Virus record (IMG/VR): IMGVR_UViG_3300017978_000327
Location: 1 to 43,435 of that record
Reading direction: 5' to 3' (one strand)
Source of the DNA: a virus
Length of the DNA stretch: 43,435 nucleotides
The notes below the pieces were generated by a model. It worked only from the letters and a program-made list of their open reading frames with translations. It was not told where the DNA came from and made no database searches. Positions 1-43,435 of the stretch are shown here, piece after piece. The position numbers were made by a program, and so were the translations under genes. Positions within the stretch are counted from its first letter, which is position 1, and each line of letters begins with the position of its first letter.

Positions 1-55
1 ATAGATAATAATGAATAAAGTGCTTGCACAATAGTAAAACTGGTGTTATTATTCC
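1..55. repeat. Terminal direct repeat identical to 43381..43435 (circular-closure overlap of the contig)
   Basis: Read directly: ATAGATAATAATGAATAAAGTGCTTGCACAATAGTAAAACTGGTGTTATTATTCC is present at both window ends, 55/55 nt identical. Confidence 0.95.
24..52 (+). promoter_or_regulatory. sigma70-type promoter P1 with extended -10
   Basis: TTGCAC (24-29), 17-nt spacer, TATTAT (47-52), TG at 44-45 (TGtTATTAT). The -35 sits inside the 11-nt motif AGTGCTTGCAC (19-29), which recurs at 12848-12858. Confidence 0.6.
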
Positions 56-76
56 CTCATCACATAGGGGGAATTT

Positions 77-844
77 ATGAAAAAAACACTACTCGCAGCA
101 CTCGCACTATCCGGTATCGCCGGAATCGTAGCAATCAATTCAATGTCAGCGCCAAGGGTGGTTACATATGACCATCCTACCATCTCAGTAGTATCCACGC
201 AGGAACAACAAAAAATAGATATAACCACTGTCAGTGACGCATCAAGCGAAGTTGACGGCAAATGGCTAGGCTTGTGTCCTAAACGCTCCGTAGACAGCAT
301 ATCGTCATTTCGTAATACGGTCATGGGCGATCCTGTTCTAGTAAGAGAATATCAGGGTTTCCAGTGGAACAAGGCAAGAGAAGGCCAATTGCAGGAAGAA
401 ACGCTTGCCACAGTTACCCACAGGTCAGGTTCATCAATCCTGCCATCTTCAAAGCAAATAAAACTACCTGCCGGGGATAGATACATTACTGATGGTAATA
501 TCACTGTGCGTATGTTTTGCTGTAATGGAATCAGCACAATTGAAACTATTCCAGGCATAGTCGAAACACCAATCATCATCAATGTACCAAACTACTCAAA
601 TTTGTATCCTGTAACGCTCCCTGAATCATTTTATGGTGGTGGTAGTGGTTGGTACTCAGGTGGGCCAGGTATTTATCACAGCAGGGCATACGGTAATATT
701 TCAAGCAATATTGTATCAGGTGATGATATTGGAAGTGATGACACAAATGGAGGCAATACAAGTCCCGTACCTGAACCAAAGACACTATTACTTTTTGGTG
801 CTGGTTTAGTTGGTCTTGGATTGTTTAGGAAAAGGAATATTTGA
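77..844 (+). CDS. Secreted PEP-CTERM sorting-signal protein (exosortase substrate-like)
   Basis: AGGGGGA SD precedes the ATG. N-terminal Sec signal peptide MKKTLLAALALSGIAGIVAINSMSA. C-terminus VPEPKTLLLFGAGLVGLGLFRKRNI matches the PEP-CTERM pattern: PEP, hydrophobic helix, basic cluster, then stop. Confidence 0.85.
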   Translation: MKKTLLAALALSGIAGIVAINSMSAPRVVTYDHPTISVVSTQEQQKIDITTVSDASSEVDGKWLGLCPKRSVDSISSFRNTVMGDPVLVREYQGFQWNKAREGQLQEETLATVTHRSGSSILPSSKQIKLPAGDRYITDGNITVRMFCCNGISTIETIPGIVETPIIINVPNYSNLYPVTLPESFYGGGSGWYSGGPGIYHSRAYGNISSNIVSGDDIGSDDTNGGNTSPVPEPKTLLLFGAGLVGLGLFRKRNI

Positions 845-897
845 GAGTAGTATGTGGCGAAAGATATACTGAAAATGCAGTAAAACATAGGGCTAAT

Positions 898-1389
898 ATG
901 AATAATTTAAAACCGTGCGCTTATTGTGGAGGACAAGTGCTCCGCCACTCTCGGGGAGAAGTTGGAAACTTGCATTGGATTTATTGTAAGACTTGTAGGT
1001 CAGAGGGTCCAGTAGCAATGGGTTTAGACGAAGCAATTGAACTTTGGAACCACAGGGTTTTGTATGATTATAAAACCACTGGAGCCTTTGGGCCTGAGTG
1101 GGAAAATGAAATGATGAAGTGGAACAAGAAGAGATTGATATCACAAATCAAGGCCGAGTGGTCCGCGAAAAATGATTGGTGGAACAAGTTCCCAGATATC
1201 AAACCAAAGGACCAGCAACTTTGTATTGTTGCCGGTGGACCTGGGATGGTTGCTCAGATTATTCCTTTGCGCTGGAATGAAAAGAAGCAAGAGTTTACAT
1301 GGCACGAAGACTCAGATTGGTTGCAGATTGATGATTATCCAACGGAAATATCAACACATTGGATACCATGGCCTGATGATCCTCAATAA
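898..1389 (+). CDS. Lar-family (restriction alleviation-like) zinc ribbon fused to a DUF551-like C-terminal domain
   Basis: PCAYCGG...YCKTCRSEGP...DEAIELWNHR fits the Lar-family pattern. The C-terminus ...ISTHWIPWPDDP resembles DUF551. The track ORF starts at TTG 841; in-frame ATG 898 is preferred. Confidence 0.6.
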   Translation: MNNLKPCAYCGGQVLRHSRGEVGNLHWIYCKTCRSEGPVAMGLDEAIELWNHRVLYDYKTTGAFGPEWENEMMKWNKKRLISQIKAEWSAKNDWWNKFPDIKPKDQQLCIVAGGPGMVAQIIPLRWNEKKQEFTWHEDSDWLQIDDYPTEISTHWIPWPDDPQ

Positions 1390-1403
1390 CTTAGGTGTGA
1401 ATT

Positions 1404-1595
1404 ATGGGAATACATAAAGTGACTGCATATGTAATTCAATGTGATGTTTGCAAAAGTTTTTACCCTGGGCCAGACGGACAAGGCGCGACGTTTTTCAACA
1501 CAAAAGTCAGGGCAGAAAAAGAAGTATCTGACAATGAGTTTTGGATAAAAAAAGATTGGAAACTCGCTTGTGAAAACTGTCACGAGGAAATTTAA
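1404..1595 (+). CDS. Zinc-ribbon mini-protein, unknown function
   Basis: 63-aa ORF with CDVC ... CENC pairs. Tight packing with neighbouring genes. Confidence 0.5.
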   Translation: MGIHKVTAYVIQCDVCKSFYPGPDGQGATFFNTKVRAEKEVSDNEFWIKKDWKLACENCHEEI

Positions 1596-1965
1596 TTGTC
1601 AGGCACCCTGCAATATGCTAACTGAAACCATGCAAGCAATAACAATTGGAGATAGTGAAACTATGACTGATGATTTTGAAGGATTGACAGAAGAGCAGTT
1701 GCTTGAAAGATTAGAGATAACACGTAGAGCAATTAGAGACTATGCCTACAGTGAACGGCTTACAATAGGCCAAGCAAATGAACGGTTGCAGTTGTACAAA
1801 GGTTTGTATGCTATCCAAGCACGTCTTGATGAATTGAGCGGAGTTAAGACGGTTGCAAAGGAAAGGCCAAAATGGAATAGGGTGGTAAACTCAGCAGACA
1901 TTGCATGTGCTAAAATCCGTGGATACTTTACTCAACGTAACTATAACCGTGACCATAAGGCATGA
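1570..1965 (+). CDS. Hypothetical helical protein (start uncertain)
   Basis: Long ORF in the gene-dense + strand array. ATG 1570 overlaps the previous gene by 26 nt. Alternative in-frame ATGs lie at 1615, 1630 and 1663 (GGAGA sits 10 nt upstream of 1663). Confidence 0.5.
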   Translation: MKTVTRKFNCQAPCNMLTETMQAITIGDSETMTDDFEGLTEEQLLERLEITRRAIRDYAYSERLTIGQANERLQLYKGLYAIQARLDELSGVKTVAKERPKWNRVVNSADIACAKIRGYFTQRNYNRDHKA

Positions 1966-2420
1966 AGTCTGAATACACACTCAACACCAAGGCCGATGTA
2001 TCCGCTTGCTTCTGCGACCTTGAGAATCGGTTTGATGCCGGGGAGAAATTGACCATAGTTGTAATCAGCACAAAAGACAAATCCAAGGTCAGGACGCTAT
2101 CGCAAAACGCCTCACTCCATAAATATTGTAGCGATCTGGCAAGCAAGATGACCGATAGCGGTTTCACTCAAAAAGAATTAGTTGGAAGTTTTAAAAACGG
2201 GTTTGTTTTGCCGGTAACAGGGGAGATGATAAAGGCTATTTTTCGCACTGTAGGCGAAGCAATGTATAGGAAAGACTCTACCGCAAAGTTGACCACTGTA
2301 GAGATGCAGGAAGTTTACAGGGTGGTTGATATGCGGTTTGGTGAAATTTGCGGTATCAGGTTGGAATGGCCTAGCGTTGACAGTCAATTTGAAAATTTTA
2401 AACAACAGGGGGCAGTATGA
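1962..2420 (+). CDS. ninB: NinB/Orf-family recombination mediator-like protein
   Basis: LTIVVISTKDKSKVRTLSQNASLHKYCSDLA and STAKLTTVEMQEVYRVVDMRFGEICGIRLEW align by eye with lambda NinB (PIVVTIQERNRSLDQNRKLWACLGDVS; STSRMRVGEFAELLELIQAFGTERGVKW). Confidence 0.7.
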   Translation: MKSEYTLNTKADVSACFCDLENRFDAGEKLTIVVISTKDKSKVRTLSQNASLHKYCSDLASKMTDSGFTQKELVGSFKNGFVLPVTGEMIKAIFRTVGEAMYRKDSTAKLTTVEMQEVYRVVDMRFGEICGIRLEWPSVDSQFENFKQQGAV

Positions 2421-2596
2421 CAAAGAAAGAACACGCAGCAATAGACAGAACAATATCCTTCCATCAGATAAGGATAGGTGTAGAACGTGATAGTTTGGAC
2501 AATGCTATCGCTACCCTTGAGCAGTTAAAGGAAGATTGTGAGGAAGCATGGGATGCACTTCAAGAGGCACGGGACGCATTGAGTCGATTAGTCTAA
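2417..2596 (+). CDS. 59-aa helical acidic protein (below ORF-track cutoff)
   Basis: Own translation: MTKKEHAAIDRTISFHQIRIGVERDSLDNAIATLEQLKEDCEEAWDALQEARDALSRLV. ATGA start/stop overlap with ninB-like gene. Preceded by the conserved junction motif. Confidence 0.5.
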   Translation: MTKKEHAAIDRTISFHQIRIGVERDSLDNAIATLEQLKEDCEEAWDALQEARDALSRLV

Positions 2597-2610
2597 CAAC
2601 AGGGGGTGGT

Positions 2611-2811
2611 ATGTATACATGCAAAATACACGGTGAACTAAAAAACGAATGGTGTGAACGTTGTGATACTATTATCCGTTGTGACTGTTTGGATCTTACG
2701 ACAACAAGATATAAAGATTTAGTGATTGATTGTGAAGATGGTGAAAAAACAGTTACAGTATATATAAGACACTGTGCGACTTGTGGTGATGTATTTGATG
2801 TTGGTAGATAA
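2611..2811 (+). CDS. Cys-rich (zinc-binding-like) mini-protein
   Basis: ATG 2611 directly follows the junction motif; the track ORF extends spuriously to 2548. MYTCKIHGELKNEWCERCD...HCATCGD carries several CxxC pairs. Confidence 0.6.
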   Translation: MYTCKIHGELKNEWCERCDTIIRCDCLDLTTTRYKDLVIDCEDGEKTVTVYIRHCATCGDVFDVGR

Positions 2812-2833
2812 ATTAAAAACAACAGGGGGCAGT

Positions 2834-3046
2834 ATGAAAAAAATCAAGTTATCACCTAACCATATCAAATACGGGAAATGGTCTTTTGACTACAATCCTA
2901 AACCTATCCCAGACAGAAGATGGGATTACGACTGTATGCATGATGAATTTGATGGAGAGAATGGAGACTATTTTTTCAACGCAAGTTCTATTGACGCGGC
3001 CATAAAAGAGGCAGACGAGCGAGAAACATATCTAGGTGATTTCTAA
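2834..3046 (+). CDS. Hypothetical 70-aa protein
   Basis: ATG 2834 directly follows the junction motif; the track ORF extends to 2774. Confidence 0.6.
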   Translation: MKKIKLSPNHIKYGKWSFDYNPKPIPDRRWDYDCMHDEFDGENGDYFFNASSIDAAIKEADERETYLGDF

Positions 3047-3063
3047 AACAACAAGGGGGCAGT

Positions 3064-3249
3064 ATGAAGAAAACAGAAACAGAAATAACTTTTAACCTCG
3101 ATGAGTTTGATAACCTAATCCGCCTAGTCTACAAAAACGGCATAAGCGACGGAAATGTAATGTCAATCACCGGGGATTTCGAGTGGACGAAAAGGGATGA
3201 AGAGGCGGCTGATTGGTGGGATAGAAACAGGGATGAGTTTTTGGCGTAG
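3064..3249 (+). CDS. Hypothetical 61-aa acidic protein
   Basis: ATG 3064 directly follows the fourth junction motif. Confidence 0.6.
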   Translation: MKKTETEITFNLDEFDNLIRLVYKNGISDGNVMSITGDFEWTKRDEEAADWWDRNRDEFLA

Positions 3250-3294
3250 ATGAGAGTAAAGTCAACCATCAGGTTTTTGTAAAAAGGAGCAGAA

Positions 3295-3498
3295 ATGGAG
3301 TGCTCAATTTGCAGGGAAAAGTTGTGTAACCACGCTGCCCAGACACTACATGGCGAAATATGGCAGTGTAGCGTTTGTGGAGAAATTTCACCAACAAACT
3401 ATTGCCTACCTTTTTACGAAGGTAAAGTTGATTTTTCATCTGATGTTTTCGGAACCGTATGCAAGAAATGTAATGATAGGCACATTGCAAGATACTAA
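3295..3498 (+). CDS. Cys-rich zinc-ribbon mini-protein
   Basis: AAAGGAG SD lies 5 nt upstream. CSIC...CSVC...CKKC motifs. Confidence 0.55.
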   Translation: MECSICREKLCNHAAQTLHGEIWQCSVCGEISPTNYCLPFYEGKVDFSSDVFGTVCKKCNDRHIARY

Positions 3499-3523
3499 CC
3501 GACTATCAACACAAGGAGACAAA

Positions 3524-3718
3524 ATGGACGATGCACAATTTGAAATTCAACAAAAGCAGGTAGTGTTCACTGATGAAGACGGTGGTGCTATTCTTCTCGA
3601 AAATGAGATGTGGTATCCGTTTCGTTACTTTGATGGTGGTGGAAAGGATATTGACGAGACTGACGGATACCTTAAACCGTCTACTGCTTACAAAATGGCT
3701 AAACTTATCTTTACTTAA
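3524..3718 (+). CDS. Hypothetical 64-aa protein
   Basis: In-frame ATG 3524 with AAGGAG SD at 3513-3518. The upstream part of track ORF 3350..3718 overlaps the previous gene. Confidence 0.55.
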   Translation: MDDAQFEIQQKQVVFTDEDGGAILLENEMWYPFRYFDGGGKDIDETDGYLKPSTAYKMAKLIFT

Positions 3719-3734
3719 TGGGTGAACAATCGTT

Positions 3735-3926
3735 ATGGAAATATTTTTGCAAAAACTGGCATTACTTTTAGATGAGCATAATGCAACTATCTTACGCAGT
3801 ACAAATAACACGCACGATTTGGTTGTGTCCATTGTCAAAGATGGTGGTGAATACGAAGAAATTCACTTTACAGAAGAGATGTCAAAATATGATGTCGCAA
3901 TCATGTTAAAGGAAATCATAAAATGA
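3735..3926 (+). CDS. Hypothetical 63-aa protein
   Basis: ORF in the co-oriented array. Its end overlaps the next start (ATGA). Confidence 0.5.
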   Translation: MEIFLQKLALLLDEHNATILRSTNNTHDLVVSIVKDGGEYEEIHFTEEMSKYDVAIMLKEIIK

Positions 3927-4126
3927 AACACGGCAAAATATCAAAATGCACATTCTGCGGAAGCGAGCCTGATATCTGTTATGAGTACGATTATATTGAT
4001 GATCGAGAACCAGTGTCAATAGAGGTGTATTGCGACTATTGTTGGAAAATATCAGCATATGGTGATACCAAGAAAGAGGCTATTTCGGAGTGGAACCGAA
4101 AATGCGACCAGGCGGGTAAATTATGA
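3923..4126 (+). CDS. Lar-family restriction-alleviation-like zinc ribbon protein (second copy)
   Basis: KCTFCGS...YCDYCWK...KKEAISEWNRKC fits the Lar-family pattern (CxxCG ... CxxC ... eAi.eWN.R). Confidence 0.65.
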   Translation: MKHGKISKCTFCGSEPDICYEYDYIDDREPVSIEVYCDYCWKISAYGDTKKEAISEWNRKCDQAGKL

Positions 4127-4407
4127 CGATACGCAAATCACCCAGAAGAAAACTGTCACCACGCAAATATCGGCAGCTATGCGAGTACGTTTACAACAGA
4201 GACGGTTTTTGTCTATTTTGTGGTACACCGGACAACGCTACACCAGCTCACGTAAAGCGACGATCACAGGGCGGCCACGACGCACCAAACAACTTGGTCA
4301 GGGCTTGTGTCTCTTGCCACATGGCTTTTGATTCGTACCAGATCGAGTTACCTGGACATGTTAAAGTGATGCTGGCCGGCGAACCGGATTCGTTGGTTGA
4401 AAAATAA
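4123..4407 (+). CDS. HNH endonuclease
   Basis: CLFCG...AHVKRRSQGGHDAPNNLVRACVSCH matches the HNH pattern H...GG...N-L...C..CH. Confidence 0.75.
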   Translation: MTIRKSPRRKLSPRKYRQLCEYVYNRDGFCLFCGTPDNATPAHVKRRSQGGHDAPNNLVRACVSCHMAFDSYQIELPGHVKVMLAGEPDSLVEK

Positions 4408-4428
4408 TTCAGGGTATATATTTTTTGC

Positions 4429-4457
4429 TTGCAACCACCGACTACATGAAGTAGTAT
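4429..4457 (+). promoter_or_regulatory. sigma70-type promoter
   Basis: TTGCAA (4429-4434), 17-nt spacer, TAGTAT (4452-4457), in a 130-nt non-coding gap. Confidence 0.5.
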
Positions 4458-4464
4458 CTTAATT

Positions 4465-4520
4465 AATGACGGTGAGTATTCCTCTGGGTTTAAAGTTGTG
4501 GCTCCCAGCACCGTCATTTT
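4465..4520 (+). terminator. Leader hairpin with U-run (attenuator, terminator or 5' stabiliser)
   Basis: AATGACGGTG (4465-4474) pairs perfectly with CACCGTCATT (4509-4518). Inner CTGGG (4484-4488) pairs with CCCAG (4504-4508). Followed by TT, giving TTTT at 4517-4520. It starts about 7 nt after the -10 box. Confidence 0.4.
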
Positions 4521-4539
4521 AACTTAATCGGAGGACGTT

Positions 4540-4683
4540 ATGGAAGAGGAAGTTTTGAAGAAAGTATATTGTAGAAAATGTAAGCGGTCATGGTGGCCAA
4601 GAGTTAAAAAACCCGCTAAGTGTGCGTATTGCGGGTGCCAAAACTACGACACATGGGAAGAACCAAAAGAGGTTAAAAAGTGA
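4540..4683 (+). CDS. 47-aa zinc-ribbon protein (below ORF-track cutoff)
   Basis: Own translation: MEEEVLKKVYCRKCKRSWWPRVKKPAKCAYCGCQNYDTWEEPKEVKK. GGAGGA SD at 4530-4535. Its stop overlaps GTG 4680 of the next gene (GTGA). Confidence 0.5.
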   Translation: MEEEVLKKVYCRKCKRSWWPRVKKPAKCAYCGCQNYDTWEEPKEVKK

Positions 4684-5150
4684 AAAAATATGCACCTTGC
4701 GCCTGTGGTTGTGGTGTAGAGATTTGCACAATAGACTCTAGAGGAAGGTCTAAACGTTTTATTAAAGGTCACTGGGCAAAAACTAAAGAAGGGAAAGAAA
4801 TTCTTCTATCAGCAGAAAGGAAATCTACTAAAGGAAAGTGGAGGAAAGAAAGCAATCACTGTAGGACTTGCAGATACAGGGCTAGGACTACTACAGACCA
4901 TAGTGTTTGTGCATGGGAGAAGATAGGATGTTGCGCTGGTATGATAGATGTTGTGCATGTTGACGGTGATTTTACTAATAATTCTGAAGAAAATAAGCTT
5001 TCTTTGTGCAGGACACACCATAGGTTATTGGACAATGGCAGGATAGACCCAATAAATCCAGTAATGCCATTATTTAAAATTGGTAAAGATGGAAAAAGAA
5101 GGTATTTAAAAAGTCCGTACTGGAACACAAAAAAGAGGGGGAGCAAATAA
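4680..5150 (+). CDS. HNH endonuclease (HNH_3-like), free-standing
   Basis: VHVDGDFTNNSEENKLSLCRTHHRLLDNG is the HNH core. Cys-rich N-terminus. Confidence 0.75.
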   Translation: MKKYAPCACGCGVEICTIDSRGRSKRFIKGHWAKTKEGKEILLSAERKSTKGKWRKESNHCRTCRYRARTTTDHSVCAWEKIGCCAGMIDVVHVDGDFTNNSEENKLSLCRTHHRLLDNGRIDPINPVMPLFKIGKDGKRRYLKSPYWNTKKRGSK

Positions 5151-5359
5151 TGGAAATAACAGTATTTAAATACAGCAACAACAAAGAGGTTAGAATTAAA
5201 GCCAGCAATATTGATTATGAGTCTGGTTTTTTGGACGAATCGGAATCTCTATACTATGCTACTAAATTCATAAGTGCAGCAATAGACCTAATCAATGGCA
5301 CGTCAAAAAAAGATACGGCTGACGAACTTTATTCTGTACTTGAAGAAATTCAGGATTAA
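5150..5359 (+). CDS. Hypothetical 69-aa acidic protein
   Basis: ORF in the array; TAATG junction with the previous gene. Confidence 0.5.
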   Translation: MEITVFKYSNNKEVRIKASNIDYESGFLDESESLYYATKFISAAIDLINGTSKKDTADELYSVLEEIQD

Positions 5360-5374
5360 ACAGGGGGAATTGTG

Positions 5375-6001
5375 ATGAACATTTACGAGAAACTGATAGA
5401 AGTAAGGAAAGAAGTACCATACTTAAAGAAAGATAATTCAGGTTATCAATTTAAGTTTGTATCCAGCAGCCAAACACTAGGTACACTCAAGGGTAAAATG
5501 GATGAACTAGGTTTGTTGCTGGTCCCGTCAGTCACCTACAGCAAGGTATCAGATCACACCACAAAGAAAGGTGACCATGAATACTTCACTCAAGTTGAAA
5601 TGACTTTCACTTGGATAAACGCTGAGAAGCCGGAAGAGATGATACAATGCCAGTGGTTAGGTCAAGGATTGGACAATGGTGAAAAGGGTGTTGGTAAGGC
5701 ATTAACATATGCTGAGAAGTACTTTTTACTGAAGTTCTTCAATATTGCCACTGACTCTGACGACCCAGATAAGTTTCAAGACAAGATTGAAAGTGGTAAG
5801 GTAGAAGATAAGGTTGATTGGGTTGACTTGCTGGAAAAAGAAGCCGACGAAAATTGCAAGACTGTTGATGAACTTGGTAATTGGTACAAGTTAAAAAAAG
5901 CACAGATCGCCAAACTCAGCAAAGCAGACCAGAAAACTATTAACAGCTATGTTACTCAGTTGAAGGAATCAATAACAATACCGGAGGAAACCAATGGTTA
6001 A
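5375..6001 (+). CDS. erf: Erf-family single-strand annealing protein
   Basis: N-terminus NIYEKLIEVRKEVPYLKKDNSGYQFKFVSSSQTLGTLKGKMDELGLLL fits the ERF-family N-terminal pattern. AGGGGGA SD lies 6 nt before ATG 5375. Confidence 0.7.
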   Translation: MNIYEKLIEVRKEVPYLKKDNSGYQFKFVSSSQTLGTLKGKMDELGLLLVPSVTYSKVSDHTTKKGDHEYFTQVEMTFTWINAEKPEEMIQCQWLGQGLDNGEKGVGKALTYAEKYFLLKFFNIATDSDDPDKFQDKIESGKVEDKVDWVDLLEKEADENCKTVDELGNWYKLKKAQIAKLSKADQKTINSYVTQLKESITIPEETNG

Positions 6002-6191
6002 GACTCACTTCGACTGGTGGGAGCCAGACATTGCCGACGATCCATTCAGCAACGCAACATTTGGCCAAATACCACCATTATCTGTAATACAGTATAGGTT
6101 TCGTGTAACCTTCAGGACGGCAGACGTAGCCGAGGTTATACAGGCTATCGAGGCTATTGGTGGGCATGTTAAAACTGAGATTTTGGAGTAG
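5994..6191 (+). CDS. Hypothetical 65-aa protein
   Basis: ORF overlapping the erf end by 8 nt; co-oriented. Confidence 0.45.
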   Translation: MVKTHFDWWEPDIADDPFSNATFGQIPPLSVIQYRFRVTFRTADVAEVIQAIEAIGGHVKTEILE

Positions 6192-6194
6192 ATT

Positions 6195-6503
6195 ATGGAT
6201 AAAAGCATATATGCACAGGCTATACAAATATACGTAGACTACGGAAAAAAAGAAAAAGGACTCGGTGATCTGCTTATTGAGATTTTGAAAAGCAACCCTT
6301 CTGTAATCGTCAAGGCAGACAGGACTCTAAACAAAATAAACCCATATTCAAGATTAAATAGTCTTGATGCAGAAGCATTATGTATTGTAAGGGATGGAAG
6401 AGGGAAAATTCCTGCCATTAAACTGATTCGAGCGAGTTTGGGCCTTGGACTTAAAGAGGCAAAGGATCATATAGAAAAACTTATGGCGGATAATCCAATA
6501 TGA
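6195..6503 (+). CDS. Protein with ribosomal bL12 (L7/L12) C-terminal-domain-like segment
   Basis: [24 protein letters not shown] compared with E. coli L7/L12 [24 protein letters not shown], including identical GLGLKEAKD. Confidence 0.7.
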   Translation: [102 protein letters not shown]

Positions 6504-6664
6504 AACCATCAGAAAACACAAAACGAACCATCCGATTCGGTAAGTACAGGGTTGGCCGAGAGTGGATGCAGAAAATAAACGAACGGGCGCACAGGTTGGA
6601 ACTGGCAGAAAAGGGTATCCGGCCTGGACCTACTCAGATTAAACTTAATTTTCCAAAGGATTGA
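6500..6664 (+). CDS. 54-aa basic protein (below cutoff)
   Basis: Own translation: MKPSENTKRTIRFGKYRVGREWMQKINERAHRLELAEKGIRPGPTQIKLNFPKD. ATGA overlap with the previous stop. Confidence 0.4.
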   Translation: MKPSENTKRTIRFGKYRVGREWMQKINERAHRLELAEKGIRPGPTQIKLNFPKD

Positions 6665-6668
6665 TATT

Positions 6669-6860
6669 ATGGTTTGTCAATGTTCAGGTTGTAATGGATG
6701 GTCCAGTACCGGAGTGTTTTGCCAAAAATGTTTGGATAATCATAAAAGAGATGGACGGGTTTCTGGAATAAAAAAAGATTTGTTCAAACATATGGGAGTA
6801 ATAACAAAAATAAGGTCTATTGCGAACGGTGAAATATTGACTTTTCTTGAGGATGAATAG
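6669..6860 (+). CDS. Zinc-ribbon mini-protein
   Basis: MVCQCSGCNGW...FCQKCLDNH carries CxxC pairs. Confidence 0.5.
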   Translation: MVCQCSGCNGWSSTGVFCQKCLDNHKRDGRVSGIKKDLFKHMGVITKIRSIANGEILTFLEDE

Positions 6861-6876
6861 GCACTAGATGTTATAC

Positions 6877-6905
6877 TTGAAATAATAGATAACGAAATTT
6901 AATAT
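6877..6905 (+). promoter_or_regulatory. sigma70-type promoter upstream of ssb
   Basis: TTGAAA (6877-6882), 17-nt spacer, TAATAT (6900-6905). Confidence 0.5.
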
Positions 6906-6923
6906 CAACAAAAGGAATAAATT

Positions 6924-7304
6924 ATGTTAAACAACTGTCAATTTATAGGCCGACTTGGCCGCGATCCTGAAAATCGTTCAACACCATCAGGTAAATCAGT
7001 AACAACTTTTAGTCTTGCAGTATCAGAAAAACGTGGAGGTAACGATAACACTGAATGGATAAACGTAGTATGTTGGGAGAAAACAGCAGATTTTGTCGCA
7101 AACTATATGACGAAAGGCCAACTGGCTTTTGTTTCTGGCCGCATGTGTACCAGGAAGTGGCAGGACAAAGAAGGAAATGATAAATACACGACAGAAATAA
7201 TAGCCCAAACGGTACAAAACCTTTCACCAAAGTCAGACGGTACTCAGCAGAAAGAGTCTGATAGAGAATACCAGCACAGTACAGGAGATAGCGTACCGTT
7301 TTGA
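6924..7304 (+). CDS. ssb: Single-stranded DNA-binding protein
   Basis: OB-fold N-terminus MLNNCQFIGRLGRDPENRSTPSGKSVTTFSLAVSE...WINVVCWEK and the acidic C-terminal tip DSVPF, which resembles the SSB DDIPF tail. Confidence 0.95.
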   Translation: MLNNCQFIGRLGRDPENRSTPSGKSVTTFSLAVSEKRGGNDNTEWINVVCWEKTADFVANYMTKGQLAFVSGRMCTRKWQDKEGNDKYTTEIIAQTVQNLSPKSDGTQQKESDREYQHSTGDSVPF

Positions 7305-7360
7305 TCTAACCAACTGTCAGGACTGTGCTCCGGTGCAGTCCTCAATATAAAGGACTGCCG

Positions 7361-7834
7361 ATGAAACCGACTACCATATTAGCGCAATACAAGGCAATGA
7401 TGATAGCATCACACCGTAATTGTGCAGCGTATTATTGTGACGATGGAAAGTATTATCTGATAGACGATTTAAACGAGATTACCGGAGTTAGCAGGGTCAG
7501 AATAAGTGGGAGGTTGAGAGAGCAGGGTTTTGGCTCAGATAAGTTATTAAAGAAAGATTACAGTAACAGGAAGAAGCATGAACAGGTGATGCTCACAAAA
7601 ATCAAACCAAGAACCAACCTGAGCAAAGAGTGGGATCGGCGCAAGTGCAAGGTGCACTCTGTACCGTGTGCAAGGTATAAAGAGTGCTGCGATATGCGTT
7701 GTGGGTTGATAAAGGGGCTATGGATAGAGCCTGACGATGTTTCTCTTTGCTACACTCCGCAGCGGGATAGACGGTATGGGTTATATCCGAGTGCATTGTC
7801 CGGTGTTTCTACTTTTGGAGTTTTGGGGGCGTGA
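7361..7834 (+). CDS. HTH-like / Cys-rich putative DNA-binding protein
   Basis: ATG 7361 preferred over GTG 7325. LNEITGVSRVRISGRLRE is helix-turn-helix-like. The C-terminal half is Cys-rich (CKVHSVPCARYKECCDMRC). Confidence 0.5.
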   Translation: MKPTTILAQYKAMMIASHRNCAAYYCDDGKYYLIDDLNEITGVSRVRISGRLREQGFGSDKLLKKDYSNRKKHEQVMLTKIKPRTNLSKEWDRRKCKVHSVPCARYKECCDMRCGLIKGLWIEPDDVSLCYTPQRDRRYGLYPSALSGVSTFGVLGA

Positions 7835-8247
7835 TGAAATTATCAAAAATAGGTATTGACCCAGGGGTAAAGACTGGTGTGGCAGTATATGATACAAACA
7901 GTTGCAAATTAACTATCTGTACAACTGTAGGTATAATTGAGGCAATGCGGATCGTGTTAAACCATGAAAATGGCAACTTTCCTACTGTTCATTTGTTCGT
8001 TGAAGATGCCAGACTTCGTAAATGGTTCGGGGCATCTGGCCGGGAAGTGCTTCAGGGGGCCGGGTCGGTGAAGCGAGACTGTAAGATTTGGGATGAATTT
8101 GCAGAATATCATTCAATAGATATTAACTTTGTGGCTCCAATGCACAACAAGACAAAACTTGATGCAAAGACTTTCAAACATATTACCGGATGGGAAGGCC
8201 GAACCTCTTCGCACTCAAGAGATGCGGCTATGTTGGTTTTTGAGTAA
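7831..8247 (+). CDS. RuvC-fold Holliday-junction resolvase-like protein
   Basis: IGIDPGVKTGVAVYD, LFVEDARL and SHSRDAAMLVF place acidic residues as in RuvC-like resolvases. Start is GTG 7831 or ATG 7834. Confidence 0.7.
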   Translation: MMKLSKIGIDPGVKTGVAVYDTNSCKLTICTTVGIIEAMRIVLNHENGNFPTVHLFVEDARLRKWFGASGREVLQGAGSVKRDCKIWDEFAEYHSIDINFVAPMHNKTKLDAKTFKHITGWEGRTSSHSRDAAMLVFE

Positions 8248-8274
8248 TTCACGTCAGATATTTAAGGGGGAGTG

Positions 8275-8586
8275 ATGAAACGAATACTGCACTTAACATT
8301 AAAAAAGAAATGGTTTGACCTTATAGAATCTGGTGAAAAAACCATATAGTTTAGAGAAGATAAACAGTACTGGATTAAAAGACTATTTGGAAAAGATGAG
8401 ATGCCAATAGAATTTGAAGAAGTCCACTTTAGGAATGGTTACAAAAAAGATTCACCATACATGCGAGTAGAGTTTAAGGATGTGTTGTTTGCAACACCTG
8501 AATATTATACACCTAAACACGGTGAGGTATTGTGGCCTAGTACACTTTGCATAAGACTTGGTAAGGTGCTCGAAGTAAAACATTAA
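8275..8586 (+). pseudogene. ASCH-domain gene interrupted by one in-frame TAG (8347..8349)
   Basis: ATG 8275 with AAGGGGGAG SD. MKRILHLTLKKKWFDLIESGEKTI-TAG-FREDKQYWIK... continues in the same frame into track ORF 8401..8586. GEKTIxFRE fits the ASCH G.K..E.R motif, with the stop at the conserved Glu position. Confidence 0.7.
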
Positions 8587-8595
8587 GGAGATAAC

Positions 8596-8910
8596 ATGAG
8601 CAAAATATACAAATACCGAACAAGATGGACCGACACAATAGAGTGTTTTGAGGTAGTTAAAGAAACGCCGAAGCAGGTTGTATATTTAAACCATAGAAGG
8701 TGGTCAATAGGCGATAGCGTTTTAAAAGAAGAACGCGAAGCAAAGCAATCTGAATATAACAACTGGCACGATACATTTGAGGAAGCACAAGACTTCTTGA
8801 TAGCTAAATCACAAAGCCAAATTGATTCCGCAAAGAGGCAAATTGACGTTGCCAGAAGCAATATTGATCTGGTCAAGAAGATGAAAGATCCACGACCACC
8901 GGAGTTTTAA
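8596..8910 (+). CDS. Hypothetical 104-aa protein with C-terminal coiled-coil
   Basis: AAGGAG SD at 8585-8590. ORF in the array. Confidence 0.55.
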   Translation: MSKIYKYRTRWTDTIECFEVVKETPKQVVYLNHRRWSIGDSVLKEEREAKQSEYNNWHDTFEEAQDFLIAKSQSQIDSAKRQIDVARSNIDLVKKMKDPRPPEF

Positions 8911-8914
8911 CAAT

Positions 8915-8942
8915 TTGCAAAACCAACAAAACATGGTATAAT
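8915..8942 (+). promoter_or_regulatory. Near-consensus sigma70 promoter with extended -10
   Basis: TTGCAA (8915-8920), 16-nt spacer, TGgTATAAT (8934-8942). Confidence 0.65.
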
Positions 8943-9027
8943 TCAGCATCAAGTCAATGACCGGAGTGACTACCGCGAGACTACAAAAAGCAACGGGATA
9001 AGACATGAAAACGATAAAATTAAAAAT

Positions 9028-9109
9028 AAAAAGCTCTGAAGTACCACAGGTCCGTTGCTTGTCGGGATTAGTCACCCGATTGTGTCGCCTTGGTACTTCA
9101 GAGCTTTTT
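9028..9109. terminator. Strong bidirectional intrinsic terminator (19-bp perfect stem flanked by A5 and T5)
   Basis: AAAAAGCTCTGAAGTACCA (9028-9046) is the exact reverse complement of TGGTACTTCAGAGCTTTTT (9091-9109). The 44-nt loop contains an inner TCGGG/CCCGA hairpin (9062-9079). Confidence 0.8.
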
Positions 9110-9126
9110 GCGTTTAAGGCGAGGTT

Positions 9127-9702
9127 ATGGCTATAAAATACAAAAAAATAAGCCCGTGCATGTGGAATGACGAAAAGTTTATGTCCATGACGAACAGCGG
9201 GAAACTTGCATTTATTTACATGCTAACACACCCATCTCAAACTGCTATAGGCGCAATAAGAACAACTGTTATAGGGTTGTCTTCTGAGTTAAAAGGGCTT
9301 GAGAAGAAAGACTTTGCCGAAGCCTTTCGTTTAGGTATGGCTTTAGAGTCCAATGAGGCACCTCTTGTATGGTTTCCAAACTTCACCAAATACAACCTCC
9401 CAGAATCCCCAAACGTGGTAAAAGCGTGGGGAAAATCATTCCTTGACCTTCCGCATTGTGTACTGAAAAAAATAATATATTCCAATACATTAGATATACT
9501 TAATACCATGTCAGAACCTTTTAAGAAAGCCTTTGTTGAAGCCTTAGGCAAAGCCTTTCCTGAAGACTATGGCTATACAGAAGCAGTAGCAGTAGCAAAC
9601 TTCATACAACAGTACAGAGGTAGTGTATTTAGCTTTAGTGGTTTTCGGGAGTGCGACAGCGTGGTAGACCCTGAAACTGGTGAGGTGATTTACGATGATT
9701 GA
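9127..9702 (+). CDS. Hypothetical protein at the head of the replication module (possible replisome organiser)
   Basis: 191-aa ORF with AAGGCGAGG SD, immediately upstream of and overlapping the primase gene. Function is inferred from position only. Confidence 0.45.
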   Translation: MAIKYKKISPCMWNDEKFMSMTNSGKLAFIYMLTHPSQTAIGAIRTTVIGLSSELKGLEKKDFAEAFRLGMALESNEAPLVWFPNFTKYNLPESPNVVKAWGKSFLDLPHCVLKKIIYSNTLDILNTMSEPFKKAFVEALGKAFPEDYGYTEAVAVANFIQQYRGSVFSFSGFRECDSVVDPETGEVIYDD

Positions 9703-10516
9703 ATGGACAAACCCAAAACCAGAAATGAGGACACACTTTCAAAGGTTCATTGATGCATTTCCAGGGGTAAAAACATATCAGGTGTTTGACGACAAAAAAA
9801 CTGGTCTTCCGGCAAAGATTCTACACGATGCTCCACCAGAAGAACTTATGCGATTAAACAAACAAGGATATGGTGTTTTTTTAACAATAAACGAAACAAA
9901 TGGAAAAGGTCGGAAGGCTACGGATATTGTGAGAGTAAGAGCAATATACGTTGACCTTGATTCTGCACCACTGATGCCGGTAATGGACTACTCACCGCAT
10001 CTAGTCGTAGAAACATCACCTGATAGATTCCATGCATATTTTTTGGTAGATGAAAAATTTGAACTTAGTTTCTTCCCGATCATGCAGGAAGCACTTATAC
10101 AAAAATTCAACTCTGATCCTGTTGTAAAGGATCTTCCAAGGGTAATGCGTTGTGCTGGATTTTATCACATGAAGAGAGAACCCTATAAGTGCTGTGTTGT
10201 GCATGAAAACATGGACATTCCCAAACTGTCTTATGAAGAGGCACTAGAAAAGTTCCCGCCTGTTAAACGTGAAAAGTGGTCAGCATCAAAATATCAAAAG
10301 GTAAACGAATCAAAAGGAGAGTTTAATGGCAAGTATGGTGCTGGTGCAGGGGAAAGGAATCACAGTTGTATAAGGATTATCGGCGGAATGACTAAACGTG
10401 GACTAAGTTGGAGTGAAATAGAGAATGAAGTGTGGAAACATGCAGCAGCATGTAATCCGCCTATGAAAAGTAGTGAAGTGGAACACGTTTTAAGAAGCGG
10501 AAGGAGATATGCATGA
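9695..10516 (+). CDS. AEP-type DNA primase (prim-pol-like) with PriCT-like C-terminus
   Basis: AIYVDLDSAP (DxD) and SPDRFHAYFLV (sxH) are archaeo-eukaryotic primase motifs. C-terminal GERNHSCIRIIGGMTKRGLSWSEIENEVWKHAAACNPPM resembles the primase C-terminal (PriCT) domain. Confidence 0.75.
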   Translation: MIEWTNPKPEMRTHFQRFIDAFPGVKTYQVFDDKKTGLPAKILHDAPPEELMRLNKQGYGVFLTINETNGKGRKATDIVRVRAIYVDLDSAPLMPVMDYSPHLVVETSPDRFHAYFLVDEKFELSFFPIMQEALIQKFNSDPVVKDLPRVMRCAGFYHMKREPYKCCVVHENMDIPKLSYEEALEKFPPVKREKWSASKYQKVNESKGEFNGKYGAGAGERNHSCIRIIGGMTKRGLSWSEIENEVWKHAAACNPPMKSSEVEHVLRSGRRYA

Positions 10517-12027
10517 ACATGCTTATAAGAAAAGAAATTGTATTAAGAGACTATCAAGAAAAGACAATAAGCATGGCCCGTGATGCTATAGCTGCTTATA
10601 AAAAAATAGTTATACAGTTGTCTACTGGTGCAGGAAAAACAGTTATAGCAACACACATTTTAAAACAAGTTGCGTCGAGGGGGATTAGGTGCTGTTTCGT
10701 TGTTGACCGGCTAACGCTTATTAATCAAACATCAATGGTATTCTCACAGTATGGGATACCTCATGGTGTCATTCAAGGCCAGCATGAAAGATGGAGGCCA
10801 GAAGAGCTTGTCCAGATAGCATCAATACAGACACTAAGCAGAAGGTCTTATGAGGATTTTCCTTTTATTATAATTGACGAAATACACACTCTGCACACTG
10901 AACATAAAAAAATGCTGTCTAATTGCACATATGCAATAGGTTTATCAGCGACCCCGTGGAGAAAAGGTCTAGGTAAACACTTTAAGAAATTGATAAGGCC
11001 CGTAGGTATGCGAGAATTGATAAACAAAGGTCACTTATTAGATTTCAGGGTTTACGGACCGAGAACAATAAATACTGATGGACTTAGGACAGTTGCCGGG
11101 GATTTTGTAGAGAGCGAACTTGCAGAAAGGGCCGATACTGTAAAAATAACAGGAGACATAGTTACTCATTGGAAAAAACACGCTACAGGAAGAAAAACAA
11201 TTTGTTTCTGTGTCAATATTGCCCACGCAAGACACGTTTCAAGAGAGTTTAACAGGAACGGTATAAAATCGGTTGAGGTCAATAGCTACCAACGTGCAGA
11301 GGGTGAGGGGAACGAAAGGCAACAGGCACTTGACGAATTTGTAGAAGGTGATGCAATGGTGATTTGCTCTGTTGATATTCTTGGTAAAGGGTTTGACGAT
11401 CCAGAAACGAGTTGTGTAATTTTAGCAAGACCAACAAAAAGTTTAATGGTTCACGTTCAACAGGTAGGCAGGGGTCTTCGTGTTGGCGGCAATAATGACT
11501 GCCTAATTTTAGATCATGCAGGTAATACAGAGAGACTAGGTTTTGTAGATGAGATAGACATATCAATACTTGACGATGGGAAAAGTAAAAAGAGCAGCAA
11601 GGAAAAAGAGAGGAAAGAACCACTCCCTACTCCGTGTGTTTCTTGTGAGTTTATGAAACCGGCAAGAGTTCATAAGTGTCCTGCATGTGGTTTTGAACCA
11701 GAAAATATTCGTGACGTAGATACAGAGATAGGAGAACTTGAGGAATTAAAAAGGAAGAAGACTGACAGAAAAGAATATTCTGTATCTGATAAGCAAAATT
11801 TTATAGGTGGTTTAAATGCTTATGCAATTGAAAAAGGATACAGGAGAGGAAGAAAGGGTGTTTTCGGTTGGTCAATAAATAAGTTTAACGAGAAGTTTGG
11901 TTGCAATCCATCAAATCAAATTGATTGGGGGTATGTCACAACGGCAAATGAAGATGTGATGAACTTCATAAAGCACTCGAACATAAAATATCACAAACGG
12001 AAAGAAAAAGAACGAAACAACAACTAA
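10513..12027 (+). CDS. SF2 (DEAD/DEAH-like) DNA helicase with C-terminal zinc ribbon
   Basis: Walker A LSTGAGKT, motif II IIIDEIH, motif III GLSATP, motif VI QQVGRGLR, and CVSCEF...KCPACG. Confidence 0.9.
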   Translation: MNMLIRKEIVLRDYQEKTISMARDAIAAYKKIVIQLSTGAGKTVIATHILKQVASRGIRCCFVVDRLTLINQTSMVFSQYGIPHGVIQGQHERWRPEELVQIASIQTLSRRSYEDFPFIIIDEIHTLHTEHKKMLSNCTYAIGLSATPWRKGLGKHFKKLIRPVGMRELINKGHLLDFRVYGPRTINTDGLRTVAGDFVESELAERADTVKITGDIVTHWKKHATGRKTICFCVNIAHARHVSREFNRNGIKSVEVNSYQRAEGEGNERQQALDEFVEGDAMVICSVDILGKGFDDPETSCVILARPTKSLMVHVQQVGRGLRVGGNNDCLILDHAGNTERLGFVDEIDISILDDGKSKKSSKEKERKEPLPTPCVSCEFMKPARVHKCPACGFEPENIRDVDTEIGELEELKRKKTDRKEYSVSDKQNFIGGLNAYAIEKGYRRGRKGVFGWSINKFNEKFGCNPSNQIDWGYVTTANEDVMNFIKHSNIKYHKRKEKERNNN

Positions 12028-12044
12028 CTATTCAGGGGGAGCAA

Positions 12045-12233
12045 ATGAAACCAAAACCAAAGAAGCAATTTATCATGGTAACAGGCGGCAGCGGTATGGA
12101 ATCATACATTCAAAACATCTGCACAGTATGCGGATGGGAAGGCTACCTGCACTATTCCAGTAACAATTATCAACACGGCAATTGCCGAGAAGAGCGAGAA
12201 CGTCACGAAAAGAAATGCAAGGAGAAACCATGA
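12045..12233 (+). CDS. Cys/His-containing mini-protein
   Basis: AGGGGGAG SD. 62-aa ORF with CTVCGW...HGNC. Confidence 0.5.
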   Translation: MKPKPKKQFIMVTGGSGMESYIQNICTVCGWEGYLHYSSNNYQHGNCREERERHEKKCKEKP

Positions 12234-12418
12234 CAAAATGCAAACACGACAGGAAAGGCCAATGCCAGCTCATGCAATGGCACGGAGAACAAGTAGAACT
12301 AGGGCTGCACTGTAGCAGCAACGGCACCTGTTGGATAACCGAGGAAGAGCAGTGTGCTCGATACGTGGAATTGTGTGAGGATGTTGTCACGGACCTACAA
12401 AAACATTACGTTGGGTGA
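12230..12418 (+). CDS. Cys-rich 62-aa protein
   Basis: ATG 12230 forms an ATGA overlap with the previous stop. The track ORF extends upstream to 12182. Confidence 0.5.
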   Translation: MTKCKHDRKGQCQLMQWHGEQVELGLHCSSNGTCWITEEEQCARYVELCEDVVTDLQKHYVG

Positions 12419-12421
12419 GAT

Positions 12422-12679
12422 ATGGAACAGAACACAGACCTATACTACCACATTGACAAAAGTGACGGTGGGGAACCATGCAAGCGAACACGGCGACCAG
12501 TCAAAGATGACAATATTTATTTTCTTTACGGAAAGGATTGGATAAGGGCTACGTGTCCGTACGAAAACCGTGTTGAGTCTCAGAAATTACGACAGATCAT
12601 AAACGAGATATGCGAAGCAGCGACCGACCCAAATGCGGCGATGGATGCTGTAATGTTAAAAGCGTGGGAAATGCTCTAA
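12422..12679 (+). CDS. Hypothetical 85-aa protein
   Basis: ORF in the array, 3 nt after the previous stop. Confidence 0.55.
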   Translation: MEQNTDLYYHIDKSDGGEPCKRTRRPVKDDNIYFLYGKDWIRATCPYENRVESQKLRQIINEICEAATDPNAAMDAVMLKAWEML

Positions 12680-12852
12680 ATTTGCAAAAAATAACGCAAT
12701 GCATCAAAGACGTATTGACTAGGTGCTAGAAATCGCGTGGCGGTGAACGTAGGACGTTAGAAATTGATTTTGAGCGATTATGTTTGAGACAGTTTTGGGT
12801 TGTGCGGATAAATCTTGTGCAAAATAAAAATGCATCCCCACTAAAATAGTGC

Positions 12853-12880
12853 TTGCACTATCATCAAAAGGTGCTATAGT
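12853..12880 (+). promoter_or_regulatory. sigma70-type promoter with extended -10, paralogous to P1
   Basis: TTGCAC (12853-12858), 16-nt spacer, TGcTATAGT (12872-12880). Shares AGTGCTTGCAC (12848-12858) with 19-29. Confidence 0.65.
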
Positions 12881-12925
12881 GCAGGCATAAGATGTTTTTC
12901 GACTAACTCAACAGGGGTGGATAAA

Positions 12926-13105
12926 ATGGAAAACGCAATAACATTCAGCATAAACAGGTATGATAAAGATGGCGATATTTTTGAGAATGGTATTTATCTA
13001 CATTTCGGAGACGTTTCTATAAAAATCGCTAACGACATAGCCGAGTTTAAAGTATTCTACAACGAAATAGAAGACATAATTAAAGAGATAGAGGAAAACT
13101 ATTAA
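12926..13105 (+). CDS. 59-aa strongly acidic protein, first gene behind promoter 12853
   Basis: ATG 12926 with CAGGGGTGG SD. MENAITFSINRYDKDGDIFENG...EIEDIIKEIEENY. Confidence 0.55.
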   Translation: MENAITFSINRYDKDGDIFENGIYLHFGDVSIKIANDIAEFKVFYNEIEDIIKEIEENY

Positions 13106-13121
13106 TTTTCACTGGGAACAA

Positions 13122-13292
13122 ATGCGTAAACCAACAAACTACCAAAGCAGGGGGAAAGTACGAGGCGAAAGAATCAGCCTACAACTTCCCCCTGATCTAC
13201 TCCGCTGGTTGCGTGACCGGCAGAAAGAGGACGGTTTGAGCAATAGTGCGCGGATTGTTAGAATAATTAGTGAACATTTGGGGGTGAAATGA
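13122..13292 (+). CDS. Ribbon-helix-helix (Arc/CopG-like) DNA-binding protein (below cutoff)
   Basis: Own translation: MRKPTNYQSRGKVRGERISLQLPPDLLRWLRDRQKEDGLSNSARIVRIISEHLGVK. This gives beta-strand ISLQLP followed by two helices. ATGA overlap with the next gene. Confidence 0.65.
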   Translation: MRKPTNYQSRGKVRGERISLQLPPDLLRWLRDRQKEDGLSNSARIVRIISEHLGVK

Positions 13293-13537
13293 AGCGACTA
13301 CTATCAGCAATAGCACTATCACTGCTTCTGGCATCATGCAGCAATTTTAACGACGACTTAGAGGTTGCGGTGCTAAAAAATAATGATGGGGAATATACCT
13401 GCAAAGTAAATGATATGTTAGCATGGTATGTTTTTGAAACTTACGAAGAAGCGGAATCACATTGCGCCGAGTGGAAAAAGAACATACTGGAAAGGAGAGA
13501 AAGACAAAGCCAGAAGTGGGAAAATGTGAGTAAATGA
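13289..13537 (+). CDS. Lipoprotein
   Basis: MKRLLSAIALSLLLASCSNF: signal peptide with lipobox LLAS-C. Confidence 0.75.
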   Translation: MKRLLSAIALSLLLASCSNFNDDLEVAVLKNNDGEYTCKVNDMLAWYVFETYEEAESHCAEWKKNILERRERQSQKWENVSK

Positions 13538-13698
13538 AAGTATCAATAATCATATTCGCATTTTATCTGGCAGTTGGAATAATCGAGCACATTTAGGGGT
13601 GAGTGATGGACGAAAACGACAAGTATTTGAATGACATGAGAGACGAACGGCCAGAATTGACATTTAGGATGATCGCTAATATTTACGCATAGGAAAAA

Positions 13699-14295
13699 AT
13701 GCAGCAGAAAATAGCCTGTCTTTTTGTTATGGCAGACAGCATATACAAGACCATTGATGGTTGCGATTGCTACGACGAGAAAAGAAATGCTCTGACGTAC
13801 AGTGGATACTATCCGGTTGTAGCTCATCCTCCATGCCAATTATGGGGAGCTTTGGCCGTTGTGAACTTTTCCAGATGGGGCGGCGATCACAATAAACCTG
13901 GCAATGATGGTGGTACGTTTAAGTTTTCCCTAGATACTGTGAGGCGATGCGGAGGAGTATTAGAACATCCCGCAAAATCAAGAGCATGGGCTAAGTATGG
14001 ATTGACAAAACCACGCGGTATTGGATGGAAAAAGTGCATTGACGGTGGGTGGGTCTGTGAAATATGGCAGTCTGCATACGGTCATAGGGCAAACAAAGCA
14101 ACATGGTTGTACTGCTTCGGTAATCCGATATCAGGGAAATGGGAAAGAAAATCTGGTTCTCACCAAGTCGGTTTTCAAGATCAAAGAGGCAAGGCAAGAA
14201 ATAAACCAACATTATCAAAAAAAGAAGCGAATCACACACCAGAAGACTTCGCACAATATCTTGTCGAAATTGCTAGGCAGTCTGCAAGATATTAA
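13699..14295 (+). CDS. Cytosine-C5-methyltransferase-like core protein lacking a recognisable SAM-binding motif I
   Basis: VAHPPCQLWG (PCQ, motif IV-like), GGVLEHP (ENV-like motif VI), SAYGHRANKATW (motif VIII-like) and LSKKEANHTPEDF (motif X-like LT.rE...fP.df). Only 198 aa, with no FxGxG. Confidence 0.6.
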   Translation: MQQKIACLFVMADSIYKTIDGCDCYDEKRNALTYSGYYPVVAHPPCQLWGALAVVNFSRWGGDHNKPGNDGGTFKFSLDTVRRCGGVLEHPAKSRAWAKYGLTKPRGIGWKKCIDGGWVCEIWQSAYGHRANKATWLYCFGNPISGKWERKSGSHQVGFQDQRGKARNKPTLSKKEANHTPEDFAQYLVEIARQSARY

Positions 14296-14577
14296 CTGAC
14301 TATAAACCAAAGTTTAATGTGTATATTTAATCGCCCGTCACTGTCCTCGGACAAACGGGCTAAGTCAGTGACAACCGGATAACGACCGGCAAATTGCATG
14401 TTTTTGTTATTGGAGATTTCCTATAATCTAGCCAAATGGAGGCAGCCATGACAAGACCGGTTAAAACCCGGTAGACCGTAAAACAGTAGATGTTGATGCA
14501 AAGCAAGCGGAGTCGAAAGCCCTGGCGTGGAGGGCAACCCATGAAGCGGCCAGGGCACGGTTTAATTGGGAGGGAAA
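14296..14577 (+). promoter_or_regulatory. 282-nt non-coding, structure-rich region
   Basis: No convincing ORF. Perfect TATAAT at 14422-14427 with a poor -35. Hairpins: GCCCGT/ACGGGC (14333-14360), ACCGG/CCGGT (14456-14472), and GCCCTGGC/GCCAGGGC (14519-14556) with inner GGG-CAA-CCC. Confidence 0.35.
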
Positions 14578-14775
14578 ATGAACCAGATACAATGCAAAGA
14601 ACTGTGTCAAGGAAACGTCTGCTCCTTGTCTCAGCTAATACCAGGTAAAAACGGTAGGAAGATGGTAGATGCCAAGTTCGACAAACAAAATGGCAAATGT
14701 TACGCCCGCGAGTATAGCAAACGGTACGGTCTTAACTGTAAATGCTATTCACCAGAAACAACGACAATACTCTGA
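14578..14775 (+). CDS. 65-aa basic Cys-rich protein
   Basis: ATG 14578 with GGGAGGG SD; the track start is TTG 14566. Confidence 0.5.
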   Translation: MNQIQCKELCQGNVCSLSQLIPGKNGRKMVDAKFDKQNGKCYAREYSKRYGLNCKCYSPETTTIL

Positions 14776-14794
14776 AATACCGAAAATGAGTAAC

Positions 14795-14823
14795 TTGTCA
14801 AATAAAAAATAATGAGGTATAAT
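14795..14823 (+). promoter_or_regulatory. Near-consensus sigma70 promoter ahead of the packaging/morphogenesis module
   Basis: TTGTCA (14795-14800), 17-nt spacer, TATAAT (14818-14823). Confidence 0.6.
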
Positions 14824-14879
14824 ATGGATCAGGTAATACTTTTAATTATTGAGTTTTTCGACTTCCTTTTTGGTTGGAT

Positions 14880-15044
14880 ATGAACGGGATAAGTTATGTA
14901 CTTATAGGAGTGTTAATTGGCACTGCGCTGAAACACTGGTCAGTAATGACGCTGTTTTGTGTTATACTTATATCAATAGTATCATTAGGTATTTTAGTGT
15001 GCTCTGTTGCTAAAATTGAGAAGAAATATGCCGGTAGAATTTAG
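14880..15044 (+). CDS. 54-aa two-TM membrane protein (holin-like; below cutoff)
   Basis: Own translation: MNGISYVLIGVLIGTALKHWSVMTLFCVILISIVSLGILVCSVAKIEKKYAGRI. Two hydrophobic helices plus a charged tail. It lies just upstream of terS, the lysis-gene position in P22-like genomes. Confidence 0.5.
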   Translation: MNGISYVLIGVLIGTALKHWSVMTLFCVILISIVSLGILVCSVAKIEKKYAGRI

Positions 15045-15444
15045 AACAGGAAGACCGCCTCACTGGAACAACTGCCTTGACCTTGCTGCTCAATGTGAAA
15101 TGTACTTCGAGTATTGTGAGGAAAATGATAAACATCCAGGTATTGTCGGCCTTTCTGTGTTCCTAGATTGTGACAGACATGCACTTTACGACTACGCAAA
15201 GAAGCCTGAGTTTTCACACATTATAAAGAAATACAAAGCCAGGGTTGAGGCGTACCTTGAGGAAAGATTACAGGCAAACGCTTCAACAGGATCTATATTC
15301 AACCTTAAATGCAACTTCGGCTGGCGTGACGTTCAGACTATCGAACAGTCTGGGCCTGGGGGTGGACCGATAAAAACACAGAACGAATACAAGGTAACTT
15401 TTGTTTCATCTGATGGCAACGAGATTGTTAGGTCAAGTCGATAG
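15028..15444 (+). CDS. terS: Terminase small subunit
   Basis: GRPPHW...YFEYCEENDKHPGIVGLSVFLDCDRHALYDY...EFSHIIKKYKARVEAY...GSIFNLKCNFGWRD matches the common TerS pattern (GRP..., PtiaGLa.fLgv.r.tl, iF.LKn.fGWrD). ATG 15028 preferred over TTG 15007. Confidence 0.8.
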   Translation: MPVEFRTGRPPHWNNCLDLAAQCEMYFEYCEENDKHPGIVGLSVFLDCDRHALYDYAKKPEFSHIIKKYKARVEAYLEERLQANASTGSIFNLKCNFGWRDVQTIEQSGPGGGPIKTQNEYKVTFVSSDGNEIVRSSR

Positions 15445-15504
15445 TTATTGCCACCAAACTGTTGTCGGTGTTGAATTAACAAAAAGGTTAAATGCAGTGA
15501 CTAT

Positions 15505-16941
15505 TTGATTAATCTAAGAGTAAACGAAAAACTCCAAGACTTCCTGCTAAAACCTAAACCGATCAAGGCCGCAATAGGCGGCAGGGGAAGCGGGAAGTCT
15601 TTGGGTATAGGTGACATGCTAACGTTCAAGATGGACACAGAACGTGCTGACATCTATTGCTTACGTGAGTTTCAGGAGTCTCTTTCAGATTCAGTCCACC
15701 GTGTCTTTGTTGGTTCTGTTGAAAAACGATTGCAGTTGACCGGATGGGATATCCAAAAGAATACAGTAATCGCCCCTAATGGTGCATGTACAAAATATGT
15801 TGGTGCCGCAAGAAATCCTTCCTCAATACAATCAGCTCAAGATTACAAATACTCATGGTTTGAAGAAGCACAGAAAGCAAGCCAAGATTCAATAGATTTA
15901 CTCCTTCCAACAATCCTACGTAATCCAGGTTGCGAGTGCTGGTTTTCACTCAATCCGTGGTCTTCTGAAGATCCTATATCAAAACGTCTTATAACTCCAT
16001 ATCTTGACCAATTAACCACAACAGGAAATTATGAAGACGAATTACACCTTATCCAATGGGTAAACTGGCGGGACAATCCTTGGTGGAACGAGGACCAGGA
16101 ACGTTTGAGACGGTGGGATTTTGAGAACCTGTCTCGTGCAAAGTATGATTGGATATGGGAAGGTGCATTTAATGATGCTGTCGAAGATAGCCTTATACTT
16201 GCAGAATGGTTTGATACTTGTGTCGATGCACACAAGAGACTAGGTTTTGAGCCAACAGGGGCAAAGATAGCATCTCACGATCCATCAGACACCGGACCTG
16301 ATAACAAAGGGTATGCAATGCGTCACGGATCGGTGTTACTGTCGTTAGAAGAAAAAACAACTGGCAATATAAACGAGGGTTGTGATTGGGCTACTGGATT
16401 GGCAATAAATCAAGGTGTTGATGCCTTCACATGGGATTGTGACGGGATGGGAGTTGGATTGACCAGGCAAGTATCAATAGTGTTTGATGGAAAACATACC
16501 AGAATTAGTATGTTTAAAGGATCTGAATCACCTGATTTCCCAGAGGCTATATTTGAACCAGCCGAGAAAGCGCCTATTATCAACCAGAAGAAAATAAAAG
16601 ATTCTGTCAGGAATAAAAGAGCACAATACTACCATGAATTAAGGAAAAGAGTGTACAATACATACCTTGCAGTAGAAAAAAGTCAATATATTGACCCTGA
16701 CAAAATGATTTCTATTGACAGCAGTGTCAAAATGTTGTCAAAGTTAAGAGCAGAGTTATGTAGAATGCCCATAAAACCGAACGCAAATGGTAAATTTGAA
16801 ATGTACACCAAGGAAGAGATGAAGAGCAAGTTTAAATTTGCATCTCCTAACCTGGCTGATTCAGTAATGATGACAATGCGTCAACCACATATAGTAACCA
16901 ATCAAGTTGTAATGCCTAAACCAATGAGGGCGTTAAGATGA
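15505..16941 (+). CDS. terL: Terminase large subunit (PBSX/Terminase_3-like)
   Basis: Walker A GGRGSGKS near the N-terminus, appropriate size, and position between TerS and portal. The start codon is TTG as given by the track. Confidence 0.9.
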   Translation: MINLRVNEKLQDFLLKPKPIKAAIGGRGSGKSLGIGDMLTFKMDTERADIYCLREFQESLSDSVHRVFVGSVEKRLQLTGWDIQKNTVIAPNGACTKYVGAARNPSSIQSAQDYKYSWFEEAQKASQDSIDLLLPTILRNPGCECWFSLNPWSSEDPISKRLITPYLDQLTTTGNYEDELHLIQWVNWRDNPWWNEDQERLRRWDFENLSRAKYDWIWEGAFNDAVEDSLILAEWFDTCVDAHKRLGFEPTGAKIASHDPSDTGPDNKGYAMRHGSVLLSLEEKTTGNINEGCDWATGLAINQGVDAFTWDCDGMGVGLTRQVSIVFDGKHTRISMFKGSESPDFPEAIFEPAEKAPIINQKKIKDSVRNKRAQYYHELRKRVYNTYLAVEKSQYIDPDKMISIDSSVKMLSKLRAELCRMPIKPNANGKFEMYTKEEMKSKFKFASPNLADSVMMTMRQPHIVTNQVVMPKPMRALR

Positions 16942-17222
16942 GTGATACAGTACTTCCAAACGAAAGCGAAACAATGTATTCTGAGGTCGGATCAAACCCG
17001 GCACGCCATTACGCAGTAGTCACACCTCATGACACGGTCGATCTGTCCCCCCCGGCTCGATCACTGCGTATTGGTGGCGCTGGTGATGTAACTGTAATAA
17101 ATTATCGCGGTGCCTCAGTATTGTTTGCTAATTGTTATGAAGGTGAAGTCCTACCATGTTGGGTCAGGAGGGTAATGGATACCGGAACTGATGCAACTAA
17201 TATCGTAGCCTTTTACGGCTAA
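16938..17222 (+). CDS. Conserved-looking small phage protein (unknown; beta-rich)
   Basis: ATGA overlap with terL. ...LRIGGAGDVTVINYRGASVLFANCYEGEVLPCWVRRVMDTGTDATNIVAFYG resembles a small phage protein family I recall but cannot name. Confidence 0.6.
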   Translation: MSDTVLPNESETMYSEVGSNPARHYAVVTPHDTVDLSPPARSLRIGGAGDVTVINYRGASVLFANCYEGEVLPCWVRRVMDTGTDATNIVAFYG

Positions 17223-17233
17223 CGGAGAGAACA

Positions 17234-17728
17234 ATGTCGAAATCCACTATTCCTAGTCCTGGTAGCTCCTGGGCGCATTGGTCAACATCAAAGAAAGCCG
17301 ACCTGCAATCTATGGTTGATGCGATCAATTCAAACAACGACAACTATCTTGTAAGAAGCATTAGAACTCGCTTTACAGTTGCAGAGGTAAATGCAGGTGC
17401 TACTATTCTCGCCGCTTCTGCTGGTCAAAAATACCGGATGGTTGATTGTACTATTGCAGCTCAAGGTGGATCTGCGGCAACTGGTACGGCTGTTATTATT
17501 GTTGGTACTCAGACAAGTGCTGCTAGCCTTGTTTCTTTTGCAACTGCACAATTGACTGACGATTGTTTCCTCCGTCCTGGTATTACAGGCACCACAATAC
17601 TTGCAAATGGTGCGTCCTTCATTGCCAACGACGCCAACACTGCAATTACTATTGCAAAAACAGGAAGCAACTTTGCAACTGTTACGCATTTTGATGTCTG
17701 TTTTAGCTATGTGACCGAAACGGCATAA
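17234..17728 (+). CDS. Ala/Thr/Gly-rich beta protein (possible capsid decoration or accessory protein)
   Basis: GGAGAGA SD. 164-aa ORF between terL and portal. Function unknown. Confidence 0.55.
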   Translation: MSKSTIPSPGSSWAHWSTSKKADLQSMVDAINSNNDNYLVRSIRTRFTVAEVNAGATILAASAGQKYRMVDCTIAAQGGSAATGTAVIIVGTQTSAASLVSFATAQLTDDCFLRPGITGTTILANGASFIANDANTAITIAKTGSNFATVTHFDVCFSYVTETA

Positions 17729-17757
17729 CACTAGCAGTACATGGTTAGATAAAAACT

Positions 17758-19881
17758 ATGCTGGACATAGAAGAAATATTAGAGCTGCACGACAAGGCTT
17801 ATAATCGAGGTCAAACCACCCGTGAAAGGGCAACGGAAGACCTCGTTTTTTATTGGCTGACACAGTGGGATGACGACCTGTTATCAGAATCACCTTTAAT
17901 GTATCGTGGTGAATTTAATATTCTGCGAAAGGCTGGACGTGGTATTCTTGCAGACCTGGCGCAGAATCCGGTACAGGTTGACTTTGAACCGCTTGACGAC
18001 GACAGGGAAGATGCTGCCGACCTTGCAGACGGATTATACAGGAAAGACGATACACACAATACGTCCATTGAATCGTATTCTAACGGTATCCAAGAGGCTG
18101 TCGTGTGTGGTGTTGGTGCGTGGGAACTTCACACAGAATACAAGACCAGCCGCATTGGTGACAATAAGCAAATAATAAAACGTAGGCCGATTTACGAGGC
18201 CAACAATACTGTTTTTTGGGATCCTAATTCAAAGCTACTGGACAAGTCTGATGCAGATTATGTGTCGCTGATTTATCCATTTTCTGAGGATGGTTACGAG
18301 AAATTAGTCAAAGATTTGACAGGAGAGGCGGCTGACCCACTCAAAGCAGTTGATTTTAAATCACCAGAAACTAGCAATACATTCAGGTGGTTTTTAGGTT
18401 CTGGCAAGGAAATATATATTGGCAAGTTTTACCACCGGGAGAAGATCAAAGAAAACATCCTCACAATGGCGAACCCTTTAGGCCAGACCATGTTACTACG
18501 TGAGTCAGAACTTGAAGATGTCATGGAGGAAATGCTTGATATAGGGTTTACCGTTGAATCAGAAAAAGAGGTAGAACGGTGGCAGGTTACTTGCTATATT
18601 TGCAGCGGTAAAGAAATCATCCATCATTCAGTAGTTGCCGGTGATAATATCCCTGTTGTACCTGCATATGGGGAACGTGCTTTTGTAGACGGTGAGGAAC
18701 ATTACGAGGGAATTGTCAAACTGGCAAAAGATCCACAACGATTAAGGAACTTTCAACTTTCATATCTAGCAGACATTGTATCAACATCACCAAGGCCAAA
18801 ACCTGTCTACTATCCTGAACAGATTTCCGGTTTTGAATCAATGTATCAGACGGCAGGGGCCGACAACAATTATCCTTATACACTTCAAAATAGATTTGAC
18901 ATTAATGGCACGGAGTTGCCGCTTGGTGCCATATCCGTATCACCCGAACAGAACATACCGCAAGCCCTTATTGCGTCAATCCAACTGAGTAGGGAATCGG
19001 TTGAGGACGTAGCCAATCCGGGGCTACCGCAAGATATAGCCGATCCCGACACATCAGGTAAGGCTGTGCTGGCAATGCAAGCAAGGCTTGATATGCAGTC
19101 GATGATATATCAAGAACACCTTAAACACGCAAAACGGCGTGACGGTGTTATATGGGCAAGCATGGCGGCAGATGTTTACGATACTCCAAGAAAAGAAAAG
19201 ATAGTCTTACCTGATGGGACACGCAAAACTGTTGAGATAATGGAGCAAGTTGTCGATCCTGTCACTGGTGAGATAACAACGTTAAACGACCTTTCTAACA
19301 TAGAGTTCGAGGTGTATTCGACAATTACCTCAACGTACACAAGCAAAAAAGAACAAACTTTGGCCCGACTTGACAGCATGATAACGGCTATCGAGCCTGG
19401 TAATCCGCTTCGTGAAATAATGCTGCTTAAAGCATTAAGATTGACTGATGGCATAGACTTTGACGATGTAAGAGAATACAGCAACAAGCAATTAATTCTA
19501 AAAGGAATTAAAGAACCTGACACTGAAGAAGAAAAGGCAATGCTCCAGGCAGCACAGCAGCAACCTAAAGAACCAAGTGCAGAGATGATACTTGCTCAGG
19601 GCGAGTTGATGAAAGGTCAGGCTGCAATGATGAAAGAGAAGCGCGAAGTAATGCAAGCGCAACTTGAGTTTAAGGTTGACCAGGCAACTAACCAGGTTGA
19701 CGTATTTAGAGCACAAACAGAGCGGATGAACACCCAGATTAAAGCGCAGGAAGCTGGCGCAACCATTGAGAACAAACGAATTGACAGTTTTGGTAAGAAG
19801 ATCGACAATCAAGCAAAGATAATACAACTTAAACAACCAAAAGACATGACAAACGAAGAACTTCTTGCCATGCTTGGATAG
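17758..19881 (+). CDS. Portal protein, P22 gp1-like
   Basis: By-eye alignment to P22 gp1: LVFYWLTQWDDDL...YRGEFNILR...GVGAWEL...IIKRRPIY...VFWDPNSKLLDKSDA. Long helical Q/E/K-rich C-terminus like the P22 portal barrel. Confidence 0.95.
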   Translation: MLDIEEILELHDKAYNRGQTTRERATEDLVFYWLTQWDDDLLSESPLMYRGEFNILRKAGRGILADLAQNPVQVDFEPLDDDREDAADLADGLYRKDDTHNTSIESYSNGIQEAVVCGVGAWELHTEYKTSRIGDNKQIIKRRPIYEANNTVFWDPNSKLLDKSDADYVSLIYPFSEDGYEKLVKDLTGEAADPLKAVDFKSPETSNTFRWFLGSGKEIYIGKFYHREKIKENILTMANPLGQTMLLRESELEDVMEEMLDIGFTVESEKEVERWQVTCYICSGKEIIHHSVVAGDNIPVVPAYGERAFVDGEEHYEGIVKLAKDPQRLRNFQLSYLADIVSTSPRPKPVYYPEQISGFESMYQTAGADNNYPYTLQNRFDINGTELPLGAISVSPEQNIPQALIASIQLSRESVEDVANPGLPQDIADPDTSGKAVLAMQARLDMQSMIYQEHLKHAKRRDGVIWASMAADVYDTPRKEKIVLPDGTRKTVEIMEQVVDPVTGEITTLNDLSNIEFEVYSTITSTYTSKKEQTLARLDSMITAIEPGNPLREIMLLKALRLTDGIDFDDVREYSNKQLILKGIKEPDTEEEKAMLQAAQQQPKEPSAEMILAQGELMKGQAAMMKEKREVMQAQLEFKVDQATNQVDVFRAQTERMNTQIKAQEAGATIENKRIDSFGKKIDNQAKIIQLKQPKDMTNEELLAMLG

Positions 19882-19983
19882 CCTACTGGTTGGCAAGTAA
19901 CCAGGTGCTGATCGGACAGCCAACAAACCGAACACTTACCGGAGTTAAACCGGGATGCCCACACCGGGTAAAAGGTGGAGAGT

Positions 19984-20889
19984 ATGAGCAGAGAATATAA
20001 TGATGCAGCGGCGGAAGATTTGGAAGAAGCAAAAGAAGAAGTAAAGGAAGAAACCGTAGACGAAAATGTAGAATTTGAACTTGCAGAAGGTGATGAAGAA
20101 GAGCAGGAAAAACCTTTCTGGGAAGAGTCAGATGAAGCCGATACGGTAGAGCCGTGGCACATTAAGATGAAACAAAAGCTCAAGGGTAAGTTATCCGAGA
20201 GCCAGGCAGAAATTGAAAGGTTGAAGGCAGAACTGGCCGCGAAAAACACGGTAAAGGTGGATATTAAAAGGCCAAAACCTGAAGACTTCGACACTGATGA
20301 ACAGTATGAAAAAGCATTTGATGACTATGAGAATGCCAAGGTAAACGCATTACTTAATGCAACAAGGAAAGAGGAACAGGTAGGAAAGACGCAAGAGCAG
20401 CTTATTAACAGGATAACCAAAGCTGTTGACGACCACATCGAAAGAGCAAACACGTTCGTCACAAAGAACTCGATAAAGCCGGAAGTATATGAAAAAGCAA
20501 CCGACAATGTACGCAATGCCATCGAAGAACTTGTACCTGGCAAGCGTGCATTTGACCAATTTTTAGATATTGTCGGTGAAGGTTCTGAGATGACCATGTT
20601 TGCTGTTGGTCTTAATAAAACGTATCTTTCGACATTTAAAGAGAAACTTCGTGAAGATCCTCTTGGAATGAAAGCAGCTTTTTATCTTGGATCACTAACT
20701 GGTACATTGAATGCAAAACAAAACAAAACAAGTCGAGCGCCTAAACCAACACCTGGACTGAAAGGAGATGGTGGCTCAGTGGCAACAAGCAAACTGAAAT
20801 CATCTTATGATAAGGAGAAGGACCCGCAAAAAAGGTTCTCTCTTCGCAGACAGGCAAAGAAATCGGGCATCGACACAACCAAATGGTAA
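19984..20889 (+). CDS. Scaffolding protein
   Basis: Highly charged helical 301-aa protein between portal and coat with a basic C-terminus. AAGGTGGA SD precedes ATG 19984; the track start is GTG 19975. Confidence 0.75.
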   Translation: MSREYNDAAAEDLEEAKEEVKEETVDENVEFELAEGDEEEQEKPFWEESDEADTVEPWHIKMKQKLKGKLSESQAEIERLKAELAAKNTVKVDIKRPKPEDFDTDEQYEKAFDDYENAKVNALLNATRKEEQVGKTQEQLINRITKAVDDHIERANTFVTKNSIKPEVYEKATDNVRNAIEELVPGKRAFDQFLDIVGEGSEMTMFAVGLNKTYLSTFKEKLREDPLGMKAAFYLGSLTGTLNAKQNKTSRAPKPTPGLKGDGGSVATSKLKSSYDKEKDPQKRFSLRRQAKKSGIDTTKW

Positions 20890-20895
20890 TGGAAA

Positions 20896-22176
20896 ATGGT
20901 TAACGCAACTGGTAAAATTGTAGAAATCCTTTTTGAGAACACCTTAGAAACATACGAGCAGCAGACCGATATGCTCAATATGGTAAACTTTAAAGCTCCT
21001 GACCCAACCATGATGACCCGTGCAGGCGATGTTATTTGGGAAACGGTAGCACAACACGCTCCTATTATCGAGGGAACGGACCTCGGAAGTACAACCGAGA
21101 CTAATATCATTAAAGAGACTTATCCCCGACTAATGGGTACTCTCCAGAACGATTGGGTACAACAGGACATCTTTGATTCTCGTGATATGTCTTTCTGGAA
21201 CGAACGAGGAAAGGTTTCAGGTAAACGTCAGGCACTTGAACTGCAAAAGAAACTTGCGGCCGCAATAGCGACCCAGGGTAGTTTGTTTTATCGGTCAAAT
21301 GTGACCAGCGGTTATGACTTTATCGCCGAAGCACAGGCAATGATGAACGAACGGCAACTGCCAAACACCGGCAGGTATTTCATGCTTAACGACCGTACTC
21401 AACTCAAGTATTCAAAAGATTTGGCATCGAGGGAAAACCTTGCTGGTCGTCCTGAAGGAACCTGGAAAACTGGCATGATCGGTTCAAGTGTTGCTGATTT
21501 TGATCTGTACACTGGCTCTTTCCTGCCCAACATAGTTGGTGGTGCAAGTCCTGGAACCGATGTAACTGCAAAACTTTCCTGCAAACCACAGGCAGGGTCA
21601 GTTAATACCACAACTGGCGTTGTTACTAACATCGACTATCGCACGGCAACGGTAGCTGTTACAGCGTCTACCTCGTATAACGTCGGCGATAAGGTATACT
21701 TTACCAACTCTTCTGTTCCGGTTTATGCACTTGGTAAGGCTGATAAGACTAACACCGGACAACCGATGATTTTCACTATCATCACCAAGCCAGGCAGCAC
21801 TTCAGTGACTGTGTATCCTAAACCAATAGCCGCTGACGACGCTGGACTTACCGCAACTGAGCTAGCGTATGCAAACGTTAATACTCAGATTGATGTTGGC
21901 GCAATCATGGTACGCCTTAACACTGGTGCATCAGAAAAGACTAACCTTTTTTGGGATAAAAATGCCATCACCATCACTGGTGGAATGCTCCCTGCAACGA
22001 TGTTCAAAGAACTTTCTGGATTCAAGGTTATCAGCGAGACTATGAGCAACGGCTTGACCATGTATGTTGTCTACGACGGCAATATCGAGGATCTTACATT
22101 CAGGTATCGATTATTTACATGGTACGGTATCACGGTGGCAGATCCAAGCAATTGCGGTGTAGCTGTATCTTACTAA
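20896..22176 (+). CDS. Major capsid (coat) protein, P22 gp5-like
   Basis: VYPKPIAADDAGLTATELAYANVNTQ...TNLFWDKNAITITGGMLPA aligns with P22 gp5 [26 protein letters not shown]...TNVFWADDAIRIVSQPIPA. 426 aa compared with 430 aa. Confidence 0.95.
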   Translation: MVNATGKIVEILFENTLETYEQQTDMLNMVNFKAPDPTMMTRAGDVIWETVAQHAPIIEGTDLGSTTETNIIKETYPRLMGTLQNDWVQQDIFDSRDMSFWNERGKVSGKRQALELQKKLAAAIATQGSLFYRSNVTSGYDFIAEAQAMMNERQLPNTGRYFMLNDRTQLKYSKDLASRENLAGRPEGTWKTGMIGSSVADFDLYTGSFLPNIVGGASPGTDVTAKLSCKPQAGSVNTTTGVVTNIDYRTATVAVTASTSYNVGDKVYFTNSSVPVYALGKADKTNTGQPMIFTIITKPGSTSVTVYPKPIAADDAGLTATELAYANVNTQIDVGAIMVRLNTGASEKTNLFWDKNAITITGGMLPATMFKELSGFKVISETMSNGLTMYVVYDGNIEDLTFRYRLFTWYGITVADPSNCGVAVSY

Positions 22177-22183
22177 ACTAAAC

Positions 22184-22212
22184 AACGGGGTAGGCCAATA
22201 ACCTGCCCCGTT
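22184..22212 (+). terminator. Hairpin after the coat gene (attenuator or partial terminator)
   Basis: AACGGGGTAGG (22184-22194) pairs with CCTGCCCCGTT (22202-22212): 11 bp with one G-U, 7-nt loop, followed by only a short T run. Confidence 0.5.
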
Positions 22213-22219
22213 TAGTGAA

Positions 22220-22399
22220 ATGTCAATCGTACTGTATAGAGAAGGTGAAACGCACAAAGAGAAAGGTATCCTGTGCGAACGTGGTTTATTTGAAGTGGAA
22301 GAACTGTTTATCAAGTTGGAAGAAGGTTGGGTAAATGATCCTGTAAAATTGTATCAGGAACCAGTGAAGAGGAAACGCAATGTCAAACCTAAAATCTGA
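22220..22399 (+). CDS. 59-aa hypothetical protein (below cutoff)
   Basis: Own translation: MSIVLYREGETHKEKGILCERGLFEVEELFIKLEEGWVNDPVKLYQEPVKRKRNVKPKI. It fills an otherwise empty 200-nt gap. No clear SD. Confidence 0.4.
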   Translation: MSIVLYREGETHKEKGILCERGLFEVEELFIKLEEGWVNDPVKLYQEPVKRKRNVKPKI

Positions 22400-22877
22400 T
22401 ATAATTGCAGATGCACATAGCAAGATAAGGTTATCTGGTTTAACTATAACACCAGGACCAAGAGAGAATGAACTTGCTTTGCGTAGACTTGAGCAAATGG
22501 CCGAGGTCTTTATCTCAAACCGTATCTATGTCGGATATTTGACAGAAGATGAGCCGGACGCAGCATCAGAGACAGGATTGAAAACAAAATACCATGATGC
22601 GTTTGCTTCAAACCTTGCACTGAAACTACTCAACGACTACGGCAAAGAACCACCGACAATGCTGGTTCTTGAAGCAAGGGGTGGACTGTCTTATTTATAC
22701 TCACAAACTGCTTCTGTTCCGGTTGTTCCATATCCTTCACGGCAACCTGTAGGCTCTGGTAATTATCCATATGGCTACGTACAGACCGAGCCACTTGATT
22801 ATGATGAACTTGAGGACGTTGTTGGCCTTGAAATGGTTGACGGACTGCTCATGGTTGACGGGTTAGAAATGACATAA
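22380..22877 (+). CDS. Head-completion / tail accessory factor, P22 gp4-like
   Basis: PYPSRQPVGSGN compared with P22 gp4 PYPSRMPTGSGN. 165 aa compared with 166 aa. Canonical position. Confidence 0.85.
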   Translation: MSNLKSDIIADAHSKIRLSGLTITPGPRENELALRRLEQMAEVFISNRIYVGYLTEDEPDAASETGLKTKYHDAFASNLALKLLNDYGKEPPTMLVLEARGGLSYLYSQTASVPVVPYPSRQPVGSGNYPYGYVQTEPLDYDELEDVVGLEMVDGLLMVDGLEMT

Positions 22878-24274
22878 TGGAAGCCTTTGTCAACATCATA
22901 AAAGGCGATTCAATAGGGCTTGATACCGAGTATAAAGACTCTTTGCCGGTGAATATGTATGCTGTGCAGAAAGAGATACTAGGAGCAAAAGGATATCTTA
23001 TCTGCTATCCAGGGTTGACAACATTTGGCGTGTCTGTTGGTCCTGATCGTGGCGCTGTTTATAATGAGCGGATGGGTTTACACTTCAGGGTATCAGGAAA
23101 CAAACTCATATCAGTAAACAAATATGGTTCAATAGTTGACCTTGGAGAAATCCCGGGAGAAAAACAAGTATCAATGCCGTACAGCTTTAATACCCAGGCT
23201 ATTGTAACAGATGGTCGCGTTTTCCTCTATTCTATCGCTGATGGTTTGATTGAAATAACCGATACCGACCTTGGAAGTCCTTTTGATGGGGTGTGGATAG
23301 ACGGATATTACTTCTTTGTTGACGGAGAATACATATTCCACACTGATATAGCCGATGAATCAAGCATTGTACCTCTTTCTTTTGGCACTGCTGAATTTAT
23401 GCCAGATCAAAGTATTGCAGTTGCTAAAACTCAAGACGACAAGGCCATAGTATTTGGACGGTACAGTATTGAATACTTTGAGGACATTGCTACTCCTAAC
23501 TTTGCTTTTCAACGGATGTCATCGAGAGCGCAGAAAATAGGCATTGTTTCAACACATGCTAAATGTGAAGTTGAGGGATTTTTCTATATCCTTGGTGGGA
23601 GGAAAAACGAACAACTTGGGATACATGTTATTTCTATTGGCAATTCCGTTAAGGTGTCAACAAAAGAGATTGATTCTATAATATCGCAATATACCGAAGA
23701 CGACCTTGTAAATGTACGGATAGAGGCAAGGAAAGAACGAGACACCACCTTCGTCATAGTTCATCTACCACAGCATACACTATGTTTCAATGAGACTCTT
23801 GCGGCCAAGGTTGGATATGATTACGCATGGACTGAGCTACGAACTGGTGAAGGAAATTACCTTGCCATAAACGGAATATACGATGCCAGGATATCTAAAT
23901 TTGTCTACGGTGATAAATATGGGTATGAATTAAAATATCTTGATTACTCTTTGTTCTCTCAATCAGGTGTTGAGCAGGAATTCATACTTGATAGCCCTTT
24001 CGTTTATATGGGGGGGAAGTCTATTGACATCATGGAGATGAACACAATACCCGGCAGAAACTCCGTAAACGATGCGACAGTTGCTTTTTCCATTACAACT
24101 GATGGCACAACGTACAGCCATGAATCATGGAGCCTTTACGGTTCAAATGACGAATACAATAACCGATTTATAGCTTTAAGACTTGGTTACATATCTAATT
24201 GGGTAGGTTTCAGGTTCAGGGGAAAAACCAAATCCAGAATGTCTTTCTCAGGGATGAAGATATCATATGCTTGA
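22877..24274 (+). CDS. Tail hub / DNA stabilisation protein, P22 gp10-like
   Basis: DSLPVNMYAVQKEILGAKGYLICYPGLT compared with P22 gp10 DYLPVNMLATPKEILNSSGYLRSFPGIT. 465 aa compared with 472 aa. Confidence 0.9.
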   Translation: MEAFVNIIKGDSIGLDTEYKDSLPVNMYAVQKEILGAKGYLICYPGLTTFGVSVGPDRGAVYNERMGLHFRVSGNKLISVNKYGSIVDLGEIPGEKQVSMPYSFNTQAIVTDGRVFLYSIADGLIEITDTDLGSPFDGVWIDGYYFFVDGEYIFHTDIADESSIVPLSFGTAEFMPDQSIAVAKTQDDKAIVFGRYSIEYFEDIATPNFAFQRMSSRAQKIGIVSTHAKCEVEGFFYILGGRKNEQLGIHVISIGNSVKVSTKEIDSIISQYTEDDLVNVRIEARKERDTTFVIVHLPQHTLCFNETLAAKVGYDYAWTELRTGEGNYLAINGIYDARISKFVYGDKYGYELKYLDYSLFSQSGVEQEFILDSPFVYMGGKSIDIMEMNTIPGRNSVNDATVAFSITTDGTTYSHESWSLYGSNDEYNNRFIALRLGYISNWVGFRFRGKTKSRMSFSGMKISYA

Positions 24275-25256
24275 AAAAGATAACGTATATAACACATTGC
24301 AGTATGATGAAATACTCAACGCAATAAAACGTCAGGCAAAACTTAGCGATGTTCAGCCGGTAGAGGTCACCAATACTTCTGTATCTGAGGGTGGGGCAAC
24401 AGCAGACAATCAAGTGTTAATCCTTGAAGAGTTAGCATTAAAAGCCAACCTGACAGATGAGCAACCTGTCAGTATAACAGGATTACTTATTGATGAAGGT
24501 TCAATTGTAACCAGAAGTTATCTACAGGCTGTTGCAGAGGGTGACATTGCCAACCACACCTTATTTGAAAAAGTAAGTTATCATCCAGCATCTACGGCAG
24601 CGGAGACTACAGTGTGGACGCTTGGCACACAATACGTCTTTCCTGCTGCTGAGATAGCAGTTGAAATAGTTAGTTCAAGCGCTAACGATGTCGCATCCAC
24701 AGGTACAGGGGCAAGGACTGTCGTTATGGGATACCTGGACGACACTTACACACTTAAAAAGCACACATTCAATCTTAACGGGACAACCGCTGTTGCTGGG
24801 CCTACCGACCTATTCAGGCTTAACATGCTCTATGTTGCAACGGCTGGAAGTGGTGGCAAGACAGCAGGCAATATAAGCGTCAGGTTGGTTGGTGGTGCCG
24901 CTACTGTTTACGGATATATTGCCATAGGCCATACAACAAATCGAAGTTCTGTTTTTACCGTCCCTCTTGGATACACTGTTTATATACAAGATGTAATATT
25001 TACGTCGGCTTATTCATCGGCTGGTAAAACAGAGAGAATTACCTTGCATACTTCTGTTAATCCTGAAGGTGTTGTTAATACAGACGGACTTTTATTTTAC
25101 AACAAGTTTGAAGCAATGGTGGTTGACGGAAACGTTGTAAAGAACGGTGGTGCACCAATAAAATGTCCAGAAAAAACAGATGTTAAAATATCTGTAATCG
25201 GCGAAACTAACGCTCAGATAATCTGCACCATTACTGGCTGGATGGAGACAATATGA
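24267..25256 (+). CDS. Virion protein in the tail-needle (gp26) position with a beta-rich C-terminal domain
   Basis: Position directly after the gp10-like gene. No similarity to the P22 gp26 coiled-coil was recognised, so function is inferred from position only. Confidence 0.4.
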   Translation: MLEKDNVYNTLQYDEILNAIKRQAKLSDVQPVEVTNTSVSEGGATADNQVLILEELALKANLTDEQPVSITGLLIDEGSIVTRSYLQAVAEGDIANHTLFEKVSYHPASTAAETTVWTLGTQYVFPAAEIAVEIVSSSANDVASTGTGARTVVMGYLDDTYTLKKHTFNLNGTTAVAGPTDLFRLNMLYVATAGSGGKTAGNISVRLVGGAATVYGYIAIGHTTNRSSVFTVPLGYTVYIQDVIFTSAYSSAGKTERITLHTSVNPEGVVNTDGLLFYNKFEAMVVDGNVVKNGGAPIKCPEKTDVKISVIGETNAQIICTITGWMETI

Positions 25257-26500
25257 GCTTCGGCAGCGATAAAGATGGTGGATCACCTGAAGGAATCGGC
25301 GGGAATGAATCTGGTATTGGTTCTGATTCTGGGAATGACGGTGGAGGTTACAGTGGGTTTGGTTCACTTAACGCAGAACCGTTTGGGATGCCTGATATTC
25401 CGTCACTTTCTGGGCTTATATCAAGTTTTGGAACGAACACCAAGTCATTAGGTTATGATGCTAATTCGACAACCTCATCGCATCTTGCATCGTTACCAGT
25501 TTCCAGACAGTTAGAAATATTCAGTAATATTGTCGAACCAACATTAGCAAAGTTTGGTAGTCCTGCAATGAAAGCAGGTAAAGCGATAGGAAAGACAATA
25601 TTTGGACTTTTGGCTAATGCCGCACTTCCAGGATTGGGGACACTATCAAAGATTACTGGCGTTACTGGATATCTTGCAGAACGAACAATGGACTTATCAT
25701 TTAGCCATGAATTAGGGATGGCTCTTGGTCTTGAAAAAGAAATGCAAGGTACAAACAACAGTGGTGAAGGTGTTGTCAAGACAGCACTTGCAATGGGTAA
25801 AACACCAGCCGAGATACTTTTAGCATATAACACAGCAATAAGAGCACAAGGTGGCGATATGTCAACGTGGGATGAAATATGGAACAGCATAAACGGTGAT
25901 TCTGCTGCAAATGCGTCAACAAGTGCGGCAAACACGCAAGCAGGATACCAACAGCAGGCACTTAACTACCTGAAACAGCGAGAGGCTATACCATCTCAAA
26001 TGGGTGGGGAGGCTATTCAACGATTGGGTGGTGTGTATGGGTTGCCTGGAGGTGTTGGCACACAGCAGGGGCTTATAAACAGCGCACAACAGTCACCATA
26101 TTATAAATCAATGATGAGCGGCCTACATTCTGGGGAACAGTCAATACTTAGAAATGCTGGTGCTACTGGTGGTTTGAGGTCAGGAAACGTCAATGAAAAC
26201 CTGTATGACTACAACGTTCAATTACAAAACCAGGCATTAAGCGGGGCATACAATCAGCAGTTAGGTGGATTGCAAACACTCGCAGGTTATAATCCTGCTG
26301 CAAACGCTAATGTCGCTCAATCTTATAGCAACATGGGGTCTTCTCTTGCTCAAGGCCAAGTTGCCTCACAACAAGCACAACAAGATGGTATGGGCAACAT
26401 GCTAGGTCTTGCAGGATCTATCTATCAAGGGCTTGGTGGATACCAGGGCATAAAAGATATTGGCACTGACCTATATGACGGTATAGCGAGCTTATTCTAA
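25253..26500 (+). CDS. Internal virion / ejection-type protein (Gly-, Gln-rich)
   Basis: Position equivalent to P22 gp7/gp20/gp16. Low-complexity G/S/N/Q-rich sequence. ATGA coupling. Confidence 0.5.
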   Translation: MSFGSDKDGGSPEGIGGNESGIGSDSGNDGGGYSGFGSLNAEPFGMPDIPSLSGLISSFGTNTKSLGYDANSTTSSHLASLPVSRQLEIFSNIVEPTLAKFGSPAMKAGKAIGKTIFGLLANAALPGLGTLSKITGVTGYLAERTMDLSFSHELGMALGLEKEMQGTNNSGEGVVKTALAMGKTPAEILLAYNTAIRAQGGDMSTWDEIWNSINGDSAANASTSAANTQAGYQQQALNYLKQREAIPSQMGGEAIQRLGGVYGLPGGVGTQQGLINSAQQSPYYKSMMSGLHSGEQSILRNAGATGGLRSGNVNENLYDYNVQLQNQALSGAYNQQLGGLQTLAGYNPAANANVAQSYSNMGSSLAQGQVASQQAQQDGMGNMLGLAGSIYQGLGGYQGIKDIGTDLYDGIASLF

Positions 26501-27780
26501 TGGAAAATCAATTCTATATAAAACCACTTGGCGGGATGGATGTTGGGAACCGGCTTACTCAAGTATTAGAGGGTGGTCGGCAACAAAAACGCATCATGGA
26601 TATGCAAAAACTCGCACCTGAAGTAATCAAGTCAGGCGATCCAGGTAAGATTGCAGAGTTTATGATAGCATATCCAGAAATGGCTAATGTTACCGGGAAG
26701 GTGTTGGGAACAAAGAACGAACTTGTTAAACAGAAGGTCGTTGACCTTGCAAAAAACGTCCTGATGGAAAACGCTGACCCTGTTAGTTCTATTGCCGCAT
26801 ATGCTGAAATATTGAAACAGAATAATGAAGATCCTAAACTTGCTGTACAGTCACTGCAAAAGGCTCTTGCTTCACCTGACCACGGCAAGAAGTGGGCAGA
26901 AAACATGTTAGCTTTCAGCGCACCAGAAGAATACAAGGCATATAAATACTCTTACGGTGAAAACTCTGGCAGTAGTACCGATCTTGGCACATTTGTAGAA
27001 TATGAAGCACAGAGGATAAGACAGGAAGAAGGTAGAGAACCTACACCAAGAGAGTTACAGGAAGCTGGTTTACGTTTCAAACGTGCTCAAGTTGATGAGG
27101 TTCTAGCAACAACATCAGCAAAACGGACAACAGAAAAAGAAACAGACTTGAGATATAACCCTGTAATCAGGGCGGCAGAGACATCAGCGCAGTTAGGCGT
27201 TGAAGGACAAATGAGGCCAGGAATTGAGGGCAACGTAACACAGGCTAGAACCACAGCAGAACTTCAAGCAAAAACTCAACAAGAGCCTGGGTTACAAGCA
27301 GCAATAGACACAGCTAAAAGTGAAGCCGCATATATTGCAACCAATAAGACAGAAAAGAAAGGGAATGATAAGGCGTGGAACGTATATAATGGCGCAATGG
27401 AAAACCTATCCACATCTCTTGGAGGAACTACAACAGGGCCATTTGTTGGGCTTATCCCTTCTATTACAACTAACCAACAAATAGCAGAAGGAGCAGTTGC
27501 GGTTATGGCTCCGGTTCTTAAACAAATGTTCAGATCAGCAGGAGAGGGTATTTTTACTGATAAAGACCAAGAATTATTGATGAAAATGGTCCCGACAAGA
27601 AAGGATTTGCCAGAAGCAAGAGAAGCCAAAATAAAAGCTATAGACTTGGTCGTTAGAGCAAAATTAGGACAGCAAAATGCATCTAAACCACCAAGTACAA
27701 AATACAAAGAAGGACAAACGGCAACAGGACCAAACGGTGAGAAGGTAATATATACTGGTGGTAAGTGGGAGAAAATGTAA
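26500..27780 (+). CDS. Internal virion / ejection-type protein (helical)
   Basis: Position. TAATG coupling on both sides. Confidence 0.5.
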   Translation: MENQFYIKPLGGMDVGNRLTQVLEGGRQQKRIMDMQKLAPEVIKSGDPGKIAEFMIAYPEMANVTGKVLGTKNELVKQKVVDLAKNVLMENADPVSSIAAYAEILKQNNEDPKLAVQSLQKALASPDHGKKWAENMLAFSAPEEYKAYKYSYGENSGSSTDLGTFVEYEAQRIRQEEGREPTPRELQEAGLRFKRAQVDEVLATTSAKRTTEKETDLRYNPVIRAAETSAQLGVEGQMRPGIEGNVTQARTTAELQAKTQQEPGLQAAIDTAKSEAAYIATNKTEKKGNDKAWNVYNGAMENLSTSLGGTTTGPFVGLIPSITTNQQIAEGAVAVMAPVLKQMFRSAGEGIFTDKDQELLMKMVPTRKDLPEAREAKIKAIDLVVRAKLGQQNASKPPSTKYKEGQTATGPNGEKVIYTGGKWEKM

Positions 27781-29381
27781 TGTCTGATGAATTGCCTCAA
27801 GGATTCACACTTGACGACAGTGATGTTATTGAACCACAGCCATTAGATATTCAGTCAAGAACTATTGAACGGCTACAAAAAGGAAACCTCAGTAAAGAAC
27901 AGTTAGAGGCTTACAATGAGTTAAAAAAAAGGGGTCACTTTGACCAAGCAAATGAAGAAGACATACCACAAGGTTTTAAAGTTGACGATCAACAAAAACC
28001 ATCTCCATTAACCGTAAGTCCAGAGGAAGAAGGGATACTTGCGAAGATTTTCGGTGAAAACAACGTCCGACCTATACTAGAGTTTGGGGGCATGTTGGGT
28101 GGTGGAACTATAGGAACAGGAATAGGGCCACAAGGAACAGTTGCCGGAGCAGGACTTGGTTACGCCGCTGGAAAGGGTATTGCTGATAAAATATACGACG
28201 AGCCTGAAACATTTCAGGAGTCAGCTATAAAAACTGGTAAGGATGTGGCTACCGGGGCAGCAATGGAAATGGGAGGCAGTGTTGTAGGTAAAGTATTGTC
28301 AAAAACTGTTGGGGCGATTGGCTCTGGTGTTAAAAATATACTTGGTAAATTAACAGGAGCAGGAACAGGAGCGATTGACGAAGCTGTTGCAAGCGGGGCA
28401 AAAACAGGAATGTCGTTTAATCCACTGGCAACCAAGACCTCATTTGACAAGGCACTGCGTGGTGAGATAACCGGACCGGAAATAGCCTCACACGCATCCA
28501 AAGCGCTTGAATCGTTAAAAGATATCAGAAGCGCTGCATACATGGAAAAATTAAACAAGATTAAGTTAGACCCGACAATACAGAAAACAGTAGCAAATAA
28601 TTTTTCCAGTAAGTTAATGAAACTAATTGACAAAAACAATTATGACATATCACCGATAATAAAAAACGGGAAAATAGTAGACTTTGATTTTTCAAACAGT
28701 ACCCTAGTAGAAAGTCAACCTGTTATGGCAAAAGCACTAAAAGACCTTGCAAGGTGGGATGATTTCAGCGCTTCTGGTATGGATGTGTTGAAAAAAAGGT
28801 TAAGCCAGTATGCAGGACAGGTAAAAATAGGAACACCACAAGAATCTTTCTTGGTTAAACTTAAAAATTCACTGTCTGACGAATTAAAGGCGAATGTTCC
28901 AAAGTATGAGGAAATGACTAAGGGTTATTCAGAAGCTACCAGTTTGATAAAAGATATAGAATCAGGTTTAATGCTTCGCAAGCAGGGAATGACAGGGAGA
29001 ATAACAGCAGATCAAACACTACGTCGTCTTATGTCTTCAATGAGGGATAATTTTGAATTAAGAAGAGACTTGGTTAAAGCCCTTGAAAATAAAGACGTTG
29101 ATCTTTCAGGTGAGATAGCAGGGTACGCAATGAACCAACTTACACCAAGGGGTCTAGCCGGATCAGGACCGGCCCTGGTTGGAAGCGGGACGCTGGTATA
29201 TCTCAGCCCTAAACTTTGGCCTGTTCTCGCCGCAAGTTCTCCAAGAATATCTGCTGAATTTTTAAGATTGTACGGGAAGTTTTTACCAGCAACAAGCGGT
29301 ACATCAAGTATAATAGGCAAAGGTGTCTCTTACAGCAACGAACCTTCAATAGAAGCCAAAATAAAAGAGAAAATACAATGA
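27780..29381 (+). CDS. Internal virion / ejection-type protein with glycine-zipper hydrophobic segments
   Basis: ATG 27780 (TAATG overlap, GGGAGA SD). FGGMLGGGTIGTGIGPQGTVAGAGLGYAAG and GGSVVGKVLSKTVGAIGSGV are membrane-insertion-like segments. Confidence 0.5.
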   Translation: MSDELPQGFTLDDSDVIEPQPLDIQSRTIERLQKGNLSKEQLEAYNELKKRGHFDQANEEDIPQGFKVDDQQKPSPLTVSPEEEGILAKIFGENNVRPILEFGGMLGGGTIGTGIGPQGTVAGAGLGYAAGKGIADKIYDEPETFQESAIKTGKDVATGAAMEMGGSVVGKVLSKTVGAIGSGVKNILGKLTGAGTGAIDEAVASGAKTGMSFNPLATKTSFDKALRGEITGPEIASHASKALESLKDIRSAAYMEKLNKIKLDPTIQKTVANNFSSKLMKLIDKNNYDISPIIKNGKIVDFDFSNSTLVESQPVMAKALKDLARWDDFSASGMDVLKKRLSQYAGQVKIGTPQESFLVKLKNSLSDELKANVPKYEEMTKGYSEATSLIKDIESGLMLRKQGMTGRITADQTLRRLMSSMRDNFELRRDLVKALENKDVDLSGEIAGYAMNQLTPRGLAGSGPALVGSGTLVYLSPKLWPVLAASSPRISAEFLRLYGKFLPATSGTSSIIGKGVSYSNEPSIEAKIKEKIQ

Positions 29382-31396
29382 TTAAAATAACGCTTGGAGC
29401 AGCATATTTCCCTCAGAACGAGTCATCACGGTCATTATCAAATGCACAAATATACGTTGGCGAACCTGACACTGACCCTGAAATAGTAGGAAACCAGGTC
29501 CAGGTATACTTTCTTCAGGAAGATGGTAACTATGTTCCAATACCGCAACCAGTAAGAACAGGTTTCGGTGGTATGCCAATTTATAACGGTTCTACCGGGA
29601 TTATAACGACTGACAACTCATATTCTCTAAAGGTCTTATCGTCTACAGGTGTTGAACAATATTATTTCCCAGACTCTTTATCTTCTGCAACGGTAGAAAC
29701 ACCAGAAACAGCATTTAACGGGAAAGTATCTATATCACAATACGACAACAACTTAAATGATGCTGTATCAGGGATAGGAATACTAGAAAGGACATTAATA
29801 ATTGATTCAGAAGTAGTCCTTCTTCTTGATTGTGTAGTGCCTGAGAATATTACATTAGAAAAGACTCGTGGTGGCACAATCGTATTAGATGGTAATGACC
29901 TGACGTTGAACTGTGCTCTTTCCGGTGATATGGATACTCAATGGTTTGACGAACCTGTTATAAAAGGACCATTAGCATATTTAACCGCTCAAATGTTTGG
30001 TGCAAAGGGTGACAGTACAGGAGTAAGTACGAGTGGGACAGATAACACCACTGCATTAAATAACTATGCTGGTTCTCTTATTGCGGAAGATAGATTTTAT
30101 CTTGCACCAGGTAAATACAGAACCACTGATACTATAGAAATTCCAGTATCGGTTGACATACTTATGGATGGTACAATATGTGCTGATTTTGGCAACGAAC
30201 CGGCAATAGAACTTACAACGACATTCACCGCTGTTGAGCTGGTGTTCAGAGTAGCAAAATGTACTGCGAGTGTGTGGACTACGGACACAAGTGTTGGTGT
30301 AAAGTTCGGTTCTATATATTCAAGCATAATAACAGTTAAATCTATTGTTGGATTTTATATCGCTCTTGATTTCACATATCCTACCGACGAGTTTTGTGCA
30401 TGGAACAATTTTAATATAAAGTTCATAAACAACTGCAAAAGAGCAGTTAATATATCTTTGGACGGAACTGCATGGTGGAACGAAAACACATTTAATCAAC
30501 CTTTTGTAAGAGCAGATACCGCAAACAATACGGGACTTGATTTCTACTATATTTATAGCGTTTCTAATAACAACAATTCGCACAACAGGAACATTCTTTT
30601 GTATCCATCGTTTGAACTTTCCAGGTGCATAGGTTTGTATTGTTCAGGTGGAACAGGTTGGACTATTGTTAGACCAAGAAACGAAAGTATAACAACCGGA
30701 AGGTCTGTTATATACAGCGATGTCGTTAGCGGTTTATTTGATCCTAAAATAGATGGCGTAGCATCTTCTCTTGTGACAACCACATTTACGGCAGATGCAA
30801 CAGATATAACACTTGCTACACAGACACCATATTCTGCTAAAGATTTCAATCAAGTACCATTATTTAGACTGTCTGACCTTACTGTCAACACGTCAAGTAA
30901 CTTGCTAACTCCTTTTGTTAGTGTTAATGTAGGTACAGGTTCAGCGTCTCCTACTTTTACTTACAACACTGGCCTTTCTGGTGGTTCTGCCGCACTTTGG
31001 ACAAAGGAAAATGGTGGCTACACTGTGACATATAGCTCAACATTATCTTTAGTTGGCTTACTTATAGCACTTAACGGTTCTTCTGTTGTTTCTGTCTTCC
31101 CTCGTGCATCAGCAATGCGAGCAAGGTTTATCTTCCTTGATGCCTCAAAAAATATGGTTTTTAATGCAGCAGGAGATAATGTTCCAAGGGGAGAAGACTT
31201 TTATCTACCGTCTTACACATGGCAATCTGGGTACGGATTTATGGCTCCTGCCAATATAACAACAGGAGAAATACGGGTTTGGGTAAACAGTACGACAGTA
31301 AAATATATTATGTTTATGCCTGTTGCTCAATCTACATCTTTTGAAGAGATAGAGGTTTTTACAGATAATCCAGCATCAACAATTGTGTATTCATAA
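29378..31396 (+). CDS. Tailspike with P22 gp9-like head-binding domain and beta-helix (pectate-lyase-3-like) body
   Basis: NAQIYVGEPDTDPEIVGNQVQVYFLQEDGNYVPIPQPV...PIYNG aligns with P22 gp9 [38 protein letters not shown]...IVYNG. FGAKGDSTG...TDNTTALNNY is typical of the Pectate_lyase_3 N-cap. 672 aa compared with 667 aa. No signal peptide. Confidence 0.9.
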   Translation: MIKITLGAAYFPQNESSRSLSNAQIYVGEPDTDPEIVGNQVQVYFLQEDGNYVPIPQPVRTGFGGMPIYNGSTGIITTDNSYSLKVLSSTGVEQYYFPDSLSSATVETPETAFNGKVSISQYDNNLNDAVSGIGILERTLIIDSEVVLLLDCVVPENITLEKTRGGTIVLDGNDLTLNCALSGDMDTQWFDEPVIKGPLAYLTAQMFGAKGDSTGVSTSGTDNTTALNNYAGSLIAEDRFYLAPGKYRTTDTIEIPVSVDILMDGTICADFGNEPAIELTTTFTAVELVFRVAKCTASVWTTDTSVGVKFGSIYSSIITVKSIVGFYIALDFTYPTDEFCAWNNFNIKFINNCKRAVNISLDGTAWWNENTFNQPFVRADTANNTGLDFYYIYSVSNNNNSHNRNILLYPSFELSRCIGLYCSGGTGWTIVRPRNESITTGRSVIYSDVVSGLFDPKIDGVASSLVTTTFTADATDITLATQTPYSAKDFNQVPLFRLSDLTVNTSSNLLTPFVSVNVGTGSASPTFTYNTGLSGGSAALWTKENGGYTVTYSSTLSLVGLLIALNGSSVVSVFPRASAMRARFIFLDASKNMVFNAAGDNVPRGEDFYLPSYTWQSGYGFMAPANITTGEIRVWVNSTTVKYIMFMPVAQSTSFEEIEVFTDNPASTIVYS

Positions 31397-31432
31397 GGTG
31401 GTTATGATGGTGAATAGAATCAGGAGCACACA

Positions 31433-32617
31433 ATGAAAATGGTTTGGCTTTTTATCATAGCAATTTTCGGATACACTAGCTGCTTTGCAGAGATTGAACC
31501 AGTTACCACAGGGGTTGGTGTTTATGCCTCTGATTGGGCGACTATCCTCAATGCAAATGATGCTGAACTGGACGGTAACAAACTAACTTCCCTTACTATA
31601 CCATCCGGTAGCACTCTCCGGGCCACATTAAAAGATGCGTCTTATGTCGAAGTTGACCTATCTGGGATAGTTGGTACTGGTGGTGATGACCAGACAGCCT
31701 CAGAGGTAGTTTTTACCCCAAACGGGAGTATTGCCGCAACTGACGTTCAAGCTGCAATTCAAGAGGTTCGTGATGAAGCTGGTTCAGGGGCGAGTGAGTT
31801 AGATGCATTAACCGACGTCGGTGGAGATGGTACGGCAGGGTATGTACTTTATGACGACGGGGACGGTACGTTTAGTTTTGCTGCTGCGCCTGACTCAATG
31901 GTTTATCCTGGCGCAGGAGTACCCATATCGCTTGGTGTAACAGGATGGGACGACTCGCTAAGTTTCACTGAGCTTGTTCAATCCCTCCCCGGATCCGACC
32001 TTGCCACTCAGCTTGACGGCGAGGACTTGGCTCCTGGCTCAGTTACCATGCCTGCCACAGCAACACCTACCGCTTCTTTTAAAGACTCAGGTAGTTTGGA
32101 TGCAGATCAAACAATTGCGACCATCGGAGCTAATGCTACCACGGAAACAGCCGGTAGTGTTGAAAGTGATGTGTTGTTTTACAATAAATATCGGAGTGCG
32201 TCTGGTGTTTTTGATCGCTATATGTGGATGGATGGATCGGAGCAGACATTTAAGTTTGATGTGCCTATTTCTTCCGACGATCCAATATCCGCACCGATAA
32301 CCACAGCAACCGATGCTGACGCTCACACGCTTACCTGGGAAGAATATCATGGTGGCTCAGTCTTGGCAACCGGGGCAGGAGTTTATACCTTGCCTGCTGC
32401 TGCTGACGGTTTAACTGGATGCGTTGAGGCTGGTCAAGGTGTTGCTGCGATTATTCAACTGCTACCAGCTTCCGGCGATTATATCGTTTATGAGGGAGCA
32501 AGAGGCACAGCCGCAACATCGTTAAAGTCAAGTGGGGCTACTGGTGATAAGATTTGCTATACAGCCTACAACGCTGATGACTGGTATGTATCAACCTTTG
32601 GAACATGGGCGGAATAA
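31433..32617 (+). CDS. Signal-peptide-bearing tail-fibre-like protein
   Basis: GGAG SD. N-terminus MKMVWLFIIAIFGYTSCFA-EIE. Contains DDQTASEVVFTPNGSIAATDVQAAIQEVRDEAGSG, identical to a segment in the 36474 gene. Confidence 0.8.
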   Translation: MKMVWLFIIAIFGYTSCFAEIEPVTTGVGVYASDWATILNANDAELDGNKLTSLTIPSGSTLRATLKDASYVEVDLSGIVGTGGDDQTASEVVFTPNGSIAATDVQAAIQEVRDEAGSGASELDALTDVGGDGTAGYVLYDDGDGTFSFAAAPDSMVYPGAGVPISLGVTGWDDSLSFTELVQSLPGSDLATQLDGEDLAPGSVTMPATATPTASFKDSGSLDADQTIATIGANATTETAGSVESDVLFYNKYRSASGVFDRYMWMDGSEQTFKFDVPISSDDPISAPITTATDADAHTLTWEEYHGGSVLATGAGVYTLPAAADGLTGCVEAGQGVAAIIQLLPASGDYIVYEGARGTAATSLKSSGATGDKICYTAYNADDWYVSTFGTWAE

Positions 32618-33060
32618 TGAAGATATTATATTTTTTGATGGCTTTTATCCTGCTTGCTGCAAGTGCAAATGCGAGCCAGTGGTGTCAGTGGGATGGAACA
32701 CAGGGCCTTGAGTGTCAAAGTGATGCGCGGGGATATATCAAGATATCAGGTTTTCCGGTTAAAACTCCTGCAATAGCTAATGCAAGGGGATATTTCAAAG
32801 TCACCGACACAATCCCAGAATTAACAGCAACACAAAAGTTCGGTGCCATTGTCTGGGAGAAAGTAGGAAACGATATAAACCGGACTTACACCGTCGTTGA
32901 TAAAACCACGACTGAGAATGACGAAGACACGGCCAGAGCATTGAGCCTAGAGATGTACGTTGTTCTGAAATGGATGGTGGCCCAGGGTGTTATCAATCCT
33001 GCAACTGCACCAACAGCACTAAAAAACGCTTATCTTGCCAGACAGAGGATTGAAGAATGA
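32617..33060 (+). CDS. Secreted 147-aa protein, unknown function
   Basis: ATG 32617 (TAATG overlap). N-terminus MKILYFLMAFILLAASANA-SQW. Confidence 0.7.
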   Translation: MKILYFLMAFILLAASANASQWCQWDGTQGLECQSDARGYIKISGFPVKTPAIANARGYFKVTDTIPELTATQKFGAIVWEKVGNDINRTYTVVDKTTTENDEDTARALSLEMYVVLKWMVAQGVINPATAPTALKNAYLARQRIEE

Positions 33061-33773
33061 TAGTCCATCTTCTGATATTAGCAGCACTTTTACACGCTAG
33101 TGATTGCTACGGGATAGGTGCAAATTCTCCTGAAAAGTTTATTGGTCCGTCCGGCCCTACAACCTGTACCCTGACCGCGCAGGATTTTACCACTTATACG
33201 GAGCAGGACGCTTATTCGCAGATAACCGTAACGTCTGGCGCAATAGTTTATGAAGGAGCTGGAAACAATACCGCATATGTAAGGAAGGATTTCACGGCAG
33301 GACATTTCAACGGCGATTTTACCATGAAGTTTGAATGGACAAAATCGACCACCAATTCTGAAGAGTATGGTCGGGATTATAGCCCAATTCTGATTAATTC
33401 GACCGCTGAAGTTTACGGCAATACTTCAAACTTTGTGGCAGTTGAAAATTACAGATCAACCACAAACACTGTTTTCAGGATTGTGACAAACAACGGCGGA
33501 ACGGTCAGTTACTCGTCAGGTGTTGCAATAACCGAAGGGACAAATTACTTCCTGACTTTTAGCTATGACTCAGCAGAAGGAACGTACGGACGATACACCC
33601 TTGATGTTTATAGCGGGTCACACACAGGAACACTAATTGGCAGCGTGACAAGAGATGCCATAGAATCGGCAAGCTACCGTTATTTATATGCATATGATAC
33701 AAATAAGACAGGTAGTGCCTATGACAGTGAAGGAATCATTGCAAACTATGAGATCGGTCTATGTTTAGAATAA
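33057..33773 (+). CDS. Probable secreted beta-sandwich (lectin/jelly-roll-like) protein
   Basis: ATGA overlap. Hydrophobic N-terminus MIVHLLILAALLHASDCYG, a weaker signal peptide with no basic n-region. Confidence 0.65.
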   Translation: MIVHLLILAALLHASDCYGIGANSPEKFIGPSGPTTCTLTAQDFTTYTEQDAYSQITVTSGAIVYEGAGNNTAYVRKDFTAGHFNGDFTMKFEWTKSTTNSEEYGRDYSPILINSTAEVYGNTSNFVAVENYRSTTNTVFRIVTNNGGTVSYSSGVAITEGTNYFLTFSYDSAEGTYGRYTLDVYSGSHTGTLIGSVTRDAIESASYRYLYAYDTNKTGSAYDSEGIIANYEIGLCLE

Positions 33774-36010
33774 TCCTGGCATTGTGCCTCATTGTTCCGT
33801 CGATTGCTGGTGCTGCAACGTCAGTAACCAAGGATTCAATTACCTGGAATTTCAACGCTGATTACACAGTCGGTCAATTCGTCACTGGCGACTGGTACGT
33901 TGTGGCTCCATCTGGTTTGACTGTCACAAGTATCACCGAGACAAGTTCCTATGCTCTTGGCGGCTCGATGAAAAACCCTAACCCTGCTCTCAAGAAACAA
34001 GGGTACTTTGACAATGGCACTGACACCAACAAAGCAGCATATGATGCAACTTTAAACGTAGGCAGTTCGAGTATTTCGTTAGTTGCCGGCGATATGCTGA
34101 TAAGCACCACGATATATCCTTATTACGGGGTAGTTTATGATGGAGAAAAAAACTATACAATGATAGATGAGGCGGCGATCTTGACCGTTTTATCTGCTGC
34201 CCCTGCCTACGGCGCAGACTCCTTTCGACCTGGTATCTGTGACACGACAAGGACAGTATACAATTCGGCCAACATTGACTACGACCAATTAGCTGACGTA
34301 ACACCTGCCAGTGGTGCACCTAGTTTAAGTGCGGTTGAGGAACTCTTCGCAAGGCCGTGGATAGATCACTACGCTGGCCCTCCTGGCCGGTCGATTCATC
34401 CTCACAATAACATGCGGGATTATGGTGGAGAGATAAGCGTAGACATAGGCAACGCCGCCCTGCTGGTGAATACTAATCTTACAAACGCACAGAAAAAGCC
34501 GCTGACAGTTGGGCTTATTCAGATGGGTATTGACACATACAGCATGGTAACTCGTAACAGGAGATTGTTTGATATATCTCCCGCACATACAGTCGGTAGA
34601 AAATTCCCGGTTCTATTTGCCGCCAATGTTATGAACATTACGGCTTTTAAATCATTTATTCAGAGAACCGGACAATACATGACTGCAACCTGGGGTGTGC
34701 TCCCTAGTGATGCTTATGTGTTTGACGAGGATTATACGTCTTATGTTCGCAGTGAAGATGTCTCAGTAACTGCCACAGGTACTGCTCAGTATTTACCAGA
34801 TTATAACTATACTTCTGCTATGATCGGGATGCCTGAATGGTTTCATCACGATTTTACCAATCGGGCGAAGAGTAATGCCGCATGGACACCAGATCCTTAT
34901 CGGTTTCTTTCCAGTTCGACATATTATGGTGCGGCAACTGCAACTATCCTGATGGGGGCAAGGAGCCAGTGGAATAACCAGGCATACTTTGATTACATAT
35001 CCCGCTTGGCAGCGATTACCCGAGGTAGTGCCGATCCTAACGGTTTTACTGTTCCGCTTGAAGCATCAGGAAACAGTACCGCATATGGGAGTAATTGGGG
35101 TTTGGCTATGTGGGACTTGTACAGTGATAGTGTAACCGGCAATACTCCGCCTTCTCGAACCAATCTAGGCCCAACAAGCCTGCTGGCATCAGGAACAACC
35201 ACGGCGACACTGACAGTCGATGCGACCGACGCAGAAGGTAGTGTGGCAGGATGCAAGGCAAATACTACTGACGTTGCCTACGCTTCGATGTCCATTACCA
35301 TGACAGGATCACTTGGCACTTACACTTATGGTCTTACCGGACTGACTGATGGATCAAGTTATAATTATTATGTGCGCTGCATCGACGATGAGGGGCTGGC
35401 AAACACAACTAGTTCTTTGATAAGTTTTTCCGTTGATGAAGCAGTAGTGGATCAAGTGTGTGACGCTAACCATTACTGGTTGTGTGAGACTGATGAGACT
35501 TGTGTTGGAGCAGGACACTCTTACTATGACAGTTTTTGCCATAGCGCAACTTTACCGTCAAATGTGGTAGGCGGTAACCTCTTAACCAATCCGACTTTAA
35601 CCTGGGCTGGTGCAACCTTAACCGGATGGGATTTACCCTACTCAGGAGTAACAGCAATTTCCGGTGGTGGGGCTAAACTTACCGCGGGTGTAGCATGGCC
35701 ACCGGCTGCTATCAGGCAACGTATAGGCAGTATTGGTGATGGTAAAACTTATATAGTCGTTGCTGATGTAAGCGCATCGACAGATCAGCTTGAACTTTAC
35801 ACCACGGCAGAGGGGATTCAATATTTTTATGGACTCCCCAGGACTGTTATAACTGAATTTACTACTAACGGCGACAACTGGATGTATGTTCAGACGCATC
35901 ATACCGCTGTCAGGTATAACGATGTCTTGCATGTCGGGGTTTACGAGGTTCGGAATCGACCGGCAGGCTCTAATGTCGGTATGGGCTTTTCAGGCGTGAC
36001 GATACAATAG
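33761..36010 (+). CDS. Secreted multidomain carbohydrate-active-like protein (catalytic-size N-domain, FN3/Ig-like module, Cys-rich linker, CBM-like C-terminus)
   Basis: N-terminus MFRIILALCLIVPSIAGA-ATS. The module ...CKANTTDVAYASMSITM...YNYYVRCIDDEGLANTTS is shared with the 39046 gene. The C-terminal GGNLLTNPTLTWAGATLTGW... is like CBM4/9-type modules. Confidence 0.75.
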   Translation: MFRIILALCLIVPSIAGAATSVTKDSITWNFNADYTVGQFVTGDWYVVAPSGLTVTSITETSSYALGGSMKNPNPALKKQGYFDNGTDTNKAAYDATLNVGSSSISLVAGDMLISTTIYPYYGVVYDGEKNYTMIDEAAILTVLSAAPAYGADSFRPGICDTTRTVYNSANIDYDQLADVTPASGAPSLSAVEELFARPWIDHYAGPPGRSIHPHNNMRDYGGEISVDIGNAALLVNTNLTNAQKKPLTVGLIQMGIDTYSMVTRNRRLFDISPAHTVGRKFPVLFAANVMNITAFKSFIQRTGQYMTATWGVLPSDAYVFDEDYTSYVRSEDVSVTATGTAQYLPDYNYTSAMIGMPEWFHHDFTNRAKSNAAWTPDPYRFLSSSTYYGAATATILMGARSQWNNQAYFDYISRLAAITRGSADPNGFTVPLEASGNSTAYGSNWGLAMWDLYSDSVTGNTPPSRTNLGPTSLLASGTTTATLTVDATDAEGSVAGCKANTTDVAYASMSITMTGSLGTYTYGLTGLTDGSSYNYYVRCIDDEGLANTTSSLISFSVDEAVVDQVCDANHYWLCETDETCVGAGHSYYDSFCHSATLPSNVVGGNLLTNPTLTWAGATLTGWDLPYSGVTAISGGGAKLTAGVAWPPAAIRQRIGSIGDGKTYIVVADVSASTDQLELYTTAEGIQYFYGLPRTVITEFTTNGDNWMYVQTHHTAVRYNDVLHVGVYEVRNRPAGSNVGMGFSGVTIQ

Positions 36011-36017
36011 GAGCGAT

Positions 36018-36464
36018 ATGTTTAACTTAGGATTAGGACTGATGAGCGGCGGTAACGCAGGAATACCGAAACGTGCCCCAGGTGATTTCTCGGTAAGGTG
36101 GACAATAGTAAATGCTGAACCGCTTACAGAATACACAAGTAGACCAGTTAAGCTGATTCTTGCCAGTAACACTGCAATAGCAGTGATAGGGTCATCTTCC
36201 TACTCACTTAATGGTGGTGCATTTACAGTCGATGCAGGAACAGCGCATAATAACGATATTCTTCTGGTTAAAGACGACTCTCCTGATGTTTATACAACTG
36301 ACCTTGAATCACCTGAACAGACTGACGGTGGCGTGACAATAGGTATTGTTGCTTGTCCTTTTACGATAATAGCCAAAGTTGATCCTGCGACGCTTGTTTC
36401 GCAAATAGTATTCCAAGACGGTGACGGGGTATTAACCCAAGACGGGGATATATTAATCTTTTGA
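36018..36464 (+). CDS. 148-aa beta-rich protein without signal peptide
   Basis: ORF inside the operon. N-terminus MFNLGLGLMSGGNAGIPKRAPG is not signal-like. Confidence 0.6.
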   Translation: MFNLGLGLMSGGNAGIPKRAPGDFSVRWTIVNAEPLTEYTSRPVKLILASNTAIAVIGSSSYSLNGGAFTVDAGTAHNNDILLVKDDSPDVYTTDLESPEQTDGGVTIGIVACPFTIIAKVDPATLVSQIVFQDGDGVLTQDGDILIF

Positions 36465-36473
36465 GGAAATGAT

Positions 36474-39044
36474 ATGAAAAAACTATTTTTAGTGGTTGCC
36501 CTTGTTGCCGTTTGCGGTTCTGCTTATGGGGCAGATAAGCGAGTTACTGACCTTACCGCACAGACGGAAGCAATAGCAAGCGGCGATCTTCTTATGAGTG
36601 TTGACGTTAGTGATACAACGGACCATGCCACTGGTTCATCAAAGAAGGCTACATATACCCAAGTTGGCACTTATTTTGCGACTTTATTTGCTCCGATTGC
36701 AAGTCCAACATTTACAGGAACTTTATCTGCTCCTGAAATAATTGCAACAGGATCAGGCGGATTGAAGTCGGGTGTAGCAAGTTCTCAACAGGGTGCATTG
36801 ACGCTTTATTCAAATGTCAATCCCTATGCTTTCGGGTTGACCCCCGCAGCAACTCCCGCAGAAACATTTTCTTTCAAGGCTCCTGCTGCACAGGCAACGG
36901 CTGATGGTGCTTTGCTAACTGTAATAGATCACACTACCGGGCAATTAGGATATACTGCTCCATCGAGTTTAGCGGACGGAACAGGGACCGACGACCAGAC
37001 GGCAAGCGAGGTTGTTTTTACTCCTAATGGTTCAATAGCGGCAACAGATGTACAGGCTGCAATCCAAGAGGTTCGTGACGAGGCTGGTTCTGGCCACACT
37101 GAGGTTACACTTTCGACCGATCTTGGCAATAATCTTCTTGGTTTGTCTACTCAGACGATCTCACTTGATAACCAAAATGCCAACATAGTTTTCGCTGGCC
37201 CGACTACCGGAGCAGCAGCCGCACCTACTTTCAGGAGCTTGGTTGACGCTGACATTCCGAGCGCAATAGCGAGGGACACTGAGATTATAGCGGCTCCGAC
37301 AGATGCAACCATTTCAACTTCAGCGGTGGCAACCAATGATGCGAGCACCAGTAAACATGGCTGGCTGATGATGGCTACCGCTCCTGCCGCCGGACTTAGA
37401 AATATTCTTGCCATTGATAATGCGGAAACGGGATATAAAAACGCTGCACTGTTTGACACTACATCTCCTGAGTCACAGGCATTCGGTGATTCAGCGGCTG
37501 TTGGTTCGGCAATGACTGCGGCAAGGCGAGATCATAAGCACGCTATGCCAGCGGCCCAGACTCCAACAAGCCTTAACCTGCTTATTGGTACGAACACTCA
37601 AGCTTATGATGCTGACCTTGACGACCTGGCAGACGGTTCTTTAACTGGTACAAAACTTGGAATTTCCGATGCTGGAAACTATTTCACTGGAACCAATGCC
37701 GAGACAGTTTTGCAGGAACTTGGTGCAAAACTCCCCACTGGTTCAGATGGCACATATGGTCTTCTCTTGAACAACAACACTACCAGAACACCTACCGCAA
37801 CAAGTTATGAATTGTACCCTGATGGAGGGGTATGGAAAGCAAATACAAACGGAACGGAAAACACAATAGCTATAGGCCCGTTAGCAGGTCAGGTATCATT
37901 TACTGGCCCGACAACGGCTAGGGCTTATGCTCTTCCTGATGCGGCTGCAACGATTCTATATTCTGGTGGTGCTCTTGGAACTCCTTCAGGGGGAACTCTT
38001 ACTAACGCCACAGGGCTTCCAATAGCCGGGGTTACTGGTTGGGGTACAGGAATCGCTACGGCGCTTGCAATTAACACGGGGTCGGCTGGTGCACCAGTAT
38101 TGTTTAATGGAGCAGCAGGAACACCTTCATCTCTCAACCTTACAAATGCTCTGGTAAATTCAGGAACATCTCTCCCTGGAACATGCACCGCCGGGGCTTT
38201 ATTCATTGACACCGATGCTGACACGAACGGGCAACTATATTCATGTGTGGCAACAAACACTTGGAAAGATGTTGATGATGACGGTGGGGCGGGTGGAATG
38301 GCAACCACTGATATTGATACCAGCTCTGAATTATCCACAATCCTGACTGACGAGGTTGGAACAGGTTACTCGGTGTTCAACACTGCCCCAACTTTTGTAA
38401 CCTCTATAGCTCCGACAACAGCAGATGGTGCAACCATAGGTACCGCCGCTCTTGAGTGGTCTGATATTTACCTTGCAGCCGGTGGGGTGATTAATGGTGA
38501 GAATGGACAGGAGAATAAAATAACCAGTTCTGCAACAGGTTGGAACTTCAACCTTCCTATTGGTAACTATCAAGCAAATGACCCAGACGTAGCGGCAGAA
38601 GGAAAGATGGGTTGGGATGCAAATGGTGATTGGCTGAGAATCCATGACGGCACCAACCAAGTAGCTGTAGCCAGAAAACTTGAATGCTATGATGCAACAG
38701 TTGTCAGTCCGAACGATCTGGCTGATGCAACTCGTGATGCTTTTCGGATGTGGCAGAACAACAGCGGAATGAGTTTTGTTGTCACATCATGGACTGCTCA
38801 AAGTGCGGCTGACAACACCGATATAAACATTGAGACAACCACGAACACTGGCGGAACTAATGCAACCGTTGATGCGGTTTCAATAACCACTGACGGAACC
38901 GGCCTATTTTATGCTTCTGATGCCACGATTACCGCTGGAACTATAACAACCGGAAGTATAATCTGGCTAGACTTCGACGATACCGACGATCCAGGTTGGG
39001 TATCGGTCAGCGTGTGTGGTTACTATAACGGAGATGTCAACTAA
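36474..39044 (+). CDS. Signal-peptide-bearing large tail-fibre-like adhesin
   Basis: N-terminus MKKLFLVVALVAVCGSAYG-ADK. Fibre-type motifs: APTFRSLVDADIP, AARRDHKHAMP, CTAGALFIDTDADTNGQLYSCVATNTWKDV. Shares the 35-aa module with the 31433 gene. Confidence 0.8.
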   Translation: MKKLFLVVALVAVCGSAYGADKRVTDLTAQTEAIASGDLLMSVDVSDTTDHATGSSKKATYTQVGTYFATLFAPIASPTFTGTLSAPEIIATGSGGLKSGVASSQQGALTLYSNVNPYAFGLTPAATPAETFSFKAPAAQATADGALLTVIDHTTGQLGYTAPSSLADGTGTDDQTASEVVFTPNGSIAATDVQAAIQEVRDEAGSGHTEVTLSTDLGNNLLGLSTQTISLDNQNANIVFAGPTTGAAAAPTFRSLVDADIPSAIARDTEIIAAPTDATISTSAVATNDASTSKHGWLMMATAPAAGLRNILAIDNAETGYKNAALFDTTSPESQAFGDSAAVGSAMTAARRDHKHAMPAAQTPTSLNLLIGTNTQAYDADLDDLADGSLTGTKLGISDAGNYFTGTNAETVLQELGAKLPTGSDGTYGLLLNNNTTRTPTATSYELYPDGGVWKANTNGTENTIAIGPLAGQVSFTGPTTARAYALPDAAATILYSGGALGTPSGGTLTNATGLPIAGVTGWGTGIATALAINTGSAGAPVLFNGAAGTPSSLNLTNALVNSGTSLPGTCTAGALFIDTDADTNGQLYSCVATNTWKDVDDDGGAGGMATTDIDTSSELSTILTDEVGTGYSVFNTAPTFVTSIAPTTADGATIGTAALEWSDIYLAAGGVINGENGQENKITSSATGWNFNLPIGNYQANDPDVAAEGKMGWDANGDWLRIHDGTNQVAVARKLECYDATVVSPNDLADATRDAFRMWQNNSGMSFVVTSWTAQSAADNTDINIETTTNTGGTNATVDAVSITTDGTGLFYASDATITAGTITTGSIIWLDFDDTDDPGWVSVSVCGYYNGDVN

Positions 39045-39045
39045 T

Positions 39046-40734
39046 ATGAGATACTTAATTGCGATATTATTGGTCCTGATGTGCTCTGTTGCATGGGCCA
39101 GGACTGTTACGGTTGGGCAGGCTCCGGTTGTTGCTGGTGGACCGGAGATTACATATGTCTCAACTGGCACAGTAGCTGGAGGTGCAACTCCGGCAGCAAT
39201 CACACCTGGAATACCATCGTCAATCCAGGCCGGAGACTTACTCGTTCTCGCTGTTGAAAACAAATACCCGACAAACTCACCGTCTACTCCGACAGGATGG
39301 ACGCTTTCAAGTAATTGCCAGGGTTCGGGTGGGGCGAGTACAGCGGCGGCTGACTCAGGGACGGTTTATTCAACAGTTTTCTGGAAAAAAGCAATTGGCA
39401 ATGAATCAGGGACCCAAACAGTAACAATCACATCTGCCAACTCCAGCCGGGGTGCTATCGTCGCGTATCGACCAACATCCGGTTATGAGATTACTCCGGT
39501 CTGCACGAACGGGGCATACTCCCACGGGTCAACGACTTCATGGAGTGCAACCGGGGCAGACGATCCAGGTTTTGCGGCTGGCGATTGGGCAGTCGTGGCT
39601 AGTGCCAACAACTCTGATCTTGCGGCATCGTTCAGTTCCCAAGCGATGACCGCAACCGGTTATACGTTTGGCTCGATGACTGAGCGTGTGGATTCTGTAG
39701 AGTCTCAAGGAAACGATTCTTCATTAGTTGTTGCGGATTTTGCCTCAGGGACTGGAACCAGTTCAGATGTACCGACGTATACCATGACCGGGGCGACGAA
39801 TGGCACGAACACTCCGGCAGGATCTAGCGTAATCGTAAGGTTGCGACCAGTAGCCGATACCACGGCACCGACAATTAGCGCGGCTTTACCTTCTGCGAAC
39901 GTATCATGTCCGGAAGACCCGACAGCCGTAACCATCGGAGTCACTACTGACGAAGCCGCGAATTGCAAATGGGATACTTCAGACACCACTTACGAGCTGA
40001 TGGCAAATACTTACAGCACCGGCCAAGGCGCATCAGTGCATACCACTTCAATTGGCAATCTAGCTTGTGAGGCCACGGCTACCAGATACACACGATGTGC
40101 TGACACACTTGGCAATGCCAATAGTTCCAGCACCACCCACAGTATCACGATGGCGGCATTAAGTACCGGGAATAGTGATTCGTTTACCGGAACAGATGAT
40201 ACATTGCTGGCAACTCATGATAGTAATTGGGTTAACGCTAACAGTACATATACTGTAGCCGGTTTTGAGCTTTACTCAAACACCGTAAGGCCGGTAGGAT
40301 CATACGACACCGCAGGGGCCAGATACAATATTAGTACATCTGATATTTCTCAGGCTGTCTATAAGGGTGGGCGATCAGGTGATCAAACGACCAGCTATGC
40401 CGCCGTTAGAATGAACGGTACATCTCTTGGGTATAGCTGTATTTTTTCTGGTGCAAGCGGTGGGAACTGGACTATTGTTGATGTTCAGAAAGACGGGAAT
40501 TGGGTAGCCCAAGCAATAACCGGAGGCACCTGGGCGCAATCAGCAGACCACACGATGAGAGTACGAGCTTCTGGGACGGGCGGTACGGTAACAGTTTACT
40601 GCTCTGTCGATGGCGGATCGGAAGGAAGCTACGCCGATTCTACCGCTCCATATACAACCGGTTTACCTGGATTAGTCGGCTATGCTGACGGAACGATGAT
40701 AAACGCAACATTCGATGATTGGACGGATGAATGA
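39046..40734 (+). CDS. Secreted protein with FN3/Ig-like module and lectin-like C-terminal domain
   Basis: ATG 39046, 1 nt after the previous stop; the track start is GTG 39016. N-terminus MRYLIAILLVLMCSVAWA-RTV. Module ...ANCKWDTSDTTYELMAN...RYTRCADTLGNANSS. Confidence 0.75.
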   Translation: MRYLIAILLVLMCSVAWARTVTVGQAPVVAGGPEITYVSTGTVAGGATPAAITPGIPSSIQAGDLLVLAVENKYPTNSPSTPTGWTLSSNCQGSGGASTAAADSGTVYSTVFWKKAIGNESGTQTVTITSANSSRGAIVAYRPTSGYEITPVCTNGAYSHGSTTSWSATGADDPGFAAGDWAVVASANNSDLAASFSSQAMTATGYTFGSMTERVDSVESQGNDSSLVVADFASGTGTSSDVPTYTMTGATNGTNTPAGSSVIVRLRPVADTTAPTISAALPSANVSCPEDPTAVTIGVTTDEAANCKWDTSDTTYELMANTYSTGQGASVHTTSIGNLACEATATRYTRCADTLGNANSSSTTHSITMAALSTGNSDSFTGTDDTLLATHDSNWVNANSTYTVAGFELYSNTVRPVGSYDTAGARYNISTSDISQAVYKGGRSGDQTTSYAAVRMNGTSLGYSCIFSGASGGNWTIVDVQKDGNWVAQAITGGTWAQSADHTMRVRASGTGGTVTVYCSVDGGSEGSYADSTAPYTTGLPGLVGYADGTMINATFDDWTDE

Positions 40735-42404
40735 AATATACTATAGCTCTAATATTATTGATATTATCAACGACTCAGTCTAATGCTGCAACTTACTATG
40801 TATGCGGTTCTGCATCATCCTGCAATTCTGGGAACGGTTCTCCTTCCGGGTGGTCAACCGGGGCCAGTGGGAATAGCGGGCTGTCAAAGGCCGCGCCAAA
40901 GGCAACCATCGCTCAGGGCATTGCATTATTGACTACCGGCGCGGGCGATACTCTAATAATTGGAAACGGTAATTATGTAAATCAGCAGATCCTTACAGCT
41001 CCATCCGGCACTTCCGGGGCGTACACTAAAATTCATGCCGAGAATACAGGTGGTGCCGTGATTGACATGAGTTCAGCAACTGCGTGGGATAGTTGCGGGC
41101 TGCGTACAGGCGGTGATGATCATCATATAGAGTTTGATGGTTTAAAAATTCGAGGAAATCCGGCTCTGGGGGATACAAACGGTGTCGTCGAAATTTACGG
41201 TAGCTATATTAAACTGTTCAGGATTGCCGCATATGGTCAAGGGGAGGTTGGCACCAACTATGTATTTGCAACGATGTCTGGCTCTCATCATATTCTTATA
41301 GAGGAGTGCTGGGTTTGGGGTGGAGGTAGGTATAAATTTTTGGCATATGAATCATCCTATGTGGTCATGCGCCGTTGTGTTTCCAGGCACGATTGGAACG
41401 ATGACGGCGGAGGTGATGGTAGATCGCAACAGGCTTGTTTCACTAACTATGATTCATCTAATACTTTGTTCCAGAATTGTATTGCTATTGATTCCGGCGC
41501 TGTCGGAACACCACAGACTATGTACGGTGCGTGGTGGGACGAGAATAACGCGGCTGTATTGAAAACTGGTAAAATTACAAGTAGTATAATTCTGAACATA
41601 AGGACCAATTTTGCAGGAATGCATGACAAGCCCAGTGGCAATAGAACCATTGAGAATAGCATCATTTGGGATTCTAACGGTGGATGGGGTACTGCTGATT
41701 ATTATGGATATAGTGCGCCAACAATAAGCATCAACAAGATGACAATTGGGCAGATTATAGGAAATTACGACAGTGGTTGGCCGATTGCCCAGGGGACTGG
41801 CGTTAAGTATGGAGTTAGCGGTGGTTCAACAACTGTGACCGACTCTATTATTACAGGTGCGGCTGATTATGGTTTGGCTGAATGGGTAACTAACGATTAT
41901 ATCTCCTTTTATAATAACGGGGCCAACTACGGCGGATTAGAACATACGCCAACAGCCGGGGCGCACAACATAACAAATATCAATCCACTGACAAATTGCC
42001 TAAAATACCTCCCCCGCATCGAGTCAGCAAACTGCTCATTATACACGGCTGGGTCAAGTGGTGGACGGATCGGGGCGGAGATACTTTACAAGCATGGCAC
42101 GTCCGGGACACTGTATGGTGAAACTGGGTACGACACGTTGACGAGCGAACCGCTCTGGCCGTTTCCGAATGAAGATTTAATTAAGGCAGATTACGCTACT
42201 TATTCAGCTCATAGCATATCAGGAGCCAGAGGATTTGCGGCAACAGGAAATCAACTTGACGGGGCAACTCCAATTACCTTGACATCTTATATCTGGGAGT
42301 ACCTGGGCAATGAGATGCCTGCAGAGATTTATGGAGAGGAAGAGCCAGTCGCAGTAGCACCACTAACAGGCGGAAGTTGCCCAGGCTGCACGATCACTCA
42401 ATGA
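40731..42404 (+). CDS. Secreted right-handed beta-helix protein (polysaccharide lyase/hydrolase-like)
   Basis: ATGA overlap. N-terminus MKYTIALILLILSTTQSNA-ATYYV. YYVCGS...SKAAPKATIAQGIALLTTGAGDTLIIGNGNY is the typical N-cap of DUF1565/pectate-lyase-fold proteins. Confidence 0.75.
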   Translation: MKYTIALILLILSTTQSNAATYYVCGSASSCNSGNGSPSGWSTGASGNSGLSKAAPKATIAQGIALLTTGAGDTLIIGNGNYVNQQILTAPSGTSGAYTKIHAENTGGAVIDMSSATAWDSCGLRTGGDDHHIEFDGLKIRGNPALGDTNGVVEIYGSYIKLFRIAAYGQGEVGTNYVFATMSGSHHILIEECWVWGGGRYKFLAYESSYVVMRRCVSRHDWNDDGGGDGRSQQACFTNYDSSNTLFQNCIAIDSGAVGTPQTMYGAWWDENNAAVLKTGKITSSIILNIRTNFAGMHDKPSGNRTIENSIIWDSNGGWGTADYYGYSAPTISINKMTIGQIIGNYDSGWPIAQGTGVKYGVSGGSTTVTDSIITGAADYGLAEWVTNDYISFYNNGANYGGLEHTPTAGAHNITNINPLTNCLKYLPRIESANCSLYTAGSSGGRIGAEILYKHGTSGTLYGETGYDTLTSEPLWPFPNEDLIKADYATYSAHSISGARGFAATGNQLDGATPITLTSYIWEYLGNEMPAEIYGEEEPVAVAPLTGGSCPGCTITQ

Positions 42405-42571
42405 CCTGGCTAAAAGACCTATTCAGCGCAAACGTACAGGCAGACAAAACGACGCAGCGCGTTGAATTGTGGTTGAATGTTGGGAACTTAATTAAAAGGA
42501 TTGTGAGCAGGCCGGAACGTGATGGCAGGGAGCAAAAACCCGATAAAGTCTACACTAGAGGTGAGAAATGA
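42401..42571 (+). CDS. 56-aa hypothetical protein
   Basis: ATG 42401 forms an ATGA overlap with the previous stop. The track ORF extends to 42377. Confidence 0.45.
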   Translation: MTWLKDLFSANVQADKTTQRVELWLNVGNLIKRIVSRPERDGREQKPDKVYTRGEK

Positions 42572-42807
42572 AACAGTGGTTTTTTAGGTTCTGGGATTTG
42601 CATGGTGATAGGACAATATTTCTAACTGGTGCAACTCTTATGTCCCTGCTTCTGATAGCGGTTGGTGTCTCGTTTGAGGGATTTGAGGATCTTGTTAGCG
42701 CAGGAAAGACTACATTGGTTATGATCCTTGGTATTCTCGTAAACAAGGCCAGATCCCCAGAGGCTAAGTTTGATGAGAAAGAAGTTGACGCACAGGTCAA
42801 CGGATAA
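42568..42807 (+). CDS. Two-TM membrane protein, holin-like
   Basis: ATGA overlap. IFLTGATLMSLLLIAVGV and TTLVMILGILV are hydrophobic helices. Charged C-terminal tail. Confidence 0.55.
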   Translation: MKQWFFRFWDLHGDRTIFLTGATLMSLLLIAVGVSFEGFEDLVSAGKTTLVMILGILVNKARSPEAKFDEKEVDAQVNG

Positions 42808-42832
42808 CCCTGCCGTCTAAGGAAACTTTACA

Positions 42833-43165
42833 GTGATAGATACATTCGTGAAACTTGTATCAGCAAAAGCAGTGGAGCATTGGGAAGGGATAGCAACTCT
42901 TGTCGTTATTGTGTTGTACGGAAGAAACGATTACCGGGTAACGAAACTTGAAAGAGAAGAGGCAAAAAGGACTACTGCTGACTGTGACAGGCTGATGCAT
43001 AGTTGCGGATTACTCAACAATGAACGTCACAATGAAGGCAGAAGAGAACTTGACGGTATTGTAAATGCACTCAATCGGTTGGGTGATGCGGTGCGAGTTG
43101 ACATAAAAACCACGAATGATAAATTGGACAAGTTGATAGACTATATGATTGAGGCAAAGAAATGA
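42833..43165 (+). CDS. Single-TM plus coiled-coil membrane protein (spanin- or antiholin-like)
   Basis: GTG start with AAGGAA SD. GIATLVVIVLYG is a TM segment, followed by a charged helical region. Confidence 0.45.
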   Translation: MIDTFVKLVSAKAVEHWEGIATLVVIVLYGRNDYRVTKLEREEAKRTTADCDRLMHSCGLLNNERHNEGRRELDGIVNALNRLGDAVRVDIKTTNDKLDKLIDYMIEAKK

Positions 43166-43184
43166 CAGGAGTAAGGGAGCCATA

Positions 43185-43388
43185 ATGTGGAAACTATGGA
43201 TAGTAGCCAGCCTATGCGACAATTGTGGAAAATGTGAAGAAACTATCCCTTGGCTGCTATCCCAACACGATCAGACGATTTATATTAATATATCAAGAGC
43301 AAATGCTGATGAGCTGCTGGCCGATGCCAAGGAAATTGTCAAAAACTGCCCACAGGGAGCGGCAAGACTCCGGTGCGCTAATAGATAA
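43185..43388 (+). CDS. Single-cluster [4Fe-4S]/[3Fe-4S] ferredoxin
   Basis: ATG 43185 with AAGGGAG SD. MWKLWIVASLCDNCGKCEETIP...AKEIVKNCPQGAARL aligns by eye with Thermotoga maritima Fd [20 protein letters not shown]...AKDAADSCPTGAISV, giving CxxCxxC ... CP. Confidence 0.7.
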   Translation: MWKLWIVASLCDNCGKCEETIPWLLSQHDQTIYINISRANADELLADAKEIVKNCPQGAARLRCANR

Positions 43389-43435
43389 TAATGAATAAAG
43401 TGCTTGCACAATAGTAAAACTGGTGTTATTATTCC
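43381..43435. repeat. Second copy of the 55-nt terminal repeat
   Basis: Identical to 1..55. It contains the last 8 nt of the ferredoxin CDS and promoter P1. Confidence 0.95.

Follow-up and report, generated by a model that had tools for sequence, protein, structure and literature searches.

A PEP-CTERM protein encoded by a P22-like phage as a candidate substrate of the host exosortase

Within Gram-negative bacteria, proteins that combine an N-terminal signal peptide with a C-terminal PEP motif, a membrane helix and a basic cluster are viewed as substrates of exosortases of the EpsH and XrtA type, as exemplified by the flocculation protein PepA of Zoogloea, although what exosortases do to these proteins biochemically is so far described by a model (Haft et al. 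2006, PMC1569441). This sorting system is widespread among environmental, floc-forming and biofilm-forming bacteria, and remains biochemically poorly understood. PEP-CTERM proteins have also been noted on mobile DNA, as in hot-spring viruses, whose host-derived genes include some for TIGR03118-family proteins (PMC11003980), and in the IME1 elements of Dehalococcoides, which encode a protein with a PEP-CTERM domain (bioRxiv 10.64898/2026.09.15.751708). The literature that was searched does not describe PEP-CTERM proteins embedded in phage genomes as a distinct type of auxiliary function.

Other described systems bear on such a protein from different sides. The LapA/LapG/LapD system consists of a BTLCP protease (PF06035), the LapD receptor, and giant type-1-secreted adhesins of the LapA type; LapG cleaves its type-1-secreted substrates at a (T/A/P)-A-A-(G/V) site within their N-terminal retention module. 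In phage P22, surface-conversion genes such as the gtrABC genes for O-antigen conversion, which encode inner-membrane glycosyltransferases, lie 3' of the tailspike gene. In the lysozyme gene e of phage T4, early RNA that reads through from upstream forms a hairpin masking the ribosome-binding site, and a late promoter is located inside this hairpin. Unimolecular spanins, finally, pair an N-terminal lipoprotein signal, with its lipobox cysteine, with a C-terminal membrane helix.

The window considered here, that is the whole stretch of 43,435 nucleotides that makes up IMG/VR record IMGVR_UViG_3300017978_000327, is a P22-like podovirus genome of 43,380 bp, either a circle or circularly permuted. 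Its genes include the small and large terminase, a portal of phrog_156, the major head protein, Hc3, ejection proteins, and a tailspike with a P22 head-binding domain. Positions 1..55 are identical to 43381-43435, an assembly overlap that marks circular closure, and an independent Logan assembly reads continuously across the junction, with no mismatch in 2115 nt. The cut point of the record is therefore arbitrary, and the status of 'first gene' that the preliminary description gave to the PEP-CTERM gene is an artefact of where the circle was opened. More generally, a linearised circular contig is unsafe ground for arguments from a 'first gene' or a 'leader promoter'. Close phage relatives were not found by megablast against 50,697 phage records, tblastn returned a chance match only, and scans of IMG/VR with the PEP-CTERM protein and the products of both neighbouring genes gave no useful relatives. 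There are no tRNA genes in the genome, and neither an integrase nor a repressor was seen in it, so lysogenic conversion is not supported and expression may be limited to lytic infection. The phage probably infects one of the Desulfobulbales.

The open reading frame at 77..844 (plus strand; ATG start, stop codon at 842-844) encodes a protein of 255 amino acids that ends in VPEPKTLLLFGAGLVGLGLFRKRNI, and two assemblies encode the identical protein. Its GC content (0.43) matches that of the phage (0.432), and its strong GGGGG ribosome-binding site resembles those of other genes in the same phage. The reality of this reading frame and the identity of its product are well supported. The N-terminus has the n/h/c layout of a signal peptide, with MKK followed by a hydrophobic stretch of 17 amino acids and then NSMSA; it scores highly in a hydropathy heuristic, and residues 2-23 are modelled by AF2 as a helix. 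On this basis the Sec signal peptide proposed earlier is retained as a prediction (aa 1-25, MKKTLLAALALSGIAGIVAINSMSA; 77..151, plus strand), the peptide presumably being cleaved. There is no cysteine in the first 66 residues of the protein. A conserved domain of about 105 amino acids (aa 50-155; 224..541, plus strand), delimited by alignments A1-A3 and by the AF2 model, carries the pattern DASSE...GKWxGLCxK...YITDG...R..CCN and is modelled with pLDDT > 90, and with a pTM of 0.79 when modelled alone. It is followed by a low-complexity linker rich in Gly, Ser, Tyr and Asp (aa 156-229; 542..763, plus strand), which is predicted to be disordered (AF2 pLDDT 45-66), and by the sorting domain itself (aa 230-255; 764..841, plus strand), in which PVPEP leads into a membrane helix and RKR.

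The assignment of this tail to the PEP-CTERM class is borne out by both of the relevant models, with TIGR02595 scoring 22.3 bits against a curated cut-off of 16 and PF07589 scoring 26.9 bits against 20.7; the matches lie in the C-terminal 24-26 amino acids and cover residues 230-253. The extreme C-terminus reads VPEP-KTLLLFGAGLVGLGLF-RKR-NI-stop, and among all open reading frames of at least 60 amino acids in the six frames of the window, only 77..844 ends in a membrane helix with a basic tail. The PEP-CTERM reading gains further support from full-length homology to a bacterial family in which the PEP motif (P232/E233/P234) and the tail are conserved. Named PEP-CTERM subfamilies (PepA, THxN, EDSAP-1, FxDxF, XDP1, cistern and others) gave no full-length match above their subfamily cut-offs; these models match only the last 25-40 or so residues, with 14-31 bits against cut-offs of 50-125, and the passenger domain thus falls outside every named subfamily. 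The phage further differs from the described systems in being a tailed phage whose genome has no exosortase gene, which implies dependence on the enzyme of the host.

Homology places the phage protein in a bacterial family that has no name so far and comprises at least 149 representatives of clusters; it is defined here as the 'DASSE...CCN(D)' PEP-CTERM family. An exhaustive phmmer search recovered 629 matches at E <= 1e-3 and 149 at E <= 1e-10, with E-values from 1e-40 to 1e-10 across the 149 cluster representatives; a word-indexed protein search gave 3 matches each time, and the size of the family therefore rests on the exhaustive search. Members occur in Desulfobulbales, Geobacterales and Nitrospirota, and share an architecture of N-terminal anchor, domain of about 105 amino acids, linker and PEP-CTERM tail. 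The bacterial homologues have a basic and longer N-terminal signal anchor, whereas that of the phage protein is a short signal peptide of the cleavable type; in the alignment their linkers are Pro-rich and of variable length, in contrast to the Gly/Ser/Tyr type of the phage copy. The passenger domain is conserved in the phage as well as it is in cellular members, with the invariant and near-invariant residues of the family kept: W63, G65, L66, C67, K69, D85, L88, F95, A100, V113, R116, I121, T138, D139, G140, R145, C148, C149 and N150. The retention of these residues, together with a GC content that matches the phage, suggests a long-resident gene under selection, and the phage copy sits on a long branch. 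No Pfam, NCBIfam or PHROG model covers the domain, and a sequence profile search against the PDB returned nothing. Foldseek searches with the full-length and the domain-only AF2 models gave no match at E < 0.001 (best E 0.24-0.27, query-normalised TM-score at most 0.23). The sole match in BFVD (E = 1.2e-3) was judged meaningless, with an RMSD of 25 A.

The chromosomal surroundings of the cellular relatives connect the family with exosortases and with c-di-GMP signalling. An EpsH-EpsI exosortase lies immediately upstream of the family gene in three loci (L001, L015 and L019), and in a fourth (L010) an XrtA/PEP-CTERM-associated ATPase lies upstream with one same-strand gene between; EPS biosynthesis genes also adjoin the cellular homologues. 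In most Desulfobulbales loci there is no exosortase within 10 kb of the family gene. LapD-like genes, with LapD_MoxY_N, GGDEF and EAL domains, flank the family gene in 9 loci, eight of which are from Desulfobulbales/Desulfobacterales and the ninth (L013) from a Pelobacter MAG; six of these nine also have LapG-like (BTLCP) genes, in three different gene orders. CAP-domain genes adjoin the family gene in 10 loci, from Geobacterales, Nitrospirae, a Pelobacter MAG and the untyped locus L001, and one of these neighbouring CAP-domain proteins bears c-di-GMP-binding domains of the MshEN type. The contigs of the nearest homologues (P0004, P0005 and P0009) are 1-1.7 kb long and uninformative as to neighbourhood. 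Because cellular relatives adjoin exosortase/EPS, LapD/LapG-like and CAP-domain genes, the passenger domain may act in c-di-GMP-controlled surface adhesion or in matrix biology. The family thus ties a PEP-CTERM protein to c-di-GMP modules of both the LapD/LapG-like and the MshEN/CAP kind, an association absent from the literature searched, in which no paper connects LapG with PEP-CTERM.

The likeness to the LapA/LapG/LapD system is confined to this neighbourhood. Family proteins have about 250 amino acids, are PEP-CTERM-tagged and are predicted to be exported by Sec, unlike the giant type-1-secreted adhesins with their retention module, and the phage itself has neither LapD nor LapG. The reading of family members as LapG substrates was set aside, as inspection of the alignments by eye showed no conserved di-alanine site, the conserved motif being DASSE, and as the protein is small and apparently Sec-exported.

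On the circular map of the phage, a run of about 11 kb encoding signal-peptide proteins precedes the PEP-CTERM gene, and early genes, including those for a Lar-like protein and NinB, come after it. The run comprises eight open reading frames 3' of the tailspike (31433..42404, plus strand), seven of whose products have predicted N-terminal signal peptides, and GC content is higher across it. One of its members, at 40731-42404 (plus strand), is a right-handed beta-helix protein of 557 amino acids with a predicted signal peptide; its homologues likewise carry signal peptides and in some cases MYXO-CTERM tails. Directly upstream of the PEP-CTERM gene are two small membrane proteins with hydrophobic segments (42568..43165, plus strand), one of 79 amino acids with two such segments and the other of 110 amino acids, in which an N-terminal membrane helix leads into a charged helical, coiled-coil-like region; as a guess, they may be lysis genes, and they gave no PHROG, Pfam or lysis-family match. 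The early or host-takeover genes begin with the Lar-like restriction-alleviation protein (898..1389, plus strand; phrog_599, E = 8e-8), with NinB at 1962-2420 (PHROG match), and genes for Lar, HNH, ERF, SSB, primase and helicase follow downstream. The arrangement recalls the surface-modifying cargo of P22 in that envelope-directed cargo lies between the tailspike and the early genes of a phage with a P22-type virion module. The cargo differs in that the place of inner-membrane glycosyltransferases such as those of gtrABC is taken by proteins predicted to be exported by Sec, one of them a candidate exosortase substrate, and an integrase was not detected in the present phage.

The preliminary description also placed the gene directly behind a strong promoter and proposed that its ribosome-binding site could be hidden in a hairpin, a picture that needs revision on more counts than the position of the gene. 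A sigma-70-like site, TGCACA-16-TATTAT with an upstream TG, is present at 25..52 (plus strand; P1) with 9/12 matches, but the claim of a strong promoter finds no statistical backing, since 3 sites of this type were found against 3.8 +/- 1.9 expected in shuffled sequence, which is not above chance. The hairpin does exist in RNA folding, as 8 bp in which 51-58 pairs with the ribosome-binding site GGGGGAAU (67-74; whole element 51..74, plus strand) and not as the pairing of 50-55 with 68-73 first described; its predicted energy is -10.7 to -15.5 kcal/mol (z = -2.4 to -2.8 against shuffles). The -10 element of P1 (47-52) overlaps the 5' arm of this hairpin, so that RNA from P1, starting at about 59, would be unable to form it; indeed, the hairpin is absent from RNA folded from position 59 (z = -0.1). 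Promoter and hairpin consequently cannot act together on one transcript. A parallel is T4 gene e, as here too the -10 element is in the 5' arm of a hairpin that is predicted for read-through RNA only, with the difference that the arrangement in this phage is purely predicted and its promoter is without statistical support. Upstream of the gene, no riboswitch, for example of the c-di-GMP type, was matched in Rfam at gathering or permissive thresholds.

Taken with its family and its setting, the gene is best explained as a host-derived accessory gene, or moron, encoding a true exosortase substrate that would remodel the envelope or matrix by way of the host exosortase, a reading to which we assign a probability of about 0.6. 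The protein would be made in the infected cell, and its translation would probably be limited to RNA initiated no further upstream than the promoter-like site within the 5' arm of the hairpin, as the ribosome-binding site would be hidden in RNA reading through from upstream. It would then be exported by the Sec system through its predicted signal peptide, the cysteine-containing domain would fold in the periplasm, and the PEP-CTERM helix would anchor it in the inner membrane, RKR facing the cytoplasm. Recognition of VPEP by a host exosortase of the EpsH/Xrt family would be expected to remove or exchange the anchor, and to hand the domain to the cell surface or the exopolysaccharide matrix, where it may act together with the seven upstream signal-peptide proteins in remodelling one or the other. 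That a phage should bring its own substrate implies a pathway at work, and open to exploitation, in the infected cell; the protein also offers a small, portable substrate for tests of exosortase processing.

A predicted export signal and anchor could also serve ends other than envelope remodelling. It is conceivable, if unlikely, that the protein is a decoy or competitor that saturates or blocks the host exosortase, a LapG-like protease or the LapD receptor, so that PEP-CTERM proteins or adhesins are mis-sorted and a looser matrix favours phage escape or dispersal. The phage copy does depart from the cellular ones exactly where targeting is set, in the signal peptide and the linker, and the tight linkage of its cellular relatives with LapD/LapG-like genes would suit such a role, as would the neighbouring secreted beta-helix protein, which resembles polysaccharide-degrading enzymes. 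However, a pure sorting-signal decoy would not require a passenger domain conserved as in cellular members, the canonical di-alanine motif of LapG targets is not evident by eye where DASSE is conserved instead, and the idea is without experimental precedent. Equally hard to favour is superinfection exclusion or receptor masking, whereby an envelope-anchored protein would keep phages of its own kind or competitors from adsorbing or delivering their DNA, in the manner of envelope exclusion proteins of other phages. Predicted export and membrane anchoring, the location where late genes give way to early ones, beside host-takeover genes such as the Lar-like gene, the P22 precedent of surface-conversion genes 3' of the tailspike, and independent capture of the family by two unrelated phages are all compatible with exclusion; yet, as neither an integrase nor a repressor was detected, a lysogen in need of protection may not exist, the 255-aa protein has no PHROG match, and the family is mainly cellular, tied to c-di-GMP and exosortase genes and not to phage defence.

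The remaining explanations fare worse. That the gene is a functionless passenger, host DNA captured by chance and not yet lost, is improbable: module junctions often contain host genes acquired in this way, and no closely related phages were found in which retention could be seen, but the reading frame is uninterrupted and keeps every residue conserved in the family, the strong ribosome-binding site is like those of other phage genes, and a second phage has captured the family independently. A recent accidental capture in particular was rejected, as a composition fully adjusted to the phage and a long branch indicate that the gene is old. Least probable by far is a place in a lysis cassette, in which the protein would be a spanin-like or lysis-regulating component and its PEP-CTERM resemblance incidental. 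The gene directly follows those for the two small membrane proteins and, like unimolecular spanins, its product joins an N-terminal signal to a C-terminal membrane helix; against this, the tail passes the curated PEP-CTERM cut-offs and the small upstream proteins lack lysis-family matches. The spanin or lysis assignment is largely refuted by whole-protein homology to a chromosomal family in non-prophage contexts; the protein also lacks a lipobox cysteine and a PHROG match.

The second phage with a family copy (L025) is unrelated to the present one, and encodes a terminase, portal, major head protein and tail fibres. Its copy nests within the Desulfobulbales clade, with a domain identity of 78% to a Desulforhopalus MAG, and this phage acquired the family independently; it is the only viral contig besides the present phage on which the family domain was found (L025/L081). 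PEP-CTERM tails as such are more common, being matched on at least 119 IMG/VR contigs, with 81 of 83 inspected matches representing bona fide tails and three lying at most 3 kb from P22-type portals. It is a far-reaching and doubtful extension of these findings that tailed phages routinely exploit the exosortase pathway, that the present protein ends an exported set of about 12 kb (eight Sec-exported proteins, including the beta-helix enzyme resembling polysaccharide-degrading enzymes) which rewires the c-di-GMP/LapDG adhesion and EPS matrix of a sediment Desulfobulbales host, and that this strategy recurs in more than 100 IMG/VR contigs. The number of viral contigs with PEP-CTERM genes does suggest that phages may affect how cells aggregate, and the properties of the matrix, in sediments, sludge and blooms. 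The other viral proteins resemble the present one in size (about 200-300 aa), in their signal peptide and in their PEP-CTERM tail, and some are encoded near P22-type portals; six of ten that were sampled pass TIGR02595. They differ from it in their passenger domains, which are diverse, 72 proteins falling into 42 clusters, the largest of which is distantly PepA-like.

The gene at 77-844 on the plus strand begins with an ATG and encodes a 255-aa protein with the N-terminus MKKTLLAALALSGIAGIVAINSMSAP and the C-terminus VPEPKTLLLFGAGLVGLGLFRKRNI. Over its last 25 or so residues the protein matches both TIGR02595 (22.3 bits; curated cut-off 16) and PF07589 (26.9 bits; curated cut-off 20.7), so that the PEP-CTERM signature proposed in the preliminary description is borne out; the core of that description was right, and none of the contrary evidence it had named was found. 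Eleven named PEP-CTERM subfamily models also matched, all through the tail only and far under their cut-offs, which places the protein in none of those subfamilies. In a six-frame search of the window, this was the sole ORF to end in a hydrophobic helix and a basic tail. At the other end of the protein a hydropathy heuristic gave a signal-peptide-like score, AlphaFold2 modelled residues 2-23 as a helix, and we infer that the signal peptide would be cleaved.

With the 255-aa protein as query, phmmer was run exhaustively against 1.84 billion cluster representatives and returned 629 matches at E <= 1e-3, of which 149 reached E <= 1e-10; the top non-self match was 43% identical. Alignments of the family reveal a constant architecture: the N-terminus is a membrane anchor or signal, next come a conserved domain of about 105 aa and a variable, usually Pro-rich linker, and the C-terminus is composed of VPEP followed by a helix and a basic tail. 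The domain, residues 50-155 of the phage protein, carries the motifs DASSE, GKWxGLCxK, DPVL, YITDG and R..CCN(D), and the invariant and near-invariant family positions are kept in the phage protein. The domain is modelled with high confidence, at a pLDDT above 90 in the full-length AlphaFold2 prediction (87.7 with a pTM of 0.79 when modelled by itself) as two short helices followed by seven beta-strands. No model in Pfam, NCBIfam or PHROGs covers it, a sequence-profile search of the PDB gave no match, and Foldseek found no counterpart in the PDB (best E-value 0.24-0.27, query-normalised TM-score at most 0.23). The domain is thus uncharacterised, and the protein is a new PEP-CTERM protein with an uncharacterised passenger domain, in a phage context that is uncommon but recurrent.

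Bacterial members of the family were located by a scan of one genome per species, which yielded 22 loci in Desulfobulbales (Desulfopila, Desulforhopalus, Desulfobulbus), Geobacterales, Pelobacter and Nitrospirae MAGs. Clustering of adjacent genes, together with domain searches, uncovered four recurrent contexts. At three loci (L001, L015, L019) a fused EpsH-EpsI exosortase lies directly upstream of the family gene; its TIGR02602 score is 192.6 bits (cut-off 105.6), it is nearest to XrtD and XrtW while remaining under both subtype cut-offs, and at L001 it is placed within a polysaccharide-biosynthesis locus. At another locus, L010, an XrtA/PEP-CTERM-associated ATPase is encoded two genes upstream (TIGR03015, 288 bits, just short of the 324.5 cut-off). 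A LapD-like gene (LapD_MoxY_N, GGDEF, EAL) adjoins the family gene at nine loci (L003, L004, L006-L009, L011-L013), eight of them from Desulfobulbales/Desulfobacterales and one, L013, from a Pelobacter MAG, and six of the nine also contain a BTLCP/LapG-like protease (PF06035). These genes occur in three different orders, which argues that the LapD/LapG-like genes and the family gene are functionally linked. No giant adhesin or type-1 secretion genes were seen near the LapD-adjacent family genes, and these loci may represent a non-canonical LapDG module; the literature searched held no paper that brings LapG and PEP-CTERM together. Finally, a CAP/SCP-domain protein adjoins the family gene at ten loci: the untyped L001 and others from Geobacterales, Nitrospirae and a Pelobacter MAG. 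The long YkwD-like example at L024 (8432-9886) has N-terminal MshEN-type c-di-GMP-binding domains, with three copies of NF053729 (146.5 bits; cut-off 38); its BLAST cluster-mates at L013 (8462-9745) and L015 (8571-9839) showed a CAP domain and a sub-threshold DUF4388 in the Pfam scan. From these four contexts, the family is tied to the exosortase and also to c-di-GMP effector modules.

One further viral contig in IMG/VR carries the family, a 66-kb sequence (L025/L081) in which the gene is flanked by head genes and tail-fibre genes. In a midpoint-rooted neighbor-joining tree of the domain this copy falls inside the Desulfobulbales clade (78% identity to a Desulforhopalus MAG), and the window copy forms a long branch attaching on the Desulfobulbales side, with best identities of 55-56% to Desulforhopalus and Desulfopila. 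This placement, and a mutual identity of only 52% between the two viral copies, indicates two independent captures from Desulfobulbales-like hosts, and by the same sequence comparison the window phage probably infects such a host.

The phage itself has a P22-type portal (phrog_156, E = 1e-109), and PHROG and Pfam searches also identified small and large terminase subunits, the major head protein, the head-closure protein Hc3, ejection proteins and a tailspike with the P22 head-binding domain PF09008. Its early region encodes Lar-like, NinB, HNH, ERF, SSB, RepB-type primase and helicase proteins. Every gene examined is on the plus strand, neither an integrase nor a repressor turned up among the window ORFs examined (all those of at least 300 aa being accounted for), and no close relatives were found in 50,697 phage records or in IMG/VR. 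The PEP-CTERM gene had been described as the first gene, which is an artefact of linearisation: positions 1-55 are identical to 43381-43435, and a second, circularly permuted assembly from an independent read set bridges the ends with no mismatches in 2115 nt. We conclude that the genome is either circular, at 43,380 bp, or terminally redundant, so that a first gene has no biological meaning. On the circular map the late/tail end is on one side of the gene and the early genes are on the other: it is preceded by a beta-helix gene (40731-42404, plus strand), three small ORFs, two of which encode membrane proteins, and a gap of about 290 nt, and followed by the Lar-like gene (898-1389, plus strand).

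Between the tailspike and the PEP-CTERM gene lies an island (31433-42404) in which seven of eight consecutive ORFs encode classical Sec signal peptides (proteins of 394, 147, 238, 749, 856, 562 and 557 aa), as against none among about 33 replication or virion ORFs; its GC content is 0.46-0.50 versus about 0.40-0.43. This looks like some 11 kb of exported-protein cargo rather than tail fibres. Since virion proteins are not normally exported by Sec, roughly a quarter of the genome appears to encode exported cargo, with the PEP-CTERM protein last in circular order. The 557-aa protein, last of the seven, has a right-handed beta-helix (PF13229, 27.3 bits; cut-off 25.9) and is matched over its full length by many homologues (40-54% identity), almost all of which come from uncharacterised metagenomic contigs. 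Each of the nine homologues inspected has an N-terminal signal peptide, at least two have MYXO-CTERM-type tails, and several others are so named by their source. In a different, integrase-bearing phage, a 905-aa signal-peptide homologue (L151, 3050-5767) adjoins an Mtd-like tail gene. The genes for the 394-aa and 856-aa proteins share a 104-nt direct repeat (31685-31788 and 36990-37093, 77% identical), which suggests that domains were duplicated or exchanged inside the island.

PEP-CTERM tails recur on other viral contigs. A stringent back-translated pattern for PEPxT..L.G.G matched at least 119 IMG/VR contigs, and among the matches listed 81 of 83 (80 loci) were in-frame C-terminal tails, each with a basic cluster and a stop codon 18-45 codons past the PEP motif. 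The proteins are mostly about 200-300 aa; the 72 of at least 120 aa among these matches formed 42 clusters, the largest with 13 distantly PepA-like members. Some contigs may include host flanks, and the flanks were checked at four loci: all three from the largest cluster (L085, 9698-10480; L052, 6744-7613; L096, 2472-3263) have a P22-type portal within about 3 kb, and at the fourth, which belongs to the second-largest cluster, a primase-helicase is encoded close by. Six of ten sampled proteins passed TIGR02595, and two were distantly PepA-like over most of their length. The literature searched offers incidental mentions only: a PEP-CTERM domain noted on a mobile element of Dehalococcoides, and TIGR03118-family proteins listed among host-derived genes of hot-spring viruses (PMC11003980). 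A phage-borne PEP-CTERM protein is therefore not unique to this window, but the phenomenon appears undescribed as such.

The best-supported reading, to which we assign a probability of roughly 0.6, is that of a host-derived exosortase substrate: the Sec system would export the protein, its PEP-CTERM helix would hold it, and the host exosortase would process it for delivery to the surface or matrix, where the c-di-GMP/adhesion-associated domain would alter envelope or biofilm properties during infection. Even for bacterial proteins, the exosortase step still has the status of a model (Haft 2006, PMC1569441). The protein might instead act as a decoy and jam the exosortase or LapG/LapD, whose genes adjoin its bacterial relatives; this is unlikely, and superinfection exclusion or receptor masking by the exported protein is unlikely to the same degree. 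That the gene is a functionless passenger is more doubtful still: its GC content is that of the phage (0.43, GC3 0.34; bacterial loci 0.47-0.54), which argues for an old resident rather than a recent accident. Two small membrane proteins encoded just upstream (42568-43165, plus strand; 79 and 110 aa) may be holin- and spanin-like, and no endolysin was identified across the whole phage genome. That the PEP-CTERM protein is a lysis-cassette component is very improbable.

Expression of the PEP-CTERM gene may depend on structure at its ribosome-binding site. The strong promoter claimed upstream is a sigma-70-like site (TGCACA-16-TATTAT with an upstream TG, 25-52, plus strand), and its strength is not demonstrated, as there is no excess of sites this good over shuffled sequence (3 observed, 3.8 +/- 1.9 expected). 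The claimed hairpin does form, as 8 bp pairing 51-58 with 67-74 on the plus strand (folding z = -2.4 to -2.8), with the ribosome-binding site GGGGGAA (67-73) inside its 3' arm, and it also forms within 125 nt of read-through RNA. The -10 element overlaps the 5' arm of this hairpin, and an RNA starting at about 59, some 7 nt past the -10, lacks that arm and does not fold significantly across the ribosome-binding site (z = -0.1); promoter and hairpin thus cannot share one transcript. The two could be reconciled if RNA reading through from the upstream genes went untranslated and translation came from RNA started at the internal promoter. The same arrangement exists at the lysozyme gene of phage T4. 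No terminator-like sites were found from 43165 to the PEP-CTERM gene, and no Rfam family matches the region upstream of it. A better promoter-like site, TTGACA-16-TAAATT (10 of 12 matches), occurs at 43098-43125.

Several small ORFs and repeats complete the picture. The 79-aa membrane protein has two hydrophobic segments, and the 110-aa protein an N-terminal membrane helix and then a charged coiled-coil-like region. An uncalled candidate ORF at 43149-43388 (plus strand; 79 aa, or 67 from an internal ATG) with a CxxCxxC motif and no PHROG match occupies most of the gap before the PEP-CTERM gene, its stop falling within the assembly overlap. Among the small ORFs that occupy 1.7 kb between the helicase and small terminase genes is one of 82 aa (13289-13537); with its lipoprotein signal MKRLLSAIALSLLLAS-C and no PHROG match, it could be an exclusion lipoprotein or an o-spanin. 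Lastly, a translation-initiation block of about 30 nt, AACAACAGGGGGCAGTATG, is repeated at 2393-2426, 2595-2624, 2810-2847 and 3044-3073, before several small early genes, which have in common with the PEP-CTERM gene a GGGGG ribosome-binding site.

Follow-up and report, generated by a model that had tools for sequence, protein, structure and literature searches.

Signal-peptide-bearing fibre-, lectin- and beta-helix-like proteins encoded behind the tailspike of a P22-type phage

Why would a phage with a complete P22-type virion module, its own signal-less tailspike included, devote a quarter of its genome to proteins that resemble receptor-binding parts and at the same time begin like pre-proteins of the Sec pathway? 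This question is raised by the window (the whole stretch of 43,435 nt that was analysed, IMG/VR record IMGVR_UViG_3300017978_000327), in which eight tightly packed genes (31433-42404, + strand, about 11 kb) lie behind the tailspike gene (Table 1). As an earlier sequence-only reading of this DNA had proposed, the tailspike is a bona fide P22-type protein with no signal (N-terminal hydrophobicity maximum 1.29); it serves here as context, outside the putatively exported set.

Table 1 Features of the operon and its surroundings in the window
Feature	Position	Strand	Length (aa)	Remarks
PEP-CTERM (exosortase-sorted) protein	77-844	+	255	N-terminal signal; C-terminal tail VPEPKTLLLFGAGLVGLGLFRKRNI
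P22-type tailspike	29378-31396	+	672	Pfam Head_binding PF09008, E=1.3e-19; many tailspike PHROGs
Signal-peptide fibre-like protein 1	31433-32617	+	394	Predicted cleavage CFA|EIEP
Signal-peptide small protein	32617-33060	+	147	Predicted cleavage ANA|SQW; Cys pair at residues 23/33
Signal-peptide protein	33057-33773	+	238	Weakest of the seven signals
Signal-peptide multidomain protein	33761-36010	+	749	phrog_34846, E=1e-41
Protein with no signal	36018-36464	+	148	Precedes long fibre; C-terminus IVFQDGDGVLTQDGDILIF
Signal-peptide long fibre-like protein	36474-39044	+	856	Predicted cleavage AYG|ADKR
Signal-peptide protein with two ConA-like jelly rolls	39046-40734	+	562	Predicted cleavage AWA|RTV
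Signal-peptide right-handed beta-helix protein	40731-42404	+	557	Predicted cleavage SNA|ATYY
Small ORF	42401-42571	+	56	ATGA coupling to beta-helix gene
Holin-like candidate	42568-42807	+	79	Two hydrophobic segments; inferred from sequence
i-Spanin-like candidate	42833-43165	+	110	N-terminal membrane segment, charged coiled-coil-like region; inferred from sequence
Small ferredoxin-like ORF	43185-43388	+		Pfam Fer4_13, 22.2 bits, below the 24.5 cut-off

Gene packing and signal peptides

The eight + strand ORFs were found at the positions and with the N-termini given in the sequence-only reading, and the coupling that it described was likewise confirmed. Stop and start codons overlap as TAATG at 32615 and as ATGA at 33057, 40731 and 42401, the other junctions being a 13-nt overlap at 33761 and gaps of 7, 9 and 1 nt. 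SD-like purine runs precede most operon starts, and the JGI and Logan gene calls keep the same starts, with no downstream shift. No promoter of its own stands out for the operon, which is probably transcribed by read-through from the late operon; the genes of this phage are read in one direction, and neither an integrase nor a repressor was found in it.

Using a heuristic n/h/c analysis of the N-termini, seven of the eight operon ORFs were classified as signal-like, as claimed earlier, compared with two of the 38 other ORFs of at least 80 aa (Fisher p=5e-6), of which one is a true lipoprotein and the other a probable false positive. All seven signals show a 10-residue hydrophobicity maximum of 2.9-3.5 and small residues at -3/-1, and all lack a lipobox. 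In six of them K/R is present in the n-region and the apolar run is 13-20 residues long; the exception is the 33057 protein, whose n-region contains no K/R and whose apolar run of 8 is broken by His. Seven canonical n-h-c signals without a lipobox, together with their strong local enrichment, count in favour of export. In AlphaFold2 models, residues 2-16 of the 39046 protein and 2-10 of the 33761 protein form a lone helix followed by a low-confidence linker. Extending the earlier reading, we found that the closest homologues of the long fibre, the 749-aa protein and the beta-helix protein also bear predicted signals; because of this conservation, and because the mature N-terminus begins at the predicted cleavage site, the signals look functional. 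The Cys content of the operon proteins is twice that of the virion proteins, and five of the seven mature proteins have even Cys counts.

Operon proteins and their relatives

The two fibre-like proteins have a 52-aa module in common (81% identical). The 394-aa protein has no match in Pfam, PHROG or GenBank phage, while its C-terminal head shares 50% identity with the head of a signal-bearing metagenomic fibre (P0033). The 856-aa fibre is a mosaic with an 83-aa 'RRDHKHAMP' HxH module and paired cysteines. It has 181 homologues, likewise mosaic; signals are present on most of the closest, and the distant ones are tail fibres of the usual kind, with Mtd_N, Collar or S74 domains and no signal. Its mature N-terminus matches the extreme N-terminus of signal-less fibres, and this common stretch could be a retained docking motif. 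For the 148-aa protein encoded before it, no family match was obtained in Pfam, PHROG or NCBIfam, which also applies to the 147-aa protein, whose start coincides with that of the public gene call. For the 238-aa protein, searches of Pfam, PHROG, NCBIfam and PDB sequences gave nothing, and a profile comparison did not link it to the lectin-like family.

The 749-aa protein (AF2 pLDDT 68) contains a confidently modelled beta-sandwich plus helical domain (aa 17-460), putatively enzyme-like and with no PDB match, and further an Ig/FN3-like stretch, a Cys-rich linker and a C-terminal CBM-like jelly roll, the last matching CBMs weakly in Foldseek (E about 2e-3). The CBM-like and FN3-like modules guessed from sequence appear as weak matches in this protein. 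Most of its 20 homologues have signals, one has a dockerin, and the mature N-terminus 'ATSVTKDSITW' is conserved at the cleavage site. Its N-domain shares 30.7% identity (E=1e-31) with a gp45-like protein of a cluster J mycobacteriophage that lacks a signal and is encoded by the last gene in the tail block.

A lectin-like nature, also guessed earlier, is supported at fold level for the 562-aa protein (AF2 pLDDT 83), which consists of an 'NKYP' domain (aa 30-276) and a LamG-like domain (aa 372-562). Foldseek matched it to legume lectins, the PilC lectin module, GH16 and CBM66 in the PDB (E 4e-4 to 1e-2) and to actinophage minor tail proteins in BFVD (E 1e-9 to 1e-4); the GH16 catalytic motif is absent. 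The PDB matches, together with the fold-level matches of the 749-aa protein, point to carbohydrate binding. The family comprises 2167 representative clusters, and among its 127 top members with a domain match, 16 are signal-like and 85 begin with the domain itself, which leaves no space for a signal. NKYP-domain proteins without signals occur inside siphovirus tail blocks.

Of the proposed beta-helices, only that of the 557-aa protein was confirmed (Pfam Beta_helix PF13229, 27.3 bits against a cut-off of 25.9). The protein has 196 homologues (35-54% identity over most of the length), many of them chromosomal bacterial proteins from many phyla with an N-terminal signal and a predicted MYXO-CTERM tail, a relationship that the earlier reading did not contain. 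With such signal-bearing, MYXO-CTERM-anchored proteins it is homologous over the full length at 35-44% identity, but it is phage-borne and lacks the C-terminal anchor. One cellular homologue is encoded inside an EPS biosynthesis cluster, a setting which, together with the protein type, recalls by description WceF of Pantoea stewartii, an exported tailspike-like EPS-modifying enzyme encoded in an EPS cluster (PMC7949094).

Neighbourhood and recurrence of the cassette

The genome is circular, with a terminal overlap of 55 nt, and the block extends past the junction to a PEP-CTERM surface protein at 77-844; both the circularity and this further signal-bearing gene just downstream had been missed in the sequence-only reading. 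The gene order is identical in two independent assemblies, JGI and Logan, the latter (L005) confirming the position of the PEP-CTERM gene. Like PEP-CTERM/exosortase substrates such as the floc-forming PepA, its product combines an N-terminal signal with a canonical tail above curated cut-offs (Pfam PF07589, 26.9 bits vs 20.7; NCBIfam TIGR02595, 22.3 vs 16), but it is phage-encoded and matches named families in the sorting tail only. Our literature searches returned no report of a phage-encoded PEP-CTERM protein.

In P22-like relatives (gp10 41-49% identical), endolysin-like and holin-like genes directly follow the tailspike and the operon is absent, which marks it as accessory; the content of the locus downstream of the tailspike also differs among relatives within the clade. 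In this respect it resembles P22 gtrABC, Sf6 oac and lambda lom/bor, variable non-essential genes that likewise come last in the late region, after a receptor-binding gene, and encode envelope-directed products, many with signals or membrane segments. However, those loci consist of one to three small, prophage-expressed genes for O-antigen modification or outer-membrane proteins, whereas the operon comprises at least eight genes over 11 kb for fibre-, lectin- and depolymerase-like proteins, in a phage without integrase, and is apparently read with the late genes.

Synteny comparison with metagenomic phages, as proposed earlier, indicates that fibre, lectin-like protein and beta-helix form a core, every member with a predicted signal, that recurs in unrelated podo- and siphovirus contigs, namely a podovirus-like contig (L001), a lambda-like siphovirus (L002) and other phage contigs (L003/L004, L006, L008, L014). 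The beta-helix protein of the window is 31% identical over its full length to the product of the last cassette gene of L001. In a further contig, L034, the fibre/lectin-like/beta-helix triad lies between capsid and connector genes with all three proteins lacking signals, downstream of a 46-aa ORF with a C-terminal motif like that of the 148-aa protein. As the L034 triad is wholly signal-less, the signal is switched for all three proteins together, which is what one would expect if it determined a common compartment. The earlier statement that no such system had been described agrees with our literature searches, in which similar signal-bearing cassettes of uncultured phages were not found; the architecture is not confined to P22-like phages, since the lambda-like siphovirus and other contigs share the cassette.

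Export, virion assembly, surface display or lysis

We give about an even chance to the explanation that the operon encodes late-expressed, Sec-exported, non-virion proteins that bind and degrade glycans of the envelope or EPS. The set would then consist of two binders resembling trimeric fibres, a lectin-type protein with two ConA-like domains, a protein combining a CBM with an enzyme-like domain, a beta-helix protein of the pectate-lyase type and two small proteins. Late in infection, the operon would be read through from the virion genes, and the pre-proteins would be exported by the host Sec system and cleaved by signal peptidase I. In the periplasm they would fold and oligomerise, where paired cysteines can form disulfides, and they may then bind and cut a glycan serving as barrier or receptor in the infected cell's envelope and exopolysaccharide matrix, reached via host secretion or exosortase routes or at lysis. 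Progeny would thereby leave the matrix without being lost on debris, and late-arriving phages would be hindered.

The export of non-virion proteins, one of the possibilities raised in the sequence-only reading, is favoured indirectly by the conserved signals, the surface-anchored beta-helix family, the PEP-CTERM neighbour, the complete virion module and the operon-free relatives. Against it stand the signal-less relatives that every module type has in tail or head structural modules, the identity of the mature 856-aa fibre N-terminus with that of signal-less fibres, and the EPS locus, which holds only one of the four cellular beta-helix homologues examined; neither a route across the outer membrane nor catalytic residues or substrates were identified for the operon proteins. 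Phage polysaccharide depolymerases are similar in their right-handed beta-helices, CBM- or lectin-like modules and probable host surface glycan targets. To our knowledge, known depolymerases, tailspike-borne or soluble, are cytoplasmic proteins without signal peptides, present as virion parts or surplus soluble copies, whereas the whole operon set bears Sec signals. In one survey, only 5% of prophage CAZymes had signals (PMC13507307). Genes with predicted SPase-I signals in Porphyromonas gingivalis phages, for which use of host secretion and modification of the host surface were proposed (PMC10367356), are single and scattered in Bacteroidota prophages, in contrast to the contiguous fibre/lectin/beta-helix cassette described here.

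Less probably, the fibres, lectin-like protein and beta-helix enzyme are receptor-binding and depolymerase parts of the particle that mature in the periplasm, a possibility also left by the earlier reading and one that we consider unlikely. The proteins would be exported, fold under oxidative conditions and attach to cytoplasm-built particles once the holin opens the inner membrane or at lysis; P22 heads can indeed be completed in vitro with free tailspike. All modules belong to receptor-binding-protein types whose signal-less relatives are found in structural modules, the C-terminal heads change fast and are mosaic like those of receptor-binding proteins, and the operon occupies the usual tail-fibre gene position directly behind the tailspike. 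In L003/L004 the signal-bearing genes directly follow a tail hub gene, one of them matching tail-fibre PHROGs and a neighbour a tail-fibre-assembly PHROG. The N-terminus that the mature 856-aa fibre has in common with signal-less fibres fits attachment as well, and signal-bearing and signal-less fibres alike are accompanied by a signal-less small protein with a conserved C-terminal motif, which could be a particle-side adaptor. However, Pfam detected no head-binding or other recognised attachment domain in any operon protein, and the six tailspike sites of the P22-type tail are presumably filled by the signal-less tailspike. Moreover, P22-like relatives manage without the operon, the cassette occurs in podovirus and siphovirus backgrounds alike, the beta-helix relatives are cellular surface proteins rather than virion proteins, and literature searches gave no precedent for such an assembly route.

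Similarly improbable in our view is display on the infected cell, with the exported proteins anchored or glycan-bound beside the PEP-CTERM protein. There they would mask or destroy receptors, providing superinfection exclusion or progeny protection, or act as adhesins tethering uninfected hosts before burst, roles to which we give the same low chance. The phage-encoded PEP-CTERM protein is surface-sorted by definition, MYXO-CTERM tails membrane-anchor the cellular beta-helix homologues, and in L002 and L003 the cassette lies near an integrase gene, the classic lysogenic-conversion position. Signal-bearing exclusion proteins encoded near receptor-binding genes include T5 Llp and lambda Lom and Bor. 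Yet apart from the 77-844 protein no recognisable anchor (lipobox, C-terminal sorting tail or beta-barrel) is present, the operon has no conspicuous promoter, and its 11 kb far exceed any exclusion system known to us. As this phage has no integrase or repressor and is read in one direction, expression in a prophage state is unlikely. A cellular parallel for display is offered by the MAT (mosaic adhesive trimer) fibres of Bdellovibrio bacteriovorus, extracytoplasmic cell-surface adhesins in which a signal peptide precedes a long phage-tail-fibre-like protein with exchangeable mosaic heads (PMC10769870). The phage fibres share this order, but MAT fibres are chromosomal in a predatory bacterium, with a conserved post-signal domain of about 130 aa and often an S74 chaperone end, whereas the phage fibres have neither by Pfam and are encoded with lectin-like and beta-helix partners.

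That at least one signal-bearing protein is a missing muralytic or envelope-degrading enzyme, Sec-exported and released by the adjacent holin-like and spanin-like proteins, is very improbable, and the lysis arsenal proposed earlier is not supported: none of the operon proteins showed a peptidoglycan-hydrolase domain or fold, and the identified folds are carbohydrate-binding or pectate-lyase-like. Consistent with the proposal, Pfam, PHROG and NCBIfam scans of every sizeable ORF recognised no endolysin, as also noted before, and the endolysins of the P22-like relatives have no homologue here. Sec-exported endolysins such as Lys44 of fOg44 are known. The operon also abuts the 42568 and 42833 ORFs, for which Pfam and NCBIfam gave no family match, and the cassettes of L001-L004 likewise adjoin putative lysis genes. 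L003, however, has a separate endolysin-like gene in addition to its cassette, and in the window the canonical P22 lysis position upstream of TerS is occupied by an unannotated 198-aa protein (13699, phrog_12600) and a two-TM 56-aa ORF.

Mis-called starts behind the hydrophobic N-termini, or mis-assembled host DNA, are hardly credible: although the 33057 signal is weak, the signals were called by a heuristic and the overall GC of the block exceeds that of the rest of the window, tight coupling and SD-like sequences fix the starts, independent gene calls agree with them, homologues have the same signals, both assemblies of the circular contig concur, and the GC3 of the block is not different from that of the remaining genome (p=0.15). 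The GC excess lies in codon position 2 and is due to Ala/Gly/Thr/Ser-rich proteins. No terminator excess was found in the block, which, together with the GC3 match and the two agreeing assemblies, identifies it as resident phage DNA. Beyond the operon, a Cys-motif ORF resembling the small ferredoxin-like ORF at 43185 is also present in L001 (9642-9851).

Signal peptides and genomic setting of the operon

The signal-bearing operon that begins 36 nt behind the P22-type tailspike gene is real, statistically solid and recurrent. The N-termini that the sequence-only reading had quoted for its eight ORFs were recovered exactly, as were the junctions (TAATG, three ATGA overlaps, one 13-nt overlap and gaps of 1-9 nt), and its observation of signal peptides on seven of the eight proteins stands, as judged by heuristic features and by the same starts in the public JGI and Logan gene calls. 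Scoring relied on classical features (hydrophobicity, n-region K/R, residues at -3/-1, lipobox), an SPase I signal being defined by a short, usually basic n-region, an h-region of 7-15 residues, small residues at -3/-1 and no lipobox. All seven signals reach a 10-residue hydrophobicity maximum of 2.9-3.5, have h-regions free of acidic residues and draw their -3/-1 residues from A/G/S/C, and six combine n-region K/R with an apolar run of 13-20 residues; the weakest, that of the 33057 protein, has no K/R and an apolar run of 8. Under the same rule, 7/8 operon ORFs were signal-like versus 2/38 of the other ORFs of at least 80 aa (Fisher p=5e-6). Lipoprotein signals were ruled out by the absence of a lipobox from all seven, and SAR-type anchors were judged unlikely, since the strongly hydrophobic h-regions are followed by AxA-type sites. 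In AlphaFold2 models, the N-termini of two operon proteins form a lone helix ahead of a disordered linker. Furthermore, the operon proteins contain twice as much Cys as the virion proteins, and these cysteines are paired, a pattern that would fit periplasmic folding. Promoter and terminator scans at the operon revealed nothing above chance, which would be consistent with read-through from the late genes.

The genome itself is complete and circularly assembled, with the first 55 nt repeated as the last 55 nt, and carries essentially all genes on the + strand; megablast detected no DNA similarity to GenBank phages. Its P22-like virion module comprises small and large terminase, portal (phrog_156, E=1e-109), scaffold, major head protein, gp4-like and gp10-like connector proteins, ejection proteins and the tailspike, which carries the head-binding domain PF09008 (E=1e-19) and no signal. 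Pfam recognised this domain in none of the eight operon proteins, nor any other attachment domain. The early region is lambdoid in its recombination and replication genes, no integrase or repressor was found in the window, and the phage combines a P22-like virion module with a backbone that appears to be non-temperate.

Coordinates of the operon, its surroundings and comparable features in other loci
Feature	Position (nt)	Length (aa)	Remark
Window, early region	1-15000		Erf, SSB, NinB, RusA-like resolvase, helicase, primase, Lar-like
Window, PEP-CTERM gene	77-844	255	N-terminal signal; tail VPEP-KTLLLFGAGLVGLGLF-RKR
Window, lipobox ORF	13289-13537	82	early/middle region; textbook lipobox LLLASC; no i-spanin-like gene adjoining
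Window, phrog_12600 ORF	13699-14295	198	well-populated unknown PHROG, E=1e-66
Window, small ORF	14874-15044	56	two hydrophobic segments
Window, tailspike	from 29378	672	P22-type
Window, operon	31433-42404		eight ORFs, + strand
Operon, fibre-like	from 31433	394	signal
Operon	from 32617	147	signal
Operon	from 33057	238	signal
Operon	from 33761	749	signal
Operon, small ORF	36018-36464	148	no signal; C-terminal motif IVFQDGDGVLTQDGDILIF
Operon, fibre	from 36474	856	signal
Operon, lectin-like	from 39046	562	signal MRYLIxxxLxL...
Operon, beta-helix	from 40731	557	signal
Operon, C-terminus of beta-helix protein	42371-42401		...GGSCPGCTITQ
Window, between operon and PEP-CTERM gene		79	two hydrophobic segments
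Window, between operon and PEP-CTERM gene		110	N-terminal membrane segment and coiled-coil-like region
Window, ferredoxin-like ORF	43185-43388		4Fe-4S Cys motif; Fer4_13, below Pfam threshold
Window, promoter-like site	43405-43432		TGCACA-16-TATTAT, extended TG; just upstream of PEP-CTERM gene across junction
L001, ferredoxin-like ORF	9642-9851		beside membrane-protein genes and cassette
L001, small ORF upstream of fibre	9852-10007		motif VVFGGEATTFGGEDVIW, looser likeness
L001, middle cassette gene	12249		signal MRYLIxxxLxL...
L002, middle cassette gene	12633		signal MRYLIxxxLxL...
L014, middle cassette gene	8428-9069		signal MRYLIxxxLxL...
L034, small ORF upstream of fibre	6976-7116		motif ILLENGNGILLEDGSGVFLMES
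L006, run of seven signal-like ORFs	6964-14484	128, 1252, 260, 490, 98, 110, 96	longest run seen
L043, fibre-like ORFs	19172-21326		no signal; after lysis genes
L044, fibre-like ORFs	15521-17081		no signal; after lysis genes

Relatives and folds of the operon proteins

Sequence libraries were nearly silent on the operon, the sole matches being Beta_helix for the 40731 protein and a PHROG of unknown function for the 33761 protein. The 147-, 238- and 148-aa proteins matched no Pfam or PHROG family, the 33057 protein showed no profile similarity to the lectin-like family, and PDB sequence and profile searches with the 40731, 33761, 39046 and 33057 proteins returned nothing meaningful.

For the 856-aa protein, homology to tail-fibre modules is established by several segments, including an 83-aa unit that closes with RRDHKHAMP, an HxH motif of a type known from phage fibres. 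It has 181 mosaic homologues, all metagenomic. Nearly all of the closest start with MKK-hydrophobic-AxA signals, and those at a greater distance are conventional tail fibres that lack a signal and have Mtd_N, Collar or S74 domains. The 394-aa protein has a 52-aa module in common with this fibre, and its C-terminal head recurs in a metagenomic fibre that carries a signal; recent duplication of the two window fibres was ruled out, since their common module is 81% identical in protein and only 77% in DNA. Against GenBank phages, tblastn with both fibres yielded nothing useful. The fibre module also occurs in contigs binned into MAGs of Melioribacteraceae, Nitrospirae, Fibrobacteres, Dehalococcoidia, Falkowbacteria and even Nitrososphaeria (L010-L019), which are probably mis-binned viral contigs; as these phyla are discordant, no host was called from the module. 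Small signal-less ORFs lie directly upstream of fibre genes in the window, L034 and L001 and end in similar C-terminal motifs, irrespective of whether the fibre has a signal; they may encode an adaptor or assembly factor.

The 562-aa protein was modelled as two ConA-like jelly rolls (AlphaFold2, pLDDT 83). Its PDB matches, all of marginal significance (E 4e-4 to 1e-2, TM 0.24-0.54), were lectins, a pilus lectin module, GH16 and CBM66, while stronger BFVD matches included many actinophage minor tail proteins (E down to 1e-9). The GH16 catalytic motif ExDxxE is absent from the 39046, 33057 and 33761 proteins. The first domain (aa 30-276, motif NKYP.N.P.TP.GW) belongs to a metagenomic family of 2167 representative clusters; among the 127 top members with a domain match, 85 begin with the domain itself, which leaves no space for a signal, and 16 are signal-like, and those signal-less members that could be placed lie inside siphovirus tail modules. 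A tblastn search of 50,697 GenBank phage records with this domain gave no match, and its link to actinophage minor tail proteins is through fold comparison only. The signal peptide is conserved in the middle cassette gene of the window and three other loci, and in their mature parts the L001 and L002 proteins hardly align with the 39046 protein (BLASTP E=5e-4, mostly in the signal).

Only 20 homologues were found for the 749-aa protein, most with signals; among them the mature N-terminus ATSVTKDSITW is kept exactly at the predicted cleavage site, and one ends in a dockerin. AlphaFold2 confidently modelled its N-domain (aa 17-460) as beta-sandwich plus helical, Foldseek found no PDB match for it, and the C-terminal jelly roll showed a weak CBM resemblance. 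The N-domain shares 30.7% identity (E=1e-31) with a cluster J mycobacteriophage protein that has no signal and is encoded by the last gene of the tail block, followed by lysin A.

The beta-helix protein, assigned to the right-handed parallel, pectate-lyase-like class, exceeds the PF13229 threshold narrowly (27.3 bits, cut-off 25.9), and its 196 homologues (35-54% identity across nearly full length) carry PF13229, PF22842 and PF14592. Many are chromosomal, from Myxococcota, Verrucomicrobia, Omnitrophica and a Tahibacter isolate, start with a signal and very often end in a MYXO-CTERM tail; tblastn against GenBank phages returned one unannotated match. An EPS biosynthesis cluster surrounds one of the four cellular homologues examined and not the other three, which speaks against a general link to EPS loci. 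The phage copy retains near its C-terminus a Cys-x-Gly-Cys remnant at the spot where cellular homologues have the GCGC motif of MYXO-CTERM, and lacks the membrane helix and Arg cluster.

Recurrence of the cassette in other phages

Two contigs, the podovirus-like L001 with a pectate-lyase-type tailspike and the lambda-like siphovirus L002 with tape measure, GpJ-like protein and a normal signal-less fibre, have homologues of the last three operon genes grouped in unchanged order, each with a signal. Both cassettes come last in the late region, behind genes for small membrane proteins, and an integrase adjoins the cassette in L002 and lies near it in L003. In the temperate siphovirus L003/L004, signal-bearing fibre-like, Mtd_N and 905-aa beta-helix proteins are encoded between the tail hub and lysis-like genes. 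In a blind scan of all fetched loci, fibre homologues were again surrounded by consecutive ORFs with signals, namely three in a row plus one nearby in L008, four in L014, and the run in L006 (IMGVR_UViG_3300025322_000050).

P22-like relatives (gp10 41-49% identical) have endolysin-like and holin-like genes immediately after the tailspike, along with signal-less fibre-like ORFs; an operon of the window type is absent from those examined, and the operon is accessory for this reason. Two of these relatives, L043 and L044, have their fibre-like ORFs after the lysis genes, and an accessory fibre locus at the late-region end, with or without signals, may be general in the P22-like clade.

In the HK97-like contig L034, three adjacent genes lying between those for capsid and connector encode a beta-helix-like protein, a fibre and a GH16 protein, none of which has a signal. 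Judged by gene content, this triad of fibre, lectin-like and beta-helix proteins appears to be a functional unit that comes either all with or all without signals. Because it switches coordinately between the two states, we consider the signals functional and the compartment of the set shared. The switch also shows that cytoplasmic production of these parts is possible, plausibly as appendages of the particle.

Proposed export, its alternatives and the neighbouring genes

The reading ranked highest, to which we give an even chance, is that the operon encodes non-virion proteins, expressed late and exported through Sec, that bind and cut glycans and act on the envelope or EPS matrix of the infected cell. 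It is favoured because the signals are conserved, the relatives are cell-surface proteins and a PEP-CTERM neighbour is present, because the operon proteins lack an attachment domain while the P22-type adsorption apparatus is complete and, going by the P22 tail, leaves no spare attachment sites, and because the operon is accessory and found across different tail morphotypes. We infer the export, cleavage, substrates and benefit of these proteins; the export proposed by the sequence-only reading is the best-supported explanation, short of proof.

The neighbour in question, missed by that reading, is a 255-aa protein that starts with a signal and ends in a canonical PEP-CTERM tail (...VPEPKTLLLFGAGLVGLGLFRKRNI), a class defined by a signal together with a C-terminal PEP motif, hydrophobic helix and basic cluster; it scored 26.9 bits with PF07589 (cut-off 20.7) and 22.3 with NCBIfam TIGR02595 (cut-off 16). 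In Gram-negative bacteria, exosortase acts on PEP-CTERM proteins, which have been associated with exopolysaccharide and with the formation of flocs. Literature searches found no report of one encoded by a phage. Its presence here is a small further novelty and a clue to the host. The pattern method found no IMG/VR relatives of this protein or of the 27765 protein.

Among the alternatives, virion appendages that mature in the periplasm and attach at lysis are unlikely, albeit in line with L034, where the extreme N-terminus of the signal-less fibre (MSDTKISDLT...SKKLT) matches the mature N-terminus of the 856-aa fibre and a small ORF upstream has a C-terminal motif resembling that of the 36018 protein; against this stands the lack of a recognised attachment domain. 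Display on the cell surface for exclusion or host capture has a similarly small probability. A further, rather doubtful possibility is two-compartment assembly of a tailed phage, in which fibres, lectin modules and depolymerase would be exported, oxidatively folded in the periplasm and joined to the cytoplasm-built particles only once the holin breaks through the inner membrane, and all-signal and no-signal triads would be alternative assembly routes of one appendage set. The exported lysis arsenal that had been proposed is very improbable: scans of every sizeable ORF agreed that no endolysin is recognisable genome-wide, and endolysins of relatives have no homologue here either, but Pfam, PHROG and NCBIfam detected no peptidoglycan hydrolase domain in the operon proteins. 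Least credible is an artefact, as GC3 is the same in the operon as elsewhere in the genome and the GC excess sits at codon position 2, because the proteins are rich in Ala, Gly, Thr and Ser, so that foreign DNA is ruled out as its cause and the operon is long-resident rather than freshly acquired or mis-assembled; an independent Logan assembly of this same phage (L005) gives the order 856-aa fibre, 562, 557, 56, 79, 110 and then the 255-aa gene across the junction.

In the prevailing view, tailed phages synthesise the proteins for host recognition and depolymerisation cytoplasmically. Phage depolymerases normally lack signals, and where a phage protein is exported it is usually a lone, small factor for exclusion, lysis or virulence. 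In P22-like phages, the variable accessory locus behind the tailspike is a near concept. A lysogenic-conversion moron would belong to a temperate phage and have a promoter or terminator of its own, and the window shows no integrase, repressor or promoter/terminator excess. Signals were reported for only 5% of prophage CAZymes (PMC13507307), Pantoea WceF is an exported tailspike-like EPS enzyme (PMC7949094), and P. gingivalis phages have scattered signal-bearing genes of unknown function (PMC10367356). The MAT fibres of Bdellovibrio combine a signal with a phage-like fibre on the cell surface (PMC10769870) and have a conserved ~130-aa beta-rich domain after the signal and often a C-terminal S74 chaperone; the window fibres begin with a signal, and S74 (PF13884) was not found in the window proteins by Pfam. 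None of these systems is a multi-gene cassette of signal-bearing receptor-binding-type proteins, and literature searches found no description of one, in agreement with the earlier statement that no such system was described.

Around 25% of the genome is spent on this operon of receptor-binding-type proteins, and all-signal cassettes also occur in unrelated uncultured phages. Should these proteins be exported, phages would be able to manipulate or dismantle the sugar matrix of the host from outside the cytoplasm, before or at lysis, with consequences for superinfection, for the ecology of biofilms and flocs and for the search for soluble depolymerases. Should they sit on virions instead, a further branch would have to be added to the accepted view of how tailed phages assemble. 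The triad, known both with and without signals, offers a simple test.

Several ORFs outside the operon might contribute to lysis or exclusion. The 79-aa and 110-aa products downstream of the operon are putatively holin-like and i-spanin-like, respectively. The 13699-14295 and 14874-15044 ORFs occupy the spot of the P22 lysis genes, just upstream of TerS, and may be an unrecognised endolysin and holin pair. The lipobox protein may be a lipoprotein for exclusion instead of an o-spanin. Ferredoxin-like small ORFs lie beside membrane-protein genes and the signal cassette both in the window and in the unrelated L001.
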